NCBI GenBank assembly: GCA_049682815.1
Contig: JBAUII010000079.1
Location: 29,864 to 93,863 of the forward strand
Length of the DNA: 64,000 bases
From: Thermodesulfobacteriota bacterium
Lineage (GTDB): Bacteria; Desulfobacterota_D; UBA1144; Nemesobacterales; CSP1-2
Reading direction: 5' to 3'
How positions within the stretch are numbered: position 1 is the first letter of the stretch; each line of letters starts with the position of its first letter. The translations under genes were made by a program, and so were the position numbers. Below are positions 1 to 64,000 of this stretch, piece by piece. Below the pieces are notes generated by a model. The model did no database searches. It was not told the origin of the DNA and saw nothing but the letters and a program-made list of their open reading frames with translations.

Positions 1-1250
1 TGGCAAATTTCAATCCTTTTCCTGTAAAATGTTTGATCATCTTTTGCGATTGAATGTTTCATGGCACTCTTGTAATTCTCAAGTGCCTCTTTGTATTTGT
101 TTAACTGTAAATATAGATTGCCCAGTGTTGAGTAGAGTCTATGATTTGATTCAAGTTGCTTAGATCCGCGAATTCTTTTTATTTCATTTATGCCTTTCCT
201 CGCCCCATAGATGTTACAAAAAACCATGGCTCTCTCAAGGTTAACTTCAGGATCATCATTTAGCTTCAGGTAATTTTCATAGAGTGAAAGGATTTTCCCC
301 CAGTCGGTTTTCTCGTAACTAACCGCGATTGCATGACAAGCTGAAATTCCGGCCCTCAGGTGATATTCAGAAACATTATTACTGTTGGTGGCTATGTCGA
401 GATGATGTAGCCCTTTATTTATCATTTTTCTATCCCAAAGTGAACGATCTTGTTCTCGCAGATCCAGGAGCCTTCCTTCCTCATCAAATCTCCCCGGCAA
501 CTTTAGGGCTTCAAATAGCATAAATGAAAGAAGCGCGTGTGTCTCTGGTCTGTTGGTTTGTTTATGATTGGTTAGAAGGGTTGCTAATTTGATTGATTCG
601 TGGCATAACTCGATCTTGTTCTGACTTTTGCCTCCATAATAGTCGTATCCTTGCTTGAATATGTTATTTAGAGTTGAAAGTACTGATTCAAGTCTTTGAC
701 ATTTTTCAGATATGTCTGGGAGTGCATAATCAATCTTAAGCTTCTTAACCCTCTGTCTACCTTCCTCTAATCTTCTTGCAATAGTCGATTCGTTCGCGAA
801 GAGAACAGTTGCAATTTCCAGATTATTGAGACCACTCAAAAATTTAAGTGTAAGCGCAACCTGTGACTCCCTGGGGATCCATGGATGGCAGCAGACAAAT
901 AACATTCTAAGCTGATTATCTATGAGCAGTTCATCGTTAAGCTTGATAAGCGCCTTGAACTCCTCTCCGCTTATCTGGTTCATATTGAGACCGTGATCGT
1001 ACAGTTTGTTTTCACGCCTGAGTATTTCACTGCCTCTAATCTTTGCTATATTCCATAGCCAGTGTTTAAGGTTTCTTGGAATACCCTTGGATTGAGAATT
1101 AGACCGTGCCTTGGCATAGGCCTCGTCGATGATCTTTTCTGCCAGCTCCATGTATTCAATGCCAAATAGTCTCGTAAACGTGGATAAAATTTTCCCGTAC
1201 TCATCACGAATGAGGTCATTTAAATCTTTTCTATTCGTTTGGATAGGCAT
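1..1250 (-). CDS. ECF-type RNA polymerase sigma factor with long C-terminal helical/TPR-like extension (ECF42 / DUF6596-like); 3' end runs off the window
   Basis: Absent from the ORF track because it is open at the window edge. My own minus-strand translation from ATG 1250..1248 is stop-free to base 1. It reads MPIQTNRKDLNDLIRDEYGKIL...DNQLRMLFVCCHPWIPRESQVALTLKFLSGLNNLEIATVLFANESTIARRLEEGRQRVKK (sigma region-4 HTH). About 230 aa of helical repeats follow, ending ...GNLYLQLNKYKEALENYKSAM. Confidence 0.7.
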   Translation of the reverse strand, partial: MPIQTNRKDLNDLIRDEYGKILSTFTRLFGIEYMELAEKIIDEAYAKARSNSQSKGIPRNLKHWLWNIAKIRGSEILRRENKLYDHGLNMNQISGEEFKALIKLNDELLIDNQLRMLFVCCHPWIPRESQVALTLKFLSGLNNLEIATVLFANESTIARRLEEGRQRVKKLKIDYALPDISEKCQRLESVLSTLNNIFKQGYDYYGGKSQNKIELCHESIKLATLLTNHKQTNRPETHALLSFMLFEALKLPGRFDEEGRLLDLREQDRSLWDRKMINKGLHHLDIATNSNNVSEYHLRAGISACHAIAVSYEKTDWGKILSLYENYLKLNDDPEVNLERAMVFCNIYGARKGINEIKRIRGSKQLESNHRLYSTLGNLYLQLNKYKEALENYKSAMKHSIAKDDQTFYRKRIEIC

Positions 1251-1434
1251 TGCTTTTGATCAGTAAATACTATAGGAACAATTCCCATTCGACAACATCA
1301 GGTTAAACTTGGCTTGACTTTAGAAGGTGGGGGTTGCTCCCAAAGAATTCCAGGATAAAAGTTTTGTTGATATTTACTCTTTCTTGAACATCCCTGTCAT
1401 CCGTGGCTTGAAGGTTTAGCGGATTAATAGATGG

Positions 1435-2397
1435 TTAACGAGCGATTAGATATTGTATGCTGAACTTTTCATCTTGGTCTGTCCAGACCTTAACTAATTC
1501 AAAACTATTGCTGACCAGATTTTCGAATTCTTCGTTTGTGTATTTATAAGAATATTCTGTCAATATAGTTTCGTCTTTTTTCAATTTTATCGGCGTTCCG
1601 TTCACATTTACTCGTTGATGCTCCAGGCTTACCAAGTGCATTTCTATTCTACCTTCGTCATCATTATAAAAAGCATGGTGTTTCCACTGGCTCGTATCAA
1701 AGTCTGCTCCAAGCTCTCTATTGAGTCTTTCAAGAATATTCAGGTTGAATGCCGCGGTAACCCCATACGTATCATTATAAGCAGCCTCTAAGGTATCTTT
1801 ATCCTTTTTGAGATCGATTCCGATAAGCAGCGCGCTCCCCCTTCCGGATCTTTTGGCAATGCGACTTATAAAACGTGCCGCATATCTCGGTGTGAAATTT
1901 CCAATCGTCGAGCCCGGGTAGTATACAACCTTTTTGGAGTAACCAAATGTAATATCTGGGAAATCGAATGGATGTGTGTAATCGGCATAGACAGGAATAA
2001 CCTTAATACTTGGGTAGTCCGTGGCGAGTGAATCTGAAGCTTTAATCAAATGCTCGGAAGAAATATCTATAGGTATGTAACCAACGGGGTCGGTTAGATG
2101 GTCTAGGAGCAATCGAACCTTCGTGCTGCTGCCACTGCCCAACTCTATCAGTAAACACTTCTCGCCAATCAATTCCGCAATTTCGTCAATATAACGATTC
2201 ATAATCCACATCTCAGTCCTAGTCAGATAATACTCGTCGAGGTTACAAATCTGATCAAACAGTTCGGAGCCTCTTTGATCGTAGAAGAGCTTGCAGGGGA
2301 GTCTTTTCTGGGATAGACCCAGACCTTCGATGACTTCGGCTAAAAGATCTTTTTCTTGCGGATCAATTTTATTTAATTCATGAAGGTTATTTTGCAT
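1435..2397 (-). CDS. egtD: L-histidine N-alpha-methyltransferase (ergothioneine biosynthesis EgtD)
   Basis: SAM-MTase core LIELGSGSSTKVRLLLDHL, IPIDISSEHL, and an EgtD-like C-terminal half (TAAFNLNILERLNRELGADF). The track ORF extends to 2544, but its first 49 aa overlap egtB and look non-coding. The internal ATG at 2397 (MQNNLHEL...) gives an 11-nt overlap with the egtB stop. Confidence 0.85.
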   Translation of the reverse strand: MQNNLHELNKIDPQEKDLLAEVIEGLGLSQKRLPCKLFYDQRGSELFDQICNLDEYYLTRTEMWIMNRYIDEIAELIGEKCLLIELGSGSSTKVRLLLDHLTDPVGYIPIDISSEHLIKASDSLATDYPSIKVIPVYADYTHPFDFPDITFGYSKKVVYYPGSTIGNFTPRYAARFISRIAKRSGRGSALLIGIDLKKDKDTLEAAYNDTYGVTAAFNLNILERLNRELGADFDTSQWKHHAFYNDDEGRIEMHLVSLEHQRVNVNGTPIKLKKDETILTEYSYKYTNEEFENLVSNSFELVKVWTDQDEKFSIQYLIAR

Positions 2398-3691
2398 CTT
2401 TTGCAAGCCGGATTCCCATGAATTGCCATCTTGCGTTTGGTGGGAAGAAATTTCTGTATGTTTTTCTAATATGCGACCTGGAGGTAGCACAAGAACCGCC
2501 GCGAAGTACGATCTGATTGCACATGAATTTCCCGTTGTATTCACCTAGTGCCCCGGGCAGTGTGGTGTAACCTGGGTAGGGCCCGTATGGACTTCGTGTC
2601 CATTCCCATACGTCTCCGAACATCTGTTCAGGCTCTCGATTATTTGTTTCTACCGATATTACCATAGGATGATAATTCTCATTTTCTACAAAATTTCCGT
2701 CTATTGACAGATTAGATGCAGCAATTTCCCATTCCGCCTCAGTAGGGAGCCGTGCGCCGGCCCAGCGGGCATATGCATCAGCCTCGTAATAACTCACATG
2801 ACATACTGGTTCGTCTAGCGCAGTTTTCCGCATACCCGAAAGTGTAAAATACTGCCAACTGCCGTTTTTTTTCTCCCAATATAATGGGGCATTCCAGTCA
2901 TTTACCTCAACTGTGCTCCATCCGTCTGAAAGCCAAATCTCAGGTCTTTTATAACCCCCATCCTCCATGAACTCGAGATATTCTCGATTGGTAACAAGCC
3001 TAGAGGCAAGTTTAAATGCATTAGCATATTCCTTATGCATCGGTGTTTCATTATCGAATGAAAAACCTCCCCCATCGTGACCAATTCCGTATACGCCCTC
3101 TGGATATTCTATCCAATAAAGGTCAGGTAGTAGTCGATCCGAAGGTTTCTTCTCATTACCCGTGTAAGCAGGTCGAAGCGGATTTTCAGAAAATACATGT
3201 TTGATATCGGTCAGCATTAATTCCTGGTGTTGCTGTTCATGATGAAGACCTATTTCAATAACCGGAGCGATCTCTCTCAGTCGCTCTTCATTGGCAATTT
3301 CAAGAAATTCCAAAATTTTCTGATCGACGTGGCGTCTGTATCTGAAAACCTCCGTAACTGTGGGCCTAGATATAAGCCCTCGCTTTGGACGACAATGCCG
3401 TTCACCGACCTGAACATAATATGAGTTGAAAAGAAAATTAAACTGTGGATGAGGTGATCTGTAATCGGGGTTTACTTCGGATAGAACAAATGTCTCAAAA
3501 AACCAGCTCGTATGAGCTAGATGCCACTTGGTTGGACTAACGTCCGGCATTGACTGGATAACATAATCTTCGGTTTCAAGAGGTCTAGTTAGTTCTTCAG
3601 AAAATTGCCTGACTCTTCTGTAGCTGTTTGAAAGTGTAGTATTGAATGATTCATTCTGGTCTGCTCTTTCAAGCTTCCTATTATTTACCAT
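2387..3691 (-). CDS. egtB: Ergothioneine biosynthesis sulfoxide synthase EgtB (DinB-like N-domain + FGE-sulfatase/C-lectin-like C-domain)
   Basis: WHLAHTSWFFE and HHEQQHQELM (DinB-type metal-binding helix bundle). C-terminal GDVWEWT...RGGS...R motifs typical of FGE-sulfatase-fold EgtB/OvoA enzymes. Translationally coupled to egtD. Confidence 0.85.
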   Translation of the reverse strand: MVNNRKLERADQNESFNTTLSNSYRRVRQFSEELTRPLETEDYVIQSMPDVSPTKWHLAHTSWFFETFVLSEVNPDYRSPHPQFNFLFNSYYVQVGERHCRPKRGLISRPTVTEVFRYRRHVDQKILEFLEIANEERLREIAPVIEIGLHHEQQHQELMLTDIKHVFSENPLRPAYTGNEKKPSDRLLPDLYWIEYPEGVYGIGHDGGGFSFDNETPMHKEYANAFKLASRLVTNREYLEFMEDGGYKRPEIWLSDGWSTVEVNDWNAPLYWEKKNGSWQYFTLSGMRKTALDEPVCHVSYYEADAYARWAGARLPTEAEWEIAASNLSIDGNFVENENYHPMVISVETNNREPEQMFGDVWEWTRSPYGPYPGYTTLPGALGEYNGKFMCNQIVLRGGSCATSRSHIRKTYRNFFPPNARWQFMGIRLAKDAK

Positions 3692-3929
3692 TTTTATGAT
3701 ACCTTAGAGTCAAGTTCTTTTTACTAGAATGAATAAGGCGATTAAAACCAAATGCTCTAGCGACAAATTCCCCTCCTTTGCCGATAGAGAATTTACCCTC
3801 ATACATTATAGTCAAATAGAGATATTTTTTCAAAACCGATCTCAATTCATCTGAATTTTGGCATTATCTTCAAATATCATTTGTTCTATCCTCAAGTGCG
3901 TATAAAATAATAGGTTATTCTCAAGGGAG

Positions 3930-5237
3930 TTGCGTTTGAATAAGCTCTACCGAAACGGGAGGCGAGCGGCCATTGTTTATGGACTCAGGACCCCGTTTAT
4001 AAAAGCCGGAACGCTGATAGAAAATCTATCTTCTTTAGATTTAGGTAAAAAGGTTACAATCGAACTCTTAAACCGCTCTGAAATTGATCCCGAAAGCATA
4101 GAAGAGGTAATTTTTGGTACGGCAATACCATTCATAAAAACATTGAATGTTTCCAGAGAGATAGCACTTGGTGCCGGTATTCCAATCGATGTTCCAGCTT
4201 ATACCCTATCAAGCGCGTGCTTATCATCATTCCGAGCCATTACAAACGCCGCCGAGGGTATAATGTTGGGGAATTATGACGTCGTTTTAGCGGGAGGAAC
4301 AGAATCGATATCCAGCATGCCGATTTTGTATAATAAGAGATTTAGAAAAATATTCAAAGAATACACGAGTAGCCACAATCCGGTAAGAAAACTCCAGCAA
4401 TTAATTAAGCTTCGATTTCAAGATATTGTCCCAAATCCCAAAGAGATCGCCGAATTATCCGAGGGGATATCCATGGCTAAATATGCAGAACAAATCGCTA
4501 AAGAAAACCACATAAGTCGTAATGATCAGGATGCATTTTCGTTGCGCAGCCACAAACTTGCGTTTCAGGCTTTAGAGGATGCAAGGCTTCAAAACGAAGT
4601 CATTAGCTTATTTGTCCCACCTAATTTTTCAACTGCAGTGAGGTTTGACAACGGAATTCGCAAAGATATAAGAATGGAAGATTTGTCTAAGCTAAAACCG
4701 ATTTGCGATAAAATTTATGGTACTGTCACAGAAGGCAATTCTTCGCCACTTTCAGATGGCGCGAGTGTAGTGCTAATGATGTCGGAGGAAAAGGCAAAAG
4801 AGATGGGATACGACCCGCTTGGGTATATCAAGTCATTCGCCTATTCTGCACAATCTCCAAAAGACCAAGTGCTCATGGGACCTGTTTATGCAACCCCGAT
4901 CGCTTTGCAGAGGGCTGGTCTGGGTTTGCATGATGTTGATTTAATAGAGATGCACGAGGCATCCGCGTCCCAAGTTCTGTCGAACTTAAATGCATTTTCT
5001 TCTAAAAAATTTGCTGAAGATAGACTTGGGAAAGGCGAACCCATTGGAGAAGTTGATCTTGATAAGCTAAACGTACTGGGCGGTTCGATTGCAATTGGTC
5101 ACCCGTCTAGTTCTACGGGAATCAGGCTAACTATCACCCTTTTGAATGAGCTGAAGAGGCGTGGTAAAAACTTCGGTATGGTTACATCCTGTGCAGCCGG
5201 TGGACTAGGCGCCACCATGATTCTCGAGAGAAATTAA
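3930..5237 (+). CDS. fadI: 3-ketoacyl-CoA thiolase, FadI-like
   Basis: Thiolase signatures: active-site Cys region LSSACLSSFRAI, HEASASQ, C-terminal CAAGGLGATMILE. Size is 435 aa and it sits directly upstream of a FadJ-like gene, as in the fadIJ arrangement. TTG start taken from the track. Confidence 0.8.
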   Translation: MRLNKLYRNGRRAAIVYGLRTPFIKAGTLIENLSSLDLGKKVTIELLNRSEIDPESIEEVIFGTAIPFIKTLNVSREIALGAGIPIDVPAYTLSSACLSSFRAITNAAEGIMLGNYDVVLAGGTESISSMPILYNKRFRKIFKEYTSSHNPVRKLQQLIKLRFQDIVPNPKEIAELSEGISMAKYAEQIAKENHISRNDQDAFSLRSHKLAFQALEDARLQNEVISLFVPPNFSTAVRFDNGIRKDIRMEDLSKLKPICDKIYGTVTEGNSSPLSDGASVVLMMSEEKAKEMGYDPLGYIKSFAYSAQSPKDQVLMGPVYATPIALQRAGLGLHDVDLIEMHEASASQVLSNLNAFSSKKFAEDRLGKGEPIGEVDLDKLNVLGGSIAIGHPSSSTGIRLTITLLNELKRRGKNFGMVTSCAAGGLGATMILERN

Positions 5238-5255
5238 TTAAGTAGGGGAAGTTAG

Positions 5256-7409
5256 ATGAAAATAAGTTCCTTTGAAGTAGACGACAAACAAATCGGGATT
5301 GTGACAATTGAAGCTCCCGATGTGATGGAAAACAGACTTTCCCTGGAGCATATAATAGAAATCGAAAGCTTATTAAGCGAGCTAGAAAATGCAAAGAGTA
5401 AAATAGAGGGAGGAAAAGAAACGAAAGCAATCGTTCTCGTGAGTGGGAAGCAGGATTGTTTTATATCAGGATTGGATCTCAGAGAACTCTTTAAATTCAA
5501 GGCAGCCGACGAAGGTCGATCTTATAGCCTTAGGATACAGGAAGTAATAGAAAAAATTGAGAGATCCAGGATTCCATTCTTAGCAGCGATAAATGGAGGC
5601 TGTTTTGGTATAGGGTTAGAAATATGCCTCGCATGCAGATATACAATTGCGACAGATGGGCCAAGTACGCTATTTGGATTCCCTGATATAAAGCTGGGTT
5701 TAATATGCGGCGGAGGTGGAACACAAAGACTGCCGCTCCAGGTAGGTATATCGTGTGCTATTGATTTAATGACCACAGGTAAGACCATTAACTCTCAGGA
5801 GGCTAGGGCAATTAGACTCATCGACGAAATAGTACCCAATGAGGCATTGTTGGAAATAGGGAAAATGCGAGCGCTCGAATTAATAAAGGGAAAGATTAGA
5901 TCAAAGAGTTCACGGGCAAGTAATCGACTAAGAACGTTTTATTATAGCAATTCCGTTCTTAGGAACTTTCTGCTTAAAAAGAAAAGAAAAAAGGCGTTGG
6001 TTAAGACAAACAATAGAAATCTGGCTCCGATAATGTCAATTGAAGCAATGGAAGTTGGACTAAACTCCAGCTTCAGTAGAGGACTACATGTCGAGTCGGT
6101 TTACTTTGGCGAGCTTGCTTCTGGTGAGGTGTCTCACAATCTGATCCATTTGTCTCTTGCTTCGGACGATATAAAGAACGATCCTGTCGTTCGAGCAAAT
6201 GGCATCAAACCAAAGAAGATTAGAAAGGTCGGTATAGTTGGCGCAGCGCAAACTGGCTCTGTTCTTGCAGCGCTGGCTGCCGATAATGGTTTTACAGTTA
6301 GGTTGATGGATAAAGATGAATCAAGCCTAGGGAGGGCACTGAAGGACTGTCATGAATACTTTAAAAATAGATACAATAGGGGCGAACCTCCAAAGTTTGA
6401 ATTGGGAAATAGATTCGAATTGGTTAGTTGTACGAATGATTATTCAGGATTTAAAAGGGCAGACATTGTATTCGATACTACTCAAGATGAATCAGATCTG
6501 AAACTAAATATCTTGAATGAGGTTGAATCCGTGATAGGTGAGGGATGCGTTATCGCCTCGAACGTTAGTGCGGTTCAATTAACTAAGGTATGCAATCGCC
6601 TGAAACGATTGGATAGAGTCGTTGGAATTCATTTTTCACTGCCAATGTACGAAAACCCTCTAACTGAGATTGTTATAACGCAAGATACTTCGGACTCTAC
6701 AATTGCTACGGTACTTGATTTTTCTAAGAACATTGGAAAGATTCCGATAGTAGTGAAGGAGGGGACCGGCTTTTACACTAACAGAGTAATATTTGCGTAT
6801 ATAAATGAAGCCATACGCCTCCTCAGCGAAGTAGGTTCATTAGAGGAGATCGATAATGCTATGATTGAAGTGGGATATCGACAAGGTCCCTTTATCTTGA
6901 TGGACAAAATGGGAATCGACGATGTTATCGGCTGGTCAAACGCAATGTATGAGGCTTTTGGGGAAAGATTTAAGGCTGCTTCAAAGCTTGATATCCTATT
7001 TGAAGGTGCGGATAAACAGTTAAAAAACAGAAAAGCCTTTTACTCATACTATAATGATAAAAAAATAGTGAATAAATCCATATACAAATTACTGCCATTT
7101 AGAAAATCTAGAGAACACTTCCCAAAGCTTGAGATGCAGGAAAGGCTCTCATTCGCGATCATAAATGAAGCAGTAAGATGTCTTGAAGATGGGATAATAA
7201 GGAGTGCAAGGGATGGAGACATTGGTGCTGTAATTGGGATTGGATTTCCACCATTTTTTGGGGGGCCTTTCAAGTTTATCGACAATTTAGGTATCGAAAA
7301 CACAATCAAGAAGCTGGAGTTTCTGTCATCGAAACACGATCAACTTTTTTTACCATCCAATCTCCTCCAAGATTATCTGAGCCAGGGAAAAAAGTTTTAC
7401 GATGAATAA
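5256..7409 (+). CDS. fadJ: Multifunctional enoyl-CoA hydratase / 3-hydroxyacyl-CoA dehydrogenase, FadJ/FadB-like
   Basis: N-terminal crotonase fold (FLAAINGGCFGIGLEICLACRY). Central Rossmann segment (KVGIVGAAQTGSVLAALAA). 3HCDH C-terminal domains. 717 aa. Confidence 0.85.
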   Translation: MKISSFEVDDKQIGIVTIEAPDVMENRLSLEHIIEIESLLSELENAKSKIEGGKETKAIVLVSGKQDCFISGLDLRELFKFKAADEGRSYSLRIQEVIEKIERSRIPFLAAINGGCFGIGLEICLACRYTIATDGPSTLFGFPDIKLGLICGGGGTQRLPLQVGISCAIDLMTTGKTINSQEARAIRLIDEIVPNEALLEIGKMRALELIKGKIRSKSSRASNRLRTFYYSNSVLRNFLLKKKRKKALVKTNNRNLAPIMSIEAMEVGLNSSFSRGLHVESVYFGELASGEVSHNLIHLSLASDDIKNDPVVRANGIKPKKIRKVGIVGAAQTGSVLAALAADNGFTVRLMDKDESSLGRALKDCHEYFKNRYNRGEPPKFELGNRFELVSCTNDYSGFKRADIVFDTTQDESDLKLNILNEVESVIGEGCVIASNVSAVQLTKVCNRLKRLDRVVGIHFSLPMYENPLTEIVITQDTSDSTIATVLDFSKNIGKIPIVVKEGTGFYTNRVIFAYINEAIRLLSEVGSLEEIDNAMIEVGYRQGPFILMDKMGIDDVIGWSNAMYEAFGERFKAASKLDILFEGADKQLKNRKAFYSYYNDKKIVNKSIYKLLPFRKSREHFPKLEMQERLSFAIINEAVRCLEDGIIRSARDGDIGAVIGIGFPPFFGGPFKFIDNLGIENTIKKLEFLSSKHDQLFLPSNLLQDYLSQGKKFYDE

Positions 7410-7434
7410 TTTCTATATATAATGTTAGATAGGT

Positions 7435-8262
7435 ATGAACGGCAAGGACAGATCAAGGGCGGTTATAATCGGCCTTTCTCTTATTGGTTTCATAGTTGCA
7501 GCTTATCTTACTTATCTCTACTATAACAAGGCGGAAACAAGCTTTTGCGTTACGGGTTCGAGCTGCGATATTGTAAGATTGAGCGGTTATTCCTCGATTG
7601 ATGGCATCCCTGTATCGCTTGTGGGTTTAATAGGTTACTTTGGGTTATTCATAATTACTGTTTCAAATATACCAGATCGAATAAAATGGTTGACGCTTTA
7701 TTTCGTATCCTTGCCTGGTTTGGTCTATTCAATTTATCTTACATATGTAGAAGTATTCGTTTTAAAAGCGATATGTTCTTTCTGCTTACTTTCAGCGATC
7801 GTTATAACAGCTATTTTTATCTTAATTTTGTTTAAGAAGCCCATAGACCTTCGGGCAAATTTTTCAAAAATTTTGCCAATCAGCATCTTCATAGTCATCC
7901 TCGTTATCTTAGGGTCACTCTTTTTCAAAAATAGCGGTGAACTCAGGGCGACTACTGCAAATGATTATCAGGTTGGACTTGCAATTCACCTTAGAGAAAT
8001 TGGGGCCACCATGTACGGGTCATTCCAGTGTCCTCATTGTCTGGCACAGAAGCACTTTTTCGGAACGGCTTTTAATTTTATCAACTATGTCGAGTGTGAT
8101 CCAAAAGGAAAGAATTCCGAGCCCTCACTTTGCATATCTAAGGGCGTAACAAGTTATCCCACGTGGGAAATAGGAGGCAAATATTATCTTGGAGCAAAAT
8201 CCCTGAAAGAACTAGCCAGAATTTCTGGATATAATAACGACAGGACGCAAAACCAAAACTAG
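7435..8262 (+). CDS. Vitamin K epoxide reductase (VKOR) homologue fused to a thioredoxin-like domain
   Basis: Multi-TM N-terminal part with loop cysteines (SFCVTGSSCDIV) and CSFC in a TM helix. C-terminal soluble domain with CPHC. This is the architecture of bacterial VKOR-Trx disulfide-forming proteins. Confidence 0.75.
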   Translation: MNGKDRSRAVIIGLSLIGFIVAAYLTYLYYNKAETSFCVTGSSCDIVRLSGYSSIDGIPVSLVGLIGYFGLFIITVSNIPDRIKWLTLYFVSLPGLVYSIYLTYVEVFVLKAICSFCLLSAIVITAIFILILFKKPIDLRANFSKILPISIFIVILVILGSLFFKNSGELRATTANDYQVGLAIHLREIGATMYGSFQCPHCLAQKHFFGTAFNFINYVECDPKGKNSEPSLCISKGVTSYPTWEIGGKYYLGAKSLKELARISGYNNDRTQNQN

Positions 8263-8615
8263 ATAATTAAGTCCCTGGGATCAAATAAAGAATCTAAATT
8301 TATGTACGTTCATAAGGTGTTCATTGCCTTTAGACATAAGGTCGGAAGCATCGCTGTAATGTTACACGTTCAATAATCGGTATAATTTCCGCCAGAGAAC
8401 CAGAAGCTTTAATCCAGCATTCCTTGTTATAATTCCGACCTTGTCAGAGATCAATCCAAAGTGATTAGGAAACCTTAAGGCCTTAGAATAGATAAATTCT
8501 ATCTCATTGAAATCATTATAATTATCTTAGTGGATGCTTGAAAACAAATACAAAGTGATTAATCTTTCTTAATGTATTTGATGTTAAATTTCTTTAGTTT
8601 TTGAGGAGACAGTTT

Positions 8616-9482
8616 ATGAATACGTTAAAAAGCGTAATGCTCTTGGCAGTACTTTCCGCCATACTAATATGGGCAGGCGGTGCAATAGGGGGTAAGAACG
8701 GGGCTCTAATCGCATTAATGATTGCTGGAGTTATGAACTTCATCAGTTATTGGTGGAGTGACAAGATTGTACTATCAATGTATGGTGCGAAAGAGGTTGC
8801 CCATGACGAGGCGCCGGAACTGTATAATACCGTACAGGAACTGGCACAAAACGCCGGGCTTCCCATGCCCAAAGTTTACATCACACCACAAGACGCACCT
8901 AACGCATTTGCAACGGGTAGGAATCCTGAGCATTCGGCCGTAGCTGTAACAAACGGTATATTGAAACTACTCAGCCGCGAAGAACTGAAGGGTGTCCTGG
9001 CACACGAGTTAACCCATGTAAAGAATCGGGATATTTTAATTGGTACTATTGCAGCGACAATTGCGGGCGCAATCAGCTATCTTGCCTATATGGCCCAGTG
9101 GGCAGCGATATTTGGGGGAGCCGGGGGAAACGGAAGGGGTAGAGGGAATATCTTTACACTGCTTGTAATGATGATAGTTGCTCCTCTGGCGGCGATGATT
9201 ATACGTATGGCAATATCACGGACAAGAGAATATGGAGCGGACAAAGGCGGTGCACAGATCTGTGGTAACCCTTTATATCTAGCAAATGCACTGAGAAAAC
9301 TAGGTCAGGTTTCTGGAAGAATACCTCTGGGGGTCAACGAACAAGTAGCCGAATCAACCGCTCACATGCTAATTGTTAGTCCACTTTTCGGCGGTGGTTT
9401 TGCGTCACTGTTCAGTACGCACCCACCTATCGAAGATAGGATAGCAAGACTTGAGGCAATGGTTGGTGGGAGTTCAATTTAA
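8616..9482 (+). CDS. htpX: Zinc metalloprotease HtpX (peptidase M48)
   Basis: HELTHV zinc motif, 4 TM segments, C-terminal STHPPIEDRI. ATG at 8616 is preceded by GAGGAG at 8603-8608. The track starts at TTG 8601. Confidence 0.9.
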   Translation: MNTLKSVMLLAVLSAILIWAGGAIGGKNGALIALMIAGVMNFISYWWSDKIVLSMYGAKEVAHDEAPELYNTVQELAQNAGLPMPKVYITPQDAPNAFATGRNPEHSAVAVTNGILKLLSREELKGVLAHELTHVKNRDILIGTIAATIAGAISYLAYMAQWAAIFGGAGGNGRGRGNIFTLLVMMIVAPLAAMIIRMAISRTREYGADKGGAQICGNPLYLANALRKLGQVSGRIPLGVNEQVAESTAHMLIVSPLFGGGFASLFSTHPPIEDRIARLEAMVGGSSI

Positions 9483-9501
9483 AAGACCGCTTTTAAGCTG
9501 A

Positions 9502-9903
9502 TTAAGATTCCTCTTTTTCAAGCGCCAGCGCGGCAGAATTGATACAGTAACGCAGATTTGTTGGTTTGGGTCCATCCGGGAAAACATGCCCTAAATGGGC
9601 ATCGCACATATTGCACATTAGTTCTATTCTCTGCATTCCAAAGCTATTATCTGTTTCCTCTTTAATGTTTTCCTCGTTAACAGGAGCCCAAAAACTGGGC
9701 CACCCTGTTCCCGATTCAAATTTGGTCTCAGAGCTGAAAAGTTCAGCACCGCAACATACACACCTGTAGATACCCTTTTCTTTTGAGTTGTTATATTCAC
9801 CTGAGAATGGTCTTTCCGTTCCTTTTTTCCTCGTGATATGGTACTGCTCCGGTGTGAGCATGTTCTTCCACTCCTCATCTGATTTTATAATCTTTTTTGT
9901 CAT
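9502..9903 (-). CDS. msrB: Peptide-methionine (R)-S-oxide reductase MsrB
   Basis: Two CxxC zinc motifs ([21 protein letters not shown]) and catalytic RYCINS. Confidence 0.9.
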
Positions 9904-9983
9904 GTTCTCAACTCCTTTTTACTCGCTTTCAATTATCGATATTGAGATAATATTTGTTGACAAATAAATCAGGATTTGCCTCA

Positions 9984-10301
9984 CTAATTAATGCTTTTAG
10001 GGAGATATAAGCCCTCAACGAGATCGGAAAAGAAGTCATCTTTCTCGGGATGGTTTATTGGTTCGTCTGACTTGTCAGGTTCTAGATTTCGCTCTGCGAG
10101 ATATGTTCGGTCAGAGGAATGATGCACCAACACGTGATACCAAGGCTTGTCTTTCGGGGGACGGGAACGTGCCACGATCGCATACCATTCTTCCGATCCC
10201 TTAAAGACTTCATCTACGTCTATAATCACGCCACGGTAATCAAACATCTTATGGTGTACTGTTTGACCAATAGAGAATTTCGGACTTCTTTCTGAAGACA
10301 T
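9984..10301 (-). CDS. hspQ: Heat-shock protein HspQ / hemimethylated-DNA-binding YccV-domain protein
   Basis: FSIGQTVHHKMFDYRGVIIDVD...PWYHVLV is a YccV-like domain pattern. 105 aa. Confidence 0.75.
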   Translation of the reverse strand: MSSERSPKFSIGQTVHHKMFDYRGVIIDVDEVFKGSEEWYAIVARSRPPKDKPWYHVLVHHSSDRTYLAERNLEPDKSDEPINHPEKDDFFSDLVEGLYLPKSIN

Positions 10302-10345
10302 TGTATATCAGTTAGCGATAAGTCTTAATAATATACTAAATGGAA

Positions 10346-11005
10346 CTAAGATTCCAAAAATCTTTTTGCGGTCATTATCTCATTCTTCACAAGCTCGTGA
10401 TCTCTACCATGCCTAAATATTTCAACGTTGGCTCCGCATTGTTTCAAGAGTTTGGCTAACTCTAAAGATTCACCCGGCTTTACGATAGTGTCATACCTAC
10501 CACATGTAATCAACACCCTATTGTTTACTAAATCCAGCGGTGTTCGCGGAATGAATGGTAATCCCGGATGAAATAAAACAGCTCTTTTGATAATACCAGG
10601 ATGGGTGAGAATAACACCAGCAGCAATGCTCGCTCCGTTTGAATAACCAATAACTGAAAGCCTGTTCAAATCAAATTTATAGCGCTCAGAAGCTTTTATT
10701 ATAAAATCAGCTAATTCCTCTGTTCTTAGCTTTACGTCATCAAGATTGAAAACGCCATCGGGTGATCTCAAACAGAATCTATTCGACCCATTTTCAAAAA
10801 CATTTCCTCTTGGGCTGAGAATGGCGGCCCCAGGGGAAATTCTTCTGCCAATATTAATTAGGTAGTTTTCGTCTCCACCAGTTCCATGTAATAGTAAAAT
10901 CACTTCATTTATCTTTGTTGAAGAAGGTATGAAATGATGAATGAATCCTAATTCTTTTTTGTTAATTCTACGTGTTGGGGCGCTTATGCTCATAACAATG
11001 AACAA
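10346..11005 (-). CDS. Alpha/beta hydrolase, phospholipase/carboxylesterase family
   Basis: LLLHGTGGDE oxyanion region, nucleophile elbow GYSNGA, C-terminal GRDHE. An alternative ATG lies 12 nt downstream (10993). Confidence 0.7.
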   Translation of the reverse strand: MFIVMSISAPTRRINKKELGFIHHFIPSSTKINEVILLLHGTGGDENYLINIGRRISPGAAILSPRGNVFENGSNRFCLRSPDGVFNLDDVKLRTEELADFIIKASERYKFDLNRLSVIGYSNGASIAAGVILTHPGIIKRAVLFHPGLPFIPRTPLDLVNNRVLITCGRYDTIVKPGESLELAKLLKQCGANVEIFRHGRDHELVKNEIMTAKRFLES

Positions 11006-11007
11006 AC

Positions 11008-11664
11008 TTACTGAAGTAAATTAGTCCCTTCTCTATTTTCTGAATACGCCATATCCCAGAATTGGGACTCATAATTTGCAGTAATTAGAAATGCTTTCTC
11101 CACAGATCTTAACTGCCGTTCCGGGATACCTTTTAAAAGTCGATTAAGCGTCTTCTCAATCCAGCTAACGTATTTTTTAAATTCATCGCCAGTCCACCGG
11201 TCGATAAAAGCTTTATAGGGATTATTCTTCTTTGACAATCTTTTTACACTGCTCCATGAATCAAAATACGCCTTCTCCGCACACCAAAGCGCGGCAAAGG
11301 ATTCTTCAAAACCTTTTGTGAGTGCTGTACTGACCAGGAAGTCTACATATGATCTACAAACATTTGTCGGTACAAGGCGCGATGAAAGCCCGCTTTTATA
11401 TCTTTCAAACATTTTGAGCTCATTCTTTAAAGCCACGAATGAATCGGCTAGCACAAGAGATATCTCATAATCAGGCGACTTTACTTGAAGCGCTCCTAGA
11501 AACCTAATTGCCTCTCGAACAAAAATGTAATCCTGGGTTAACCAGAAGTCGAAGATTTCTCTCTTGATTGTTCCGTTTCCAACCTGTATCAAGAAGGGAT
11601 GTGAGATCATCTTTTTCCATTCTTTTTCTGCTTTCTTGAGAAGTTTTGTTGAATTTTTCATCAT
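11008..11664 (-). CDS. TenA/Thi-4 family (thiaminase II / haem-oxygenase-like fold) protein
   Basis: HPFLIQVGNGTIKREIFDFWLTQDYIFVREAIRFLG matches the TenA N-terminal signature. Size about 218 aa. Confidence 0.65.
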   Translation of the reverse strand: MMKNSTKLLKKAEKEWKKMISHPFLIQVGNGTIKREIFDFWLTQDYIFVREAIRFLGALQVKSPDYEISLVLADSFVALKNELKMFERYKSGLSSRLVPTNVCRSYVDFLVSTALTKGFEESFAALWCAEKAYFDSWSSVKRLSKKNNPYKAFIDRWTGDEFKKYVSWIEKTLNRLLKGIPERQLRSVEKAFLITANYESQFWDMAYSENREGTNLLQ

Positions 11665-11707
11665 GGCTTAAACGTATAAGACATAAAACGACTCAGAATC
11701 CAATATC

Positions 11708-12457
11708 TTAATCCTTCTTCTGTTTCTTTTTTACTGCCTCGACGATCGGGAATATGCACTTAGGAGCTCCGTAACCCTGGCTTCTGTATCGCGATGTATC
11801 AAAACTAAACCCGTGCTTTTGAGGGTCAATCATATTGAACCAAATCGAGTCGATCTGACAAAGAACAGGGGTGAGAAATGGGGCATTATGCGCCGTAAAA
11901 AAGCTATGATAAAAGCAACGTTGGATCTCAATTGAAAAACTACCCCCTTCCTTTCCGTGCTCGTGGGGGGCTCTCCATTTAAACGTTGTTCCATACTGTT
12001 TCATGAGCCATCTGAAAATGTTATAAAGACGGTCAGGGTTATTTCGGCTGCTGGTTAGCATTGATTTTAGTGAAAAACTCATGGACATCGTATCAACACC
12101 TTCCATCATGGCACGTTCGAGTAACTGTATCGTCGCTTTTTGAGCACCGACCTCTGGCAACAAAACCCTGTATGCCGTGACTATGTGTGAAGTCAATTCA
12201 AGATGACCCCTGGATGGCGCATCCTCTATGAGTTTCTCATCACATGACTGAATTCTGCGGGCCTCTTCTCTAATCTCTCTAATCATAGGCGAGGGATTTT
12301 TGTTGAGACGGGTCCTAATTTCCGATCTCAAGCCGTTTAAGAACAATTGACGTGCCCTGTGACCAAATACCCAGTGTCTAATGAAATTACCGCCAGTCAT
12401 TAAACCATTCATGATTAGCTGTTTAGTAGTGATCGTTAAAATACAATATGTAAACAA
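11708..12457 (-). CDS. Hypothetical protein (weak resemblance to L-2-amino-thiazoline-4-carboxylate hydrolase family)
   Basis: Long clean ORF. Only a C-terminal Cys-containing motif (GAPKCIFPI) suggests the family. The true start is possibly an internal Met. Confidence 0.3.
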   Translation of the reverse strand: MFTYCILTITTKQLIMNGLMTGGNFIRHWVFGHRARQLFLNGLRSEIRTRLNKNPSPMIREIREEARRIQSCDEKLIEDAPSRGHLELTSHIVTAYRVLLPEVGAQKATIQLLERAMMEGVDTMSMSFSLKSMLTSSRNNPDRLYNIFRWLMKQYGTTFKWRAPHEHGKEGGSFSIEIQRCFYHSFFTAHNAPFLTPVLCQIDSIWFNMIDPQKHGFSFDTSRYRSQGYGAPKCIFPIVEAVKKKQKKD

Positions 12458-12551
12458 TCATGATTTTCTCAATTATAATACCTCGTCATCACTTCCGCAA
12501 TTTGGAATAAGTAATTCTTCGGAGATTAGAAAAAAAGGATTTACGATTTTA

Positions 12552-13467
12552 TTGTCTAAAGATAATCATTACTGGTACGTGATTGTAGCTGCCGTTCTAT
12601 ACGGTACGATTACCGCAGGAGGACAATTTTTTATTAATCTGGGTCTATCGCTCTTTGAAATTTCTATTTACCGCGCACTCTTAACGAGTTTAATCCTTCT
12701 TCCTATCGTTCTGATAAAACGTGAATATCTGATAAAAAAAGAAATGCTCTTCTTCTTCGTTGTGTACGGATTAATTGGAGGGCTCTTAGAATTAGCGATG
12801 TTCGGGGGTATAGCATTAGGTGTGCATGTTGCTGTCGTCGCACTTCTTCTCTACACGCAACCCATATGGACCATTGCGTTCGGAAGGTTATTGCTTAGAG
12901 AAGGAATAACAACTAAGAAATTGATAGCAGTCGTGATAGCCATGTCCGGAATTATTCTGCTCGTTAAACCCTGGGGAATAAAAAATGTCAAATCTTTAAC
13001 TGGGATTGTTGTTTCCTTGGTCTCAGGTGTTCTATTGTCACTGTGGGTGATATGGGGAAGAAAAAGTGTGCTTCAAAAACAGCATTTTGTAACAACTACA
13101 ATTGGCTGGACCGGCGTCTCCGTAATTTGGCTTATGTTACTCTGGCCGATCTTTTATTATTTTTTTCCCATACGCCATTATAACAAGGATAAGTGTTAAT
13201 TTGCCAATAGTATTTCTGCTCTATCTCTTGATATATGCCTCGATTGGTGGGGTAATACCACATTTATTACTTTACAGAGGCTTCAAAAAGATAGAAGCCT
13301 CTGTCGCAGGGATACTTCTATTACTGGAGCCTATTAGTGCTTCTATACTCGCAGCTTTATTCTTTGATCAACCCATTGGCCTATATATTATCTGTGGGGG
13401 TGCGCTTATACTACTTTCCAATTATTTTGTAACAAGGTCGAGAAGTAACATAATACCAACCCTATAA
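12552..13467 (+). pseudogene. EamA/DMT-family 10-TM transporter split by an apparent frameshift near 13150-13200
   Basis: Track ORFs 12381..13199 and 13201..13467 lie in different frames. The first carries 7 predicted TM helices. The second carries 3 more and a typical EamA C-terminus. Reading the second frame backwards stays open to about 13141. A TTG at 12552 after AAGGA is a plausible start. Confidence 0.5.
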
Positions 13468-13519
13468 CCCCAGACCAATGGTCTTCGTCACACAAACTCA
13501 CAATTGATCACAACATTGA

Positions 13520-14155
13520 TTATTTCGGGTTAGCCATGATATATTGAGTACCGGACGATGATGCGGAGTGGCATTCTATGCATTCGGCAACTTTACCGGC
13601 TAGAATTATAGTCTCTCCATCCCTTTCCATTTTCACTGGCTTTCCATCCGGTGCAAATTTTACCCAGAACCAGTTTTCGTGTTCAGGGTCAAACGGCACC
13701 AGGTTATACATAACAGTAATGGCTTCAAGCGTTTTATCCTCCATGTAATTTTCCATCGCAATAATTGTTCCAGGCGGTAGCTGTTTTTCCCTTTTGACAA
13801 CCGCTTCATAACCGATTGCATTTATATATGTGGTGAGTAGAGCACCGTGTGGGTCTGACCCTTTGTATAGAGTTTCCTTCCCTGGCCACATATTCCAGCG
13901 ATCTCTGTAATTCTCCGTCTTCATAAGTTTCCAGAGATCAGCGGCGATCTCTTTGGGAGCCTTTGATTGTTCTTCCTTTTCATGCTCTTCGTGCATCTTC
14001 TCGACCTTCTGTTCAATCTCAGGAACCACACCGTCTGATTTCTCTTCGTTAATTTCGGTATCTTCACCGCTCTCATTTGAACTTTTCTGATCCTTACAGC
14101 CGGCATAGAAAAAACCGATTGTCAAAACAACAAGAATTAACATGAGCTTGTACAT
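13520..14155 (-). CDS. Cytochrome P460-family haem c lipoprotein
   Basis: Lipobox (LTIGFFYAGC) after Met at 14155. DPHGALLTTYINAIGYEAV...PPGTIIAMEN core and a single C-terminal CIECH haem-c motif, as in the P460 family. Confidence 0.6.
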   Translation of the reverse strand: MYKLMLILVVLTIGFFYAGCKDQKSSNESGEDTEINEEKSDGVVPEIEQKVEKMHEEHEKEEQSKAPKEIAADLWKLMKTENYRDRWNMWPGKETLYKGSDPHGALLTTYINAIGYEAVVKREKQLPPGTIIAMENYMEDKTLEAITVMYNLVPFDPEHENWFWVKFAPDGKPVKMERDGETIILAGKVAECIECHSASSSGTQYIMANPK

Positions 14156-14651
14156 TAGTACGCCCCCTTTTGAAAAATTATTGATGAGCTTCATCTTACA
14201 ACATATTGCCTGCTTATTGAAGATAGATACTAAGTTTTTTCAGAGTAGTTGCGGTAAGCGAACTGATAACACCAGATCCCAACCACGATTTTTTCTGCAA
14301 AACGGATGTTATGTCTAATTATGACTCAATAGACCGCTTAATTATCTGTATGAAGTCCGTCTTTAAACCAAACAAGGGATAGACGGGACATTCTTGTCCC
14401 GCATTCTAATCCAATGAATTTTCCTAAAAACAGGGTTCGAAAACCCCGGCTATCCAGCGCTGGGGGAATTCTAAGTTGTTTCATAGTAATAATATCTTTT
14501 ATTAAACTGAAGACTTGATGTAATCTGCTTAATTTATGACAAAAGTGTCACCGGTAATTTATTCGGATTCATTAAAAATTGTCCTTGACTTCCACTAGAC
14601 CGTGATTAATTTCTACCCATAATAAAAAAACCAATTTAGGAGGTAGTTAGC

Positions 14652-15110
14652 ATGAGATTAGGATTATCCGTTTGGGAACCCTATAAGGGTCTAAATTTAT
14701 TTAGTGAGACTTTTCAGAAAATATTTGACGATACAGCCAAGACTCTTTCGGGATTTGGAATTGAAGATCTCGGCACTGGTAGCTGGGCACCAAGGGTAGA
14801 TATATATGAGACTAAAGATAGTTATATCGTAAGTGCCGACCTTCCAGGTATAAAGAAAGAGGACATTGGAATCGATCTCAAAGATAACATACTGACAGTA
14901 AGGGGTGAAAAGAAATTTGAAGAGAAGTCTGATAAAGACAATTATGTGAGAGTAGAGCGAAAATATGGAAAGTTTGTAAGACGCTTTGGCCTCTCGGATA
15001 ATGTTGAGGCGGGTAAGATCAAGGCCAGTTATAAAGATGGTGTACTGGAGATCAAGATTCCGAAGAGAGAAGAAGCGACAACAAAGCCAGTTAGAGTTGA
15101 AGTTAACTAA
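14652..15110 (+). CDS. Small heat-shock protein, Hsp20/alpha-crystallin family
   Basis: PRVDIYETKDSYIVSADLPGIKKEDIGIDLKDNILTVRGE...VLEIKIPK. Strong RBS AGGAGG at 14639. Confidence 0.9.
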   Translation: MRLGLSVWEPYKGLNLFSETFQKIFDDTAKTLSGFGIEDLGTGSWAPRVDIYETKDSYIVSADLPGIKKEDIGIDLKDNILTVRGEKKFEEKSDKDNYVRVERKYGKFVRRFGLSDNVEAGKIKASYKDGVLEIKIPKREEATTKPVRVEVN

Positions 15111-15135
15111 CGCATAATTTAACTCTAAACTACAA

Positions 15136-15163
15136 GCTGCCCCGTCTTAATAGACGGGGTAGC
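15136..15163 (+). terminator. Stem-loop downstream of hsp20
   Basis: GCTGCCCCGTCT-TAAT-AGACGGGGTAGC forms a 12-bp stem. No clear U-tract follows. Confidence 0.45.
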
Positions 15164-15316
15164 ATAAGCCATATTATTTACCGGTTTGGATTTCGGCTAG
15201 TATCTACTATTGAAATAAAAATCGAGCTTGCTTCTTGTTAAAACGCCTTTTCGGATTTATAATTATTATTTTAATTCCATCAATGTTAAGGGATCAGGGA
15301 ACGGGGCGAGGAAGAT

Positions 15317-16324
15317 ATGAAGCTAAAAATTCTCTTCTTTTTATTGTCCATTGTAACGGGATTTTGGGTTAGTTATCCAGCCTATAGCTTTACGACTTCT
15401 TTAATGATCACCGCGGTTATAGGTGCCATTACACTTGCTGTAATGATCGGGATAGAGCTAGTTATTAAAAATTTCCCAACAAATTCAACTTTAGGATTAG
15501 CAATCGGTATCGTAACTGCCTCGCTTACCTTCTTTGCGATCATAGAGATCATCCAGGCATTGAACATTTCAACGGATATATCAAAGTACATATCTGTGTT
15601 CATTTTTATATTACTTTTTTACCTAGGCATATCTCAGGGGATAAAAAAAGGCTATGAAGCTGATCGACAGGGAAGAAGGGTTACTGCGAAGAGCGGACCA
15701 TCGAGCACAAAGATTCTAGACACTAGTGCTATCATCGACGGAAGAATCGCAGATGTGGCTGAAGCCGGGTTTATCGATGGGGTTCTGATAGTGCCAAAAT
15801 TCATAATAAAAGAACTCCAGTACATAGCTGATTCCACTGATCCTATCAAACGCGTCAGAGGCAGGCGAGGGCTCGATGTTCTTAAAAGGATGCAGCAAGA
15901 GATTCCAAACGTTGTCATAAAGATAACAAGCCACGATTTTCCGAAAATTAATGAAGCTGATTTAAAACTCGTTGAACTCGCTAAGAGGTTAAAAGGGGTA
16001 ATAGTCACTAATGATTATAATCTCAATAAGGTTGCTGGACTTCATGGGGTAAAGGTGCTTAACCTCAATCAGTTATCCAGTGCCCTCAAGCCAGTGGTAC
16101 TACCTGGAGAGGCTCTGAGGATAAGTGTTGTCAAGGAAGGAAAGGAGGAAAATCAAGGTATAGGTTATCTTGAAGATGGAACTATGGTTGTCGTTGACGA
16201 TGGTAAGAGATACGTAGGTAAAGATATAGAGGTTTCTGTTACCAGCGTTCTTCAGACCCCTACAGGACGTATGATATTCTCGAAGGTTATTGAACGAGGT
16301 ATGGTCTCTGGATTAAAAGCCTGA
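15317..16324 (+). CDS. Membrane-anchored PIN + TRAM domain protein (YacL-like)
   Basis: Four N-terminal TM helices. PIN domain (KILDTSAIIDGRI...VTNDYNLNKVA). C-terminal TRAM-like beta domain (GKDIEVSVTSVLQTPTGRMIF). Confidence 0.75.
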   Translation: MKLKILFFLLSIVTGFWVSYPAYSFTTSLMITAVIGAITLAVMIGIELVIKNFPTNSTLGLAIGIVTASLTFFAIIEIIQALNISTDISKYISVFIFILLFYLGISQGIKKGYEADRQGRRVTAKSGPSSTKILDTSAIIDGRIADVAEAGFIDGVLIVPKFIIKELQYIADSTDPIKRVRGRRGLDVLKRMQQEIPNVVIKITSHDFPKINEADLKLVELAKRLKGVIVTNDYNLNKVAGLHGVKVLNLNQLSSALKPVVLPGEALRISVVKEGKEENQGIGYLEDGTMVVVDDGKRYVGKDIEVSVTSVLQTPTGRMIFSKVIERGMVSGLKA

Positions 16325-16587
16325 ACTAGCTCTAATCATTTCACTTTCCTAATTTTCCGAATTGATCGCCAGCATCTAGACAAATTGCCGATCACCCTGG
16401 ATCGAGCGATTTGTTCGTCGCAAAAACCGGTCATATTTAATCAAGAAATTAAGAACGTTCGATTGTTGAGTAGAGTAGGGGAGGGAAGAAGTCAGTTCGA
16501 CAGACGATGACTGATCATATGAAATTAATTGAAAAAGTTCCCGACTTTAGCAGTATACTTTACATACGTTAACTAGCGAGGTATTCA

Positions 16588-17064
16588 ATGTTTCGTGTAG
16601 GTATTGGCTACGACGTGCACAGGTTTTCCGAGGGAAGGAGACTTATTCTCGGAGGAGTCGAGCTACCCTTTGAGCTGGGACTTCAAGGATACTCCGACGC
16701 TGATGTTCTTACTCATTCGATCTGTGATGCTATACTTGGTGCACTTGGAGAGCCCGATATAGGAAGTAAATTTCCTGATACTGACCCAAGATACAGGAAT
16801 ATTTCTAGTTTAATTCTGTTAAGGGAAACCGTCGTATTATCCAAATCCAAGGGTTTCAATATTGAAAATGTAGATAGTGTAGTTGTTTGTGAGAAGCCTA
16901 AGATTGGTAATTACGTTGCACAAATCAGAGGAAAACTATCGACGATTCTCGAGATATCAGAAGATTGCATCGGAGTCAAGGCAACGACTACAGATGGCAT
17001 CGGTTTTACGGGACGGGTTGAAGGCATTGCTGCTCATACGGTTGTTCTGATTAAGAAAATTTGA
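16588..17064 (+). CDS. ispF: 2-C-methyl-D-erythritol 2,4-cyclodiphosphate synthase
   Basis: GIGYDVHRF...GYSDADVLTHSICDAILGA...DIGSKFPDTDP. Confidence 0.9.
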   Translation: MFRVGIGYDVHRFSEGRRLILGGVELPFELGLQGYSDADVLTHSICDAILGALGEPDIGSKFPDTDPRYRNISSLILLRETVVLSKSKGFNIENVDSVVVCEKPKIGNYVAQIRGKLSTILEISEDCIGVKATTTDGIGFTGRVEGIAAHTVVLIKKI

Positions 17065-17071
17065 TGTTTAA

Positions 17072-19444
17072 ATGAACTCGATTTTCTTAAAGTATCCTAT
17101 GCTTCCACCACTGATCGGGTATATAGCAGGGATACTTATAGCTGAACATTTGGGCTACGAGTGGATTTTTATCCTTCTTATCTCGCCGATACTCGGGTTG
17201 CTGTCATTATTGTGGGAGGATCTTAGATTTCTCTTGTTTATACCCCTCGGAGTTCTATTTTCAATAAGTCTCACCCTGCCCGAAAATCACATTGCAAACT
17301 TTGTCGGAAATGAAATTGACCTTTGGGGAACTTTATATAGATCCCCAGAGAGTAGAATTGAGGGTTCAAGGTTGTTTGTTGACGTTGAGGAGATTGTAGT
17401 AAAGGGTAAGAAAGAGTCGGCAACAGGAAAGGTGATCATTAATACTAAACAGAGAATTAGGGGTTTATCTCGAGGGGATAATGTAAGGGTTATAGATACT
17501 ATTTTAAAGCCGTATAGAACATTTAAGAATCCCGGGAATTTTGATATCAAGCGTTATTATGAAAGACAGAAGATATATGCCTATGGATTCGTTTCTGGAA
17601 TGGATTCGATAATTTTATTCGAGCCAAAATTAACGCCCTTTTACTTTCTTAGGGTAATAGATATGGCCAGAACCAGGTTTGGGTATTTTGTAAAGCACAG
17701 GTTTCCTCAATCTGAGGGGGAGATACTGAACGCAATTACAGTTGGCGATAAGGGGGGGATGCCAAACCGGCTGAAAGACACTTTCTCAGAAGCTGGTATA
17801 GCACATCTTCTCGCTATATCCGGACTCCATGTAGGGGGTATAGCGCTTGCTTTCTATTTAGCGATAAAATGGCTTCTGAAGAGGTCGGAGTATTTCTTAA
17901 TTAGGCTGCAGGTCCCTAGGGTTACTGCTGGACTAGCCATAATACCTCTATTCATCTACATGGCAGTAGCGGGATTTGCCACTCCCGTAGTAAGAGCATT
18001 TTTAATGATCGCGGTTTATCTTATGTCAGTGGTGCTTGGTAAAGAGGAAAATAAATTAAATACGCTGGGTGCTTCTGCATTTATAATTCTGCTGTGGCAA
18101 CCATGGGCGCTTTTTCAACTCTCATTTCAACTCTCTTTTGCCGCTGTTTTGGGAATTATATTTGTCAATAAGTTTTATCCTTCAAAATTTGGCAGCTTCT
18201 CCGAAAAGATAATCTCAAGTGCTAAGATCACGATGGGGGCCTCTTTTGCAACTATACCATTAATCGTGAATTCCTTTGGTATTTTATCGTTGATATCACT
18301 GCCCGCTAATCTAATATTTGTACCCTTAGTTGAGTTCTTAATAGTTCCCCTGGGGTTGATCTCGTTTTTGTTGTTCTCTGTAAATGAGTACTTAGCCGTA
18401 CCGTTTCTCAGTCTCAATGTTTATTTGATTAGAATTCTTATCTTTGGAATAGAAAAGCTCGTTGAGATACCTTTTTCTTCTCTAACGGTGACATCATTAG
18501 GAATTACGGGTTGGCTTCTTTATATATTGATAATTTTGGTTATTTGTTTTAAGAAGGTTTTCCCAAATCTCAAATATATTTTGCCACTTTTTATTCTGGG
18601 GTTGATTATGGCGATGACTATTAGCACCGTGAGCGGTTCTAGTAGTGGGTATCTAGAATTAGATTTTTTAGACATTTCAAATAGGAATGTAGCCTTCGTC
18701 AGGCTTCCTCAAAAGAAGACAATTCTCTTTGATGGTGGTTATTCGCTGTTTGATAGGGGCGGATATATGGAAAGAAGCGTAATTTCCCCATTTCTTCTAA
18801 ATGCCGATATTAAGACGATCGATTATCTAATTTTAACTACGTTGGACAAGGATCATTTAGAGGGTGTCAAATACCTGTTACAGAAGTTTGAGGTTAAAAG
18901 ACTTTGGACAAATGGAGCGAAGTTGGACGGCGAGCTCTGGTATTTAGTCAGAAGAAAAAATATAGACTGGAAGAATATAATGGACGAAGTAGAAAATTTT
19001 GAAGTAGAGGGCGTCAGGATCGAGTTTTATAAACCCAGGGGTTATTACGAAATAACGGATTCTTCCAGATCCTATCCGCTCATACTGAACTTGACGTTTG
19101 GAAAAATAGACTTCCTGTTGGGAGAGTCCTTAGGAGACCCGTCTGTGCAAAGGGAGTTAATGGATATTTATCATAATCGGATCCAACCTAAAGTGGTTTA
19201 TGTTCCTGCATTAAAGAGAAATTCCGAGGTAACTAATAATTTTTTGAATACTTTTTCGCCCGATATTTTAATAGTCAACGATACATTGGGTAGTATTGGA
19301 AAGTTTTATGAAAGTGGTGATTCAAATTTAAGTAATCATAAGAAATCGAAATTGATTGAAACCAGAAAGGAGGGGACGGTTGCCATAAGTACCAATGGCA
19401 TAGATCTCCGAGTTAGGACGTTCACTAATGCCGATTTGTTGTAA
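17072..19444 (+). CDS. comEC: DNA internalisation competence protein ComEC/Rec2 (with C-terminal MBL domain)
   Basis: DUF4131-like N-terminus. Competence domain (GIAHLLAISGLHVG). Polytopic membrane core. C-terminal metallo-beta-lactamase-like region (LDKDHLEG). Confidence 0.85.
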   Translation: MNSIFLKYPMLPPLIGYIAGILIAEHLGYEWIFILLISPILGLLSLLWEDLRFLLFIPLGVLFSISLTLPENHIANFVGNEIDLWGTLYRSPESRIEGSRLFVDVEEIVVKGKKESATGKVIINTKQRIRGLSRGDNVRVIDTILKPYRTFKNPGNFDIKRYYERQKIYAYGFVSGMDSIILFEPKLTPFYFLRVIDMARTRFGYFVKHRFPQSEGEILNAITVGDKGGMPNRLKDTFSEAGIAHLLAISGLHVGGIALAFYLAIKWLLKRSEYFLIRLQVPRVTAGLAIIPLFIYMAVAGFATPVVRAFLMIAVYLMSVVLGKEENKLNTLGASAFIILLWQPWALFQLSFQLSFAAVLGIIFVNKFYPSKFGSFSEKIISSAKITMGASFATIPLIVNSFGILSLISLPANLIFVPLVEFLIVPLGLISFLLFSVNEYLAVPFLSLNVYLIRILIFGIEKLVEIPFSSLTVTSLGITGWLLYILIILVICFKKVFPNLKYILPLFILGLIMAMTISTVSGSSSGYLELDFLDISNRNVAFVRLPQKKTILFDGGYSLFDRGGYMERSVISPFLLNADIKTIDYLILTTLDKDHLEGVKYLLQKFEVKRLWTNGAKLDGELWYLVRRKNIDWKNIMDEVENFEVEGVRIEFYKPRGYYEITDSSRSYPLILNLTFGKIDFLLGESLGDPSVQRELMDIYHNRIQPKVVYVPALKRNSEVTNNFLNTFSPDILIVNDTLGSIGKFYESGDSNLSNHKKSKLIETRKEGTVAISTNGIDLRVRTFTNADLL

Positions 19445-19573
19445 ATAGTCCGTAGGCCATATATCCTGTCATGTTTCTAAACTTACTGTGATGGAGTAAA
19501 GGCTACGACGCTGATTTCGGTCAAATTAGTAAGATGTAGTATCCGATTAAACAAATAGATTGCGCCAAGAGTA

Positions 19574-20038
19574 ATGAAAAAGATTGTTTTTAGTTTAATA
19601 GTCTTGGTAGTCCTGATTCTCTTTTTTTTCTTGCCGTCTGGGGACGATACAACAGAGATAGAATCTACGATTGATGAAATTATGATGGCAGGCAGGAAAA
19701 AGGACCTAAATGGCGTGATGGACCACTTTTCCATTCACTATAGAGATGAAAACGGAGCAACCTATCCTGTTGTAAAAAGCATCATTACGAGTTTCTTCTC
19801 TAATTATGAAGGGTTTGACTGTGATTATAGCGACTTAAAGGTTTCGATTAATGATTCGGATGAAGAACAAGCGGCAGTGGCAAGCCTTGATTTTTATGTT
19901 ATCGGAGTCAAGACTGGCAGGCGATTTCCTATAATAGGGAGTGAGTTATCACCTGAGAATATTATTGTTACCCTTGAGAAGACTACCTTAGGTGTCTGGG
20001 AGATAAAGGAGATTGAGGGCGTTAGGATCGATGAATAG
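19574..20038 (+). CDS. Hypothetical exported protein
   Basis: N-terminal signal/anchor (MKKIVFSLIVLVVLILFFF). No motif recognised. Confidence 0.4.
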   Translation: MKKIVFSLIVLVVLILFFFLPSGDDTTEIESTIDEIMMAGRKKDLNGVMDHFSIHYRDENGATYPVVKSIITSFFSNYEGFDCDYSDLKVSINDSDEEQAAVASLDFYVIGVKTGRRFPIIGSELSPENIIVTLEKTTLGVWEIKEIEGVRIDE

Positions 20039-20074
20039 GCTGCTTTGGTAAAATGATTCGAGGTTCTTGCTGTT

Positions 20075-20827
20075 CTAATCGATGTATTCTAATCTTCCGA
20101 GTATAAAATCATTTAGCAGTTCTATGTCGGTGTTTTGTGCTTCGTTTACGGTACCCTCAAAGATTATCCTTCCGTTGTAGAGGAATGCAATCCTGTCCGA
20201 AATTTCAAGTGCGCTCTTCACATCGTGAGTAATTATAACCCCGGTGATCCCGAATTTCTCCTGCATGTTTCTTATAAGGTGGTTTATTCTGCTGATATTT
20301 GGAGGATCCAGTCCGGTTGTTGGTTCGTCATAGAGTAAGATCTTGGGGTTCATGGCCATTGCCCTTGCGAGCCCCACCCTCTTTTTCATACCACCGCTTA
20401 GATCTGAAGGCAGTTTATCTTCAATTCCGGGAAGTCCCACGAGCTCTAAGTTCGTTGAGATAATTTCGTTGATTTCTTCTTCTGAATGGTTATTACCTTC
20501 CCTCAGGGGATATGCTATGTTTTCGGCGACCGTGAGGGAATCGAAAAGTGCAGCGCCTTGGAAGAGCATACCCATTTTTTTTCTGACGTGGACTAATTCA
20601 CTCTCATCCATTGGGACTATGTTTTCATTTTCTATAATAACTTCTCCTTCATCTGGCTTAATTAGACCAATGATCTCTTTGATCAAAACACTTTTCCCGG
20701 ATCCGCTTCCTCCCAGCACCGTAATGTTTTCTCCCCTCCTTATGGAAAGATTGACGCCAGTGTGTACCTGCTTTGAATCAAATGACTTATGAACGTTTTT
20801 TAGCTCTATTATGTAATTTTTATTCAT
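20075..20827 (-). CDS. ABC transporter ATP-binding protein, MlaF-like
   Basis: Walker A GGSGSGKS, signature LSGGMKKR, Walker B LLYDEPTTGLD, H-loop ITHD. 250 aa with an MlaF-style C-terminus. Confidence 0.8.
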   Translation of the reverse strand: MNKNYIIELKNVHKSFDSKQVHTGVNLSIRRGENITVLGGSGSGKSVLIKEIIGLIKPDEGEVIIENENIVPMDESELVHVRKKMGMLFQGAALFDSLTVAENIAYPLREGNNHSEEEINEIISTNLELVGLPGIEDKLPSDLSGGMKKRVGLARAMAMNPKILLYDEPTTGLDPPNISRINHLIRNMQEKFGITGVIITHDVKSALEISDRIAFLYNGRIIFEGTVNEAQNTDIELLNDFILGRLEYID

Positions 20828-21119
20828 TGCCGAGAAATTAGATGTTTTTAGCTTTTCGTGATATCGGTCCTAGATCTATTCTTGTAATAGTAGATGATTA
20901 TATTGGGATTTTTGTTACCTACATAATAAATAACTTGTATATCGTTGTAAAAGTATGATGAAAACATCGGATTATTTTGACACTCACAAATTTAAGCGTT
21001 AAAATACCATAAGTTGAACAACACATTAAACTATCGAGAAAAAAATCTCTATTAACGATTACGAATTCAAGATTAGTAAGTAATATCATATTATTCAATC
21101 GCTAAAAGGAGGGTATTCG

Positions 21120-21731
21120 ATGCCACATGAGTTACCTCAATTACCATACGGATACGACGCTTTGGAGCCTCACATAGATGCTCGTACAATGGAGATTCAT
21201 CATACAAAGCATCATCAGGGATATGTGAACAACTTAAACGCCGCTGTAGAAAAGCATCCTGAGCTTGATAAAAAAAGTGTTGAAGATTTATTGAAGGATT
21301 TAAATTCTATTCCTGAAGACATACGAACTGCGGTTAGAAACAACGGCGGTGGGCATGCCAATCACTCGATGTTTTGGTCAATAATGAGTCCAGATGGCGG
21401 TGGCGAGCCTGAAGCGGAGTTGGCTGATGCTATAAATTCGTCCTTTGGTGGTTTCTCAGATTTCAAAGACCAATTCTCAAAGGCAGCAGCGGGTAGGTTT
21501 GGAAGTGGATGGGCATGGCTTTGTGTGGATCGAGGCGGGAAACTGACAATAACTTCTACGCCAAATCAGGATAATCCGGTGTCCGATGGATTAAGGCCAG
21601 TTCTAGGTCTCGATGTTTGGGAACATGCTTATTATCTTAAATATCAAAACAGGAGAGCAGAATATATTTCGGCATGGTGGAGCGTTGTCAATTGGAAACA
21701 GGTGGCAAAGAATTATTCTGCCGTAAAATAG
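21120..21731 (+). CDS. Superoxide dismutase (Fe/Mn family)
   Basis: [25 protein letters not shown]...[25 protein letters not shown]. Confidence 0.92.
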
Positions 21732-22049
21732 GTATTTTGAGTTATACGTCCGATAATCAGCGGTGACCGGAAGGTCTTTGTAATTTGTTGCTTTATGATG
21801 ATTTGTGAGGTGTATAAATCTCACTTACTGCTTGTTAATGGATTTAAGTGAATCTTTTGATCCTGTTACACACAAAATCTTAAGCAAGGGCACTTACGTG
21901 TCAGATTGAGGTTATTTCAAAAAAAGTGCTGGTGTGTTTATCCTGGTTCTGTGTAAGATCCCAATTTAAGGTAGTAATCAGGCTAAGCCGCGATACAAGA
22001 CTTGTTTTAAGTATTTTGTAACCGGAGAAAAGTACAAGGGTGAATTATA

Positions 22050-23231
22050 TTGGGAACTAAAAACTTGGATTCCGACGACGCAATTTCATCAGGCAATGAT
22101 CATTTGGGTTTTACAAATGAATTAGAAGCCTATAGGTCTCCAGATTTCAAAGGGAAGTTAATTGATGTTGACGATTCTGAGTCTGAAATTGAATCCAATG
22201 ACTCCGATTGCTTGGATATCGAGCAGCGCAGTAGGGTTCCGGATGAACACTATAAACTTATGTATTATTATTTCAGGGATATGGCAAATGAACCCCTGTT
22301 AAAACCAAAAGAGGAGATAGAGGTTTCGGCTAAGATAAAAAGATGTGACCAGAAGTCGAGAGAGATAAAGCTGATTGTTAAGAGGCTTCAGAACAAAATC
22401 GAATTAGGGAACAATAAAAGGATTAAGCATCAGAAATTGAGGCGAAGTGAGCTTTCAAGGAAGATCATAATATTAAATGCCCTTGATAAGGCGTATTCTG
22501 AAAAGGCTAGACTTCTTAAATGTAGATTCATCAAATCGAACTTGAGATTAGTTGTGGCAATGGCTAAGAGATATATCAGCGTGGGTCTTCCGATTTCGGA
22601 CCTCATTCAGGAGGGTAATGTCGGGCTGATGAGGGCTGTGGACCGATTCGATCATACCAAAGGGTTTAAGTTTTCGACATATGCTTCGTGGTGGATCCGT
22701 CAAGCTATGTTCAGGTCTTTGCAAGAGCAAACCAGGACAATAAAGGTGCCGGCATATTTGTTGGAGCAAACTAATAAGATATTGAGAATAAGTTCAAATC
22801 TACGTAAGAAATATGGGAGGAGTCCCACTCCCGAAGAAATATCTAATGTCTCAAGGGTTTCTGTAGATGTGATAAAGCGTATTTTAAAATCAACTAATGA
22901 TGCCGTTAGCTTAGATTCACCAATTCTTCGAGGTGAGAAGACAACTCTCCTCGATTTTATTATCGATGAGGCATCTCCTGCCCCTGAATTTATTAGGACA
23001 AAGGTGATGCTTTTTGAAAGGATAAGGCAAGCCTTAACATTACTTACTCCTAGAGAGGAAGAGATACTCAGGCTGAGATTCGGAATAGACCAAAATACAA
23101 CTTACACGCTGGATGAAATTGGAAAGATATTTAATCTTACGCGTGAACGAATTAGGCAGATCGAAAAGGCGGCACTGGCAAAACTATCCGACTCAGACAT
23201 GGGGGATGTACTTAGAAGTTTTATGAATTAA
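22050..23231 (+). CDS. RNA polymerase sigma factor, sigma-70 family (RpoD/RpoS-type, regions 1.2-4)
   Basis: [35 protein letters not shown] (region 2). [24 protein letters not shown] (region 4.2). Confidence 0.8.
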
Positions 23232-23321
23232 TTTTGTGGATTCGATTTCTAAACCTGAGTCAAGTTTTCACACTAAACTGGATTCCTTCTAAAGGCATAG
23301 TATATTCAGAAAATTTTTTAC

Positions 23322-23393
23322 TGGCGGCGGGAGGAATCGAACCTCCGACAAAGGCCTTATGAGAGCCCTGCTCTACCTCTGAGCTACGCCGCC
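23322..23393 (-). tRNA. tRNA with CAT anticodon (elongator Met, or Ile2 if lysidine-modified)
   Basis: Hand-folded sequence GGCGGCG-TA-GCTC-AGAGGTA-GAGC-A-GGGCT-CTCATAA-GGCCT-TTGTC-GGAGG-TTCGATT-CCTCC-CGCCGCC-A. G1-C72 pair and no GGG/CCC anticodon stem, so not an initiator. Confidence 0.8.
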
Positions 23394-23563
23394 AAGGTGG
23401 ACTACGTTTCAGACCAACATGAGTATTGTCAATAGTTTTTCGATGCAGGGTTTAATTTTTATATGTCGATTTGGTCAGTATATCATGGCGGGTTCAACTT
23501 TCAAGACAAAATTCGGATTTTTGTAACGACTTAGGGGCATTAGAAGCGAAACAACTTTTCCTC

Positions 23564-23592
23564 TTGATGCGCCAGGTAACTTACTTTATAAT
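23564..23592 (+). promoter_or_regulatory. Near-consensus sigma-70 promoter (TTGATG-17 nt-TATAAT)
   Basis: TTGATG at 23564-23569, a 17-nt spacer, TATAAT at 23587-23592. It points into a non-coding region. Confidence 0.5.
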
Positions 23593-23598
23593 TGATTT

Positions 23599-23692
23599 TA
23601 GACTTAACGCTTAAACTTAACGCATTTCATGCGCTATCCTCCTTTAAATTGGGAATGTCTCTAAATCCGGGAGCATTCCCTCTAAAAATTTA
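23599..23692 (+). ncRNA. Candidate small RNA, paralogue A, with AUCCUCCUUUAA anti-SD-like box and terminal hairpin
   Basis: Lies downstream of the promoter above. AAACTTAA box, ATCCTCCTTTAA (23636-23647), hairpin GGGAATGTCTC...GAGCATTCCC (23651-23680), then TCTAAAAATTT. Homologous to 36573-36670. Confidence 0.4.
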
Positions 23693-23717
23693 CAAAATGA
23701 GTTTGCTGAGAATAAAG

Positions 23718-24551
23718 TTACTTTAAACTTAAGTACTTAGAGGGGTTTAGTTTCTTGCCGTTTTTTATTATTTCATAATGCAGGTGTGTCCCAGTGGATC
23801 TTCCAGTGGAGCCTGCGTTACCAATAAGATCGCCACTCTTCACCCTTTGTCCTTCTTTCACATCTACCCTTGTCAAGTGTCCATAAAGTGTCTCGTACCC
23901 ATTTTCATGCTTGATTATTACGGTATTGCCGTAACTATAGTACCAACCTGCTCTTTGGACCAATCCGTCAGCCGTGGCAAATACTGGCTGTCTAGGTTTG
24001 GCTTCGAAGTCTATTCCGGAGTGAAAAGCCGGTCGGGATTTGAACGGATCCTTTCTGTACCCAAACCCCGATCTGATAGCGGTTTGGATCATAGGCCTAC
24101 CCAGGGGATAGCTCTTAATAACATTAAACAACTCATATATATCCTTTTCCATGCTATCAAGATAGGATAATTCCAGTCCGTCGGCCGGAATGTACTCACC
24201 TCCCACGGACAATTCCTTGTTTATGCCTTTTTTGTCAAGTAACTCTTGCATTTCCAAGAGCTTCTTTTCGATTTCTACTAACCTAGATTTCAATACAAGT
24301 TCATCTTTGCTCATTTCGTTTAGGACGTTGGACTGACTCTTCAGTTGGTCGGCCAGTTCTCTTTTCTGATGGGTACTTATTTCAGCTTTCTTGTAAAAAT
24401 TATATGCAATAATGAAAGATAGAAGTGATACCAGCGTGAGTCCAAAAAATGTGATTAGGATTATCTTAATGTGGTAAAGTTTGATGTTAAGGAATTTTGG
24501 TAGTGTGCTTTCAAATTTGAAAAAATGAATTTTATAATTTTCCCGTGTCAT
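23718..24551 (-). CDS. M23 family metallopeptidase (murein DD-endopeptidase-like) with N-terminal TM and coiled coil
   Basis: HSGIDF...HLHYEI LytM/M23 motifs. RBS TAAAGGAGGATGGGTAATG. Confidence 0.85.
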   Translation of the reverse strand: MTRENYKIHFFKFESTLPKFLNIKLYHIKIILITFFGLTLVSLLSFIIAYNFYKKAEISTHQKRELADQLKSQSNVLNEMSKDELVLKSRLVEIEKKLLEMQELLDKKGINKELSVGGEYIPADGLELSYLDSMEKDIYELFNVIKSYPLGRPMIQTAIRSGFGYRKDPFKSRPAFHSGIDFEAKPRQPVFATADGLVQRAGWYYSYGNTVIIKHENGYETLYGHLTRVDVKEGQRVKSGDLIGNAGSTGRSTGTHLHYEIIKNGKKLNPSKYLSLK

Positions 24552-24897
24552 TACCCATCCTCCTTTACAATAAGGTTAATTTATTGACCCATAAAGCGAT
24601 TGATCCTCGGACTGTGCTTGTGATTCTAAAACTTCGGCAAGCAATATAACATATTTTAAAAAAGATTTACAATATCAAATCTAAGAAATTAAAACTTTCC
24701 TCGCGCATAGGTATTTTGCAGGCCATGCATAATGCTTAAAAAAAGAAATTGATTCAAAAAAGGGCCATGCGATGATTCAGACTTCTTTGGAGTTTCTCAT
24801 CTATTACCTTGTGAGGTTTGTTATCGAAAAATTATTCGTATAGAATTGACTCAGGAGCAATTGTGAAAGTCATCTTAAAAATTCTTGAACAGACAAT

Positions 24898-25356
24898 GTG
24901 GGTTTGAAAGTTGATATGGTACTGAAACTCATTATTACTTTCTCATTAGCGATAAAATTTGTCGCCGCCTCAAATGCGGGGGCGCAAATAGTGGTAAGTG
25001 ATGCCTGGATAAGAGAATTACCCCCTGGCCCGTCGGTTACCGCGGGATACATGGTCATTGAAAATCTTGGAAACAATGACGACAAGCTCACAGGGATTAA
25101 TGCTAGCTTCGCGGGGCACGCAGGGATTCATACAACCCAGATCGACAATAATGGAATTGCGCGAACGAATATGATACAGGAACTTGTAATACCAGCAGGC
25201 AAAAAAGTAGTATTGGAACCGGGTGCAACGCATATAATGCTCACTGGCATAACTGAACCAATTAAAAAGGATGACACCATAAAGCTGGAGTTAATGTTTG
25301 AAAGAGCAGGTAGAAAAGAGATTTATGTGAAGGTTAAGGATTTAAGTGGTAATTAG
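24898..25356 (+). CDS. Periplasmic copper chaperone PCu(A)C (DUF461)
   Basis: Signal peptide, then AWIRELPPGPSVTAGYMVIEN...HAGIHT...LEPGATHIMLTGI...FERAG pattern. An alternative ATG lies at 24916. Confidence 0.7.
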   Translation: MGLKVDMVLKLIITFSLAIKFVAASNAGAQIVVSDAWIRELPPGPSVTAGYMVIENLGNNDDKLTGINASFAGHAGIHTTQIDNNGIARTNMIQELVIPAGKKVVLEPGATHIMLTGITEPIKKDDTIKLELMFERAGRKEIYVKVKDLSGN

Positions 25357-25415
25357 CCGATGGGATGTAGATGGTGTTATAATTAGAATCTCAAGTTGCC
25401 TTTTGACCACTACAT

Positions 25416-25465
25416 TGGTGGAGATGAGGGGATTCGAACCCCCGACCTCCGCCTTGCGAAGGCGG
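25416..25465 (-). repeat. att site: displaced 3' 50 nt of tRNA-Ala (direct repeat of 36339-36388)
   Basis: tggtggagatgaggggattcgaacccccgacctccgccttgcgaaggcgg is identical at both positions by direct comparison. The flanking bases differ on both sides. Confidence 0.85.
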
Positions 25466-25487
25466 AAATATTAATCCCTAACTTATT

Positions 25488-26576
25488 CTAACTATTAGCA
25501 ATATTAATAGTGGGTTTATACAGTGTGATTGTATTGTGATTGTTAAAGTTGGGTTCCAGCATTTTTACAGCGTTTTTCTTATGTTCTTGCGAGGGATGAG
25601 TATAGTGTTTCAGCATTCTAATATCTTTATGTCCAGTTATTTCCATTACCGTAATTATATCAACTCCCTTGGTTACCAGATCCGTTATAAAACTATGCCT
25701 TAGATCGTGAGGTCGGTAGTCTTCTAATTCAACTTTATCTAAAACCCTTCTCCAAGCTTTACCTACGGAATCTTTACTACAATAATTAAACACTCTTTCT
25801 TTATCTTTATTTAAGCCACATATAACCTCATGGGCAGTAGAGTTCATGGGTACAGTTCTCTGATTGTAATTCTTAGCATCTCTGATGATCATATGGCCAG
25901 TTTCCAAATCTATATCTGTCCACTTAAGCTTAATCAACTCGCTCACCCTCATTCCTGTATTTCTAGCGACTAAAATAAAGGCCTTAAGCATTATTGGAGC
26001 ATTGTCAGTTATCTTATCAAGCGCATCGTGCGGAATGTATTTTGATTTTCTTTCATATTCCTCTGCGTTCAAAGGCTTTACTTTCTTAACATCAGAAATC
26101 GGGTTATTAGATGACTCCCCCCATCCAATAGCTCGATTAAACATGGAACGAAGTACGTTAAGTTCTCGGTTGATAGTTGATGGTTTAACTCCTTCTTGTT
26201 TTCTTAGAGATTTATATTTTTCAATTTGCCAGGAAGTAATTTGGCTTATGTTCGTATTACCTACAAATTCAAAAAACTTTCTTGTTACATGAGCTTCTCT
26301 TTTATAGCCTTTCTGATTCTCTGTAATCCAATTTAGGTACTTATCTATCAAGTTTTTAAGAGGAATATTCTTCTCGGTTCTCTGCAGTTTATATCTTCCC
26401 TGCACTACCTCACCCATTCTTGCTTTTAGGGCTTGTTCGGCTTGCCCTCTTGTAAATATTCCAACATGTCCTATTCGTTCTTTTATCTGCCTTTTATTGT
26501 TGTAGTATGCGATCCACCAACTATTACCATGTTTGAAGATGCTTCCCATACCTCTTGCTCTTTGTTTACGTGCCAT
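25488..26576 (-). CDS. int: Tyrosine recombinase / phage-type integrase
   Basis: SAM-like N-domain. Catalytic residues in ARNTGMRVSEL (R), HDLRHSF (HxxR) and LKHYTH (Y). Confidence 0.9.
   Translation of the reverse strand: MARKQRARGMGSIFKHGNSWWIAYYNNKRQIKERIGHVGIFTRGQAEQALKARMGEVVQGRYKLQRTEKNIPLKNLIDKYLNWITENQKGYKREAHVTRKFFEFVGNTNISQITSWQIEKYKSLRKQEGVKPSTINRELNVLRSMFNRAIGWGESSNNPISDVKKVKPLNAEEYERKSKYIPHDALDKITDNAPIMLKAFILVARNTGMRVSELIKLKWTDIDLETGHMIIRDAKNYNQRTVPMNSTAHEVICGLNKDKERVFNYCSKDSVGKAWRRVLDKVELEDYRPHDLRHSFITDLVTKGVDIITVMEITGHKDIRMLKHYTHPSQEHKKNAVKMLEPNFNNHNTITLYKPTINIANS
25524..25543 (+). repeat. TGTGATTGTATTGTGATTGT: candidate arm-type recombinase site (left)
   Basis: 18/20 identical, and in direct orientation, to 36193-36212 near the other end of the element. 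The internal unit TGTGATT is repeated twice. It lies inside the int 3' coding end. Confidence 0.35.
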
Positions 26577-26577
26577 T

Positions 26578-26754
26578 TTATTTTACCCCCTTACATTCTC
26601 TTTTTTTTAATAGATCCGCCATTGCTTCACGGACCAACTCCGCCATTGCTCGGCCTTCCTTCTTTGCTACCGCTTTAAGCCTGTCTAATATTTCCTCGTC
26701 TATGTGTAGGTGAAATTGGCCTAATCTTTTTTTTCTCTCTTGACGTTTCTTCAT
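26578..26754 (-). CDS. Ribbon-helix-helix (CopG/Arc-like) protein, 58 aa, immediately upstream of int
   Basis: Below the ORF-track size cut-off; my own translation is MKKRQERKKRLGQFHLHIDEEILDRLKAVAKKEGRAMAELVREAMADLLKKRECKGVK. This is a beta-strand plus two helices RHH pattern. The stop lies 1 nt before the int ATG. Confidence 0.6.
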   Translation of the reverse strand: MKKRQERKKRLGQFHLHIDEEILDRLKAVAKKEGRAMAELVREAMADLLKKRECKGVK

Positions 26755-26814
26755 AATAGATTATTATATACGAAGTAGGTATAATGTCAAATAATAAATC
26801 TATGGAGGTAAATC

Positions 26815-27165
26815 ATGGACAAAAAGACCCAAATAATAACTTTACTAAACGATATAAAACCACCGCTTTTTTTATCACCAATAGACCTTTTCCAACGACT
26901 GGTCATAGACTTATATGTGGAGTTCCGCTACATGTCTGACGATCTCGTAACTGCCGAGGATATGTTTAGAATAGCCTTACCAATTCTAGAGAGTAATATT
27001 ACCGAAGAGGATATTAAGGCATATCAGGAGCTCAAAAAAGACCCCGTAGTATGCCACCTTATGGCTAAATATCCGGTGATTAAAAAAGCTATGAGAAATG
27101 GACGCACATCACAACTCATTTACAACTTCGAGAGAAAAGTTGTTAGAAAGGATGGAGTGAATTGA
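26815..27165 (+). CDS. Hypothetical protein (island)
   Basis: Clean 116-aa ORF with RBS GGAGG at 26802. No motif recognised. Confidence 0.45.
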   Translation: MDKKTQIITLLNDIKPPLFLSPIDLFQRLVIDLYVEFRYMSDDLVTAEDMFRIALPILESNITEEDIKAYQELKKDPVVCHLMAKYPVIKKAMRNGRTSQLIYNFERKVVRKDGVN

Positions 27166-27805
27166 GTATTCGTCCTTGGATAATCAACTTAAAGTAATCA
27201 GATATATTTTGAGCAATTAGAAAAGTACGATCCTGAGAAAGAGTGTCTTTTAATTGTCCAGGCTACCGAGAATACTGATTACCACTTTGCGAAACTATGG
27301 GTTTTCACAAAAAGGGATGGATCAGTTTATAGCATAGAACGTGCCTCCTAAATGTAATGGGATTGCCTATAACAACCTAGATGAAGTAACCTTTCCAGTA
27401 GAAACGTAGATTAATAAAGCTTTACTTACCTTTATTTTAATTTACTATCCTTATTCGATTGCATTCCTATATGGTCGCGTTAGAAAATAAAGAGACAGTA
27501 TGTCCCCCATCATTCTATGCTAGGCTTTCACTGAGATCTTAGTGACGGCATAGGCTAGTCAAAGGGGGTTCATGGGGTTAAGGGGGTTCATATATGTACT
27601 TAACCCTGTTTAAATTCTCAGGGAAAAAATCAGGAAAACAGCAAACAGGGTATATAAGTAACCCTCTTATTCAAAGAAAATGCAGCCACGGCTTGTACAG
27701 AGGCCTTAAAAGGGTATTTATAGACAAGAATTTCTTGCTGGTCTTTGCAAATAAATCTTTCACGGGTCATTCCGCACGATATTCTAATAATGTATACTTT
27801 AATAC

Positions 27806-28096
27806 ATGAAAAGGTTAGCGTTCATTGTTTCATTTTTATTGGTTATGTCAATAGCGGGGGTAGCCAATGCCCAGTACACGATAAATGATGTTTACTGGGA
27901 CAAAGCAAGAGGAGAGTGGATGGTTGATGTTGAACCCTGGCCTCAGCAACCTGTGATAATTGTCCCTAACTACACATACAACGTATTCGTTCCTGCGCCA
28001 CAGTATATACTTCCCGATACTTTTGAAGTGATTATTCAGGAGCCGGTATTTGACGAAAAGCTGCTACGGGGTCTAATGTTGGACTTGCCGTACTGA
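27806..28096 (+). CDS. Hypothetical small secreted protein (island)
   Basis: Signal peptide MKRLAFIVSFLLVMSIAGVANA|QY. 96 aa. Confidence 0.5.
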   Translation: MKRLAFIVSFLLVMSIAGVANAQYTINDVYWDKARGEWMVDVEPWPQQPVIIVPNYTYNVFVPAPQYILPDTFEVIIQEPVFDEKLLRGLMLDLPY

Positions 28097-28145
28097 ATGG
28101 GTGCAAGGTGTTAGTTATTTCTTTGACGTATCGGTAGGTCGCTAG

Positions 28146-28161
28146 GATTTGAGTTGCTTGG
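28146..28161 (+). repeat. 16-nt direct repeat copy 1 (GATTTGAGTTGCTTGG)
   Basis: One of three copies of GATTT(T/G)AGTTGC(T/C)T(G/A)G in the 28100-28580 non-coding region. Confidence 0.5.
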
Positions 28162-28337
28162 CGTAACCAATTGATGTTTTAGGGATAAAGATTTAGTATA
28201 ACTACGTCCCGAGCGTCTCAGGATGCGACAGTGGTTGCTAGTGAATTTTTAGGTATAGATTAAGAGGTTGATAAATGTGTTCCTAGAGGGATTCAATAAG
28301 TTATTTTTTCTCAACCCTTACCTTAGTACCTTTTCTT

Positions 28338-28353
28338 GATTTTAGTTGCTTGG
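28338..28353 (+). repeat. 16-nt direct repeat copy 2 (GATTTTAGTTGCTTGG)
   Basis: See copy 1. Confidence 0.5.
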
Positions 28354-28489
28354 AATCTTTACCAGAGGCCATAGAATCGAAAAATAAGTCAAATTTGATT
28401 TATCCCCTTTGTTCCGATTTCACTACAAAATGTAATGCATATAAAGGAATACCTATATAGGATAAACCTTTACTTCTTTTATCTAGGGT

Positions 28490-28505
28490 GATTTTAGTTG
28501 CCTAG
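28490..28505 (+). repeat. 16-nt direct repeat copy 3 (GATTTTAGTTGCCTAG)
   Basis: See copy 1. Confidence 0.5.
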
Positions 28506-28581
28506 ATAAGGGGTGTAAGGTTGATTATATGCGTTTTCTTTTTCGAGTTCCATAGAAAAAATTGCTTTCCCTTCTCGGATA

Positions 28582-29097
28582 ATGTATTGCCATATACTTA
28601 TGATTGAGAATAACGGATGGCAAGCTAAGCCTAAGAAGAAAAAGGACTCCTACTATAAATCTATGGCTAGAGTCAGAAAGGTAAGGTATAGGCTTTCCAA
28701 AAGTGAAAGGATGGTTTTTGATGTTGAAATTGAACCTGAGTATATCGATTATAGCTTAGAAGATAAGGCGAAGATCAGCGGGTTAAGTTTGAAACGCTAT
28801 AGCGAAGCTTTTAGCAAAATGAACCGGAAACCTACAGTTAAGTTGGCGATTACAATTGGTCTGATCGAGAAAGACTTCACCGGAAATTGGTTTAGAAGGA
28901 TTAATAAATTAATTGCATGGGCTGAAGCTGAGAAGGATTACAAGTATATTTTGATTTTGGAACGAGAAAAGGCTTTGATGCCAAAGCGATTAATAGCCAC
29001 TGGAAGGGTAGCAGGCGAATCTGAGGATGATGGGAAGTCTGAACCTGAATTACCCAAGGATATGCTTCCCGACCTGGAGCGGTGGGGACAACTATAG
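28582..29097 (+). CDS. Hypothetical protein (island cassette gene 1)
   Basis: 171-aa ORF with a basic N-terminus and acidic C-terminus. A possible HTH-like stretch (ISGLSLKRYSEAFSKM) is only a guess. An internal Met (MARVRK) is an alternative start. Confidence 0.45.
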   Translation: MYCHILMIENNGWQAKPKKKKDSYYKSMARVRKVRYRLSKSERMVFDVEIEPEYIDYSLEDKAKISGLSLKRYSEAFSKMNRKPTVKLAITIGLIEKDFTGNWFRRINKLIAWAEAEKDYKYILILEREKALMPKRLIATGRVAGESEDDGKSEPELPKDMLPDLERWGQL

Positions 29098-29121
29098 TAA
29101 GTAAATTTTTAAGGAGATAGT

Positions 29122-29757
29122 ATGCCGATAAGAACATTTGATTATCGTACAGATGAAGAAAGAACGGAGCGAAATAAGATGACTTTGGAAGAGCTAGTCA
29201 GGGCAAGCACAGGCGGTCTAGGTCTAGATTCGCTCGAGGATTTTAAAAAAGCTATTGCAAGAACAGGTAAAGTTCCCATCGGTGTTTTTAATCCTGAGCT
29301 TAGACGAATAGGCATGGAGCATCTGAGCCAATATAGGGGTGGTACACCTACAAGAGCGGAATTTCCTGTTTCCAAGATAGCACAAGGTGGAGGCGAAGGA
29401 CTTAAGACATTATTGGAAGCTGCTGCTATAGGTTCAGGCAACTTAGAGAACATATCAGCTATGTTAATACCCAAATTGGGTATAGGATCTATTAATGCCT
29501 TGCGTTCCACTACGGGGTTTCTACCCATTGAACTTAGCCCTAATAGATTCACGCCAGGCGGTTTCACACAAAAGATAGATTTGGGTGCAGGCCAGAGCGG
29601 GTTCGTATTTGGACGGCAGGCAGATTTGGACTTGGCTAGAAACATGTTACAACGAAAGCAGGCACAGTTGGAATTACAGACAGGGCAGAGGAAGAGGCGA
29701 TTTGGCAAACCTCAAAAAACTTCATTAATAGCACAGTATTTAGCACAGCAGGGATAG
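29122..29757 (+). CDS. Hypothetical Gly-rich protein (island cassette gene 2)
   Basis: 211-aa ORF with RBS AAGGAG at 29111. No motif recognised. The antisense ORF 29142..29708 is judged spurious. Confidence 0.45.
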   Translation: MPIRTFDYRTDEERTERNKMTLEELVRASTGGLGLDSLEDFKKAIARTGKVPIGVFNPELRRIGMEHLSQYRGGTPTRAEFPVSKIAQGGGEGLKTLLEAAAIGSGNLENISAMLIPKLGIGSINALRSTTGFLPIELSPNRFTPGGFTQKIDLGAGQSGFVFGRQADLDLARNMLQRKQAQLELQTGQRKRRFGKPQKTSLIAQYLAQQG

Positions 29758-29758
29758 T

Positions 29759-30136
29759 ATGGCCGATAATTTGACTGATTATACAACTGAAGAGAAAATA
29801 GATGTTATAGCTGATTTTGCCAATATTGACTCTGAAAGGATTAATGACATGATTCTAAATTATGCCTCTATGTGCGTCAATGAAATAATGCCTCAAGATT
29901 GTACTGTCCGCTTCGACAAAGACTTTGTTAAACTCACTATACTTGCTTATGAGACTGCACTCGATTGTTGGTTTAAGCTGTTAGACGACTACGATGGAGA
30001 TAAAGAGAGTGGAGAAGGCTTAGAACCGCATTCAATAAATGATCAACTTTACAGCTTTAATCAACAGATTCTCCAAGCGTTTTTTGAAAGGGTAAAAGAG
30101 GAAATGAGTGAAAGCACCCTTGAGAAGCTAAACTAA
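29759..30136 (+). CDS. Hypothetical acidic protein (island cassette gene 3)
   Basis: 125-aa ORF. Its ATG lies 1 nt after the previous stop, suggesting translational coupling. Confidence 0.45.
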   Translation: MADNLTDYTTEEKIDVIADFANIDSERINDMILNYASMCVNEIMPQDCTVRFDKDFVKLTILAYETALDCWFKLLDDYDGDKESGEGLEPHSINDQLYSFNQQILQAFFERVKEEMSESTLEKLN

Positions 30137-30179
30137 TTAAGATTTATCTACGGTGTAAAAGATTGCTTTACATTGATAA

Positions 30180-30281
30180 TTATTCTCTCCAATCCCGCCC
30201 TGTAAGATGTCTCCTTATATCATAGACACAGAGAGTAATCACAATTAGACATACTGTTTGAACAAGTAGAATTTTCTCCAT
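30180..30281 (-). CDS. Candidate 33-aa hydrophobic peptide (type I toxin-like / small membrane protein)
   Basis: My own translation is MEKILLVQTVCLIVITLCVYDIRRHLTGRDWRE. It is preceded by AGGAGGAT with a 5-nt spacer and by a TATAAT about 25 nt upstream on the minus strand. It lies antisense between two + strand genes. Confidence 0.35.
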   Translation of the reverse strand: MEKILLVQTVCLIVITLCVYDIRRHLTGRDWRE

Positions 30282-30414
30282 ACTATATCCTCCTATTTTA
30301 AGCTAATTATAATTCCTTATTTAATTTATTGATATTATTGGGATTTGGATTTAATTATTGAACTGGCATGTCAGAGACAATATAATTAGGGTAACAGCTC
30401 AAGTGGGGGGAAAA

Positions 30415-31272
30415 ATGAGGCTAGGACATATAGTCCCGCTTATCTTAATAATATTTATCCCTATTTCGTTACAAGCAAAGGATGTTTATAAATGCGCTGA
30501 CAAGAACGGCAACTTTTATTACAGCACTACAATCTGCCCAGGTGGGGAGAAAAAATCTAAGCCAAATGTAATTAACACACCGTCCCAGTTAGATCAGGGA
30601 AAAACTGTAAATAAAGAAGGGGGTGATATGCCACGGTCAAAGACTATACTTGAAGATAGCCCAGAACCTTCCGATTCAAAAAATAAAATTGCTAGTGAGA
30701 TTGACGCCATAAATGCAAAAATAAAAGAACGCCAAAAGATGATGAGATTTTACGATACTAAGCAGTGTTACCAGACCTCACCACCTAATAGTGGAAGAGA
30801 AATTATCTGTGATCATACAAACAGCAAGTACCAAGCATATGCTTTGGAAATAGCAGAGTTACTCCGCTATCGTGATCAGCTCTTATTTATTCTTAATTCT
30901 GATCCGCTACAGCTTCAAAATAGAAAATTTCCCTGTCAAGTTACACAAGTTATTGATGGCGATACCTTCGACTGTATTTTACCCAATGGAGTAGAAGACA
31001 GAGTTCGATTAATTGGAGTTGATGCACCGGAATCTGGGACGACTCATGGAGATTTGGCAACCGCATATTTACAATCCTATTTAATCCCGAACACTAGTGT
31101 AACTTTGGAATTGGATGCTGAGCCTAGAGACAAATACGGACGCATACTTGCATATGTTTTTTTGGCTGATGGTACTATGATTAATGCTTTACTAGTTCAA
31201 GAAGGATATGCTACTGTAGACATATACCCGCCGAATGACAAATATGAATCCTATTTAATTAATGCTCAATGA
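30415..31272 (+). CDS. Secreted thermonuclease (SNase/micrococcal nuclease fold) with DUF4124-like N-domain
   Basis: Signal peptide from Met 30415 (MRLGHIVPLILIIFIPISLQA). DVYKCADKNGNFYYS (DUF4124-like). C-terminal VIDGDTFDC...VRLIGVDAPE...GRILAYVFL...NALLVQEGYA. Confidence 0.75.
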   Translation: MRLGHIVPLILIIFIPISLQAKDVYKCADKNGNFYYSTTICPGGEKKSKPNVINTPSQLDQGKTVNKEGGDMPRSKTILEDSPEPSDSKNKIASEIDAINAKIKERQKMMRFYDTKQCYQTSPPNSGREIICDHTNSKYQAYALEIAELLRYRDQLLFILNSDPLQLQNRKFPCQVTQVIDGDTFDCILPNGVEDRVRLIGVDAPESGTTHGDLATAYLQSYLIPNTSVTLELDAEPRDKYGRILAYVFLADGTMINALLVQEGYATVDIYPPNDKYESYLINAQ

Positions 31273-31280
31273 GTAGCCTT

Positions 31281-31514
31281 TCACCTATCAATCCATTCAC
31301 GTAATTCACCGTTTGCTTTCATTCTGATTATGAGTTCTTCCAGTCCCTCTGATATAGAAATATACCCTCCGCAACTCTCAACAATACCTTCCAGGGTGAT
31401 TTTGTACTTATCACAGTTAAGCCGCTCCCTATCCTCAGAGAAGGTTAAGTAAAAGCATTTAATACATAGCCCTTGCAATACAAGCTCTTTAATCTGATCG
31501 CTGTTGTTGTTCAT
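31281..31514 (-). CDS. Hypothetical protein (island)
   Basis: 77-aa ORF downstream of the primase gene on the same strand. Confidence 0.4.
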   Translation of the reverse strand: MNNNSDQIKELVLQGLCIKCFYLTFSEDRERLNCDKYKITLEGIVESCGGYISISEGLEELIIRMKANGELREWIDR

Positions 31515-31709
31515 ATGTCTCTTTTACTCGTTTGAAATTCTCACATTCAGGGGTAATGATATTGATTATGAGTTTTCCATTACTACTCCTTGTTTCGGTC
31601 TTATAGGTATCATCACTTATCTTTTGTATAGGTGTTGTCTTGTCCCCATTCGCCTCAGAAAATATTTTCTTTCCATTTTCGTTGACTAATTGACTAATGG
31701 GGTCACTAT

Positions 31710-34241
31710 CTAATGATTTAGGGGAGTTATATTCAAATAGTGAGTCATGACTAATCTCTGACTTATCTTGACTAATGTTTCGGCCTTAACTTCCTGTAAT
31801 GATGCACTTTTTTTTAGAAAAGTGGTATTAGTCAATGAGTCAGACTTTTCAAGTAATAATTTTTTTAACGCTTCGGGAGTTGGGAGTTTAAGTATCTCTT
31901 GGGGTATAGAAATAAACTTATATTTGCTCTTTATCCCCTTTTCGCCATTATGCTCCAAATACCCTGAATCAGCTAAAGCATAAACCTCGGTTCTAAAGGT
32001 TGTGTTGACTTTGCAATTGCATAGTTTTGCTAATTCGCTCATTGAAATCTCATCCTCTGGATGTTGCTCTTTTATCTTTTGCAGGATTTTTTCTTGTTGG
32101 GGTGTAATCTCTTTTAGGGTCTGAGACAATACCACAGTTGCTAATTCATAAGCGGTCTTATAGTCCTCAATGGTTGCCTCAAGATAGGTTTTGCCATCTA
32201 CCTCTGATTTTTCTCTCTGTTCTTGATGTAAGAGACAATGAGCTTTAATGAGATTCTCAAATCTCGTAAAATCACGTCTGCACCTAACTTTATCTACCGG
32301 AAAAGTATCCGCTAGTATTCCAAGATAGGGTACAAAAACGTCATAGGATCTTAGTAGTAACTGTAGGGCTTGATACGGCCTATTCTCCTTATCAATCATT
32401 TCGTTATTAATGGGTATTGCTTTTGATTGAAGTATTTCTCGACTCTGTTCATTGGATTCATCTATATATAAATCAAATAGCCTAGTTTGATTTTCAGGGT
32501 TTATTTGGGACTTGGTCGTAGTTTCAACATAGGTCAGTCCCCTTGCGGGGATAAATATCTCTTTTGCCTCAAAACTTCCAGTTTTCGGGTTTGGTTCTGT
32601 CACTAATTTGCTAAGTTCACCCTCTGAGATTGATGAACGAATAGGGTAATCAGCTTTCTCAGAACCATGAGATTCATATATCACAAGTATTGTATGGGAT
32701 AGGTCTAATCCTGGAAGCCTATAAAGTGCCTGAGACGATACATCCGTATATGCCCTATACACACTTTTGGGGAATACCTTTAATACGGCTTTTACTAATG
32801 CACTCTTACCGCTAGAGGATTTACCCTTGACTACATTTGAGATTGCTTCATCAAATAATCTTGAGGTAAAAGACAAAACTAGCACTCTTTTGTTTACTTT
32901 TTCGCCTATATAACCATTTCTACCTATTTGCTCTACAATCTTGTTTAATAGGTCAGGGTCTCCTAACAATTCCCTTGCTTTCCCTATTTCATCGTCTGTA
33001 TATTCGCTTAAAGGGTCGTATGGTTTCTGATCTTCTTTTGTTGTTTCAACTTCATTACATATGGCTTTTAAGTCGCTCTGTAATCCCCTCGTGCCTATCT
33101 CATGTTTCTTTGAAAGTTTGTTAATCCAGGTTTCCTTGTGGCTTGCAAGTTCCAGCTTGCTAATCTCTTTTAGTGCCTCTGGTATATCTTCATTCTCTAT
33201 AACTGCATACAGGTAATATGTGGCCTCATTTATACCTTTCTCAATTATTTCTCTAAACTTGTCAATGCCGTATTTAACTAAAAGTTCATCAAAATCCTCT
33301 TTGTAGCCTGTGTTTAGAATATATCCCCTAAATTCTTTTGCTAAGGGATAAGAAGCCTTATTGCCCGCTTCGTCTGAATCAAACGCCACGTACTTTTTAG
33401 CCTTAGATTTTAAAAGTTCATCCCTTGCGTGTTCGCCTAGATTAGTTCCTAATAATGCACAGGTATTAAACCCCGCTTTATCAAGAGCTACAGCGTCAAA
33501 TACCCCCTCCACAATGCAGCAATCATTCTTGTTTAGATTCTCTGATAGATATATTTGTTTCCGTATCAAGTCAGAGTTTCTAAGGTGTAAATACTTAGGG
33601 TTATTCTCTGTTATCGTATTATCAGGGGATGCTCTGCCGGTTAGATAGACAGCCTTTCCATGCTTCAGTATAGGGATAATTATTCTATTTCTGAAATGGT
33701 CGTAATAGCTTCCATTATTGCCTTTATTGATTAGTCCTACATCTTCAGCTATCTCTATGTCGGTTTGATCTTTTAGATTAGTGGCTACAGGGTTATTATC
33801 TCCTACATACCCTATTGAATGACGGTCAATATCGCTTTCATCTAAGCCTTTAGCCCTTAAAAATTCGATTACTTCAGGATGTTTCTTTATCTTCTTATTG
33901 GCATGGGCTGTAAATCTTTCTATTAGCTCATATGCCCGTAACTGTCTATCGAATCTCTCTTTCTCCTTAGGGGAAACTTCAGGCAAAGGTACATAATATT
34001 CCTTTGCTAATGATAGAGCAGCATCTAGGGGTGATAATCCCTTGTGACTGGCTTCCAAATCTATGATATCGGCACGTTTACGACAAACGAAACAATATCC
34101 ATGCGTACCATAGTTATGGAGTGAAGGGTTATGGTCGTCATGGAAAGGGCAGGTATCTTTCTTGCTACCATTAAATATTCCCCTATCGTTGCAATACCTT
34201 TCAAATGGTATAGCTTCTTTGACATTTTCAAATATTGACAT
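31710..34241 (-). CDS. DNA primase (CHC2 zinc finger + Toprim) fused to a P-loop NTPase domain (replication initiator of the element)
   Basis: CPFHDDHNPSLH...GYCFVCRKRADIIDL (CHC2). CCIVEGVFDAVAL...AFDSDEAGNKA (Toprim). Walker A GKSSSGKSALV in the C-terminal half. 843 aa. Confidence 0.8.
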   Translation of the reverse strand: MSIFENVKEAIPFERYCNDRGIFNGSKKDTCPFHDDHNPSLHNYGTHGYCFVCRKRADIIDLEASHKGLSPLDAALSLAKEYYVPLPEVSPKEKERFDRQLRAYELIERFTAHANKKIKKHPEVIEFLRAKGLDESDIDRHSIGYVGDNNPVATNLKDQTDIEIAEDVGLINKGNNGSYYDHFRNRIIIPILKHGKAVYLTGRASPDNTITENNPKYLHLRNSDLIRKQIYLSENLNKNDCCIVEGVFDAVALDKAGFNTCALLGTNLGEHARDELLKSKAKKYVAFDSDEAGNKASYPLAKEFRGYILNTGYKEDFDELLVKYGIDKFREIIEKGINEATYYLYAVIENEDIPEALKEISKLELASHKETWINKLSKKHEIGTRGLQSDLKAICNEVETTKEDQKPYDPLSEYTDDEIGKARELLGDPDLLNKIVEQIGRNGYIGEKVNKRVLVLSFTSRLFDEAISNVVKGKSSSGKSALVKAVLKVFPKSVYRAYTDVSSQALYRLPGLDLSHTILVIYESHGSEKADYPIRSSISEGELSKLVTEPNPKTGSFEAKEIFIPARGLTYVETTTKSQINPENQTRLFDLYIDESNEQSREILQSKAIPINNEMIDKENRPYQALQLLLRSYDVFVPYLGILADTFPVDKVRCRRDFTRFENLIKAHCLLHQEQREKSEVDGKTYLEATIEDYKTAYELATVVLSQTLKEITPQQEKILQKIKEQHPEDEISMSELAKLCNCKVNTTFRTEVYALADSGYLEHNGEKGIKSKYKFISIPQEILKLPTPEALKKLLLEKSDSLTNTTFLKKSASLQEVKAETLVKISQRLVMTHYLNITPLNH

Positions 34242-34243
34242 GT

Positions 34244-34447
34244 TTATTCCTTTGGTTCCCAGTTCCTAAAATCCCAATGTTTATTGTACGCTTCTAGCAT
34301 TATTTGCATTCTAAGGGTTTGAACATCAACGCCCTTTTTAGATGCAATTCTATATAGCAGTCTTGACAGTCTAGGGTTGCACATTGGGCACTCACTCTTA
34401 GATTTATGGTGGAAATTACCCTTAGGGTAAGTTAAAATATTGGTCAT
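34244..34447 (-). CDS. Hypothetical protein (island), stop 2 nt before the primase start
   Basis: 67-aa ORF containing CPMC. Tightly packed with the primase gene. Confidence 0.4.
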   Translation of the reverse strand: MTNILTYPKGNFHHKSKSECPMCNPRLSRLLYRIASKKGVDVQTLRMQIMLEAYNKHWDFRNWEPKE

Positions 34448-34475
34448 CGCAACATCTCCTATTTTTAAAGTTTCG

Positions 34476-34507
34476 CCCTGACTAGACTCACCTAGTCAGG
34501 GTTTTTT
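34476..34507 (+). terminator. Perfect 10-bp stem-loop with T-tract on the + strand
   Basis: CCCTGACTAG-actcac-CTAGTCAGGG-TTTTTTA. It lies between two minus-strand genes, but the U-tract is on the + strand only. Confidence 0.4.
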
Positions 34508-34518
34508 ATTGCCCTTTT

Positions 34519-34713
34519 TCAATACGGATCAATCGTTTTTTCGTCGATCATTTTCATGAGTTTATCGTATGGCACGTACACGTTGTGCCCGATTTTCAAT
34601 CTTGGGAGCTGGCCAAGAAATATTCGTTTTCGGACTGCTCCTTGGGGGATACCAAGCAGACTCGCAACTTCCGGAATCCTTAACAGCTTCGGGATTTTTC
34701 TTGTTTTATACAT
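34519..34713 (-). CDS. Excisionase-family / AlpA-like helix-turn-helix DNA-binding protein
   Basis: LLRIPEVASLLGIPQGAVRKRIFLGQLPRLKIGHNVYV matches the HTH_17-type pattern. 64 aa. Confidence 0.65.
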   Translation of the reverse strand: MYKTRKIPKLLRIPEVASLLGIPQGAVRKRIFLGQLPRLKIGHNVYVPYDKLMKMIDEKTIDPY

Positions 34714-34883
34714 TTTACTACTCCTCGATTCTAATGTGTTCTACTTGCATGTATAACGGGAAGTGCACATGACGAAATAAAAAAGCGGTAAATAAAGACT
34801 GTTAGAGATTTATCTTCTTTTAAGAAATTGGGGATTTGCTAGGGTGGAAATTTTATAGGAAGGGCCGTCAGTGGCTCTTAGTA

Positions 34884-36170
34884 TTAAATAGTTTCGTCAG
34901 TTTCTTCATAGTCTTCTTTATCAACTAATTTAGGAAACTGATTCTTGCTTGAATTTCTAAGTCGGTTAACCAATTCATGACGTGTTGCCATTTTCAGGTA
35001 CTTTTTTAGATTATTTATGCTTTTAATTTTTTCTAAGGGGATAACCGGTATTACGTTTTGGACAAGGTGGATGGTTAACTCGCTTATCCAATCATTTTCC
35101 TCTTGGAAGCTGATCCATCTCTTACCTATCGCCCCTCTTACAACTTGTTGAGCGGTTTTTTCTTTCATTAGCCATTTAAGATTTTCGCTATCACTATCTC
35201 CGATTTCTACTGCAAAGGTCTTATCGATATTTGGGCATCGCTTTTTTACCTCCAGACTCATACCTAAGCCTTTGGGGTATTTTTTCATTAGCTTCCATTT
35301 CTCCCAAATTGGTAATTTTAATATATGGACTTTTTCACTCGGGAGTTTGAGGTTGCTGAAAATTGTATTTTCGTCTATTTCTCCACTTTCGAGGAAGGTA
35401 TATCGAAAAATGAAGTTGCCGGTAAGTTTAGCCAATTTAACTCTTGCATCAGTTAATGATTCCATCATTGAAAATTCAGCAAACGCATTTTTTTCTATAG
35501 CCCACGTTAGCCTATTTTTTAGTTTTAGCTTCACAGCCCGTAGTTTTCCCTGTTTTATCCATTTATAAATTGTTTGACGTCTGTTTGATTTGATTTTTCT
35601 AATAGGTTTTGTATCTGCTAATAGCTTCCAGGGACCTAAGTTGTCGTTTTCTTCAGTTTTAACGAAGTTTAGAAGCCCTAAGACCTGTGGAATTGTCAAC
35701 AACTTCCCTTTACTGAAAAGGGACTCTGCATTTCTTTTTACGTATTCGACTCGGATTTTGTAATAAGTCTTCGGACATAGAGCCTCAATAAGGTCATACT
35801 CAATAAATCGACATTCTGGCAATTTTTTTATCCCACGCTCATATAGATTGAAAGCCGAATTGATTTCCGAATACTTCCTTAGCAATTCATTGCGAATCTT
35901 CCTAACTCTCTTATAATAACTCTTAGGGTTCTTCTCTTCATATTTTTTGCCACCAGCTAATTCAGAAATCTTCTCGGAGTCCCACCCCTTCAATATTTCA
36001 ATTATATTTTTAGCTTCTTGCCTAAAATCGACTTGGACTTTTTTAATAAACGTATCTTCTGGACTCGTTTTAAGATAATGACCAGCAATTATTCTAAACG
36101 GTCGGTAGGCAAATCTTTTAAGAAACTGGATTCGACGTTTAGTAGTCTCTAGTTTACTTTCTTGATCCAA
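34884..36170 (-). CDS. Hypothetical 428-aa protein (island) with an internal HTH-like segment
   Basis: RRQTIYKWIKQGKLRAVKL resembles an excisionase/MerR-type HTH. Nothing else recognised. Confidence 0.4.
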   Translation of the reverse strand: MDQESKLETTKRRIQFLKRFAYRPFRIIAGHYLKTSPEDTFIKKVQVDFRQEAKNIIEILKGWDSEKISELAGGKKYEEKNPKSYYKRVRKIRNELLRKYSEINSAFNLYERGIKKLPECRFIEYDLIEALCPKTYYKIRVEYVKRNAESLFSKGKLLTIPQVLGLLNFVKTEENDNLGPWKLLADTKPIRKIKSNRRQTIYKWIKQGKLRAVKLKLKNRLTWAIEKNAFAEFSMMESLTDARVKLAKLTGNFIFRYTFLESGEIDENTIFSNLKLPSEKVHILKLPIWEKWKLMKKYPKGLGMSLEVKKRCPNIDKTFAVEIGDSDSENLKWLMKEKTAQQVVRGAIGKRWISFQEENDWISELTIHLVQNVIPVIPLEKIKSINNLKKYLKMATRHELVNRLRNSSKNQFPKLVDKEDYEETDETI

Positions 36171-36192
36171 AACGATTAATCCTTACGCTAAT

Positions 36193-36212
36193 TGTGATTA
36201 TAATGTGATTGT
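36193..36212 (+). repeat. TGTGATTATAATGTGATTGT: candidate arm-type recombinase site (right)
   Basis: 18/20 identical to 25524-25543 in the same orientation. It lies about 125 bp inside the tRNA-proximal att repeat. Confidence 0.35.
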
Positions 36213-36338
36213 AAAACAGAAATTTACTGAATACAAACGCACGGAGCTGAACAGTTCCCGAACAAGAAGGCCTTATTGATAATTGGTACAACTACCTGAA
36301 ATTAAATACAAAATCCTTTAGTGCTTGTGGCTTATAAG

Positions 36339-36415
36339 TGGTGGAGATGAGGGGATTCGAACCCCCGACCTCCGCCTTGCGAAGGCGGCGCTCTCCCAAA
36401 CTGAGCTACATCCCC
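36339..36415 (-). tRNA. tRNA-Ala (anticodon CGC), CCA encoded
   Basis: GGGGATG-TA-GCTC-AGTTTGGGA-GAGC-G-CCGCC-TTCGCAA-GGCGG-AGGTC-GGGGG-TTCGAAT-CCCCT-CATCTCC-A-CCA. The G3:U70 alanine identity pair is present. Confidence 0.9.
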
Positions 36416-36537
36416 ACTTTTTGTGAGACAAACATTCGGTTTCTCTGTACATTAAACATGGCCAACTGGAAATTTTATCTAAAATTACCAAAAAATACTA
36501 ACCAAAACTAAATTAATTAATTAAATTAAAAAACCAC

Positions 36538-36566
36538 TTGACAACTTAAGTAAATTGCTTTATATT
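36538..36566 (+). promoter_or_regulatory. Near-consensus sigma-70 promoter (TTGACA-17 nt-TATATT) with A/T-rich upstream tract
   Basis: TTGACA at 36538-36543, a 17-nt spacer, TATATT at 36561-36566. Upstream sequence is aaattaattaattaaattaaaaaa. Confidence 0.55.
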
Positions 36567-36572
36567 AATAAT

Positions 36573-36670
36573 TGTAGTTAATTTGAAAACTTAAATCATC
36601 CTCCATCCTCCTTTAAGATAGTGGGAATGTTTCTAAGTCCTTTAGATCACTCCCACTTTTCTTTTTTATT
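36573..36670 (+). ncRNA. Candidate small RNA, paralogue B, with tandem CCUCC boxes and an intrinsic terminator
   Basis: AAACTTAA box. CATCCTCCATCCTCCTTTAAG (36597-36617). Hairpin GTGGGAATGTTTCTAAG-TCC-TTTAGATCACTCCCAC (36621-36656) followed by TTTTCTTTTTTATT. Confidence 0.5.
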
Positions 36671-36783
36671 CCACTTATTATCTTGGTAGAGAATTTACGT
36701 CGTAATTATTGACGAGAGTACGTCTGAAATTGATTCATTTCACCATGTTCCGAGTGAATTGATTTAAATGTCGCCTTGAGGGT

Positions 36784-38271
36784 TCACTTTGATGCTGCTA
36801 CTGCTCGATCTGATGCCCATCTCTCTAGTCTCGAAATCTCCTCCCGCATCGTTGTAGAGAGTGGAACTATAGAAGACGCTGCGATTATAAGTTCTCTGTC
36901 ATCCAATTCCTTTTGTTTTGAATAGGCTTCAAAAAGGGCGGATACCACGACCTGTTCAATCTCTGAACCGGAAAGTCCTTCGGTGTTCTTGGCAAGGGAA
37001 TCTAAATCGAAGGAGTCGGGATCCTTATGGCGGTTGACAATGTGAATTCGGAATATCTCTTTTCGATCTATTTTTGACGGAAGGGATACGAAAAAGATCT
37101 CATCGAACCTGCCCTTTCTCAAGATCTCCGGCGGTAGCAGGTCAATTTGATTTGCAGTGGCGGCTATAAATACGGGGTGTTTCTTTTCTTGCATCCAGGT
37201 AAGAAAAGAGCCGAATATCCTCGATGCAGGACTATCGCCTGTTTTCTCCCCGCTCCTTGTGATCCCGGCCTCGATTTCGTCTATCCATAGCACGCAGGGA
37301 GAAATTCTCTCAACGGTCTTGATTGTGTTTCGAAAGGCTTCTTCGGGTGTTCCAAACACACCGCTATAAAGTTGATTTAGGTCGAGCCGCAATAACGGTA
37401 AATTCCAAACTGAAGCGACGGCCTTAGCACATAGGCTCTTACCACAACCGCTTATTCCCATTATTAGTAATCCCTTGGGCATGTCAAGCCCATATTTCCT
37501 GCCATCCGAGCCAAATGCTAATGCCCGTGTTTTGAGCCATTCCTTTAGATTTTCCAGGCCGCCGATGTCATCCAAGCCCACTCTAGCTCTTACGTATTCC
37601 AGTGTTCCGGTTCTGTTTATCAAGAGAGCCTTCTCATCCATGAGGGATGTAACGATCTCTTCTTCACCTTTTTCTTCTCCATCCAGGAGGATCCTCCTTA
37701 GAGCAAATTTCATTTCGGAAGATCCAAGGCCCTGCAAAGCGTGAACGCATTTTTCCCTGAACTCAGGGGTATAATGATTTTGACGGCTGCTATCTTTAAA
37801 TGGAGCTGTGACTTCGTCAAATATCATCCTGGCATCATCTACATCTGGAAGTCCAATTTCGAATATGGTTATTTCCTTTTCTAATTCAGGTGGGAGGACT
37901 GCAGATGGGGAAATGATGAACAGGGTTTTAGAGCTACTTTTCAGAGTTTGATGTAGGTCCTTCAATTCCCTTATTATCTTTGGGTCTTTAAGAAAAAAGT
38001 GAAGGTCCTTAAAAAGAAAGAATCCCTTTTGATTGGTCTCCCGAACTTGTTTCAAGGCGCTTAAGGCGTCGTTGATTCCTTCTGATACCCCATTTCCTCC
38101 GCTAAACCCGTTGGTACAGGACCAGGAGTATACACTATATTCATCATGAAACGACTCCTTCGAAAGCAGTCTCAACGACTCCTCGACACGTTCTTCTTCC
38201 CAACTAATAAGGTAGATAAGTGGATATTCAGCCCTTATGCAACTTGCTATTTTGTCGGATGGAAATGCCAT
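36784..38271 (-). CDS. AAA+ ATPase (Ycf46-like architecture: about 230-aa N-domain + single AAA module)
   Basis: Walker A GISGCGKS, Walker B VLWIDEIE, second region of homology ATANQIDLLPPEILRKGRFDE. Confidence 0.7.
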   Translation of the reverse strand: MAFPSDKIASCIRAEYPLIYLISWEEERVEESLRLLSKESFHDEYSVYSWSCTNGFSGGNGVSEGINDALSALKQVRETNQKGFFLFKDLHFFLKDPKIIRELKDLHQTLKSSSKTLFIISPSAVLPPELEKEITIFEIGLPDVDDARMIFDEVTAPFKDSSRQNHYTPEFREKCVHALQGLGSSEMKFALRRILLDGEEKGEEEIVTSLMDEKALLINRTGTLEYVRARVGLDDIGGLENLKEWLKTRALAFGSDGRKYGLDMPKGLLIMGISGCGKSLCAKAVASVWNLPLLRLDLNQLYSGVFGTPEEAFRNTIKTVERISPCVLWIDEIEAGITRSGEKTGDSPASRIFGSFLTWMQEKKHPVFIAATANQIDLLPPEILRKGRFDEIFFVSLPSKIDRKEIFRIHIVNRHKDPDSFDLDSLAKNTEGLSGSEIEQVVVSALFEAYSKQKELDDRELIIAASSIVPLSTTMREEISRLERWASDRAVAASK

Positions 38272-38402
38272 AGTTGTGTCTAATCCAGGGTACTTTACTT
38301 GTCTTACTTATTCCAATAGTTCAACTGTCAACCGAAAATCTCATATATAAGAAAATTATACTTGGTGTTTTGTCCAAACAAGTTACGGCGAATTACCAGA
38401 AC

Positions 38403-39947
38403 CTAAAGTCCTCGTGTCGTCGCTCTTTTAGGGTGCTCCTTTCTCCATCTAAGCTTATTGAGAGCATTTATGTAAGCCTTTGCGCTTGCAACCACAATGT
38501 CGGTACTCGAACCTTGGCCCTGAGAGAAAATTCCATCTTCTTCAATCCTGACAGTAACTTCACCTTGCGCGTCCGTACCACCAGTAATCGAGGCTACCAT
38601 GTAGTGTTCAAGATTGGGATTTATACCAGTTGCCTTGGAAATGGCTTTATAGGCGGCATCTACCGGGCCTCCGCCACTCTCAGATACTGTTACCTCCTCT
38701 CCTTCTATATCGAGCTTAACAGTCGCAACCGGATTCATATCGGTCCCACCCGAAAAGTTAGCCGAAATGAGCTTATAGTAATCCGAAGAACGAACAAATT
38801 CTTCGCTGATAAGTGCTTCAATATCCTCGTCAAAAACATACTTTTTCTTGTCCGCGAGATCTTTAAACTTCTTAAATGCGGTGAGAAAATCCTTCTCGTT
38901 TAGAAAATAACCATACTCTTCGAGCCTTTTTCGGAATGCATGTCTGCCCGAGTGTTTTCCAAGGATTATCTTATTTGAAGGAATGCCAATTTCTTCAGCC
39001 TTCATTATTTCATAAGTAATTCTTTCCTTAAGAACCCCGTCTTGATGTATCCCTGCTTCATGCGCAAAAGCATTGGCTCCTACGATCGCTTTATTCGGCG
39101 GAACACTAACCCCTGTCACCTGTGACACTATTCTGCTTGTCGGGTAGATCTGCTCCGTGATGATTCTGGTTTTATACGGATGTCTGTCACTTCGTACCTT
39201 AAGTGCCATAACGATTTCTTCAAGCGATGCATTTCCTGCCCGTTCGCCAAGCCCATTGATCGTGCATTCAACCTGCCTCGCACCCTCATTAATTGCAGCA
39301 ATCGAGTTTGCGACTGCCAGTCCAAGATCGTTGTGGCAGTGGACGCTCAATGTTACATTGTCAAGACCGGGAACTTTCTCTTTCAATGTTCTTATTATAT
39401 GTGCGAACTCTTCGGGAACTGTATATCCGACCGTATCCGGGATATTAATAGTGGTAGCACCAGCTCTTATGGCTATATCCACAGAGCGGCAGAGGAAATC
39501 AAGGTCCGTCCTGGTGGCATCTTCGGTCGAGAATTCAACGTTGTCAGTATATCGCTTAGCGTGCTTAACGGCGGCGCTGATTATTTCCAGGACCTCTTCC
39601 TTTTCTTTTCTGAGTTTGTGCTTGAGATGTATGTCGGAGGTCGCGATAAAGGTATGAATCCTGGGATATTCAGCTCCTTTTATTGCTTCCCAACCTCTAT
39701 CTATATCGTTAAAATTGGCCCTGCAGAGGCCAGCAATTTCACAGCCCCTGATTTTATCGGCAATAACTTTCACTGATTGAAAATCACCCTCGGAGGAGAT
39801 GGGGAAGCCGGCTTCGATAATGTCTACACCAAGTTTTTCTAACTGGTAAGCAACCCTGAGTTTTTCCTCGACAGTCATTCCGCATCCAGGGGCTTGCTCG
39901 CCGTCTCGGAGTGTAGTATCAAAAATTTTAACTATATCACTACTCAT
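38403..39947 (-). CDS. leuA: 2-isopropylmalate synthase
   Basis: [27 protein letters not shown]-terminal LeuA dimerisation/regulatory domain. 514 aa. Confidence 0.92.
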
Positions 39948-40186
39948 TTAATCCACTCTAGTTCGATAAAACAACTGAATTTATTCTAAGTCTATAAGGA
40001 TATTTTGTCAATTGTTTCTGGAGAGCGTTTATACTTATTTTTTCACGGCGAGAGCAAAAGCTCTGACATACGTTAATGAAAATAACATAGAATTTCCAAA
40101 AAAGTTTCTATCAATAGTTTATACTTTTGCTAAGTTTATGAATCACTGCCGTATGTGTTCAAACTATATCGTCAAAAGGTAATCCA

Positions 40187-40813
40187 ATGAAAGAAATCTA
40201 TCCAGGCATTTATACATGGTCTTGGTTATCTCCGAAGCACGGATATAACTTTAATGGGTATGCTTTGAAGGGAGAGGATGGTCTGATCATCATTGATCCT
40301 GCGCTCATGAGCGAAGAGGAGCTCGATGATATTCTCAGGCTCGGAACGCCGAAATACATTATATTAACAAACAAGGATCACGAGAGGATGGCCTATGAAT
40401 TCAGAGATAGATATGCAGCAAAGATTTATGTCAATGAAATGGATTCTGCATTTCTTAAATCTTCTCCTGACCAGACATTTCGCGACAGAGATCAATTGCC
40501 AGGGGATCTTAAGGTAATAAACATTCCTCATAATAAATCCCAGGGAGAATCAGCACTTCTTCTTTCTAAAGGTAAAGGGGTTCTTTTTATCGGGGATGCG
40601 ATTATCGGCTGGCCGAAGGGGGAATTTTCCCTTCTTCCTGAGGGTAAATACGCCGATCCTCAGAAGGCAAAGGATTCTATCGGGGTCTTACTCGAACATG
40701 ATTTTGATATAGTGCTTGTAGGTGATGGGGAATCAATATTGGAAGGAGGCAAGGAGGCAGTTAGACGATTTCTAAATCGTGAGAATGTCCATCTAACATT
40801 ACCTGTTCAATAG
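40187..40813 (+). CDS. MBL-fold protein with degenerate metal motif
   Basis: The overall beta-lactamase-fold pattern is present (GLIIIDP...YIILTNKDHERM...LFIGDAI). The canonical HxHxDH is reduced to NKDH. Confidence 0.5.
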   Translation: MKEIYPGIYTWSWLSPKHGYNFNGYALKGEDGLIIIDPALMSEEELDDILRLGTPKYIILTNKDHERMAYEFRDRYAAKIYVNEMDSAFLKSSPDQTFRDRDQLPGDLKVINIPHNKSQGESALLLSKGKGVLFIGDAIIGWPKGEFSLLPEGKYADPQKAKDSIGVLLEHDFDIVLVGDGESILEGGKEAVRRFLNRENVHLTLPVQ

Positions 40814-40928
40814 AGTATCGATTCGCTTATGACCTGAGCCTTATTATTGGCTTCAGATAAACGTAATTTGAGTGTCTGGCTAATTGTGGATAAGTGATAT
40901 TGCACTATTAGCAAGGGTGGGTTGGAAA

Positions 40929-41255
40929 ATGGGAAGGCCTGATTATGTAAAGGTAGCGACGATTGATGAACTTCCCTCTGGAACCGGGAAACTAGTCATA
41001 GGAGCATTTGAAAAACCGATTGCGCTCTTTAATGTTAATGGAGATTTTTTTGCTATTAACTATATATGTCCCCACATGGGGGGACCTCTCGGGGAAGGGA
41101 AATTGAACGGTTATGTTGTATCCTGCCCCTGGCACGGTTGGACATTCGATGTCAGGACTGGCTTGCCCGACCACCCAGGAGGCCATTCTGTTTCGGCCTA
41201 CGATGTTAAGATTGAAGGTAATAATATCTTTGTTGGGTGGTTAAAGAAGGTTTAG
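40929..41255 (+). CDS. Rieske [2Fe-2S] domain protein (NirD-like small subunit)
   Basis: CPHMGGPL...CPWHGWTF. The internal ATG at 40929 is preferred over the track start 40884. Confidence 0.8.
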   Translation: MGRPDYVKVATIDELPSGTGKLVIGAFEKPIALFNVNGDFFAINYICPHMGGPLGEGKLNGYVVSCPWHGWTFDVRTGLPDHPGGHSVSAYDVKIEGNNIFVGWLKKV

Positions 41256-41307
41256 AAATCTAGAAAAATATTAAAGTCGTGATTGCTAAAGAATACTAAG
41301 GTAAGCT

Positions 41308-42066
41308 TCAAAGCCCTGTAGGCAAATCTATATAAATGCAGTCGATTCTAAATTTCCGCTGAACAACTTCTGCGAGGGCCTTCAATCCTAAGGTCTCTGT
41401 GGCGTGATGGCCTGCAAAGATCACGTTCATTCTTGAATCCTGTGCTGTATAATAGACTTCAATTGCATCGCCAGTGATGTATAAATCGACACCCGAATTC
41501 AATGCTTCGTAAAAACCTCCATAGCCTCCTCCGCCGCTACAAACCGCAAGTGTTTTGACTTTTTCCTTTCCAAACGGAAGCACAATACAATTTGTGTTCA
41601 ATTTGGTGTTTAGTTTACGCTCGATTTGTTTCAATGAGACTGCTCTTATGGTCATACCGATCCAGCCGATATTTTTGCCCTCATGTAACAGAAATTCATT
41701 CGTCACATTTGCTCCTAGTAGTTTTAGTAGCTGGGCGTTGTTCCCGATTACCCTGTGTCTGTCCAATGGTAGGTGGCAGGCATATAGCGAGGTCTGGTGT
41801 TTGTACAGAATGTCTATCCTTTCTTTTGCCCAACCGACTATGGAAGGGTTTTGTGTGTGCCAAAAATGTCCATGATGTACAAAAATTAGATCTGCTTTTT
41901 TCTGTATGGCTATTTTAAATGTATCGATGCTTGCATCAACCGCAAAGGCAATTTTCTTTACTTCTGATCTGCCCTCGAATTGAAGTCCATTCCAGCAAGT
42001 GTCTCTTATATCTTCTATTTTAAGATATTGGTTAATGAAGTAGACGATTTTTTTAAGCTGCGGCAT
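41308..42066 (-). CDS. Nif3-like dinuclear metal centre protein (YbgI/GTP cyclohydrolase I type 2 homologue)
   Basis: VHHGHFW, LYACHLPLD, GHHATE motifs. 252 aa. Confidence 0.85.
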   Translation of the reverse strand: MPQLKKIVYFINQYLKIEDIRDTCWNGLQFEGRSEVKKIAFAVDASIDTFKIAIQKKADLIFVHHGHFWHTQNPSIVGWAKERIDILYKHQTSLYACHLPLDRHRVIGNNAQLLKLLGANVTNEFLLHEGKNIGWIGMTIRAVSLKQIERKLNTKLNTNCIVLPFGKEKVKTLAVCSGGGGYGGFYEALNSGVDLYITGDAIEVYYTAQDSRMNVIFAGHHATETLGLKALAEVVQRKFRIDCIYIDLPTGL

Positions 42067-42131
42067 TTATTCAGAAGAAAAATTATTATTTTCTGAAAAT
42101 CAGGATCTTCCCTCATCAATATTGTTTAATG

Positions 42132-42205
42132 TGGCTGGGGGACTAGGATTCGAACCTAGACTTATGGGTCCAGAGCCCATCGTCCTGCCGTTAGACGATC
42201 CCCCA
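42132..42205 (-). tRNA. tRNA-Gln (anticodon CTG), CCA encoded
   Basis: TGGGGGA...ATGGG-CTCTGGA-CCCAT...CTAGG-TTCGAAT-CCTAG-TCCCCCA-G-CCA. The U1-A72 pair is typical of bacterial tRNA-Gln. Confidence 0.85.
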
Positions 42206-42346
42206 GTTGAAGGTTTCTAGTATTTATAAAATCATCATTTCAGTCAAGATCTGGCCTAGTGACCTATTCTATTGCATATTTGTATATAATACATAAAATA
42301 ATTTTGTCTAGGCCTAAAATTCCCAAATAGGAGGATTTAATGTCAT

Positions 42347-42526
42347 ATGCCTGCAAAGATCATCACTGTTAGGGCTAAAACTAAAGAGGAGCTCAAAAAA
42401 CAAGTATCGAAGAAATTAAAGGAGGCGGCTAAGAAAGGACTCACCTATATTTTACAGGGCTATAGTGACAACAGGGTAAAAAGGATCAAGGGGATTTATG
42501 AGATTGATCTTACGGTTCATTCGTAG
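42347..42526 (+). CDS. Candidate 59-aa basic protein
   Basis: My own translation is MPAKIITVRAKTKEELKKQVSKKLKEAAKKGLTYILQGYSDNRVKRIKGIYEIDLTVHS. AGGAGG lies 10 nt upstream. Below the track size cut-off. Confidence 0.35.
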   Translation: MPAKIITVRAKTKEELKKQVSKKLKEAAKKGLTYILQGYSDNRVKRIKGIYEIDLTVHS

Positions 42527-42549
42527 CATCCGAGTCATAAGATTAGATT

Positions 42550-42918
42550 ATGGGCAGCGAAATACTTGAGACATTTAAAAATCAATATTCGGGAAGGGAG
42601 TACGAGATTGATATAACATGTCCCGAATTCACCTCGATATGCCCAAAGACGGGGCAGCCTGATTTTGGTGTGATAAGAATCAAGTATGTGCCTGACAAAC
42701 TTTGTATAGAGCTTAAGTCTCTTAAGCTCTATATACACTCTTACAGGAACGTCGGAGAGTTTCACGAGCATGTGACCAATAAGATACTTGACGATCTCGT
42801 GGATGCCTGCAAACCTCTGAGGGCTGAGGTAATCGGTGATTTTAATGTAAGAGGCGGGATAAAAACGATCGTAAGGGCAACATACTCTAAAAAAAACAAT
42901 GGGAGAAGAAAGATTTGA
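42550..42918 (+). CDS. queF: NADPH-dependent 7-cyano-7-deazaguanine (preQ0) reductase, type I
   Basis: ITCPEFTSICPKTGQPDFG and the QueF motif ELKSLKLY. 122 aa. Confidence 0.9.
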   Translation: MGSEILETFKNQYSGREYEIDITCPEFTSICPKTGQPDFGVIRIKYVPDKLCIELKSLKLYIHSYRNVGEFHEHVTNKILDDLVDACKPLRAEVIGDFNVRGGIKTIVRATYSKKNNGRRKI

Positions 42919-43081
42919 ATAAATGATTATTCCGTTCAAAGTTGGGAAATTATGTTACCGCTAGCCAAACTATTGATAATTTTTGCGGAAAATCGAGTTA
43001 TTATTTGCCTATTTTGATCACGGTAATGTAATACTTATAATCGAATTAGTAAAATTAATTAAATTGAGGTTCCTGATTGAT

Positions 43082-43894
43082 ATGTTATTAAAACTACAAG
43101 TATTTCTCACCGGTTTCATTATCATCACTATTATAGGTATAGCTGTCGCTGCTCCTTATATCACACCTTACGCTTATTATGAAGCAGATTTTAATAACCT
43201 TTTAAAATCGCCCAGCAAGAACCATCTCATGGGAACCGATGAGGAGGGGAGAGATCTTTTAAGCAGGGTCATTTACGGGGCGAGGGTATCCATCTTCGTT
43301 GCTCTCGGAACGGCATTTGTTGCGTTTTTTATTGGTACGATCTACGGGGCTATATCCGGTTACGTGGGGGGAAAGCTTGACGAGGCGATGATGAGAATAG
43401 TAGACGTATTCTATTCTCTTCCGGATCTACTGCTTATTGTACTCATTACTTTGGTAATAGGACGAGGCGTATTGGGAATCGTAATTGCCCTTGGACTTAC
43501 CGCCTGGATGAGAGTTGCAAGAATTGTTAGGGGTACGGTCATACAACTTAAGGCGGTGGATTTTGTAGAGTCGGCCCGAGGTCTTGGTGCATCTCCCTTC
43601 AGAATACTCACCGTTCATATCTTTCCTAATATACTGAGTCCACTAATCATTACCGTTACCTTTTCTGTTCCGTATGCTATATTGGCCGAATCTACATTAA
43701 GCTTCCTCGGGTTAGGGATTTCTCCGCCCGAGTCGAGCTGGGGCACGCTTGCCAGCACCGGTTGGCAGGGAATCAGGACTTTTCCTCATTTGATTGTTTT
43801 TCCTAGTCTCGCGATTTTCATAACTGCATTCTCTTTTAATCTATTCGGTGAAGGCATTAGAGATATGCTAGATCCGAAACTTAGCAGGACGTAA
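43082..43894 (+). CDS. ABC transporter permease, OppC/DppC-type
   Basis: N-terminal OppC_N-like segment (APYITPY...HLMGTDEEGRDLLSRVIYGARVS). EAA loop (VESARGLGASPFRILTVHIFPN). ATG at 43082 is preferred over the track start 42983. Confidence 0.8.
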   Translation: MLLKLQVFLTGFIIITIIGIAVAAPYITPYAYYEADFNNLLKSPSKNHLMGTDEEGRDLLSRVIYGARVSIFVALGTAFVAFFIGTIYGAISGYVGGKLDEAMMRIVDVFYSLPDLLLIVLITLVIGRGVLGIVIALGLTAWMRVARIVRGTVIQLKAVDFVESARGLGASPFRILTVHIFPNILSPLIITVTFSVPYAILAESTLSFLGLGISPPESSWGTLASTGWQGIRTFPHLIVFPSLAIFITAFSFNLFGEGIRDMLDPKLSRT

Positions 43895-43897
43895 CCT

Positions 43898-45934
43898 ATG
43901 GATAGTCTGTCTTTAGATATCGGGCGAATTTTCAATTCTGTATTGAGTTCGAAACATAAGGCTCTCTTATCTATTTCTTTGATTTTTGTGACCGTAGTAT
44001 TTTTTAACCAAACATCGCAAGCAGAAATAAATTGCGCTTATCTGGCTAATCAACAGGTAAGTAAGGGCGCCAAGGAGAGGTACAAGAGAGGATACTGTTT
44101 GATAAAAGTAGGAAGGTTTCAGGAGGGAGTTTCAGTGCTTGACGGGCTTGAAAATGAATTGCCCCTCATATCCGATTACATTCTGTATTATCAAGCCATT
44201 GGGCAAAAGGGTTTGGCGAATTCGCCCGGCGCGGAGAAACTTCTTAATCGGATTATAAGCTCCTATCCCTCGACGGGGGTCAGGAAAAGGACCCTGATAG
44301 CGCTGGGCGATATTTACCTCGAGACCGGTAATTACGATAGAGCTGAGAATGTATTTAGAACCTTATATAATGAGGAGACGGATCGACAGGATAAGGCCTT
44401 GTTCTTGAGTAAATTGGGGAACTCGTTGCAGAGTCAGCGTAAGTATATGGAAGCTACCAATGTATATAAATCGCTTTGGGTAGAATATCCTGACAGTATT
44501 TTTGAGGATGTCGCATATAATAACGCAATTTATATAGGAAGCAAGCAGGGGATCCCATTCACAGTTAGTGAATCGGATTATCTAAAGAGGGCTGAGATAT
44601 TATTTGAAAACTCGATGTGGAGCTCTTCGCTTATAGATCTTAATAAGGTTGCAAAAACAAGCGATGTAAAGACTAAAATGGGGATCGCCATGTTTCATGT
44701 TGGCAGGCTCGAGGAAGGTCTAAATCTATTGGCCGGGGTTAATTCCCCTGAGTCACTTTTTTGGAGGGCAAAAATCCGGGCTAAGCAAGGTCGAGATGGA
44801 GAGGCATCTGAACTCTATAGGACGATTCATCTAACCTATCCAAGCAGTCCATTAGCTCCAGAGGGCCTATATACTGCTGCCAGGCTCTACCAGATAAATG
44901 ACAACATCAGTAAGGCTATCGATTTTTATGATGAGCTTATAAGAAAGTATCCAAATAGTGAGTTTGCGGAGGATGGTGCCTGGAATCTTGGATGGATATA
45001 TTACAACCGGGGAAAGTTAGATCAGGCGCTAGTAACCTTTTCGGCCTTCACAAATTCTTCGGTGCCGTTCAATTCCACAAATAATAGATATTGGAAGGCT
45101 AGGGTTTTAGAAAAGCAAGGGAAGAAAGCAGAAGCCTTTGCTATTTATGATGGGCTTGCAACGTCGCAAACCCCTTCTTATCATTCCTACCTTGCACAGA
45201 TCAAGACAGGTAAAAGACCCAGCTTTGGGGGTTTGACCCCTGAGGCTTATGCTCAATCGGCCGATAATGATTCGATGAGGCTCAAGGTCGATCTATTAGC
45301 TGAACTGGAAATGTTTGATGATGCGTCCTTAGAAATAGGTGAAATGGTCAAGCGATCCAACGCAGATAAAGACCTTATCCAAGCAAGTCTACTTTATGCC
45401 CGAGTGAACGATTTTTATAATTCTGTTAAAATAGCCGAGGGCTTAAATTCGGCTATAGCGATTAGCCTGTCCTATCCGCGGGCCTATAGCGAGGTTGTAA
45501 GGGCCTATGCAAAAAAATATAACGTGGATGAATACCTAATCTATTCAATAATGAGGGAGGAGAGCAGATTTCAAAAGGATGTTCGCTCTCCTGCTAACGC
45601 AATTGGATTAATGCAGCTGCTTCCATCAACGGCAAGGTTGACTGCGGGGGAGGTAGGTATGAATGGTTTTAATACAGGGATGCTGAATATCCCTAGGGTC
45701 AATATTGAATTGGGTATTTATTATTTTAAGAAGGTATTGAATATGTTTAATGGTGATATTCATCTAGCCCTTTCAAGTTATAACGCAGGGCCGAATAGGG
45801 CAGAAGATTGGCTAATCATGTTTCCTAATCTTTCAAAAGATGAGTTTGTCGAGGAAATTCCCTTCAGGGAGACCAGAAACTACATTCGGAGGATATTGAG
45901 AAGCTACGGGGCCTATAAGGCCATCTACGATTGA
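43898..45934 (+). CDS. slt: Soluble lytic murein transglycosylase (Slt70-like: superhelical TPR-like N-domain + SLT domain)
   Basis: IMREESRFQKDVRSPANAIGLMQLLPSTA...SYNAGPNRA. 678 aa with a signal/anchor. Confidence 0.8.
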   Translation: MDSLSLDIGRIFNSVLSSKHKALLSISLIFVTVVFFNQTSQAEINCAYLANQQVSKGAKERYKRGYCLIKVGRFQEGVSVLDGLENELPLISDYILYYQAIGQKGLANSPGAEKLLNRIISSYPSTGVRKRTLIALGDIYLETGNYDRAENVFRTLYNEETDRQDKALFLSKLGNSLQSQRKYMEATNVYKSLWVEYPDSIFEDVAYNNAIYIGSKQGIPFTVSESDYLKRAEILFENSMWSSSLIDLNKVAKTSDVKTKMGIAMFHVGRLEEGLNLLAGVNSPESLFWRAKIRAKQGRDGEASELYRTIHLTYPSSPLAPEGLYTAARLYQINDNISKAIDFYDELIRKYPNSEFAEDGAWNLGWIYYNRGKLDQALVTFSAFTNSSVPFNSTNNRYWKARVLEKQGKKAEAFAIYDGLATSQTPSYHSYLAQIKTGKRPSFGGLTPEAYAQSADNDSMRLKVDLLAELEMFDDASLEIGEMVKRSNADKDLIQASLLYARVNDFYNSVKIAEGLNSAIAISLSYPRAYSEVVRAYAKKYNVDEYLIYSIMREESRFQKDVRSPANAIGLMQLLPSTARLTAGEVGMNGFNTGMLNIPRVNIELGIYYFKKVLNMFNGDIHLALSSYNAGPNRAEDWLIMFPNLSKDEFVEEIPFRETRNYIRRILRSYGAYKAIYD

Positions 45935-46119
45935 AGATTCTTAATCACCTTTCAGCCATTGTGACACGAACTTGAAAATAAAATTACAAATCACAAATTC
46001 CAAACAATTTTCAATTCCCAAATTTTTAAAGTTTGATTTTTGGTGCTTGCAATTTGTCTATAATTTGGAGCTTGGTCATTGGAATTTGAATTATGCTTGG
46101 TGTTTTCGTGCCTTTGTGG

Positions 46120-46767
46120 CTAAATAGATTTTGCAATATTAGCTTTCTTCTCTCCGCATAAATATGCAAAGTTCTCTAAAATCCTTAAACCCATCGAGCT
46201 ACTTTTCTCTGGGTGGAATTGGCATGCAAAGATGTTTCCCTTACTCACGGCGCATGTGAAATCTATACCGTAAGTAGTCCTCGCTGCGATAATATCTTGA
46301 TCGTCGGGTTCCGGATAGTATGAGTGTACAAAATAGAACCGGCTCCTATCTGGTATGCCCTTAAGTAAAGGTGTTTCTTTAACAAGTTCGACTTGATTCC
46401 AGCCCATGTGAGGTATTTTTAGCCTCTTGTCGTCGAATTTTGGAAATTTAACAATCTTGCCCTTGAAGATTTCCAGTCCACTGATTCCTGGTGATTCCTC
46501 GCTTTCCTCAAACAGCACCTGCAGTCCGAGACAAATTCCCAAGAAAGGTTTCTCTTGTATCATCCATTTTTTAATAGGTTCTATCAAGTTAAATTCATCT
46601 AAGTTTCTAACGCAATCACCGAACGCACCGACTCCGGGAAGGACAATACCGCTGGAGTTTAATATCTCCTCAGGGTTTCTTGTTACAGAGGTTGAATATC
46701 CAAGGCTTTCGAAGGCCTTGCTGACACTCCTGAGATTTCCCATTCCATAATCGATTATCGCAATCAT
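46120..46767 (-). CDS. hisH: Imidazole glycerol phosphate synthase, glutamine amidotransferase subunit
   Basis: MIAIIDYGMGNLRSV..., GICLGLQ (catalytic Cys), FVHSY, QFHPEKS. The start is set at the internal ATG 46767 with GGAGAG RBS. The upstream 26 codons of the track ORF translate the heptamer array. Confidence 0.9.
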   Translation of the reverse strand: MIAIIDYGMGNLRSVSKAFESLGYSTSVTRNPEEILNSSGIVLPGVGAFGDCVRNLDEFNLIEPIKKWMIQEKPFLGICLGLQVLFEESEESPGISGLEIFKGKIVKFPKFDDKRLKIPHMGWNQVELVKETPLLKGIPDRSRFYFVHSYYPEPDDQDIIAARTTYGIDFTCAVSKGNIFACQFHPEKSSSMGLRILENFAYLCGEKKANIAKSI

Positions 46768-46783
46768 GTAGCTCTCCAGGACG

Positions 46784-46895
46784 CAGGATACAGGATGCAT
46801 GATCCATGATACAGGATGCACGATGCAGGATCCAAGATTCATCAAGGTTTTCAGCTATATCATGTATCGTGTATCGTGCATCGTGGATCGTGATC
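46784..46895. repeat. 16 contiguous heptamers in one register: about 9 x CANGATN, 2 spacer units, 5 x CGTGNAT (the reverse complement family)
   Basis: Read directly: caggata caggatg catgatc catgata caggatg cacgatg caggatc caagatt catcaag gttttca gctatat catgtat cgtgtat cgtgcat cgtggat cgtgatc. Confidence 0.8.
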
Positions 46896-47481
46896 AGAGT
46901 TTTCCCTTGGTCGAAGGTATTCCTTTTGAGCGTGCATCGATCATGGATGCTCGATCAAGCGCCCTGCCCACCGATTTGAAGGCTGCTTCAATGATATGGT
47001 GGATGTTATCCCCGTGTTTTAGCTCAATGTGCAGGTTGCACATGAGGCTATTAGATAGTGATTTAAAAAACTCTTTTTCGAGCTCAACGTCAAAATCACC
47101 AACTTTTCCCTTTTGCCTGAGAACCTTATGGACGAAAAAAGGTCTACCGCTAAGGTCGACTGAGGCAAAAACAAGGGTTTCATCGAAGGGAACGAAGGCT
47201 TCTCCGAATCTGGCTATTCCTCTTTTGTCTCCAAGTGCTTTCAAGAGTGCTTCGCCCAAAGCAAGTCCGACATCCTCAACCGTATGGTGGTAATCTATAT
47301 CTATGTCTCCCTTAGCTTTAATTTTTAGATCGAAATAACCGTGTTTTGCAAACTGTGATAGCATATGATTGAAAAACGGTATGCCAGTTTCAATGTCATA
47401 CTTGCCTTTTCCATCGAGGTTGATGTCTACTGATACAGTAACTTCAGATGTTTTTCTTTCAACTTTTGCTTTTCTTGACAT
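46894..47481 (-). CDS. hisB: Imidazoleglycerol-phosphate dehydratase
   Basis: RKTSEVTVSVDINLDG...DIDYHHTVEDVGLALG...HHIIEAAFKS. Confidence 0.92.
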   Translation of the reverse strand: MSRKAKVERKTSEVTVSVDINLDGKGKYDIETGIPFFNHMLSQFAKHGYFDLKIKAKGDIDIDYHHTVEDVGLALGEALLKALGDKRGIARFGEAFVPFDETLVFASVDLSGRPFFVHKVLRQKGKVGDFDVELEKEFFKSLSNSLMCNLHIELKHGDNIHHIIEAAFKSVGRALDRASMIDARSKGIPSTKGKL

Positions 47482-47527
47482 AATGGATGCTTAGAATCAT
47501 ATCAGGAAATCAGGCTGTATCCAATCA

Positions 47528-48757
47528 TTACCCTTTATTCTCAGTTGTTAATTTCACTTCCTCAATTAGGCGAGAAGAGGCTTTAGTAACGATGAAATTG
47601 TAGTTTCTATGCGAAATCTTTTCTCCAACATTTGGTATTGATCCAAATTCGGTTAGAAGGAAACCACTCAGAGTATCATAATCCCCTTCAGGAATGCCGA
47701 GTCGTAATTCTTCGTTTAGGTAGTCTATCCCGATCTTGGTATTTATGAGGTATTCATTCTCTGATACCTTTCTCCAGAATTTTATTCCCTTGTCGTATTC
47801 ATCTTCGATCTCTCCTACTACCTCTTCTATGATATCTTCCAGGGTTATGACTCCAACTGCTCCACCATATTCATCCACAACTACGGCCATTCCTGCCAGT
47901 CCCCTTTTCATCTCATCTAGCAGCTCGTCAACAGCCTTTGTTTCGGGAACGAAGAAGGGTGGTCGAGAGTAATTTTTTATGGGCTCGTCTGGACCTGCTC
48001 CCAAAAGGTAAAAGGCGATAAGGATCCCCGTAATATGATCAATCCTTTCCTTATAAATCGGTATTCTAGAATGTCCGGTTTCTCTAATCAATTTTATCGC
48101 TTCTCTTACTGGAGTATCTTCACTGAGTGCGCATACGTGAGCCAATGGAATCATCACCTCGTCGATAGCGGTCTCTGAGAACCGGAATATCCTCTTAATT
48201 ATCTTTTCCCTATAGCCAATTTTCAATTTGTTGTCATCGATATCTATGGCATGCAAAAGCTCCTCTCGGGTTAAGAAAGGATTTTCGGTGCTCCCAATGA
48301 GTCTTAACAGACCTTTCACGAAAATGTTAACCATTGACAAGATTGGCGCAAACAACTTTGAAGCGAACCAAAGGGGATAGATTGACCACAGAACCATGGT
48401 GTTCCTTCTCTTCTGAAAGATTGCTTTTGGAACAACCTGTCCGAAGATTACGACCAATGGTGAAAGTATCAGAATTGCATAAAACTCTCCCCCCTTACCC
48501 AAGTAATTATGAAGGAAGAACGTTAGAACGATTGTGTTTGTGATCAGCGATAGATTTATACCAACGAGCGAGGTGCTCACGAACTTCTCAATTTCCAGGA
48601 ATGATTCTAACACAAGAGTCGCGCTCTTTGACCCATTTTCCGCGAGTTCCTTCATTTTTACTTTATCGCAGGATACGATTGCTATCTCGGAACCTGCGAA
48701 AAAGGCTTGCAGGGCTAAGAAAAATGCCACAATTAGTATTACAATCTCAAGCGACAT
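47528..48757 (-). CDS. CNNM/CorC-family transporter (DUF21 TM domain + CBS pair + CorC_HlyC)
   Basis: FFAGSEIA N-terminal DUF21. CBS pair. C-terminal transporter-associated domain. Confidence 0.8.
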
Positions 48758-50096
48758 ATGATACCTCTTTCTCCGATCTCTGAACCTTTACCTCCGAAAT
48801 CCTTTTCCCGGTTACTTTATTGACTGTAAAGAGTAGGCTCCCGTGCTCTACTTGCTCGCCTTCTTGAGGAAACCTACCAAAGAGATCGAACAAAAATCCC
48901 CCGATTGTTTCATGATCTTCTTGAGGAGGAAGAACGGATATGTCAAGTTCTGCTCCCAGAGATTTTAGTCCACCTGTTCTAATTAAAGTGAATAGGAATT
49001 TATCATTGAACTCGTCTATCTTCATGCTTCCCGGTACAATCAGGGCATCACCTTCCCAAACAACCTGGGTTTCCTTGATGGCTCTCCTCTCATCTTCGAT
49101 TTCCCCAAAAAGCTCCTCAAGGATATCCTCCATGGTGACAATGCCATCGACCCGTCCATACTCTTCTACAACTATTGCTATCTGTGTTCTTTTGTGCTGG
49201 AACTCCCGTAAGAGATCGAAGGCCCTTTTACTTCTCGGAATAAAATAAGGTGGTCTCAAAATTCCTTCGATTGTTTTCTCTTGGGAAGAGTCTAATGAAA
49301 GCAGGTCTTTGGTATAAAGGATTCCGATTATGTTTTCTCTTTCATTTTTATAGATGGGAATCCTGGACAATCCTCTTTTTTTGACTCTATATATCGCATC
49401 TTCAGGAGATATGTAGACTGGCAGGAAAAAACAATCGATTGCAGGGGTCATGATCTTGTATACGGGCACCTCTTCAAGCTTAAATAGTTTACTAACTAGT
49501 TTTTTTTCTATTTCGGTGACAACGCCTTCCTCGCTTCCCAACCCCAGAAGCGCCTTCATCTCACCATCTGAAAGACCTTCTTTGCTTTCGTATTCAATAC
49601 CCCCTCCGCCAAATAGCCAGGTAATTCCAACAGATAATCCCAATACAATCCATCTCAATGGAGTTATCAACAAATGGTAGAGATTTAAAGGATAGGCAAC
49701 CAGACTGGCTATGAGCCTCGGGAATTTCACACCGATTGTTTTTGGCCCTATTTCTCCGAGTAAGAGTAGAGTCGGAGACGCGATTCCTATTGATATTAGC
49801 GTGAGTATTGCCTCGTCTGAAACATTGTGGAGTATTGCTCTCACAGTCAGCGCTACTACGCTGGAATAGATGACATTGAGTATTTCATCCGAGAGGTGAA
49901 TGGTTATTATCAGTTTATACGGTTCCTTTAGTAGTCTTTCAATGAGTGTGGCAGTCTTCTTCCCTTCCTTTCGAAGCTTGGATCGTTGGTGTTTTCCAAG
50001 GGAAAAAAGAGCTCCCTCCGACATAGAAAAGAAGCCGGAGAGAAAGAGCAAGAGCAAGAGAAAAAGAAGATTTTGTACCAGCGTTACGTCTTGCAT
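48747..50096 (-). CDS. CNNM/CorC-family transporter, second paralogue
   Basis: Same architecture (GFFSMSEGALFS...CBS...CorC_HlyC). 11-nt overlap with the downstream paralogue. Confidence 0.8.
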   Translation of the reverse strand: MQDVTLVQNLLFLLLLLFLSGFFSMSEGALFSLGKHQRSKLRKEGKKTATLIERLLKEPYKLIITIHLSDEILNVIYSSVVALTVRAILHNVSDEAILTLISIGIASPTLLLLGEIGPKTIGVKFPRLIASLVAYPLNLYHLLITPLRWIVLGLSVGITWLFGGGGIEYESKEGLSDGEMKALLGLGSEEGVVTEIEKKLVSKLFKLEEVPVYKIMTPAIDCFFLPVYISPEDAIYRVKKRGLSRIPIYKNERENIIGILYTKDLLSLDSSQEKTIEGILRPPYFIPRSKRAFDLLREFQHKRTQIAIVVEEYGRVDGIVTMEDILEELFGEIEDERRAIKETQVVWEGDALIVPGSMKIDEFNDKFLFTLIRTGGLKSLGAELDISVLPPQEDHETIGGFLFDLFGRFPQEGEQVEHGSLLFTVNKVTGKRISEVKVQRSEKEVSYVA

Positions 50097-50099
50097 CTT

Positions 50100-51089
50100 T
50101 TATACAAAATGAACAAATCCCCTTTCTTCATAACGGATGTCGTTCCCGGCGATATCCAAAATTTGGATTGAAGACTCGTCGGTTATTTGACCTATTTCCG
50201 TTATCCTTATTTTTTGAGTTCTTGCGAGCCCTTGTATCTGTTCTTCATTTTCTTTAGGCGATGAGAAAAGGAGTTCATAGTCTTCTCCCCCGGAGAGTGC
50301 AATGGAGTAGATGTCTTCTGAAAAGTCTTTAATTCGCCGTTTATAGCTGGACGATAACGGTATGCGATCGACATATATTTTGGCACCTAAGCCCTGTTTG
50401 ATAGATATTCGTTCGAGGTCAAGTATAAGACCGTCGCTTATGTCGATCATAGAGCTGACTAGTCTTTTTTTTGCGAGTTCCCTACCGAGATTAAGCCTTG
50501 GGTGGGGTCTTTTATGTCTCATTATCAAAAACTCATGGGACTCTTCAATATTGCCACTCACCAGCAACTTACGACCCAAGGCCGAATCTCCCACGGTACC
50601 GCTAACATATAAAACATCCCCCGGTATGGCTCCGTTTCTTCTAACAATCAATTCTGGCTCGACTTCACCGAGTACGGTTATATCTATGAAGATTTTATCT
50701 GATGAACTCAGGTTGCCTCCTATTAACTCTAACCCAAATTCATTGGCTCCAGACTCAAATCCGTCCATTAACTCTTCAAGAAAGACTTCGTCTTCATCGC
50801 TTGAAAATCCAACAGATGCAAGGAAAAATTTGGCGATCCCACCCATCGCAGCAATATCACTCGCCGAAACGGCAATAGATTTCCTCGCAAGATCGCTAGC
50901 TGATATAAGTTTTTTTATGAAATGTACATCCTCAACCTGGGAGTCGGTAGTTGCAAGGAGCAGTCTATCAGGGTGAATTTTTACCGCCGCGGTATCGTCA
51001 CCGACGCCAATACAAACACTTTTGGATACCTTTTGAAAACGCTCTCTAATCCTTTCAAGAGCGCTAAGCTCATCGATCATTTTAGGCAA
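50100..51089 (-). CDS. thiL: Thiamine-monophosphate kinase
   Basis: IGVGDDTAAV, LLATTDSQVEDVHF, GGNLS, MIDISDGL, SGGEDYELLF. Confidence 0.85.
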   Translation of the reverse strand: MPKMIDELSALERIRERFQKVSKSVCIGVGDDTAAVKIHPDRLLLATTDSQVEDVHFIKKLISASDLARKSIAVSASDIAAMGGIAKFFLASVGFSSDEDEVFLEELMDGFESGANEFGLELIGGNLSSSDKIFIDITVLGEVEPELIVRRNGAIPGDVLYVSGTVGDSALGRKLLVSGNIEESHEFLIMRHKRPHPRLNLGRELAKKRLVSSMIDISDGLILDLERISIKQGLGAKIYVDRIPLSSSYKRRIKDFSEDIYSIALSGGEDYELLFSSPKENEEQIQGLARTQKIRITEIGQITDESSIQILDIAGNDIRYEERGFVHFV

Positions 51090-51469
51090 GAACCAGAGAT
51101 TGGAACCCCTTTATGTGACTCTAATTTAATTAATATGGGTATATGAAACTTGGTCGGATTCTGACAAAGACTGAATCTTATATGTTTTGAATGTGATAAG
51201 TCGTTTTCCATATTAGGGTTTTTATCGGGAGCCTATAAAACCCTAAAGACCATTTTATGATATTTGATTTTGTATGTCAAACATTTTTTGAGATTCTTTC
51301 TAATCAGCAGGGTGATTGTGAAAGCGCAGAATCGTCCTCTGATCGTCTGTATTTTGGTTATATGGCGGCCGAAATGTCTTAGCTGCATTGGAAAAACCGA
51401 ATAATAATCAAGAATCGGCTTAGTATCTAACTTTGACACGACTTTTGTTAATACCTACAATGTAAAGAC

Positions 51470-54181
51470 ATGGATAATCCTGTTTTATATCTCATCGATG
51501 GTAGCTCCTATATATTTCGAGCATACCATGCCATCAGAAAACTTAGTAATTCAAAGGGCTTTCCTACGAATGCCATATACGGGTTTACAAACATGATTTT
51601 CAAGTTTCTGAAGGATTATAATCCTGATTACCTTGCAATTGTATTTGATTCGAAGGGTAAAACATTCAGGGACGAAATCTACCCGCTTTACAAGGCCAAC
51701 AGGGAGGAGCCACCTGACGATCTGAAGCAGCAGATACCAAAGATCTATGATGTGGTCGATGCGTTGGCCATACCGAAGTTTCAGATGGAGGGTTATGAAG
51801 CGGACGATCTCATAGGAACGATAACGAGGGATTCAGTAGATAAGGGCCTAAAAGTCGTAGTCATTACAGGGGATAAAGATTTCAGCCAGCTTGTTTCGGA
51901 GAGTGTCACGCTAATCGATACCATGAGGAATAAAGAAACGGGTTTAGAGGATGTTCGCGAGAAATTTAGTGTGCCGCCGGAAAGGGTAACAGATGTATTT
52001 GCACTTGCCGGGGACTCAGTTGACAATATTCCGGGTGTGAAGGGTATTGGTGAAAAAACCGCAAAAGAGCTAATCAGTAAATATGGATCCCTACGAGGCC
52101 TTTTTGATAACCTCGACAAACTGAGTAAGAGGCAGAGAGAGTTAATAGAAGATAATAAAGAGAATGCCTTGTTGAGTAAAAGGCTCGTAACCATCAAAAC
52201 CGATGTTCCTATCAAATTCACTCTCGAGGATTTTAGATTTCATGGGATTAATAAGGACAAAGTAATGGAAATTTTTGACGAGCTCGAGTTCAAGTCCTTA
52301 CTGCGTGAACTAGGCGAGACCAATGGCCCTGCTGTGGAAAAATCTAAGAATAGTAATATGGTAAGTGAAGTTTATTATGATCACTACCATCTTGTATTAT
52401 CAGACGATGAATTGAACACAGTGATTAATCGACTAAAGGAGGTGAGAGAGGTCTCCTTAGATCTTGAGACCACATCTCCGGAACCCATGAGGGCTAAAAT
52501 CGTCGGGCTTTCCCTTTCTATTGTGCCGCATGAGGCCTTTTATATACCCGTCGCTCACAGGTCTCTAGTCGATTCCCGAAAACAATTAAGTCTTGATCAT
52601 GTTCTTGGGAAGCTAAAATCGATCGTTGAAGATGAGAGGGTGAATAAAATAGGTCAGAACCTGAAATACGATTATATTGTCCTCGAAAAATACGGATTAA
52701 GGCTTATCGGAATCGTCTGTGATACTATGATTGCAGCGCACCTGCTGGATTCTTCCAGGATGAGCTATAGCTTAGATGAGCTTGCGAAGATCTACCTCAG
52801 TCATAACACGATTACCTATAAAGACCTTACAGGATCCGGAAGGAGTAAGATCGATTTTGAAGAGGTGGATTTGGAGAAGGCTAAGGTGTATGCCTGCGAG
52901 GATGCAGATGTCGCCTTGTTACTTTCCAGGAAACTGCTTCCATTGCTTGAAGAAATGAATGTTATGAAGGTCTACAAAGAAGTTTATCTTAGACTAATTG
53001 AGGTTCTAGCAAGGGTGGAGATTAACGGTGTAAAAGTAGACTCCTCTCGTCTGAAGGAGTTATCTACGGAGTTTCAAGCTGGTCTGGAACGCCTGGCAAA
53101 TGATATATACGCGCAGGTCGGATATGAGTTTAACCTGAATTCTCCCATTCAGCTAAGAGACGTCTTGTTTGGTAAACTCGGATTGCCCAAGAAGAAACTC
53201 ACAAGGACTGGCGAGCCCTCCACTGATGTCGATGTGCTTAACGATCTGAGCAGACTGCATCCAGTTCCCCAGAAAATACTCGAATACAGGGGGCTCTCAA
53301 AGCTTAAATCCACGTATGTGGATGCGTTGCCTAAGCTCATCCACCCTGAAACGGGAAGAATACATACCTCTTTCAATCAGGTGGGAACCTCCACGGGGAG
53401 GGTCAGTTCTAGCGATCCCAATCTGCAAAACATTCCTATAAGATCCGAGGAAGGCAAGAGGATCCGTGAAGCCTTTGTTCCCGAAGAGGGGTTCGTGCTT
53501 CTATCGGCAGATTATTCGCAAATAGAGCTCAGGCTTCTTGCGCATTTCTCTGGCGATGAGGGACTGAGGGCCGCATTCAAGGCCGGAAGTGATATCCACA
53601 ACCGAACCGCTTCTGAGATCTTCGGAGTCGCTGAAGATATGGTTAGCGCTGATATGAGAAGACTTTCAAAGAATATCAACTTCGGGATAATCTATGGGAT
53701 AAGCGCCTTTGGCCTTGCAAGGCAGCTTGGTACCTCGGTTTCAATAGCCCGGAATTATATGAATGAATACTTTAAGCGTTACAGCAGTGTAAAGAAGTAT
53801 ATGGAGGATTCGGTTCGAGTTGCGCAAGATAGGGGCTATGCTGAAACGATTCTTGGAAGGCGAAGACCGATACCAGAGCTGGGATCCACCGACAGGACGG
53901 TGCGGGGCGTTGGGGAGAGGGCTGCAATCAATACACCTATACAGGGTTCGGCCGCAGACATTTTAGATATTGCGATGATAAAAATACATGACAAATTGGT
54001 TTTGGGCTATAAGTCCAAGATGATTCTACAGGTTCATGATGAACTTTTGTTTGAGGTTCATGAAGACGAGCGGGACGTACTTTCGAGGATGGTAAAGGAG
54101 GAAATGGAAGGAGCCTTTACTCTTGAGGTTCCTGTGAAAGTAGATATAGGTGTGGGGAAAAGCTGGGCAGAGGCTCATTAG
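51470..54181 (+). CDS. polA: DNA polymerase I
   Basis: 5'-nuclease (LIDGSSYIFRAYHA). 3'-5' exo (SLDLETTS). Polymerase motifs (DYSQIELRLLAH, QVHDELLFE). 903 aa. Confidence 0.95.
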   Translation: MDNPVLYLIDGSSYIFRAYHAIRKLSNSKGFPTNAIYGFTNMIFKFLKDYNPDYLAIVFDSKGKTFRDEIYPLYKANREEPPDDLKQQIPKIYDVVDALAIPKFQMEGYEADDLIGTITRDSVDKGLKVVVITGDKDFSQLVSESVTLIDTMRNKETGLEDVREKFSVPPERVTDVFALAGDSVDNIPGVKGIGEKTAKELISKYGSLRGLFDNLDKLSKRQRELIEDNKENALLSKRLVTIKTDVPIKFTLEDFRFHGINKDKVMEIFDELEFKSLLRELGETNGPAVEKSKNSNMVSEVYYDHYHLVLSDDELNTVINRLKEVREVSLDLETTSPEPMRAKIVGLSLSIVPHEAFYIPVAHRSLVDSRKQLSLDHVLGKLKSIVEDERVNKIGQNLKYDYIVLEKYGLRLIGIVCDTMIAAHLLDSSRMSYSLDELAKIYLSHNTITYKDLTGSGRSKIDFEEVDLEKAKVYACEDADVALLLSRKLLPLLEEMNVMKVYKEVYLRLIEVLARVEINGVKVDSSRLKELSTEFQAGLERLANDIYAQVGYEFNLNSPIQLRDVLFGKLGLPKKKLTRTGEPSTDVDVLNDLSRLHPVPQKILEYRGLSKLKSTYVDALPKLIHPETGRIHTSFNQVGTSTGRVSSSDPNLQNIPIRSEEGKRIREAFVPEEGFVLLSADYSQIELRLLAHFSGDEGLRAAFKAGSDIHNRTASEIFGVAEDMVSADMRRLSKNINFGIIYGISAFGLARQLGTSVSIARNYMNEYFKRYSSVKKYMEDSVRVAQDRGYAETILGRRRPIPELGSTDRTVRGVGERAAINTPIQGSAADILDIAMIKIHDKLVLGYKSKMILQVHDELLFEVHEDERDVLSRMVKEEMEGAFTLEVPVKVDIGVGKSWAEAH

Positions 54182-54523
54182 TCATTTGCGGATCCAACGT
54201 CTCATCACTGTGAGAGTTAGAACTTTCGTGCATTGAGTCTTAAAGTCCGCCATAAAATCGATGAGATTAAAAACCAATCGGGAAAAGAATGTCCCGACTA
54301 TCCATAATAAATACGGTCATCAGTAACAATAGGCGGGGGGGGGTTCCAACTCCGCACGGATAAAGCATGACGATTCGAAAGCCAAAGGTTTTCGATACAT
54401 TTAGGGTGACTCGCCACTGTCTTGGTTCCTTAGATTAACTCACGACTAGGGCCTCAGGGCAAGGCCGCGCCCTTATTGTCATTACCTAATTCCTTAATAG
54501 GGAATCCAAGCTTTTACCTCTGG

Positions 54524-54932
54524 ATCCCCGATTACTGATTTCGGGGATGACCTAACGACTAAAAAATTTGGTCTAGCCATAATCTGGTCATCCTGAATTC
54601 ATTTCAGGATCTAATCGAGTCAAGAGATGCTGAAACAAGTTCAGCATGACTAACTATGACATTCATTCTCCTAATGCAATTTTTGGAATGCCGTTCAAGT
54701 CCTTTTCATTCTGAAAAGGATAAATGAAAATAGACCTATTCAAGAAACTGTAACAATTTTGTCCACTAAGCATTTGACACCTCCAATCACGAGCGCTTCG
54801 ACTGGCTCAGTGCAGCCTCTAGCGAATTCATCCCCTTCCCTTCCAGTGTCATTGCGGGTGTTAGCGAAGCAATCTCCTACCTACCGTCGAAATAGGGATT
54901 GCTTCAATTTGCTTGACAAATTTCGCAATGAC
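54524..54932. repeat. Cluster of unrelated short hairpins each bounded by GTCAT/ATGAC
   Basis: Four hairpins: 54524-54551 ATCCCCGA/TCGGGGAT+GAC; 54587-54611 GTC+ATCCTGAA/TTCAGGAT; 54627-54650 ATGCTGAA/TTCAGCAT+GAC; 54848-54932 GTCATTGCG...(GAAGCAATC...GATTGCTTC)...CGCAATGAC. There is also a 9-bp perfect hairpin at 54700-54720. Confidence 0.7.
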
Positions 54933-55221
54933 AGTAAGAGCTGCTGGCATGAGTGGTCTGGCCCTTGGATTAAACCCGGGGCTAAGTAAAGGCTCCCGGG
55001 TGGGGATTCCTGGCTATTTTTAAGATTCATTGGTTCCCTTCGTCCTGGCTCAGGTTTCGTTCTAATGATAACAAGAAGATGCTATCGGCGATATCAGACA
55101 TTAGTTTTGTCGGCTAAATTAAAAAAATAACTAGACATTTAAAAATAAAGGGTATAAAATGAAAAGGTCTTTTGATAATTCTTAATCCGAAGTAGGAGGG
55201 TGGAGATTTCGATTTAAATTT

Positions 55222-56655
55222 TTGATGAGAAAATTCTTTTTCACATTTCTACATCTTGTTTCAGTTCTTATTGTCAGCCATATCGCTTTTTCAGCGAATC
55301 TCGGGTACTCGGATAGGCTTTTCACATTAATCCCGAGGGAGGCAAGGAGTAACGGAAAACTCGGCGTAGTTGTAAGGTCCTTGACAACAAATGAAAGTAT
55401 ATTCGAGTTCAATGCTGATAAGCTATTTATCCCCGCTTCAAATCAGAAGGTAATAATATCGGTCGCGGCGCTATCTTTACTGAAACCGAACTACAGGTTT
55501 AAAACAGAGTTTTATTCAGGCGGTGAAGTCTCTGGCGGAGTTCTCCACGGAGGACTCTACGTTAAAGGTTACGGAGACCCAACGTTGGAAAAGGATAATC
55601 TGGTTTTTATTGCGAATCAGATGAAGATGATGGGGATAAGGGAAATTAGGGGAGGAATTATAGTCGATGATTCGTACTTCGAGCAGGTCCGCTTCGGGAA
55701 GGGATGGAAGTCGAATTGGAGGGGTGATGTGTATAGCCCTCCTATCAGCGCTTTAACCTTAAATCACAATACATTCGAGATTCACGTTTCTCCTTCTAGG
55801 TCCGGAGGTACGCCCTACATAAGGCTCGAGCCCCCTGGTGGATACATTCAGGTGTTTAACAAGGCAGTTACCAGTAACAAAAAGGGTGGACTGTCGGCAC
55901 ACTGGGTGGATGGCAGTAATGCGGTAGTCCTTAATGGACGAATCTCGCCACGCAGATCTTCACAGGCTTTAGAGCTGGCCGTTATTGACCCGACACTCTA
56001 CGCGGGTGGTGTATTTAAGAGGGTTCTCGAGGATTCCGGTATAATGGTCAGTGGTGCGCTTAGTAAAGGCATAGTTCCTAATTGGAGCAACCCAATATAT
56101 ACACACATTTCCATTCCGCTCTCGTTGATTGTTAACGAGTACAATAAGGAGAGTGTTAATGTCATCGGTGAGAATTTAATTAAAACTCTAGGTGCTCATT
56201 TTAAAGGTTCACCGGGTTCATGGGAAACGGGTGCCCAGGTGATTTCGGATTTTCTCGTGGGCATTGGAGTCGATAGTTATTTCAGAATCGTTGACGGGTC
56301 AGGCCTCTCGAACCTAAATCGTATTTCTCCACAAACGATGACCGATGTTCTGCAATACGCCTACACAAACAAACTCATAGGTCCTGATTTTGTTAAATCC
56401 CTTCCGATAGCAGGCGTGGATGGTACCTTGAAAAAAAGATTTAGAGGCTCAGGATTAGAAGGGAGAGTGGTGGCCAAGACGGGGTATATAAACAACGTAA
56501 GGGCACTTTCAGGCTATGCTTTTACAAGAAGCGGAGACGTTCTGGCGTTTTCAATTCTGTCTAATGGTGTCGGACCACAAGTAAAGACTTTTCAAAGCAA
56601 AATGCTTACTGAGCTTATGGGTTGTTGCGGGAGCAATGGTTATAGGGGTAATTGA
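55222..56655 (+). CDS. dacB: D-alanyl-D-alanine carboxypeptidase/endopeptidase (PBP4, peptidase S13)
   Basis: PASNQK (SxxK), DGSGLS, AKTGY (KTG). 477 aa with a signal peptide. Confidence 0.85.
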   Translation: MMRKFFFTFLHLVSVLIVSHIAFSANLGYSDRLFTLIPREARSNGKLGVVVRSLTTNESIFEFNADKLFIPASNQKVIISVAALSLLKPNYRFKTEFYSGGEVSGGVLHGGLYVKGYGDPTLEKDNLVFIANQMKMMGIREIRGGIIVDDSYFEQVRFGKGWKSNWRGDVYSPPISALTLNHNTFEIHVSPSRSGGTPYIRLEPPGGYIQVFNKAVTSNKKGGLSAHWVDGSNAVVLNGRISPRRSSQALELAVIDPTLYAGGVFKRVLEDSGIMVSGALSKGIVPNWSNPIYTHISIPLSLIVNEYNKESVNVIGENLIKTLGAHFKGSPGSWETGAQVISDFLVGIGVDSYFRIVDGSGLSNLNRISPQTMTDVLQYAYTNKLIGPDFVKSLPIAGVDGTLKKRFRGSGLEGRVVAKTGYINNVRALSGYAFTRSGDVLAFSILSNGVGPQVKTFQSKMLTELMGCCGSNGYRGN

Positions 56656-56696
56656 ATAATCTGTGTGTCTGAATAACGTGTCATTGATAGATGTAT

Positions 56697-59111
56697 TTAT
56701 TTATGTTGAATCTGGAGTTCTTCCAGAAGTTTCCAAAACGAAGGGTCTTTTGGCGAGAGCTCGACAAGTTTTTCGGCATAATCCCTAGCTGCTTGACGAT
56801 TCCCATCATCCCGGTTAAAAGTCACAAGGGCAAATAATATCTCTCGATCGTTTGGATGGCGATAATGGGTCTCTTCGAGAGATTCTATTGCCTCCTTCTT
56901 GCTGCCCGCTGAATTTAGAGCCACGGCGTAAACGTAGCTGTAATGGGAATTGTCGGGGCTAAGTTCTGCCGACTGTTTTAAAGCCTCTAAAGCCTCGGCT
57001 AATCTCTTTTGTCGAACTAGAAGAAGACCAAGTGCGTGGTATACATCAGCGTCTTGCGGAGCAATTTTTAGCGCTTCATGCAATAATTTCTCTCCTTGAC
57101 TATCCCTTCTCTCCAGGCGGTATAAATCAGCCAGATTAACGTAGGCCTGAACAAAAGATGGTTGTATTTCCAATGCCTTTCGATATTCTGAATCCGAATC
57201 ACCGAATCTACCGAGTTCTGCGAAAAGTACCCCAAGGTTCATATGTGCTTCGGGTCGGTCTGCGTTAATCTGTTGGGAGGCGATGTATTCATCTAATGAT
57301 TTATCGAGCGCAGAATTCTGGTCCGACGTTAGGGTTTCCCTTGGCACTGTGGCAAGCATTCTAGCCGCCTTAATCCGAACTGCGCGTACCGGGTCGTATA
57401 ACAAATGGAGCGCAAGCGGGGCCCGATCGATTGGTTGCACCTCCTCTAACGCATCAAGTGCACCCAAGCGAACCATGGGATCGTCATCTCCGAGTCCTTT
57501 TTTTATTGTCAGGATTGAGTCTGGAGTAATGTAATAACGTAATTCCTTGAGTGCTGTCGCGCGGGCAATATTCGGTTTTGTAGCGTCCTCGGCGATTTGA
57601 GATAATAACTCTTCGGCGAAAGGTGTTCCACTTCGACCCGCGACGAGAGCTTCTCCATACGAACGTCTTTTCTTATATTCAGTACCATACCATTTATCCA
57701 TTTCCTCCACCGCCCACTCGGGTGTCTGATCCGAATGACACTTGTTGCATGCATTGGGGCTACCGAGCTTTATCGAAAGATCCGGTCTCGGTATACGAAT
57801 ACTATGATCATACCGCGGATCGACGATCATGTAGGTCGTTTCCGCCATGTGGCATCCAATACAGCTCGCTCCTGACGAGCCAATTTTATGGAAGTGGTGC
57901 GACGAAGCGTCATACTTTGATGAAAGGTGGCATTGAGCACAAACGCCATTGCCCGATTGTCGGAGCTTGAGGCTGTGTGGATTATGGCAATCTGTGCAGG
58001 TTACTCCTTTATGGTACATCCTACTTTGAAGGAAGGATCCGTACTCATAAACCTCGGCTTTAATCTGTCCGTCAGGATAATAAAGATTTTCTTCCAGCAA
58101 GGCAGGCACATGGGTATCCATAAGGGGTTTACCGTATACGTATTCATCCCAAATTTCCCCACGGCGAGAGTGACATCTGGCACAAATTTCGATTTCCACG
58201 TTTGTTTGTGCAGGGCCACTCCTGTTGGCATAACCAGTATGTTGGTCAATGCTCCACTTTACTTCGCCGTGTTTAGCTAGATCAACAACTAAGCCTTTAT
58301 CGGAATCGGAGGTATATTTCTTCTGATCTTTTGCATCCTGAGCCCATTTTAGATGTCTGGAGCAGGGGCCATGACAGGCTTCGCAGGACACGTTGATTTC
58401 AGACCAAGTTGTGTTGTATGTGTCAGACTTGGGGTCGTACCCTTTTTTGAGATTTGTCGAGTGACATTCTGCACACATATAGTTCCAGTTCTGGGTTGGT
58501 CCCGTCCAGTGCAAGATGTCATCGTGCTTGATCTCTTCGTTTGGATATAGATGAAACCAGCGCTGACCGCCTTCGCTTTTTGAACGGCTGTCCCAGGCAA
58601 TGCTTAGGGCCTGCAGGCGGCCGCCCGGAAGCCCGATAAGGTATTGCTGAAGTGGATAGACGCCAAATGTGTAGTTTATTTCATAATCGTGGAGCTCGCC
58701 GTCAGAGCCGTCTGTGCGTACCATGAATTTGCCGTCGTGTTTATAAAACCTGGATTTGACCCCAAAATAGTTGAACTCTATGTCATTGAAATCACCGAGC
58801 ACTGTTTTCTCGTTTACTTCCTGCATGGCGCGGTCATGATGGGAGCCCGACCAGAGTTCATATTCCTTTTCGTGGCATTCGCCACAAACTTTACCGCCCA
58901 CAAATGTTGCAGAGACGTCAATTTGAGTCGATGGGGTTTTTTGAATTGCGTATTCATCTTGGTGTTTTCGTTTTGATAGATTTTTAGCCACAAGCAAACC
59001 CATTAAAACGACCATTAAGACGGCTAGTAACGAGAAGGTGACATAGTTTTTTCTATCTTTTCCTCCACCCGCCTTTTTCTTTTTATTCCGACTTCTTGAT
59101 TTTTTGCGCAT
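56697..59111 (-). CDS. Membrane-anchored octahaem c-type cytochrome with C-terminal HEAT/TPR repeat domain
   Basis: Eight CxxCH motifs (CGECH, CAECH, CEACH, CARCH, CTDCH, CAQCH, CIGCH, CNKCH). N-terminal TM helix. C-terminal TPR repeats. The start is set at Met 59111 (MRKKSRSRN...), because the 18 upstream codons of the track ORF translate a REP palindrome. Confidence 0.8.
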   Translation of the reverse strand: MRKKSRSRNKKKKAGGGKDRKNYVTFSLLAVLMVVLMGLLVAKNLSKRKHQDEYAIQKTPSTQIDVSATFVGGKVCGECHEKEYELWSGSHHDRAMQEVNEKTVLGDFNDIEFNYFGVKSRFYKHDGKFMVRTDGSDGELHDYEINYTFGVYPLQQYLIGLPGGRLQALSIAWDSRSKSEGGQRWFHLYPNEEIKHDDILHWTGPTQNWNYMCAECHSTNLKKGYDPKSDTYNTTWSEINVSCEACHGPCSRHLKWAQDAKDQKKYTSDSDKGLVVDLAKHGEVKWSIDQHTGYANRSGPAQTNVEIEICARCHSRRGEIWDEYVYGKPLMDTHVPALLEENLYYPDGQIKAEVYEYGSFLQSRMYHKGVTCTDCHNPHSLKLRQSGNGVCAQCHLSSKYDASSHHFHKIGSSGASCIGCHMAETTYMIVDPRYDHSIRIPRPDLSIKLGSPNACNKCHSDQTPEWAVEEMDKWYGTEYKKRRSYGEALVAGRSGTPFAEELLSQIAEDATKPNIARATALKELRYYITPDSILTIKKGLGDDDPMVRLGALDALEEVQPIDRAPLALHLLYDPVRAVRIKAARMLATVPRETLTSDQNSALDKSLDEYIASQQINADRPEAHMNLGVLFAELGRFGDSDSEYRKALEIQPSFVQAYVNLADLYRLERRDSQGEKLLHEALKIAPQDADVYHALGLLLVRQKRLAEALEALKQSAELSPDNSHYSYVYAVALNSAGSKKEAIESLEETHYRHPNDREILFALVTFNRDDGNRQAARDYAEKLVELSPKDPSFWKLLEELQIQHK

Positions 59112-59122
59112 GAAATAATGCA

Positions 59123-59158
59123 CCTCCGGGAGGTCACGACCTCCCGGAGGTCGTCTAG
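59123..59158. repeat. REP-like palindrome (CCTCCGGGAGG-TCACGA-CCTCCCGGAGG + TCGTCTA tail)
   Basis: 11-bp perfect stem. Lies between the RAYT stop and the cytochrome start. Confidence 0.8.
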
Positions 59159-59161
59159 ACT

Positions 59162-59737
59162 TCATTCCAGTAGATAATTCTTTATGTCTCTCTCCTCTTC
59201 AGAGCTAATATACTCTATTACATACTTTCGATAATCGTTCGGATCGTTGAAATAAGATGACATGAAATTGAAATTAAATTGAATCAGGCTTCTTTTTGCT
59301 ATCCAATCGTTATAGTCAGAATATGGCCATTTTTCGGGGGCGTCAACAATCTGAGCTTTTACCGGATTTAAATGTAGATAGCGACAAAGCTGCAAAATGT
59401 AATTTTCATTATCGATGTGAGTATCCTTAAAACGTCCTTCAAACAGCGTTCCAACCCGGCTATATCTCTTGTTTAGAGATTGGACATATGCATTAAAAAC
59501 TACCCCAATGAATTGAGATATGCTCGTGTCGGAGTTTTGTCGCAGTATAAAGTGAAAATGGTTTGGCATGAGACAATAAGCAATAATGGTTATAGAATAA
59601 CTTTCAGCATGTTTCTTGAGTAGTGATAGGCAATAGCTATAATCCTCTTCACTAAAAAAAATCTGATTCCGGTTTACACCTCTGTTATATATGTGAAAAA
59701 ATCCACCGGGGAAAAATGTGCTCTTCCTAGACGGCAT
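59162..59737 (-). CDS. REP-associated tyrosine transposase (RAYT; IS200-like Y1/HUH transposase domain)
   Basis: FFHIYNRGVNRNQIF, HUH motif in LMPNHFHFIL, C-terminal Tyr region CRYLHLNPVKA. A single gene flanked by matching palindromes and no IS ends. Confidence 0.75.
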   Translation of the reverse strand: MPSRKSTFFPGGFFHIYNRGVNRNQIFFSEEDYSYCLSLLKKHAESYSITIIAYCLMPNHFHFILRQNSDTSISQFIGVVFNAYVQSLNKRYSRVGTLFEGRFKDTHIDNENYILQLCRYLHLNPVKAQIVDAPEKWPYSDYNDWIAKRSLIQFNFNFMSSYFNDPNDYRKYVIEYISSEEERDIKNYLLE

Positions 59738-59822
59738 TTTTTTACTACAAATTCAAATTTCAAATGCTTCTTCCTTAATTATACAGCCATCAATCATATT
59801 ATTGTTCACCTCCTTTTGTTCA

Positions 59823-59850
59823 CCTCCGGGAGGTCATGACCTCCCGGAGG
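59823..59850. repeat. REP-like palindrome (CCTCCGGGAGG-TCATGA-CCTCCCGGAGG)
   Basis: Near-identical to 59123-59150. Lies upstream of the RAYT gene. Confidence 0.8.
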
Positions 59851-59906
59851 TATGCTGAGTGTTACAGGAGTCATTAAGCTACTCGTTCGGATCGACAGTT
59901 AACATA

Positions 59907-59933
59907 CTCCGGGAGACCGACCTCCCGAAGGTC
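59907..59933. repeat. Degenerate REP-like palindrome (CTCCGGGAG-ACCGAC-CTCCCGAAG+GTC)
   Basis: Same core with one stem mismatch. Confidence 0.6.
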
Positions 59934-59964
59934 TTACCTGTATAATACCTCTTCATGAAATCCG

Positions 59965-60909
59965 CTATAAGCCTGCACCCCAGCGATATTGCCAGACAAT
60001 TCCAACCGTGTCGAAATCGCCTCCGGCTCTTGCAGTTGCGCCGGTGCTACCAAAGAGCTTAATCGAGTTATGTCGATTCACTGGTAGAGCAAGAGTTAGG
60101 CCAATGCGCGAGTTCGCCTGGAGATCATCGCTGTTTACCCCATCGATGGTCGTTTGCCCACCGCGGTAATAGGTGCCGTCTACGGCGACCCATACGCCGG
60201 ATTTGAATCCATAAACGAGGTGTCCCTGCAGGCTAAAGAGGGGATCTTGCTCCTTTTCCTTGCCGCCCAAAAAGTTGTCGTTCGGGGTGTAGAATGTGAC
60301 GCCGGCGGCCAGTTCCACAATTAGTGGACCCAGAGCCTTAGAGACGCCAGCCTCTGTTTTGATGAACCAGCGGTTGGTACCGATATTCACGAGTTTATCG
60401 GGGTCGTATTGGCCGAGGGGCACACCCACCTGCATGCTTGCTCCGACTATAATATCCTGCTTATAACTGGCGAACTCCTTTAATGTGAGCGCCGGGGCGC
60501 CATAGAGGTTGACCGAGAGCCGGAACCGCGGATCGATTAGCCCGCACACATTGCGCTCCATGCGTTCCCCCGCCAACTCGGCGGAACCCGATGCACAGAC
60601 ATACGACAGTATAGAATCGATCTTACCGGACATGCCACCAAGGTTTACCGACCTGGCGTAGCCGAGAACGGGACCGTGGATCTTGATGGAGGCGTTTTCC
60701 AACGGCACCGAGGGATCTGCAATAACGGTGCCTTGTGAGTATCCATAACCCAGGACGATGAAATTCATCCCTATCGGTGTGTTTGTATAAAGTCTGGGCT
60801 CGAGTTCCTGTGCATGAATGCCCGCGGCTGAAAACATGGCCAGGACGAACCCGGCACGAATCCACTTTAGAAAGCGTACAGCCCGCGACGATAGATTTAC
60901 AAGCGCCAT
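59965..60909 (-). CDS. Outer-membrane beta-barrel protein, MetA-pathway-of-phenol-degradation-like transporter family
   Basis: Signal peptide ending AAGIHA|QE from Met 60909. LEPRLYTNTPIGMNFIVLGYGYSQG. Alternating beta-strand pattern. C-terminal aromatic residue (WGAGL). Confidence 0.6.
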   Translation of the reverse strand: MALVNLSSRAVRFLKWIRAGFVLAMFSAAGIHAQELEPRLYTNTPIGMNFIVLGYGYSQGTVIADPSVPLENASIKIHGPVLGYARSVNLGGMSGKIDSILSYVCASGSAELAGERMERNVCGLIDPRFRLSVNLYGAPALTLKEFASYKQDIIVGASMQVGVPLGQYDPDKLVNIGTNRWFIKTEAGVSKALGPLIVELAAGVTFYTPNDNFLGGKEKEQDPLFSLQGHLVYGFKSGVWVAVDGTYYRGGQTTIDGVNSDDLQANSRIGLTLALPVNRHNSIKLFGSTGATARAGGDFDTVGIVWQYRWGAGL

Positions 60910-61144
60910 TCCTAAAAGAGTGATATCAATGCCTACCGGGGACAGAGTAGTTTTTACATTCGTTTCGGGCGAGAAGTGCCCATTATGGTTGGTTGCCTCG
61001 CTCAAAGTGTCAATCAAATCTTTAGGACTGAATCAATGATCCATCGTCATAAATCAAAAAGGTTTACAATTTCAGATAACTAGGAAAAGGGGGCCGGTGA
61101 ATGGCCAAAACAAAGTCATATGGGAAATAGACCTTAAGTTGCTT

Positions 61145-62401
61145 TTAATTAGGATTGTCAATCTTAATAATTTGCTCTTTCTCAGTTTCTACAAACCCTG
61201 GAGGGGTCTTGGCCCATGGATAACCATTGACAGCAAGCTTATAGCCCACGTCAAACAACTGACGCATGTACTCAGTGTCGAAATCCTCCTTGTGGAGGGC
61301 TTTGAAAGTTTCCGGTATGTAGGCGAGGTTGTAATCGACTCCGTCTCTTTCTGCAGTAAGATAAATCATGTATAGATCGCCGATGCCTTGAGTCTGGATT
61401 AATGAGGAAATTGCCCGGCCCGCGATGCTCATCGTACGACGCTCAGTTTGAGCCCAATTTGGGTCCAGCCTTGCGTTACGTATTATATAGAGTCTTCGTT
61501 CGCGGGACAAGCCCTTTGTCTTTTGAAGAGCACGCATCTTCACCCCCAATGAAGGAGGATACATAAATACTTGTGCCATCGCGCCACCGTCTACATGCAT
61601 TTCCTGAAATGTTTTTCCATTTGCCTCAACCTCTATGAGTGTTGGAGGGAAAACTGCAGGGATGGCGGCCGAAGCTAAAAGGATGCGCTGGAAAAGCTCT
61701 AGAGCATTCGGATGACCACTGGCAGCAATCTTTCCCATGTTCCAAATGACGGCACGTTGTGCGTCAAGATCGGTCGTGGCGATAAGCAGGAGCCTTCCCT
61801 TTTCATGTTCCGCCGCTATAGCGGCTAACATCTCCTGATTAATGTGCTTCTTCATCAATTGGAAAAGCGGGGCATTATCGGCCATCGAATCTTTGAATAT
61901 AGCGCTTAAAATACTCCGACGCTTCAGTATGTCTTTGGGCGAAACATTCGTGTAGACCTCTTTTAGCTGCGGATCATAGGCTGGCCCGAGGAATGCGAAT
62001 GGAGCGATCAGCGCCCCTGTGCTTATCCCGGTAACGGCCTTGAACTCAGGTCTGTTACCGGCGGCAGTCCACCCGATGAGTAGCCCTGCCCCGAAGGCGC
62101 CGTCGTCACCACCACCTGAAATGGCAAGAAATTCAGCAACTGGCAACGCTCCCTTGTGCCCCGATTTGGCTAAGAATGCTTGCTCCCTGTAAAAGGCTTC
62201 GACGCCGTCACGAAGGAAGTCGGACGCATCTTCATCCGCCCAGTACCTGACGTCGGGCATCCCTGGGATGTTTGCTTTATCCTGAAGATTAGGCGGTACT
62301 GCTTCAAGCCGTTTTGGCGCTGAACACCCTTGCCCGACGAGTAAGACGATTAGGAGCAGGAGAGAGAAAGTAAAAAGATTATATATGGATAATTTATTCA
62401 A
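61145..62401 (-). CDS. Patatin-like phospholipase lipoprotein
   Basis: Lipobox LVGQGC. GGGDDGAFGAG oxyanion loop. GISTGA (GxSxG). HVDGG (catalytic Asp). Confidence 0.85.
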   Translation of the reverse strand: MNKLSIYNLFTFSLLLLIVLLVGQGCSAPKRLEAVPPNLQDKANIPGMPDVRYWADEDASDFLRDGVEAFYREQAFLAKSGHKGALPVAEFLAISGGGDDGAFGAGLLIGWTAAGNRPEFKAVTGISTGALIAPFAFLGPAYDPQLKEVYTNVSPKDILKRRSILSAIFKDSMADNAPLFQLMKKHINQEMLAAIAAEHEKGRLLLIATTDLDAQRAVIWNMGKIAASGHPNALELFQRILLASAAIPAVFPPTLIEVEANGKTFQEMHVDGGAMAQVFMYPPSLGVKMRALQKTKGLSRERRLYIIRNARLDPNWAQTERRTMSIAGRAISSLIQTQGIGDLYMIYLTAERDGVDYNLAYIPETFKALHKEDFDTEYMRQLFDVGYKLAVNGYPWAKTPPGFVETEKEQIIKIDNPN

Positions 62402-62507
62402 AAATTGCTTAATAAAAATATACTAAAGTTGAGATTTTTTTTGTAGAACATCATATCATAATTCTTAACTGTTGTAAAGAGTTGATTAAGCGCAACATCG
62501 AAAAAAT

Positions 62508-62531
62508 TAACTTACCTCCGGGAGGTCGTCT
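62508..62531 (+). repeat. REP unit AACTTACCTCCGGGAGGTCGTCTA (copy 1 of direct pair)
   Basis: Identical 24-mer repeated at 62566-62589. Same core and TCGTCTA tail as at 59140-59158. Confidence 0.8.
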
Positions 62532-62565
62532 AAAATTTATGATCAATCTAGTTGCAGGAATAACT

Positions 62566-62589
62566 AACTTACCTCCGGGAGGTCGTCTA
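62566..62589 (+). repeat. REP unit AACTTACCTCCGGGAGGTCGTCTA (copy 2)
   Basis: See copy 1. Confidence 0.8.
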
Positions 62590-62618
62590 ATTCTCGGGAA
62601 AACGCGGATAGGTCATGG

Positions 62619-63725
62619 CTAGAAGAACAGGAACGCCACCCCGACCATGGCGAGGAGGAGTCCAAAATACGCGAGAGGAAATGCCCATCGACAAAGGTGG
62701 TCGATGCGATCTCCAAGCTCGAACCTTCCCTGCCTGTCCAGCCCGCCTACCACGAGGTTGATCACGACCGTCGCGCACATGGTAAGGAAGCTAAGGTTCA
62801 GGAACCCGTGCATCAGTGTGACATACGAGATGCGGGGTAGGTGATCACTTGTCACGAGCAGGTAGGCGACACCGGTCAGGATCCCGATGAACGAGACACT
62901 GAGTCGATCACCTATCGAAGACCGGTCCATCCAGAACACCGAGAAACAAAGCAGCACGATCACAATGAGGGGTATGACCACCAGTCGCATTACAAAGAAG
63001 GACTGTCGCTGCACATCCACGCTCACGACAAACGCTGACGAAATCCCCCGGCGTCCGGCGTAAGATGCAGGGCGATCCCGGACAGACTCGCTGACTCCTG
63101 TGACGGTCCATTGAGGCACGCGAACTTCGCTGGCTAAGGAGCCGGGCTCATCCGATTGCACTTGCAGCAAGACCTCATCCTTGTCGAAGCCCAGGACTTC
63201 AAAGACGGCTTCCAGGCGCTGCCTGTCGAAGGGGAATCGATACATGCTGAATTCCACCTCCGCGGCAGCGTTCAGCGTCTCGATCAGGGTTGAGGTCCCG
63301 TCCGGCTCTACACGCAGCAGGACCCCGCTCTGCTCATACAGGCCCGATTCGTTGACGAGAACGACCTGCGGATACCAGCCAGGCGAGATCTCGTCGAACT
63401 GGTAGCTGCCCTGGAAGACCTTTTCATCCACTCCCGCGACAGCGGGGTCGAAGGCCTGGCGTGGGTCATGCCACTTGAGGGTGAGTACACCTGTGAAATC
63501 GAGCGTTTCCACCCCGTCGTTGATCTCATTGATGTCATAAAGGTCAAAGCGGGCTTGAACCACGACGGGACCTGCTTGCTTTGGAGGCGCGAGTAAAAAC
63601 GCCCCGCTCAATCCTGTTCGGGGAGGGTTGCTCTCGGAGCCGGCAATGGGATCCGCGGCAGCCATCCACGCGCAGCACACAAGCGTCACCAGTAGGGTCA
63701 GGATTGTCATAATGAGCCTACTCAT
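62619..63725 (-). CDS. Prokaryotic pentameric ligand-gated ion channel (Cys-loop receptor superfamily) homologue
   Basis: Signal peptide. Beta-rich extracellular domain (FDLYDINEINDGVETLDFTGVLTLKWHDPR...WYPQVVLVNE). Four C-terminal TM helices with a short M3-M4 loop. Visibly GC-rich codon usage. Confidence 0.75.
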   Translation of the reverse strand: MSRLIMTILTLLVTLVCCAWMAAADPIAGSESNPPRTGLSGAFLLAPPKQAGPVVVQARFDLYDINEINDGVETLDFTGVLTLKWHDPRQAFDPAVAGVDEKVFQGSYQFDEISPGWYPQVVLVNESGLYEQSGVLLRVEPDGTSTLIETLNAAAEVEFSMYRFPFDRQRLEAVFEVLGFDKDEVLLQVQSDEPGSLASEVRVPQWTVTGVSESVRDRPASYAGRRGISSAFVVSVDVQRQSFFVMRLVVIPLIVIVLLCFSVFWMDRSSIGDRLSVSFIGILTGVAYLLVTSDHLPRISYVTLMHGFLNLSFLTMCATVVINLVVGGLDRQGRFELGDRIDHLCRWAFPLAYFGLLLAMVGVAFLFF

Positions 63726-64000
63726 TTCTTGCGATCTCCCACCTGAACCGCGGCCTGCGTTGTGTCCGAGATAGTCTTACTTGGAACATGAATGAGTCCC
63801 ACCTCCTGTGGGGTGACGGGGTTGCCGGCAACGACATCAACCTCACCAGAAGGAGCCGCTCATAGTCCGTACTGGATTCGCACATGCAGCGCCTAACTAT
63901 TAATGAGGCTGTAAAAATGCAGTGTAGTATGACATATAGGGCGTTACACTGCAAACCATTGCGCTGCAAACACAACATGCCCTATATCATAAAATTGTTG

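Follow-up and report, generated by a model that had tools for sequence, protein, structure and literature searches.

The window, the whole stretch of 64,000 nucleotides that was analysed, contains two gene-free regions of similar layout, referred to here as copy A (23564-23692) and copy B (36538-36670). Copy A lies upstream of a tRNA-Met gene on the opposite strand (23321-23394, -) and faces a convergent gene for an M23 peptidase (23718-24551). Copy B likewise lies upstream of a tRNA gene on the opposite strand, here for tRNA-Ala (36339-36415, -), and faces the convergent gene of an AAA ATPase (36784-38271). Over about 200 nt, the two copies are 77% identical. The features that we assign to them, together with the best predicted target in the window, are collected in Table 1; all sequence blocks listed in the original prediction were found, each at or within 3 nt of its predicted place. 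Most of the 13 kb separating the copies is taken up by an integrated element of about 10.9 kb. The 3' half of the tRNA-Ala gene recurs at about 25416-25465 as a perfect repeat of 50 nt, beside which lie a tyrosine integrase gene (25488-26576) and a primase gene (31710-34241). The idea that the conserved sequence itself is an att site or a mobile-element repeat was rejected, as the real att repeat of the island is the tRNA-Ala 3' half, a different sequence.

Table 1. Predicted features of copies A and B and of the best in-window target
Feature	Position	Strand	Details
Copy A promoter	23564..23592	+	TTGATG (23564-23569), 17-nt spacer, TATAAT (23587-23592); 10/12 matches
Copy A predicted transcript	23599..23692	+	about 94 nt; from covariance-model match and fold
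Copy A 5' boxes	23604-23607; 23615-23620	+	TTAA; ACTTAA, the latter within AAACTTAA at 23613-23620
Copy A anti-SD box	23636..23647	+	single box, ATCCTCCTTTAA
Copy A hairpin	23651..23680	+	GGGAATGTCTCTAAATCCGGGAGCATTCCC, beginning GGGAATGTCTCTAAATCC (23651-23668); MFE -19.3 kcal/mol, z = -3.2
Copy A U-run	23681-23691	+	weak, UCUAAAAAUUU
Copy B promoter	36538..36566	+	TTGACA, 17-nt spacer with CTTAAG, TATATT; 11/12 matches
Copy B predicted transcript	36573..36668	+	about 96 nt
Copy B 5' boxes	36578-36581; 36589-36594	+	TTAA; ACTTAA
Copy B tandem anti-SD	36597..36616	+	CATCCTCCATCCTCCTTTAA, unpaired in consensus fold
Copy B intrinsic terminator	36620..36667	+	hairpin 36620-36657, then TTTTCTTTTTT at 36657-36667
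M23 initiation region	24549..24567	-	UAAAGGAGGAUGGGUAAUG; best predicted target within the window, in this lineage only

Distribution and conservation of the family

A scan of species-representative genomes for ATCCTCCTTTAA followed, after a gap of 1-8 nt, by GGGAATGT returned 18 loci, of which 13 have the complete layout and the remaining five are unrelated chance matches. The 13 true members come from MAGs labelled Candidatus Dadabacteria, Thermodesulfobacteriota or 'Deltaproteobacteria', with one labelled Ignavibacteriales; in the current NCBI taxonomy, Dadabacteria is a class within Thermodesulfobacteriota. Directly 5' of the required ATCCTCCTTTAA, 13 of 15 members carry CATCCTCC, for which the pattern had not asked, indicating that the true conserved motif is (T)CATCCTCCATCCTCCTTTAA. 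Metagenomes were then queried with the exact 20-mer motif, yielding at least 120 loci and at least 123 distinct sequences, and among the matches listed all but two or three loci share the same architecture. Since this set was gathered by the exact 20-mer, the invariance of the motif across subfamilies is partly a matter of construction. Many of the metagenome contigs among the matches listed end exactly at the motif, as expected of a multi-copy repeat, and on several contigs (L020, L054, L069) sibling copies lie 270-890 nt apart. Viral contigs scanned for the motif contained no match and gave no sign of a phage origin.

A covariance model trained on 15 members recognises copy A at 23599-23698 with 77.2 bits (E = 2e-13) and copy B at 36573-36672 with 84.5 bits (E = 7e-15); nowhere else in the 64-kb window does its score exceed 22 bits. 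These scores exclude chance as the source of the recurrence that the original prediction had noticed, namely that the ordered blocks of copy A return at 36538-36670. One MAG, MFD05684, contains orthologs of both copies (L012 for copy A, L009 for copy B), and its loci align with the window at 90-92% identity across kilobases, which assigns the window to a Dadabacteria genome. In related genomes, both the box and the hairpin are kept, the latter with compensatory changes, as had been proposed as a check. Against Rfam 15, the window yields only three tRNAs at gathering thresholds, and permissive scans of both copies return nothing better than E values of 0.19-8.6 (12-17 bits) to unrelated models, in agreement with the earlier impression that this is no named RNA family. 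Full-text literature searches for the motif or for sRNAs of Dadabacteria retrieved nothing relevant. The family is thus previously undescribed, even if its design, that of an anti-SD sRNA, is already known.

Architecture of the predicted RNA

All members follow one order of elements. A sigma-70 promoter close to the consensus is followed by a 5' part without structure that holds two TTAA boxes; then come UCAUCCUCCAUCCUCCUUUAA, which is unpaired, a hairpin and a U-run, together predicting an RNA of about 95-100 nt. Promoter statistics were drawn from 112 distinct promoter regions among the matches listed. The -35 element, preceded by an A-rich tract, reads TTGACA in 94 of the 112 and TTGACT in the other 18; at a spacing of 17 nt, the -10 element is TATTTT in 55 regions and TATATT in 27 (together 82/112). 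The spacer itself contains a strikingly conserved TTAAG, and 105 of these 112 regions have 59-66 nt between the -35 element and the motif.

Within the first 25-30 nt of the RNA, the two TTAA boxes are at least 90% conserved in 91 distinct members among the matches listed. Compared with shuffled sequences, this 5' segment folds with no excess stability (median z = -0.06); a hairpin between the two boxes was rejected for this reason and because the flanking bases do not covary. Downstream, UCAUCCUCCAUCCUCCUUUAA comprises two anti-SD cores, CCUCC, each with CAU directly 5' of it, and usual members carry both CCUCC units (CAUCCUCCAUCCUCCUUUAA). The whole 20-mer is invariant while the remaining RNA diverges. 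Neither the consensus fold nor single-sequence folds pair the tandem anti-SD, so that the RNA is predicted to display its anti-SD box as the original prediction had proposed; a conserved, accessible single-stranded seed of this kind is what a trans base-pairing sRNA calls for.

The hairpin is the one conserved structural element of the RNA. Among 91 distinct sequences from the matches listed, all 14 of its 14 pairs have changed on both sides, and 95.4% of the hairpin cells are paired, a share that drops to 45-55% once the partners are shifted by 1-3 columns, in an alignment that was fitted to the structure of the model and is to that extent biased in favour of the hairpin. None of 500 shuffles attains any of the observed measures, and MAFFT/RNAalifold applied independently to 15 members recovered the same helix. 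Read on the + strand, the helix contains 74 GU/UG cells as against 21 AC/CA cells, and a U-run follows the hairpin on this strand only. The upstream promoter, the U-run and the excess of GU over AC jointly indicate a transcript on the + strand. A promoter of its own at a fixed distance and an intrinsic terminator of its own are features of an independent sRNA gene, and the predicted promoter and covarying terminator hairpin bear out the earlier proposal of a putative stand-alone sRNA gene on the + strand. Both stretches of the window, 23564-23692 and 36538-36670, are therefore very probably + strand genes of a single sRNA family.

Copy B, with its complete set of elements, is a conserved and, to judge by its predicted features, canonical member of the family. 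Its tandem anti-SD is identical in 13 of 15 members (the pattern had left the first 8 nt free). Between copy B and its ortholog in MFD05684, identity is 94.6%, higher than in the flanking sequence (91.9%). The few differences mostly fall into the hairpin, where the loop has two and the 3' arm one. For copy A the relation is reversed, with 85.5% identity to the ortholog and 89.7% in the flanks. The changes strike the -35 element (TTGACA to TTGATG), the TTAAG of the spacer, which is lost, and the first of both the TTAA boxes and the CCUCC units, leaving a promoter weakened relative to the family consensus; in L012, TTGACA and TTAAG are still intact. The first CCUCC unit has become GCGCU, which makes a small new hairpin at 23621-23633. 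The predicted transcript would start about 7 nt past the -10 element and end after the hairpin. Copy A also has the lowest covariance-model score among the members, and at the tRNA-Met locus of L001, L005 and L015 the sRNA gene is fully canonical. These lesions, the poor U-run, the low score and the canonical genes at the same locus elsewhere characterise copy A as a paralog that is diverging or decaying. The copy on which the original prediction centred is, on these features, a degenerating paralog with one anti-SD unit.

Genomic contexts

Members of the family occur in at least five genomic contexts, which, like the convergent genes faced by both window copies and the sibling copies on several contigs, speaks for a stand-alone gene. 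In one, the sRNA gene adjoins an opposite-strand tRNA-Met gene, often followed by sco1-pcuAC and then by a convergent bactofilin-M23 pair; in another, it is found with tRNA-Ala and the AAA ATPase gene, and in a third between lapA and the gene of an SLT transglycosylase. Others place it upstream of a UPF0176/TrhO gene, of a gene for a 240-264-aa protein without a Pfam match, of a TadA-like deaminase gene or of DsbD_2. A linkage to tRNAs was rejected: only some of the loci adjoin a tRNA gene, and those tRNAs are on the opposite strand.

Candidate targets

Within the window, the initiation region of the M23 gene gives the most stable predicted duplex, at -25.9 kcal/mol the best of 54, with a median of about -10. 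The duplex reaches -27.4 kcal/mol with copy A and -28.6 kcal/mol with copy B, as compared with -13.0 kcal/mol for the canonical 16S tail. Against the copy B sequence, the match covers 13 nt (24555-24567), followed by one G-U pair and two mismatches and then by 4 nt across the AUG. The perfect 11-nt complement to the M23 RBS contained in the original prediction is thus real, although its position is 24557-24567 and not 24554-24564. Similar values were obtained for M23 in the closest relative, L012 (-23.4 kcal/mol), and at an unrelated locus, L019 (-25.8 kcal/mol). M23 was nevertheless rejected as a conserved target: among 20 other orthologs whose start could be read, 18 carry no more than an ordinary SD (-6.6 to -20 kcal/mol). 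The match being lineage-specific, M23 cannot be what holds the motif invariant. The second-best site of the window lies in the 5'UTR of a PBP4-type (S13) DD-carboxypeptidase gene, where 12 bp (55194-55206) match across both CCUCC units; it was likewise rejected as a conserved target, since it is absent from four orthologs. Both genes may therefore be additional candidate targets in this lineage only. The SLT lytic transglycosylase gene beside the type-3 copies has no complementarity to the sRNA.

The best conserved candidate suggested by these comparisons is pilQ, which encodes the type IV pilus secretin, with its operon neighbours. The only matches to the 20-mer outside sRNA genes, among the matches listed, led to L116, where a perfect complement of the motif (20/20) makes up the SD, the 7-nt spacer and the AUG of pilQ, whose product is a secretin of 604 aa and which belongs to a pilMNOPQ operon; by chance, a collection this large should contain one or two matches to the 20-mer. 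L074 has an sRNA copy and the same pilMNOPQ operon, with a PilQ 80% identical to that of L116, and across about 1 Mb of sequence its pilQ initiation region ranks second in duplex strength. In six relatives besides L116, the pilQ initiation regions pair with the sRNA at -26.6 to -31.5 kcal/mol, as against about -10 kcal/mol for a median initiation region and only -13 to -15 kcal/mol for pilQ with the canonical 16S tail, and in five genomes beyond L116 and L074, MFD05684 among them, pilQ is the best site within its operon. Across nine pilQ orthologs, which are not independent of one another, seven reach -26.6 kcal/mol or stronger and one -19 kcal/mol; the outgroup L149, with a 1052-aa PilQ and generally weak SDs, has no pilQ match. 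Alternatively, pilQ may just need a strong RBS.

Initiation regions in general point in a similar direction. GGAGG is followed by ATG and a purine in 8 of its 159 occurrences at initiation regions (5%) and in 8 of 1205 elsewhere (0.7%; p = 1.6e-4), a count without the pil loci, which had been fetched on purpose. TGA after GGAGG, the canonical 16S extension, is not enriched at initiation regions, and there is no graded base preference at positions +1 to +3 of GGAGG initiation regions. The original prediction had envisaged a broad translational repressor; only a small subset of RBSs has the extra complementarity to the sRNA. This pattern looks less like the mark of a variant 16S tail than like a limited set of sites fitted to the sRNA. 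Several of the genes with GGAGG-ATGR sites encode proteins with signal peptides.

Discussion

How might such an RNA act? We consider it most likely, with moderate confidence, that it is a trans-acting anti-SD sRNA that pairs with the RBSs of selected mRNAs. According to this model, a strong sigma-70-type promoter would drive synthesis of a + strand RNA of about 95-100 nt that ends at its own intrinsic terminator, exposing a single-stranded UCAUCCUCCAUCCUCCUUUAA between the unstructured 5' part and the terminator. This motif, the complement of UUAAAGGAGGAUGGAGGAUGA, would pair in trans with the SD and start codon of the subset of mRNAs that carry GGAGGAUGR, and the pairing would block 30S binding, as NfeR1/cuckoo, AbcR1/2, RoxS/RsaE and 6C do. 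Three observations sit uneasily with base-pairing: an invariance over 20 nt exceeds what a seed usually needs, two of the three target candidates (M23 and the S13 carboxypeptidase) are not conserved, and the conserved TTAA boxes and spacer TTAAG are left unexplained.

The first of these would find an explanation if the RNA were a mimic of the 16S 3' tail that serves as a decoy, competing globally for SDs or titrating a protein or nuclease that recognises the 16S tail. CCUCCUUU is the universal core of the 16S tail, and a global mimic, if true, accounts for 20 invariant nucleotides within an otherwise drifting RNA. Multiple copies per genome fit this idea, as do the near-consensus promoter and the A-rich upstream element, which suggest high expression. 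On the other hand, the sRNA-specific extension is found in only about 5% of GGAGG initiation regions and +1 to +3 show no grading, which points to a target subset, and the neighbourhoods contain no candidate binding protein. A 16S 3' end was sought among the gathered loci and none was present, so that mimicry is read over 8 nt only. If the 16S tail of Dadabacteria is the canonical GAUCACCUCCUUUCU, the enrichment of GGAGGAUGR would reflect the sRNA; a tail reading CAUCCUCC would instead favour mimicry. We regard the decoy as unlikely and see only a slim chance for its broader form, in which abundant RNA from multiple gene copies would act as a 'free anti-SD' and set a threshold for initiation across the genome, or decoy a 16S-tail factor, with no defined regulon.

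But could the conserved sequence be the leader of whatever gene follows it? A strong promoter and a regulated terminator could form an attenuator that controls the next gene in cis, be it sco1-pcuAC, trhO or the gene of the 240-264-aa protein, and among the matches listed a same-strand ORF does start about 0-150 nt past the hairpin in 61 of 89 distinct loci. Three conserved syntenies cover 55 of these 61 same-strand loci, which makes the effective number of independent observations small. In 19 of the 89 loci (21%; among the matches listed), both window copies included, the RNA faces a convergent gene, and the downstream genes (SCO1, UPF0176/TrhO, a TadA-like deaminase, DsbD_2) are functionally unrelated. 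Neither is there an antiterminator: RNAs cut before the 3' arm fold at -8.5 kcal/mol and controls in which the 5' arm was shuffled at -8.1 kcal/mol, compared with a mean of -22 kcal/mol for the terminator. An antiterminator that pairs the anti-SD with the 5' arm of the hairpin was rejected for want of any folding signal, and sequestration of the downstream gene's SD in cis was rejected because those SDs are weak or absent, leaving a cis anti-SD no strong SD to bind. Given the unrelated genes, the convergent loci and the missing antiterminator, we keep the cis attenuator as a minor, rather improbable rival; some read-through of the terminator into sco1 or trhO may occur.

Less probable still is that the RNA acts as a sponge for a protein that binds C/U-rich single strands or (C)UUAA boxes, with no role for base-pairing. 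Such a sponge would make sense of the two 5' TTAA boxes, at least 90% conserved without any structure in 91 members among the matches listed, and of the tandem repetition of the motif, which resembles protein-titrating sRNAs. We know of no protein for this role, and none is apparent in the neighbourhoods; moreover, the motif is the exact complement of an SD and AUG, and matching initiation regions exist.

Very improbable, finally, is a function on the minus strand, either as the 3'UTR/terminator of the M23 and AAA genes, the alternative that the original prediction had named as its refutation, or as an RBS with a tiny ORF: the motif does read UUAAAGGAGGAUGGAGGAUGA there, an ideal SD with spacer and AUG, followed in copy A and L012 by an 8-codon ORF (MKCVKFKR and MKCVKLKG), but the ORFs from either AUG are 2-50 codons long and encode no conserved peptide, the upstream minus-strand genes vary between loci, and the promoter, the U-run and the GU excess all belong to the + strand. 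A minus-strand small protein was rejected on the unconserved length (2-50 codons) and sequence of these ORFs, and the 3'UTR/terminator alternative on the same absence of a conserved peptide together with the strand-specific signals, all of which favour plus over minus.

A trans-acting anti-SD sRNA, the reading that we prefer, would be the first riboregulator described for Dadabacteria, a widespread, uncultured group without a genetic system. The family can be recognised by its sequence alone, and its seed is clear and testable. The pilQ lead gives rise to the hypothesis that an sRNA controls type IV pilus assembly. In addition, the family alignment lends itself to an Rfam-style model, which would improve the annotation of Dadabacteria MAGs.

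Relation to known systems

Anti-SD sRNAs are no new concept, as NfeR1/cuckoo, AbcR1/2, 6C and RoxS/RsaE precede the family described here, which would work like those sRNAs and belongs to none of them: membership in any Rfam 15 family, ar14/cuckoo, RsaE, 6C and AbcR included, was rejected because no model matches near its gathering score. Beyond sRNAs, the motif shares with the 16S 3' tail its CCUCCUUU core, complementary to AAAGGAGG, but it is part of a free sRNA and is flanked by CAU and UUAA where the canonical tail, which may not be that of the host, has GAUCA...UCU.

AbcR1/AbcR2 resemble the family in their tandemly encoded siblings and anti-SD-like seeds (PMC3712013), whereas seed, structure and taxon are unrelated. 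RoxS/RsaE of Firmicutes and 6C of Actinobacteria use repeated C-rich motifs to pair with the G-rich SDs of several mRNAs (PMC4409812; PMC6486639). They, too, are conserved sRNAs with repeated SD-pairing motifs and a Rho-independent terminator, but their motifs are CCCC or UCCC in loops and their regulons are known, whereas the Dadabacteria motif is a true anti-SD, CCUCC, in tandem.

The closest parallel in design is offered by the NfeR1/'cuckoo' (alpha-r14) sRNAs of alpha-proteobacteria, whose ultraconserved anti-SD motif CCUCCUCCC is present in three redundant copies and which silence many mRNAs at the RBS (bioRxiv 10.1101/2025.11.14.688489). Both are trans-encoded RNAs of about 100 nt with redundant anti-SD motifs and several paralogs per genome (bioRxiv 10.1101/2025.11.14.688489; PMC4615179; PMC3927594). 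However, cuckoo RNAs present their motifs in hairpin loops, with two or three such hairpins, while the Dadabacteria units stand side by side in an unpaired linker, with CAU before each. The unstructured 5' part with its TTAA boxes also sets the family apart from the known systems, and there is no similarity in sequence or by covariance model between these RNAs from different phyla. Membership in the cuckoo/NfeR1 family was rejected on the same grounds, the Dadabacteria RNA having one conserved hairpin, the terminator, and the motif CCUCCAUCCUCC in a linker instead of CCUCCUCCC in a loop. If it functions as we propose, the family would add a further case of the 'redundant anti-SD motif', independent and from a phylogenetically distant lineage, supporting the notion that this design is a recurrent solution for translational control.

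Copies of the sRNA gene and their surroundings

Several contigs carry more than one copy of the sRNA gene. In L020, L069 and L054, loci from the genome and metagenome collections, sibling copies lie 270-890 nt apart on a single contig, and in L071 they are 2.7 kb apart; in all four, the copies have individual promoters and differing hairpin sequences but share the same 20-mer, the conserved tandem anti-SD motif. Among the matches listed, many metagenome contigs end exactly on this motif, a pattern suggesting that assemblies broke at a repeat present in several copies. In the window, copies A and B are set apart by a ~10.9 kb integrated element inserted in tRNA-Ala, at whose two ends 50 nt of the tRNA's 3' half recur as a perfect direct repeat. 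The element encodes a tyrosine integrase and the SNase-domain, primase/Toprim and HTH proteins tabulated below; several of its ORFs have no Pfam match. The spacing between the two copies of the related MAG MFD05684 is ~6 kb. As a separate observation, ~1.3 kb without an ORF of at least 100 aa extends in L017 from a type-3 sRNA copy to the adjoining SLT gene, and L018 and L103 hold orthologous stretches.

Beyond the 20-mer, the promoter spacer contains TTAAG or CTTAAG and the initial transcribed region (+5 to +25) two TTAA boxes, all at least 90% conserved across the family. These elements form no RNA structure and may be operator sites for some regulator or a protein-binding RNA element.

Coordinates of sRNA gene copies, sites and the integrated element
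Feature	Sequence	Position	Strand
Sibling sRNA copies	L020	5664-6111	
Sibling sRNA copies	L069	3302-3667	
Sibling sRNA copies	L054	384-1369	
Sibling sRNA copies	L071	2833-5675	
Stretch from type-3 copy to SLT gene	L017	2160-3483	
Exact 20-mer	L116	7529-7548	minus
pilQ	L116	5714-7528	
M23 initiation region	window	24549-24575	minus
Integrated element	window	25416-36388	
Direct repeats	window	~25416-25465, 36339-36388	
Tyrosine integrase	window	25488-26576	
SNase-domain protein	window	30358-31272	
Primase/Toprim protein	window	31710-34241	
HTH protein	window	34884-36170	
Copy B, promoter-spacer element	window	36545-36550	
Copy B, TTAA boxes	window	36578-36581, 36589-36594	
AGGAGGGUGGAG	window	55194-55206	+

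Initiation regions complementary to the sRNA

In ~1 Mb of Dadabacteria loci, ATG-purine follows GGAGG at ribosome-binding sites with ~7 times the frequency seen outside them. In the same loci, no enrichment at all is seen for GGAGGTGA, the extension complementary to a canonical 16S tail.

Two further sites in the window deserve mention. A PBP4-type D-Ala-D-Ala carboxypeptidase gene has AGGAGGGUGGAG 18 nt 5' of its start, too far off for this sequence to act as the gene's SD; a predicted 12-bp duplex joins the sequence to the two CCUCC units of the sRNA, and it is not conserved among the four orthologs compared. In the M23 initiation region, the AUG within GGAGGAUGG opens an 8-codon frame, which runs over the true M23 start in a different register; as this AUG has no spacing from the SD, the frame is probably meaningless.

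Outside the sRNA genes, the exact 20-mer occurs at only two loci among the matches listed, L116 and L105. In L116, its complement comprises the SD and the AUG, with a 7-nt spacer between them, of the PilQ secretin, encoded in a pilMNOPQ operon, and initiation regions of the GGAGGA(U/C)GG type are kept in PilQ orthologs from six related genomes.

Follow-up and report, generated by a model that had tools for sequence, protein, structure and literature searches.

A tRNA-Ala(CGC) gene in the window (the whole 64-kb stretch of DNA analysed) almost certainly carries an integrative mobile element. Our preferred reading, to which we give a probability of roughly 0.6, is that this is an intact or nearly intact 10.9-kb site-specific integrative element with its own replicon, a helper-dependent 'hitcher' island of the PICI-like or tycheposon-like kind. 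The host lineage is uncultured, with about 40% GC; it has relatives in JGI (Ga-prefixed) metagenome contigs, and one relative is labelled Desulfobacterota.

Elements of 10.7-11.6 kb form a coherent family, of which this is one. The shared backbone consists of an HTH_17 gene, a small ORF and a replicase (DnaG primase, MCM-like AAA+ and winged helix, PF27228), together with variable cargo and a tyrosine integrase gene that comes after a small RHH-like ORF. Siblings sit at other tRNAs or at a non-tRNA site: L005 (about 11.5 kb) is at a non-tRNA site and has a 16-nt repeat, L173 (10.7 kb) has a 19-nt repeat at a tRNA-Asp-like gene, and L001 adjoins tRNA-Pro. Their cargo differs, and includes adhesins, PemK and a nuclease. 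The family is previously unnamed and adds a new lineage to a kind of element that is already known; the suggestion in the preliminary description that the lineage may be undescribed is borne out within the libraries searched.

Insertion site and integration genes

The insertion site and the genes and sites for integration are as follows.

36339-36415, minus strand: intact tRNA-Ala(CGC) (ARAGORN; Rfam, 69.7 bits)
36339-36388, within the intact tRNA-Ala: attL, the 3' 50 nt of the gene
25416-25465: attR, the distal att site, a copy of the tRNA-Ala 3' 50 nt (100% direct repeat)
25524-25544, plus strand: arm-type-like repeat pair TGTGATTGTA and TGTGATTGTT, 11 bp apart, just inside attR
36193-36213, plus strand: arm-type-like repeat pair TGTGATTATA and TGTGATTGTA, 11 bp apart, just inside attL
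25488-26576, minus strand: tyrosine integrase, 362 aa (PF00589, 3e-33; Int_N, 7e-14; phrog_1, 7e-69)
26578-26754, minus strand: RHH (Arc/CopG-like) protein, 58 aa (RHH_3, 3e-07; phrog_3180 Arc-like repressor, 6e-10)
26763-26790, minus strand: sigma-70 promoter consensus TTGACA-16-TATAAT, 12/12 (promoter scan)
34519-34713, minus strand: HTH_17/excisionase-family DNA-binding protein, 64 aa (PF12728, 4e-05; TIGR01764, 1e-04; phrog_66, 6e-05)

A repeat search gave the two 50-nt att copies as 100% identical, with a spacing of 10,923 bp. The repeat spans tRNA position 28 (anticodon stem, 5' arm) to the CCA end, and the flanking sequences part at once on either side of it; the probability that such an identity arose by chance is negligible. 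The repeat-bounded insertion described earlier is therefore upheld, as is the location of the integrase at the end farther from the intact tRNA. The insertion is real, because related bacteria have the same site empty. Two metagenome contigs (L006 and L007), from a different species-level relative that is about 85-89% identical and represents another population than the source, have these flanks meeting at an unbroken tRNA-Ala. In these contigs the host DNA found left of attR, 85% identical, runs directly into a complete tRNA-Ala, 100% identical to the present one over 81 nt, and L007 goes on past it into an AAA-ATPase homologue. The empty site that had been proposed as a check on a discrete integrated element is thereby found. 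A 90%-identical relative (L170) provides a third state, in which a fragment of an integrase lies at this tRNA-Ala together with unrelated genes. The check proposed alongside it, for a circular attP junction from the excised form, was negative in the 2.9 million viral contigs of IMG/VR.

The integrase is 55% identical to that of L172, and 34-35% identical to those of L005 and L173. It is the second gene of an RHH-int operon, with 1 nt between the RHH gene and the integrase start, and the sibling elements also have a small ORF immediately ahead of int. The promoter region is divergent, facing o116; from its match to the consensus, 26763-26790 is the putative RHH-int promoter. The motif TGTGATTRTA occurs four times in 64 kb (0.35 expected), three of these copies being at the two element ends. 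The HTH_17 protein scores 24.1 bits, slightly below the Pfam cutoff of 27; L173 and L174 have an HTH_17 gene at the same position.

The sequence shows how the element integrated. Its integrase recombined the attP of a circular form with tRNA-Ala(CGC), within the stretch from anticodon arm to CCA, such that the element's own copy restored the 3' half of the tRNA and a second 50-nt copy remained at the far end. For excision and regulation the features suggest a mechanism. The paired TGTGATTRTA repeats inside both ends may be arm-type integrase sites for excision. The RHH protein could autoregulate the strong int promoter, and the HTH_17 protein could direct excision, turn on the replication operon, or both.

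Replicase, candidate origin and cargo

The replication region contains the following features.

34244-34447, minus strand: 67-aa family-core small ORF before the replicase (L174 homologue, 3e-5)
31710-34241, minus strand: replicase, 843 aa (Pfam, TIGR01391: CHC2, DNAG_N and Toprim, then a P-loop half)
31683-31834: cluster of iteron ATTAGTCA, with five of the six copies in the window within 152 bp
31489-31779, minus strand: what is left of the replicase C-terminal tail, out of frame, about 97 codons (other-frame translation)
31281-31514, minus strand: 77-aa family-core ORF downstream of the replicase (same-position ORFs 86% identical in L001 and 53% in L005)

The replicase comprises a primase (CHC2 zinc finger, DnaG core and Toprim), an MCM-like AAA+ P-loop domain, and a winged helix (PF27228, from precomputed domains). 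Its alignment profile matches DnaG in the PDB at 1e-59. For the C-terminal half, Foldseek finds MCM2-7 subunits (3e-4, probability 1.0), suggesting an MCM-like fold from a medium-confidence model (pLDDT 67). The 67-aa ORF has positional equivalents in L172, L173 and L005.

A frameshift has cost the replicase a conserved tail of about 97 aa. The remnant is stop-free in the other frame, with 61% identity to the tail of L001 and 40% to that of L005, and the region is identical in an independent assembly (L171). Replication competence is uncertain because of this loss; the distant family members L172-L174 are naturally without the tail, and therefore it may be dispensable. Lying in the replicase gene's 3' end, the iteron cluster is a likely candidate for the origin of replication: L001 has seven iteron copies at the same relative position, and L005 has another iteron at the corresponding position. 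The replicase may bind the ATTAGTCA iterons inside its own 3' coding region, unwind the DNA and prime synthesis. With the caveat of the frameshift, the element is probably an autonomous replicon.

The remaining features are cargo ORFs and conserved non-coding blocks.

26815-27165, plus strand: o116, 116-aa ORF (no Pfam, PHROG or NCBIfam match)
27357-27810: conserved non-coding block (82-88% nucleotide identity to L175 5336-5785, with 1-nt indels)
27806-28096, plus strand: 96-aa protein with signal peptide (ORF list)
28149-28581: second conserved non-coding block, upstream of o171 (74-88% nucleotide identity to L175)
28582-29097, plus strand: o171, 171 aa, all-helical, with HTH-like N-terminal part and long helix (AF2 pLDDT 74)
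29122-29757, plus strand: o211, 211-aa Gly-rich protein (one homologue among 5.8 billion proteins)
29759-30136, plus strand: 125-aa acidic protein (no family match)
30358-31272, plus strand: SNase-type nuclease, cargo (SNase, 1e-16; NucI-like, 1e-24; DUF4124)
34884-36170, minus strand: o428, 428 aa, with weak internal HTH_17-like segment (2.5e-4; no other match)

Searches with Pfam, PHROGs and NCBIfam reproduced the earlier gene calls (RHH-int operon, excisionase-type HTH, primase fused to P-loop, nuclease) and also the count of about eight domainless ORFs, eight (116, 96, 171, 211, 125, 77, 67 and 428 aa) having no family match. The nuclease has an N-terminal signal-like segment; its start is likely to be at 30415, and it is 285 aa in the source's own gene call. 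At 90% clustering, o116 is a singleton. The block at 27357-27810 carries AAGGGGGTTCAT twice, is more conserved with L175 than the adjacent coding sequence, has no Rfam match, and gives fold z-scores of -1.9 and -2.6; the second block has an 18-nt repeat in three copies. L175 has a different integrase (27% amino acid identity) and adjoins tRNA-Lys, and its 93-aa ORF shares a conserved N-terminus with the 96-aa protein.

Packaging genes and alternative explanations

In line with the original description, profiles in Pfam, PHROGs and NCBIfam matched nothing of the capsid, portal, terminase, tail, relaxase or T4SS kind in the element. With PADLOC added, no TerS, TerL, capsid-remodelling or interference gene was found either. 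The best packaging candidate, o171, has eight homologues among 1.84 billion representative proteins; comparisons by Foldseek, by hhalign and against the PDB gave nothing significant, whether to TerS or to any other protein, and it is unrelated to the TerS-like proteins of the siblings. Four siblings do have TerS-like genes, one of them also with a split large terminase, and none of the four has a capsid gene. L172 encodes a 163-aa Zn-ribbon/HTH protein together with Terminase_6N (phrog_7579, 1e-59) and 6C, L174 encodes a TerS (phrog_24579, 3e-7), and homologous proteins of L005 and L170, used as a profile, match PDB 2ao9 at 1e-4. Among 30 further sibling cargo proteins there was no match to capsid, portal or tail. 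TerS-like and TerL genes without a capsid imply that the family is PICI-like, and therefore that packaging into the capsids of a helper phage is its most likely route of transfer. Without transfer genes of its own, the present element would depend on a helper; no helper prophage, which had been suggested as a further check, lies within the window. On this reading it is a cargo-type variant (secreted nuclease and further ORFs) with no recognisable packaging gene. The proposal that it is a phage satellite is therefore supported by its siblings and not by its own gene content, and is plausible but unproven; phage-mediated transfer of this element we regard as tentative, at somewhat less than an even chance.

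The main alternative is an integrative plasmid or mobilisable island that is not a phage satellite, which after excision would be a small plasmid maintained by the DnaG::MCM-like replicase and would spread in vesicles, by natural transformation or, through a cryptic oriT, by conjugative mobilisation. Plasmids carry full-length relatives of the replicase (27-28% identity); one of these plasmids, from Lonsdalea populi, is free, measures 11.3 kb and has the order HTH - primase - XerC-like recombinase - toxin/antitoxin, and the HTH - primase - XerC-like module also occurs within a P. aeruginosa megaplasmid; PF27228 itself takes its name from a Methanothermobacter plasmid protein. Phage and viral collections hold no full-length match: INPHARED phages match the DnaG half only, and the integrase, o211, o428 and the C-terminal half of the replicase have no relative in IMG/VR (2.9 million viral contigs). 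The missing packaging gene and the variable cargo fit this explanation, as do the host's ComEC and the observation of cargo-type tycheposons in vesicles, not virions (bioRxiv 10.1101/2020.12.28.424599). However, searches with Pfam, PHROGs and NCBIfam found no relaxase, no oriT and no partition gene, and a life as a plasmid or in vesicles gives no reason for the terminase-type genes that four close siblings carry on the same backbone. We consider this alternative rather unlikely.

It is improbable that the element, having integrated as described, recently lost its mobility and is now in decay, a dead or domesticated island that does no more than supply cargo, the secreted nuclease for example. 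Compared with its two closest relatives the replicase has a frameshift, with a tail remnant that is still 61% identical and the same in the independent assembly, and L170 shows that islands at this tRNA-Ala do decay to integrase fragments; against this, the two att copies remain identical, the integrase, the RHH, the HTH and the rest of the replicase ORF are intact, and the lost tail may be dispensable. A small prophage stripped of its structural genes would account for an integrase with att sites at a tRNA and for the PHROG matches of the integrase, repressor-like RHH, primase and nuclease. It is very improbable, given perfect repeats, a compact size and backbone that recur in independent repeat-bounded siblings, and the absence of structural, lysis and terminase genes.

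Comparison with known systems

Our preferred reading, a helper-dependent integrative island, places the element in a well-known class: islands with int, xis/alpA and pri-rep in tRNA genes are explicitly ambiguous, and are classed as 'Type C PICI' by SatelliteFinder (PMC10085698). Tycheposons and VEIMEs belong to the same class.

The closest plasmid counterparts, the proteobacterial HTH - primase - XerC modules (for example Lonsdalea populi NZ_CP072857.1, 11.3 kb), share a full-length homologous replicase (27-28%), an upstream HTH regulator, a tyrosine recombinase, toxin/nuclease cargo and a similar size. There, however, the recombinase directly follows the primase, and the modules are free plasmids or lie inside megaplasmids, with no tRNA att site documented. 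BcMCM of a Bacillus cereus prophage (PMC2715239, PMC3273815) likewise joins a primase and an MCM-type AAA+ helicase in a single polypeptide, and its gene too lies on an integrated element of a bacterium; its primase segment is AEP-like, whereas that described here is of the CHC2/Toprim DnaG type, with an MCM assignment drawn from a medium-confidence model (pLDDT 67, Foldseek E about 3e-4).

P4-like satellites also have a size of about 10-11 kb, an integrase at a tRNA, an AlpA-type regulator and one large primase-helicase-origin-binding replicase. They differ in host range and in their psu, delta, sid and epsilon genes, which the present element lacks; its DnaG-type primase and MCM-like AAA+ also set it apart, the P4 alpha-type profile being absent among the replicase matches. 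VEIMEs (virion-encapsidated integrative mobile elements, PMC9618062) similarly span 5-17 kb without a major capsid gene, and have an integrase and primase/helicase with or without AlpA, excisionase and TerS. They are defined by concatemers inside virions, whereas the present element has no IMG/VR relative.

With PICIs (PMC10085698) there is agreement in size (near 10 kb), site-specific integrase, variable accessory genes, a small MerR/Xis-type regulator ahead of the primase-replicase, an iteron origin beside or inside the replicase gene and, in the siblings, a TerS-like gene. The element has three of the five core PICI components, lacking TerS and a capsid-morphogenesis gene (hence the ambiguous 'Type C'); its replicase is DnaG::MCM-like, not the usual PICI Pri-Rep, and an RHH gene precedes its integrase. 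Tycheposons (Prochlorococcus and other marine bacteria; bioRxiv 10.1101/2020.12.28.424599) have a different host lineage and a different replicase. The two kinds are nevertheless alike in several ways. Tyrosine recombinases insert them into tRNA genes, at the 3' part; integrase, excisionase and primase/helicase are the hallmark genes; one backbone comes in two flavours, PICI-like with terS and cargo-carrying; and remnants in decay build up beside the tRNA, which is met in differing states of occupancy, as L170 and L006/L007 show here.

The insertion at tRNA-Ala(CGC)

The preliminary description proposed a 10.9-kb element bounded by a 50-nt direct repeat of a tRNA-Ala gene, and ARAGORN, Rfam and exact repeat matching reproduced it. 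The tRNA gene is intact according to both ARAGORN and Rfam, and the repeat runs from tRNA position 28 through the CCA end, with 10,923 bp between its two exact copies. Beyond the copies the sequence diverges immediately on both sides, and the element (GC 0.375) is slightly AT-richer than its flanks (0.40-0.43). The main features are listed here.

25416-25465: distal copy of the 50-nt repeat
25488-26576, minus strand: tyrosine integrase
26578-26754, minus strand: RHH gene
31710-34241, minus strand: replicase
34519-34713, minus strand: HTH_17 gene
36339-36388: tRNA copy of the 50-nt repeat
36339-36415, minus strand: intact tRNA-Ala(CGC)
Predicted attP junction: ...GTGCTTGTGGCTTATAAG + 50-nt core + AAATATTAATCCCTAAC...
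Predicted attB junction: ...TTTTGACCACTACAT + 50-nt core + CGCTCTCCCAAACTGAGC...

The extent of the repeat implies that the crossover would lie in the anticodon arm, the new 3' half of the tRNA being supplied by the element, an arrangement that is classic for tRNA-targeting integrases (Williams, NAR 2002). Inside each end of the element there is a tandem pair of TGTGATTRTA motifs, 11 bp apart and all on the same strand. The motif occurs four times in the 64 kb, against 0.35 expected, with three of the four copies at the element ends, and these motifs are plausible candidates for arm-type sites.

A single degenerate pattern covering attL, attR, attB and attP together was used to search metagenome contigs, and it identified two, L006 and L007. 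In both, sequence that shares 85% identity with the left flank of the window (the 3' end of the PCuAC copper-chaperone gene and the intergenic region) joins directly to a complete tRNA-Ala, which is 100% identical to that of the window over 81 nt. Beyond the tRNA, L007 continues into an AAA-ATPase gene 89% identical to the window's right-hand neighbour. These two contigs show the empty site that had been sought, the unoccupied tRNA-Ala of a related organism. A third state is seen in L170, a 1.09-Mb contig that matches 12 kb of the window at about 90% identity. Here (11934-16716) the same tRNA-Ala is followed, 58 nt away, by a 101-aa C-terminal fragment of an integrase, then by genes for a guanylate cyclase and a lipase and by fragments of IS3; a distal repeat was not found at this locus, which looks like a decayed older island. 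Taken with the empty sites, this third state means that tRNA-Ala is a recurrent landing site, and that the insertion in the window is one discrete event.

It is worth adding that the surroundings also vary. Between the M23 peptidase gene and tRNA-Ala the sequence is itself variable: L006 and L007 have no counterpart to the first 60% (5' side) of the PCuAC gene and the region upstream (window 24736-25171), and L170 lacks the gene altogether. On the 5' side of the tRNA, the window has just 108 bp (36420-36527), whereas L007 has an extra 442-aa gene (659-2172), beta-helix-like as read from its sequence. At the far end of the window, 59000-64000 has a GC content of 0.49-0.57 against about 0.41 elsewhere, adjoins an IS200-like Y1 transposase (59162-59737), and encodes a patatin-like lipase and a homologue of pentameric ligand-gated ion channels (62619-63725); this may be another acquired region.

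Gene content, replicase and sibling elements

The ORFs of the element were profiled against Pfam, PHROGs and NCBIfam, and every gene call originally made between the repeats was recovered. The tyrosine integrase is clear (PF00589, 3e-33; phrog_1, 7e-69) and is preceded by the RHH gene with a gap of 1 nt; a promoter scan places a 12/12 consensus promoter before this operon, with a divergent promoter opposite. The HTH_17/excisionase-family protein scores below threshold for both HTH_17 (24.1 bits, cutoff 27) and TIGR01764 (22.7 bits, cutoff 28.8), and it has no match to the AlpA profile itself. There is also a primase, with CHC2, DnaG and Toprim matches, fused to a P-loop half, and an SNase nuclease with a signal peptide. 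Eight ORFs have no family match in any of the three databases, and each cargo ORF is a singleton or close to one. These profiles matched no structural, terminase, relaxase or T4SS gene in the element. A defence system was rejected, as PADLOC matched only the SNase domain and, in DRT models, the part that resembles DnaG. An 11-bp GC-rich hairpin sits at 34475-34502, past the HTH_17 gene and ahead of the small ORF that precedes the replicase; it is not taken as a terminator of the replication operon, the T-run following on the non-coding strand only.

In its N-terminal half the replicase is a primase of the DnaG type, which the family profile matches to PDB 2au3 at 1e-59. PF27228, a family named after a Methanothermobacter plasmid protein, lies in the C-terminal half, where the Walker A motif is invariant and arginines are conserved. 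AlphaFold was used to model this half, giving a prediction of medium quality (pLDDT 67) in which the P-loop core is poorly resolved. The best PDB matches to the model are MCM2-7 subunits (E 3e-4, prob 1.0), followed by RuvB and winged helices of the MarR type, and because of these matches we read the protein as a putative fusion of primase, MCM-like AAA+ domain and winged helix. The BcMCM protein of a Bacillus cereus prophage (PMC2715239, PMC3273815) is an analogous primase::MCM fusion, from which the present replicase differs in having a primase of the DnaG type.

Of the six copies of the octamer ATTAGTCA in the 64-kb window, five are clustered in a 152-bp stretch at the 3' end of the replicase gene. 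The sibling element on L001, whose replicase is 71% identical, has seven copies at the same relative position, and the one on L005 (replicase 61% identical) has a different repeated motif at the corresponding position. Such a pattern would be expected if an iteron origin co-evolves with its initiator, and the repeats are a candidate for such an origin. Compared with its two closest homologues, L001 and L005, the replicase gene of the window has a frameshift near 31780-31800, some 97 codons ahead of the end (region 31489-31800, minus strand). The out-of-frame tail is 61% identical to L001 and contains no stops. An independent Logan assembly (L171) is identical to the window at the frameshift. 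The Logan contig from SRR28061647 is 100% identical to window 29896-32756. More distant members of the family naturally do not have the tail.

Full-length replicase homologues with 42-71% identity were found on five contigs (L001, L005 and L172-L174), in a comparison set whose integrases are 34-55% identical to that of the window. A contig scan with the replicase alignment gave few distant full-length matches and was swamped by the zinc-finger motif of cellular DnaG. The common gene order is optional accessory genes, HTH_17, a small ORF, replicase, variable cargo, a small ORF and integrase, with a 77-aa ORF (o77) after the replicase only in the closest relatives. This ORF is 53-86% identical in L001 and L005, and the 67-aa ORF (o67) is 27% identical in L174. 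The L005 element, in a MAG labelled Desulfobacterota, is about 11.5 kb long with a 16-nt boundary repeat at a non-tRNA site; that on L173 is 10.7 kb long, with a 19-nt boundary repeat within a tRNA-Asp-like gene, and, opposite to the arrangement in the window element, its integrase adjoins the tRNA. The L001 element adjoins tRNA-Pro. The family is held together by backbone order, by homologous replicase, o77, o67 and integrase, and by lengths of 10.7-11.6 kb between boundary repeats, such repeats being present in L005 and L173. Sibling cargo includes adhesins, PemK, a GHKL ATPase with an MmeI-type methylase, and CARDB, none of it in common with the window cargo.

A sibling element also adjoins tRNA-Met in L170 (18118-20120); its integrase shares 39% identity with that of the window, and it has a small ORF of 69 aa. 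This is a second polymorphic tRNA-linked island, because the window has a sigma-70 gene directly beside tRNA-Met (22050-23394), with no island as in L170.

Plasmids in PLSDB carry distant full-length relatives of the replicase. Among them, Lonsdalea populi has a free plasmid of 11.3 kb (NZ_CP072857.1), with a module of HTH, primase, XerC and toxin/antitoxin. A P. aeruginosa megaplasmid (NZ_CP090650.1) has this module twice, and an IS66 element marks the end of the second primase copy. The HTH, primase and XerC modules may represent a related family of integrative plasmids in Proteobacteria.

Packaging genes and satellite status

The element had been described as satellite-like, possibly a satellite or an IME, and support for a satellite comes from the siblings. 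The L172 element (integrase 55% identical) has a 163-aa Zn-ribbon/HTH protein directly after the replicase, and then a large terminase whose ATPase (248 aa) and nuclease (199 aa) are encoded by separate ORFs (7258-9085; phrog_7579, 1e-59). A split large terminase with no capsid gene is unusual for a satellite-like island. L174 encodes a small terminase (TerS; phrog_24579, 3e-7). L005 and the tRNA-Met island of L170 have homologous TerS-like proteins of about 160 aa, that of L170 being divergent and 155 aa long; used as a profile, they match PDB 2ao9 at 1e-4, an entry named 'Phage protein' by its depositors, which we take to be a prophage small-terminase-like nonamer. Profile searches found no capsid, portal or tail genes in the siblings, cargo included. 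Because terminase-type genes occur there without these, the family includes PICI-like members.

The observations on the window copy itself count against a satellite. Pfam, PHROGs and NCBIfam identify no small terminase or packaging-redirection gene in it, and these together with PADLOC no capsid-morphogenesis or interference gene, which the ORFs without family matches could nevertheless be hiding. The 171-aa ORF o171, with 8 homologues among 1.84 billion representative proteins, has a helical AF2 model (pLDDT 74) with an HTH-like part. That it is a small terminase is not supported: Foldseek matches to HTH and TerS-like structures are non-significant (E >= 0.07), the hhalign probability for the TerS-like profile of the siblings is 0.3%, and a PDB profile search was empty. 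The contexts of further o171 homologues, on short contigs, were uninformative. In IMG/VR neither the att junction nor relatives of the integrase, the 211- and 428-aa ORFs (o211, o428) or the C-terminal half of the replicase were found, and INPHARED phages match the replicase in its DnaG half only. The window flanks are housekeeping genes, and a search for a co-resident helper prophage found no prophage within the 64 kb. The presence of full-length replicase relatives on PLSDB plasmids counts against a satellite as well. That the window copy is a satellite is plausible, with a probability of roughly 0.35-0.4.

Two window regions, 27357-27810 (about 450 bp) and 28149-28581 (upstream of o171), are 74-88% identical to 5336-5785 and 6093-6555 of L175, a contig with an element that adjoins tRNA-Lys and has an integrase with only 27% amino acid identity to that of the window. 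These non-coding blocks, in which AAGGGGGTTCAT is present twice, are better conserved than the adjacent coding sequence; the coding region of the 96-aa ORF (o96), for example, diverges immediately past the signal peptide. Single-nucleotide indels rule out that the blocks are coding, and a known RNA was rejected, with no Rfam match and weak folding z-scores. The repeat motif occurs in one unrelated GC-rich viral contig, a chance match, and a conserved 20-nt stretch has no viral match. The block may serve in regulation or as a pac-like site, or it may encode an RNA. A bolder proposal, which we consider rather unlikely, is that the element is a functional member of an as yet undescribed phage-satellite family in uncultivated Desulfobacterota-like hosts, with a DnaG::MCM-like replicase, an origin embedded in its gene and, in some members, TerS and a split large terminase. 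The terminase-less window copy would then be packaged via the non-coding blocks and the putatively DNA-binding o171, acting as a pac-site/adaptor module exchanged between elements with different integrases.

Comparison with known systems

The element is of a kind already known, and comes from an as yet unnamed lineage whose replicase is unusual. No concept is changed by it, elements of similar logic being known by thousands. Its value is as a clean, delimited tRNA-targeting hitcher in a poorly studied uncultured lineage, with occupied, empty and decayed sites and dated siblings. The DnaG::MCM-like replicase (PF27228) connects bacterial islands, proteobacterial plasmids and an archaeal plasmid, and the presence of terminase-bearing and terminase-less members on one backbone provides a test case for interconversion of satellites and cargo islands.

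Compared with the SatelliteFinder model of PICIs, the element has the integrase and, as a functional analogue, the primase-replicase (a DnaG-type primase with an AAA+ half). For the AlpA-, Stl- or MerR-type regulator of the model, the subthreshold HTH_17 protein is a candidate. With integrase, putative regulator and replicase, the window copy would be a 'Type C' PICI, a class that its authors explicitly describe as ambiguous (PMC10085698). P4-like satellites have a psu-delta-sid operon, epsilon and an alpha primase-helicase, whereas the cargo ORFs here match no PHROG or Pfam family, and the replicase matches DnaG-type primase families, none described as P4 alpha-type. The cfPICIs encode their own capsid, portal, head-tail adaptors and large terminase; in contrast, there is no structural match in the element or in sibling cargo, and a large terminase only in L172. 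Genes typical of IMEs, ICEs and AICEs (relaxase, T4SS, FtsK-like translocase) have no Pfam or NCBIfam match in the element, although an oriT may be present. VEIMEs are found as concatemers inside virus particles; for the present element, IMG/VR yielded neither a protein relative nor an att junction.

The element has the hallmarks of tycheposons, namely a tyrosine recombinase and a primase/helicase, an optional excisionase and variable cargo, and like them it is integrated at the 3' part of a tRNA so as to leave a partial copy. Tycheposons include terS-bearing and cargo-bearing elements on one backbone, and their remnants accrete beside the tRNA (bioRxiv 10.1101/2020.12.28.424599); the present family is alike in both respects. 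A tRNA integrase, a putative Xis/AlpA-type HTH, a primase-helicase with a candidate iteron origin beside it, and variable cargo with no transfer genes: this is the logic of PICIs, P4-like satellites, tycheposons and VEIMEs.

Follow-up and report, generated by a model that had tools for sequence, protein, structure and literature searches.

RsaE/RoxS and other C-rich-motif small RNAs (sRNAs) of Firmicutes are conserved across a group at the level of an order or a phylum, and their unpaired C-rich motifs pair with the G-rich Shine-Dalgarno (SD) sequences of many mRNAs. The motif is CCCC or UCCC, located in hairpin loops, and regulation is by Rex, ResD and SrrAB. In the trans-acting sRNA family alpha-r14/NfeR1 of Sinorhizobium meliloti (Rfam ar14), an ultraconserved anti-SD motif, CCUCCUCCC, lies in unpaired regions and the stem sequences vary strongly from member to member (PMC10746234); its proposed action is to pair with SD regions and so block initiation. 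The CiaR-dependent csRNAs of Streptococcus (ccnA-E) have predicted lengths of 51-202 nt and are defined by a promoter and a terminator in intergenic DNA; they occur in multiple copies, contain an unpaired region complementary to the SD sequence and to the AUG (CAU in 53/61), and are thought to block translation initiation (PMC3091779).

Here we describe a locus on the plus strand of a 64,000-nucleotide stretch of DNA (the window) which, judged by its conservation among relatives, is very probably a real small RNA gene. The gene, referred to as copy B, spans window positions 36538-36670. Like alpha-r14, the predicted Dadabacteria RNA contains a repeated, exposed anti-SD motif within one RNA, has variable stems, has its own promoter and terminator, and has paralogues, of which there are several per genome in the case of alpha-r14. 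Like the csRNAs, it carries a box that reads CAU-CCUCC and so joins an anti-AUG to an anti-SD sequence. Rfam 15 returned no match in the window at the gathering threshold other than tRNAs and noise, nothing relevant over 36300-36900 at E values up to 10, and no match in 20 diverse family members at E values up to 1. A literature search found no description of the box motif or of sRNAs or regulatory RNA of Dadabacteria.

The copy B locus

An initial annotation of the window had proposed that this locus combines a TTGACA-17-TATATT promoter and an A/T-rich, UP-like tract with two CCUCC boxes and a long hairpin followed by a U-tract. All of these are present, at the positions given below together with the neighbouring genes.

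36505-36537, plus strand: A/T-rich tract resembling an UP element, upstream of the -35 element (read from the sequence)
36538-36543, plus strand: -35 hexamer TTGACA (sequence and promoter scan)
36544-36560, plus strand: 17-nt promoter spacer with the conserved motif TTAAGTA...(T/G)C, forming the palindrome ACTTAAGT in copy B
36561-36566, plus strand: -10 hexamer TATATT (sequence and promoter scan)
36573-36668, plus strand: predicted small RNA copy B, about 96 nt (family HMM and median length of the family)
36574-36596, plus strand: A/U-rich 5' part, about 25 nt, with conserved UUAA and ACUUAA motifs and no conserved structure
36597-36617, plus strand: unpaired CU box CAUCCUCCAUCCUCCUUUAAG (DNA CATCCTCCATCCTCCTTTAAG; equal to the family box UCAUCCUCCAUCCUCCUUUAAG)
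36600-36604, plus strand: CCUCC box 1
36607-36611, plus strand: CCUCC box 2
36620-36657, plus strand: terminator hairpin, AGUGGGA.UG..UCUAA with UUAGA.CA.UCCCACU
36657-36670, plus strand: U-tract UUUUCUUUUUUAUU (DNA TTTTCTTTTTTATT)
36339-36415, minus strand: tRNA-Ala(CGC)
ending at 36784, minus strand: AAA+ ATPase gene, a 495-aa ORF with the sRNA element 115 nt downstream of its stop codon

In the promoter scan, TTGACA-17-TATATT matched the consensus at 11/12 positions. The spacer motif TTAAGTA...(T/G)C is a possible operator, and the A/T-rich tract may additionally serve the promoter of the divergent tRNA-Ala gene. The start of the predicted RNA was assumed to lie about 7 nt past the -10 element, and its end within the U-tract. 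In the CU box, AU stands before each CCUCC and is extended to CAU (anti-AUG) at box 1; the sequence of the whole box is unique within the window and had no match in 100 shuffles. The hairpin at 36620-36657 has a folding energy of -14.4 kcal/mol alone and of -16.8 kcal/mol with its extension (36615-36663). On the plus strand it contains one A·C mismatch, which results from a T-to-C change, and a close relative (L012) has the canonical hairpin sequence CATTCCCAC.

When the window is considered by itself, the promoter and terminator matches do not exceed chance expectation. The 2-kb region around the locus contains 4 promoter-like sites where 4.3 are expected, and the interrupted stem of copy B was not flagged by a simple terminator scan; the z-score of the copy B fold is about -2.6. 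The significance of the copy B signals comes from their conservation across about 110 relatives, not from the window.

The tRNA-Ala gene bears an island, as the initial annotation had it: a 50-bp att repeat is shared by 25416-25465 and 36339-36388, and an integrase is present. A second copy of the element, copy A, lies elsewhere in the window, and both copies have the 3' end of a minus-strand gene on one side and a minus-strand tRNA gene on the other.

Conservation and duplication in Candidatus Dadabacteria

Relatives were collected by two pattern scans. The pattern for GTDB genomes was limited to box 2 and the first part of the hairpin, leaving out box 1, and yielded nine true members in Dadabacteria-type MAGs, eight of them with the full double box and the ninth an orthologue of copy A. 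Though absent from this pattern, box 1 was exact in 8/8 matches that are not of the copy A type. The metagenome scan, with the 20-nt box as its pattern, gave at least 120 stretches, and at least about 108 distinct sequences were left after removal of duplicates and two chance matches; because the box was itself the search pattern, its invariance in this set is partly circular. Two further members, found by synteny and independently of either pattern, contain the exact double box: L140 beside a homologue of the AAA ATPase (71% identity) and L142 beside a HemL homologue (74% identity). Five loci (L013, L014, L017, L105 and L116) were discarded as chance pattern matches without the architecture. 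In total, at least about 110 distinct sequences, from metagenomes and from MAGs of Candidatus Dadabacteria or Thermodesulfobacteriota, have the layout of promoter, box, hairpin and U-tract.

The family architecture consists of an A-rich tract, CTTGACA, 16-17 nt, TAT(A/T)TT, 38-50 nt containing TTAA and ACTTAA, the box UCAUCCUCCAUCCUCCUUUAAG, a hairpin and a T-rich tail. Every canonical member found has an exact copy of the 20-nt single-stranded box; to our knowledge, few sRNAs keep a seed as long as this. TTGA[CT] is present as the -35 element in 108/108 analysed members, with CTTGACA conserved to 80% or more. The family consensus that bears the spacer motif is TtAAGtaaaaTaC; the promoter consensus reads CTTGACA...CTTTAttTT with the same spacing between -35 and -10 elements as in copy B, and an A-rich stretch (aAAata) lies 5-10 nt upstream of CTTGACA; the -10 element is kept in the close relatives L001 and L004. 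In the 5' part, conservation reaches 90% or more in the TTAA and CTT columns, and the family HMM gave weak reverse-strand, dyad-like matches across the promoter and 5' region. The predicted RNAs have a median length of 96 nt (range 86-117), and T-rich tails follow the hairpin throughout the family. The sequence of the hairpin itself is wholly different among sublineages (GUGGGAAUG/CAUUCCCAC, ACGGGAGUACUUC/GAAGUACUCCCGU, AGAGGAAGCAA/UUGCUUCCUCU and others).

Hundreds of proteins labelled Candidatus Dadabacteria or Thermodesulfobacteriota are homologous to the AAA ATPase. In L001-L006, in which this protein is 84-96% identical, the gene order LeuA, AAA, element, tRNA-Ala is kept; hardly any change is seen in the block that runs from the U-tract to the -35 element, whereas the sequence separating the hairpin from the AAA stop codon diverges freely. 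A change in the inner stem is compensated among close relatives (CTAAA/TTTAG vs CTAAT/ATTAG). Across deep divergence the promoter, box and U-tract are conserved and the flanking intergenic DNA is not, and the box is invariant over at least 20 nt among lineages whose housekeeping proteins are only 57-74% identical.

A divergent subfamily, represented by L076, was assigned to a Candidatus Dadabacteria MAG by 100% protein identity. Breadth beyond Dadabacteria, as suggested by bins labelled 'Spirochaetia' and 'Ignavibacteriales', was rejected: these bins are probably mis-binned, and their sRNAs are near-identical to those of Dadabacteria. By these sequence comparisons, we place the family across Candidatus Dadabacteria as a whole. 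No copies were found in IMG/VR viral contigs, and the family is chromosomal; some genomes or contigs in the metagenome scan contain tandem copies. The tRNA-adjacent niche that had been described for the two window copies holds for both of them and for many members, including L008 and L009, in which the sRNA adjoins tRNA-Met, but not for all.

Copy A lies between an M23 peptidase gene and tRNA-Met, and comprises the following elements.

23564-23690, plus strand: copy A paralogue, with TTGATG-17-TATAAT
23638-23642, plus strand: single CCUCC box
23651-23680, plus strand: hairpin, without a U-tract

The two copies are 69% identical over 115 nt (copy A region about 23556-23699), and the family HMM found no further divergent copies within the 64-kb window. 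Copy B scored 114.9 bits against this model (over 36520-36668) and copy A 52.3 bits. The initial annotation had called copy B the strongest copy of a two-member family; the ranking is borne out by the scores, but the members are not on a par, copy A being a decaying or diverged paralogue. Its orthologues in L004 (8646-8773) and L016 (5899-6052) show the same loss of box 1. Throughout the clade that bears copy B, the A copies have a decayed box 1 (CAUCCUCU, CAUCCUUU, CAUGCGCU) and have lost the U-tract, with compensation in the hairpin kept; in the window's copy A the -35 element is also weakened, to TTGATG.

Copy A looks like the occupant of the ancestral locus because its position between tRNA-Met and M23 matches that of the sRNAs in L008 and L009 and agrees with M23 synteny. 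Orthologues of the M23 peptidase were found at 21 loci. In each case the peptidase gene converges on the sRNA gene from a position 0.6-1.8 kb downstream of it, sometimes with SCO1 between. The AAA/tRNA-Ala locus, where copy B resides, is occupied in a clade reaching down to 71% AAA identity (L140) and is empty in the complete genome L139 (62% AAA identity), in which the sRNA is found at the SCO1/M23 locus (L010). These distributions identify copy B, on sequence evidence, as the intact copy at a clade-specific second locus, and the A/B pair as the record of an sRNA gene duplication followed by decay or divergence of the ancestral copy.

Two copies within 64 kb, both beside tRNA genes, together with the tandem copies in some contigs, are also what might be expected of a dispersed repeat or miniature mobile element rather than a gene. 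We give this reading hardly any credence. The family HMM finds just these two copies in the window, their positions are syntenic across relatives, viral contigs in IMG/VR contain none, and reading of the flanking sequence revealed neither terminal inverted repeats nor target duplications. Conservation, moreover, picks out precisely the promoter, the single-stranded box and the covarying terminator.

Predicted strand, structure and neighbouring genes

When RNAalifold was applied to 109 sequences, the terminator hairpin was the only structure predicted, with double compensatory changes at 13/13 pairs. In the alignment, 91% of hairpin cells form a standard pair, compared to 41-57% when the partners are slid by 1-3 columns, and 336 cells are changed on both sides, compared to 34-84 in the slid controls; none of 500 shuffles reached the observed pairing values. 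No consensus pairing was predicted by RNAalifold over the CU box or the 5' part, and the unpaired probability of the CU box averages 0.89 over 108 members, with a minimum of 0.56. A 5' hairpin, or a CUUAAA/UUUAAG stem enclosing the box, was considered and rejected: RNAalifold predicts no such pairs, and the CTTAT and CTTAC variants are uncompensated.

The RNA is predicted to be read from the plus strand of the window, as indicated by wobble asymmetry and by folding energies across the family. In the plus-strand reading, the hairpin contains 124 G·U or U·G cells and 40 A·C or C·A cells. The plus-strand hairpin is the more stable in 79/108 members and the minus-strand hairpin in 25, and the mean energy of the hairpin region is -24.7 kcal/mol on the plus and -21.7 kcal/mol on the minus strand. 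In L009, for example, the plus strand forms UUCC/GGGG with a GAAA loop. Copy B of the window is an exception, in that its minus strand folds better (-23.0 vs -17.6 kcal/mol), with G·U replacing A·C.

This exception favours a reading in which the minus strand is the functional one, the hairpin terminating or stabilising the AAA ATPase mRNA, whose stop codon lies close by, and AAAGGAGGAUGGAGGAUG acting as the strong SD of a mini-ORF or start-stop upstream of tRNA-Ala. The mini-ORFs exist (ATG ATT TAA in copy B and MKCVKFKR in copy A), and the spacing from SD to ATG is ideal (7 nt) in both copies. The initial annotation had judged such a reading to be the less likely one, and the family agrees: the wobbles and the energies both favour the plus strand, on which the U-tract and the -35 and -10 elements are conserved, whereas in the minus-strand reading it is AUCUUAAAGG, not a U-tract, that comes after the hairpin. 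The mini-ORF is not conserved, comprising 2 codons in copy B and 8 in copy A, with stop codons in the family consensus, and most members have no convergent gene to terminate. A functional minus strand is thus very improbable.

The nearest downstream gene is co-directional with the sRNA in 72/106 members, and the hairpin is for this reason not in general the terminator of a convergent gene; that it might serve only as the terminator of the AAA+ ATPase gene had been raised at the outset. The same count, with downstream genes that often begin 40-140 nt after the element, would suit a cis-acting 5' leader or attenuator of the downstream gene, in which the hairpin is a conditional terminator and the CU box takes part in sensing. 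We regard this as improbable. Both window copies face convergent genes. Elsewhere the gene that follows is either convergent or a member of one of at least six unrelated families, with SCO1-like, lipoprotein, TrhO, SLT and TadA genes recurring. In the one case inspected, the region between the sRNA terminator and the TrhO gene contains a promoter of its own (TTGAAA-17-TATAAT). No conserved antiterminator structure was predicted, the 5' part being unpaired, and the downstream start regions inspected show no complementarity to the box. Comparative conservation, covariation and strand asymmetry all point instead to an independent sRNA gene on the plus strand, as first proposed.

Proposed action and relation to known anti-SD RNAs

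By analogy with alpha-r14/NfeR1 and the csRNAs, in which unpaired anti-SD motifs are found, we consider it probable that copy B specifies a plus-strand sRNA with its own promoter and intrinsic terminator that acts by anti-SD base-pairing in trans. Synthesis would start at the housekeeping-type promoter and stop at the gene's intrinsic terminator, giving an RNA of about 96 nt composed of a mostly unstructured A/U-rich 5' part, the near-invariant single-stranded box UCAUCCUCCAUCCUCCUUUAAG and the terminator hairpin. The exposed CCUCC tandem (AUCCUCC-AUCCUCC) would pair in trans with the SD region and, in some registers, with the AUG of mRNAs that have strong, extended SD sites (UAAAGGAGGAU...). 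In doing so the RNA would compete with the 30S subunit and lower translation, mRNA stability or both. The reverse complement of the box, CUUAAAGGAGG-AUGGAGG-AUG, resembles an idealised start region, with an SD, 7 nt and an AUG.

One candidate target, the M23 peptidase mRNA, is encoded next to copy A.

24555-24567, minus strand: ribosome-binding site of the M23 peptidase gene, UAAAGGAGGAUGG, 13 nt of which are complementary to the CU box

The 13-nt match (CCATCCTCCTTTA) reported in the initial annotation is exact, with a BLAST E value of 0.17, and is weak evidence alone because both sequences are Shine-Dalgarno-like. The predicted duplex with the M23 start region (-25.9 kcal/mol) is in the top 1% of 858 ORF starts, and at least nine of the M23 orthologues are in the top 5% in the same scan. 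The extended complementarity is, however, conserved only in the window clade and in L008, most orthologues sharing GGAGG only. As a conserved specific target the M23 peptidase was rejected, its synteny being conserved (21 loci) and the extended complementarity not; in the window it is a candidate target only.

Counting against the proposed action, most of the ribosome-binding sites in these genomes should be able to pair with CCUCC, which by itself does not explain specificity.

The same gene may have another partner. Part of the box, CCUCCUUU, recurs in the 3' tail of 16S rRNA, for which we assume the usual bacterial sequence and not one read from these organisms. Era binds GAUCACCUCC of 16S rRNA. 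The RNA could thus mimic the 16S tail, either as a decoy or ligand for a protein, candidates being an Era-type KH-domain GTPase, a 16S 3'-end maturation RNase or a toxin, or as a global, non-specific throttle of SD-led translation. We think such a partner unlikely. In its favour, invariance of the box over more than 20 nt exceeds the usual need of seed pairing and might instead reflect a partner that is a protein or the ribosome; a strong, consensus promoter of housekeeping type fits an abundant RNA, and no conserved specific target emerged among the 858 ORF starts or the M23 orthologues. Against this, the nucleotides 5' of the box vary (A, U or G before UCAU) and GAUCA of the 16S tail is not reproduced, and the known RNAs with an exposed anti-SD act via base pairing (PMC10746234, PMC3091779). 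In its full form, this reading would make the RNA a lineage-wide 16S 3'-tail mimic, abundant and constitutive, that throttles all SD-led initiation in competition with 30S subunits or serves as a decoy or ligand for a factor recognising the 16S 3' end, perhaps a toxin that targets the ribosome, and we rate it as rather unlikely. If true, it would represent a housekeeping-type RNA specific to Dadabacteria and not an ordinary stress-responsive regulator.

An sRNA that pairs with SD regions, the reading that we prefer, offers the hypothesis of post-transcriptional control of strongly SD-led genes, with the M23 peptidase of the cell wall, encoded nearby, as one candidate. For the Dadabacteria, which are uncultivated, the family provides a sequence marker and a covariance-model seed for genome annotation.

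By sequence comparison, the Dadabacteria RNA represents a new sRNA family whose functional kind is known from alpha-r14 and the csRNAs and which is a member of neither, because it matches no model, has a consensus -35 element in place of a CiaR site, and carries its tandem box in one linear stretch. Alpha-r14 has three motifs in the loops of three hairpins, whereas the Dadabacteria RNA has two tandem CCUCC in a single linear stretch, and its sole conserved hairpin is the terminator; the host of alpha-r14 belongs to the Alphaproteobacteria, and no similarity of sequence or model was found in the window or in the 20 members. In the csRNAs, two stem-loops flank the unpaired region, and CiaR-activated TTTAAG-N5-TTTAAG replaces the -35 element (PMC3091779); the Dadabacteria RNA, in contrast, has one conserved hairpin, no 5' stem-loop, a duplicated box and a consensus TTGACA. 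It is also unlike RsaE/RoxS, having a CCUCC tandem, a different structure and no match to an Rfam model. The Dadabacteria family appears to be an independent example of the anti-SD sRNA design, beside those of the Rhizobiales (alpha-r14) and the streptococci (csRNAs).

Promoter region of the small RNA gene

Across the small RNA family, alignment of the genes (A1) showed conservation of the promoter spacer TtAAGtaaaaTaC, for which the copy in the window (36544-36596 region) has ACTTAAGT, as well as of a TTAA at about +8 and an ACTTAA immediately 5' of the box. The promoter and 5' region also gave a weak reverse-strand match to the family HMM, and together with the conserved motifs this match suggests a putative dyad-symmetric operator for a regulator. 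Between this promoter and the minus-strand tRNA-Ala gene, which encodes its CCA end, lie approximately 120 nt of A/T-rich DNA (36416-36537) that are moderately conserved among relatives and may be common to both divergent promoters.

The island at tRNA-Ala

The tRNA-Ala gene is the site of an integrated island of approximately 10.9 kb, whose features include HTH_17 proteins, several ORFs with no family match, and the following.

25416-36388, integrated island
25416-25465, 50-bp repeat identical to the 3' part of tRNA-Ala (36339-36388)
25488-26576, minus strand, tyrosine integrase
30358-31272, SNase-like protein
31710-34241, minus strand, DnaG/Toprim-type primase

The relative L004 does not carry this island.

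Copy A and the M23 peptidase neighbourhood

The paralogous copy A (23564-23690) and its orthologues in two relatives (L004:8646-8773 and L016:5899-6052) retain the compensated hairpin but no longer have CCUCC box 1 or the U-tract. Because the terminator tail is absent, the copy A transcript could continue as RNA antisense to the convergently oriented gene for the M23 peptidase, entering it at the 3' end. This convergent arrangement of M23 peptidase and small RNA genes was found at 21 loci (window neighbourhood, 23718-25356). Copper-chaperone genes occur nearby: in several clades a SCO1 gene is positioned between the two, and the window has a PCu(A)C gene.

24898-25356, PCu(A)C copper-chaperone gene

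Copy number and taxonomic placement

Tandem or closely spaced duplicates of the small RNA gene were present on four contigs, and therefore some genomes are multi-copy. The duplicates have an identical box and differ slightly in the promoter or stem.

L020, positions 5688 and 6040
L069, positions 3351 and 3624
L054, positions 438 and 1326
L071, positions 2858 and 5603

Two further contigs, L015 (CAZWVA010000017.1) and L018 (JBLNAE010000077.1), are binned as Spirochaetia and Ignavibacteriales, although their small RNA genes are near-identical to the versions in Dadabacteria MAGs; these assignments likely reflect mis-binned contigs rather than horizontal spread of the gene.
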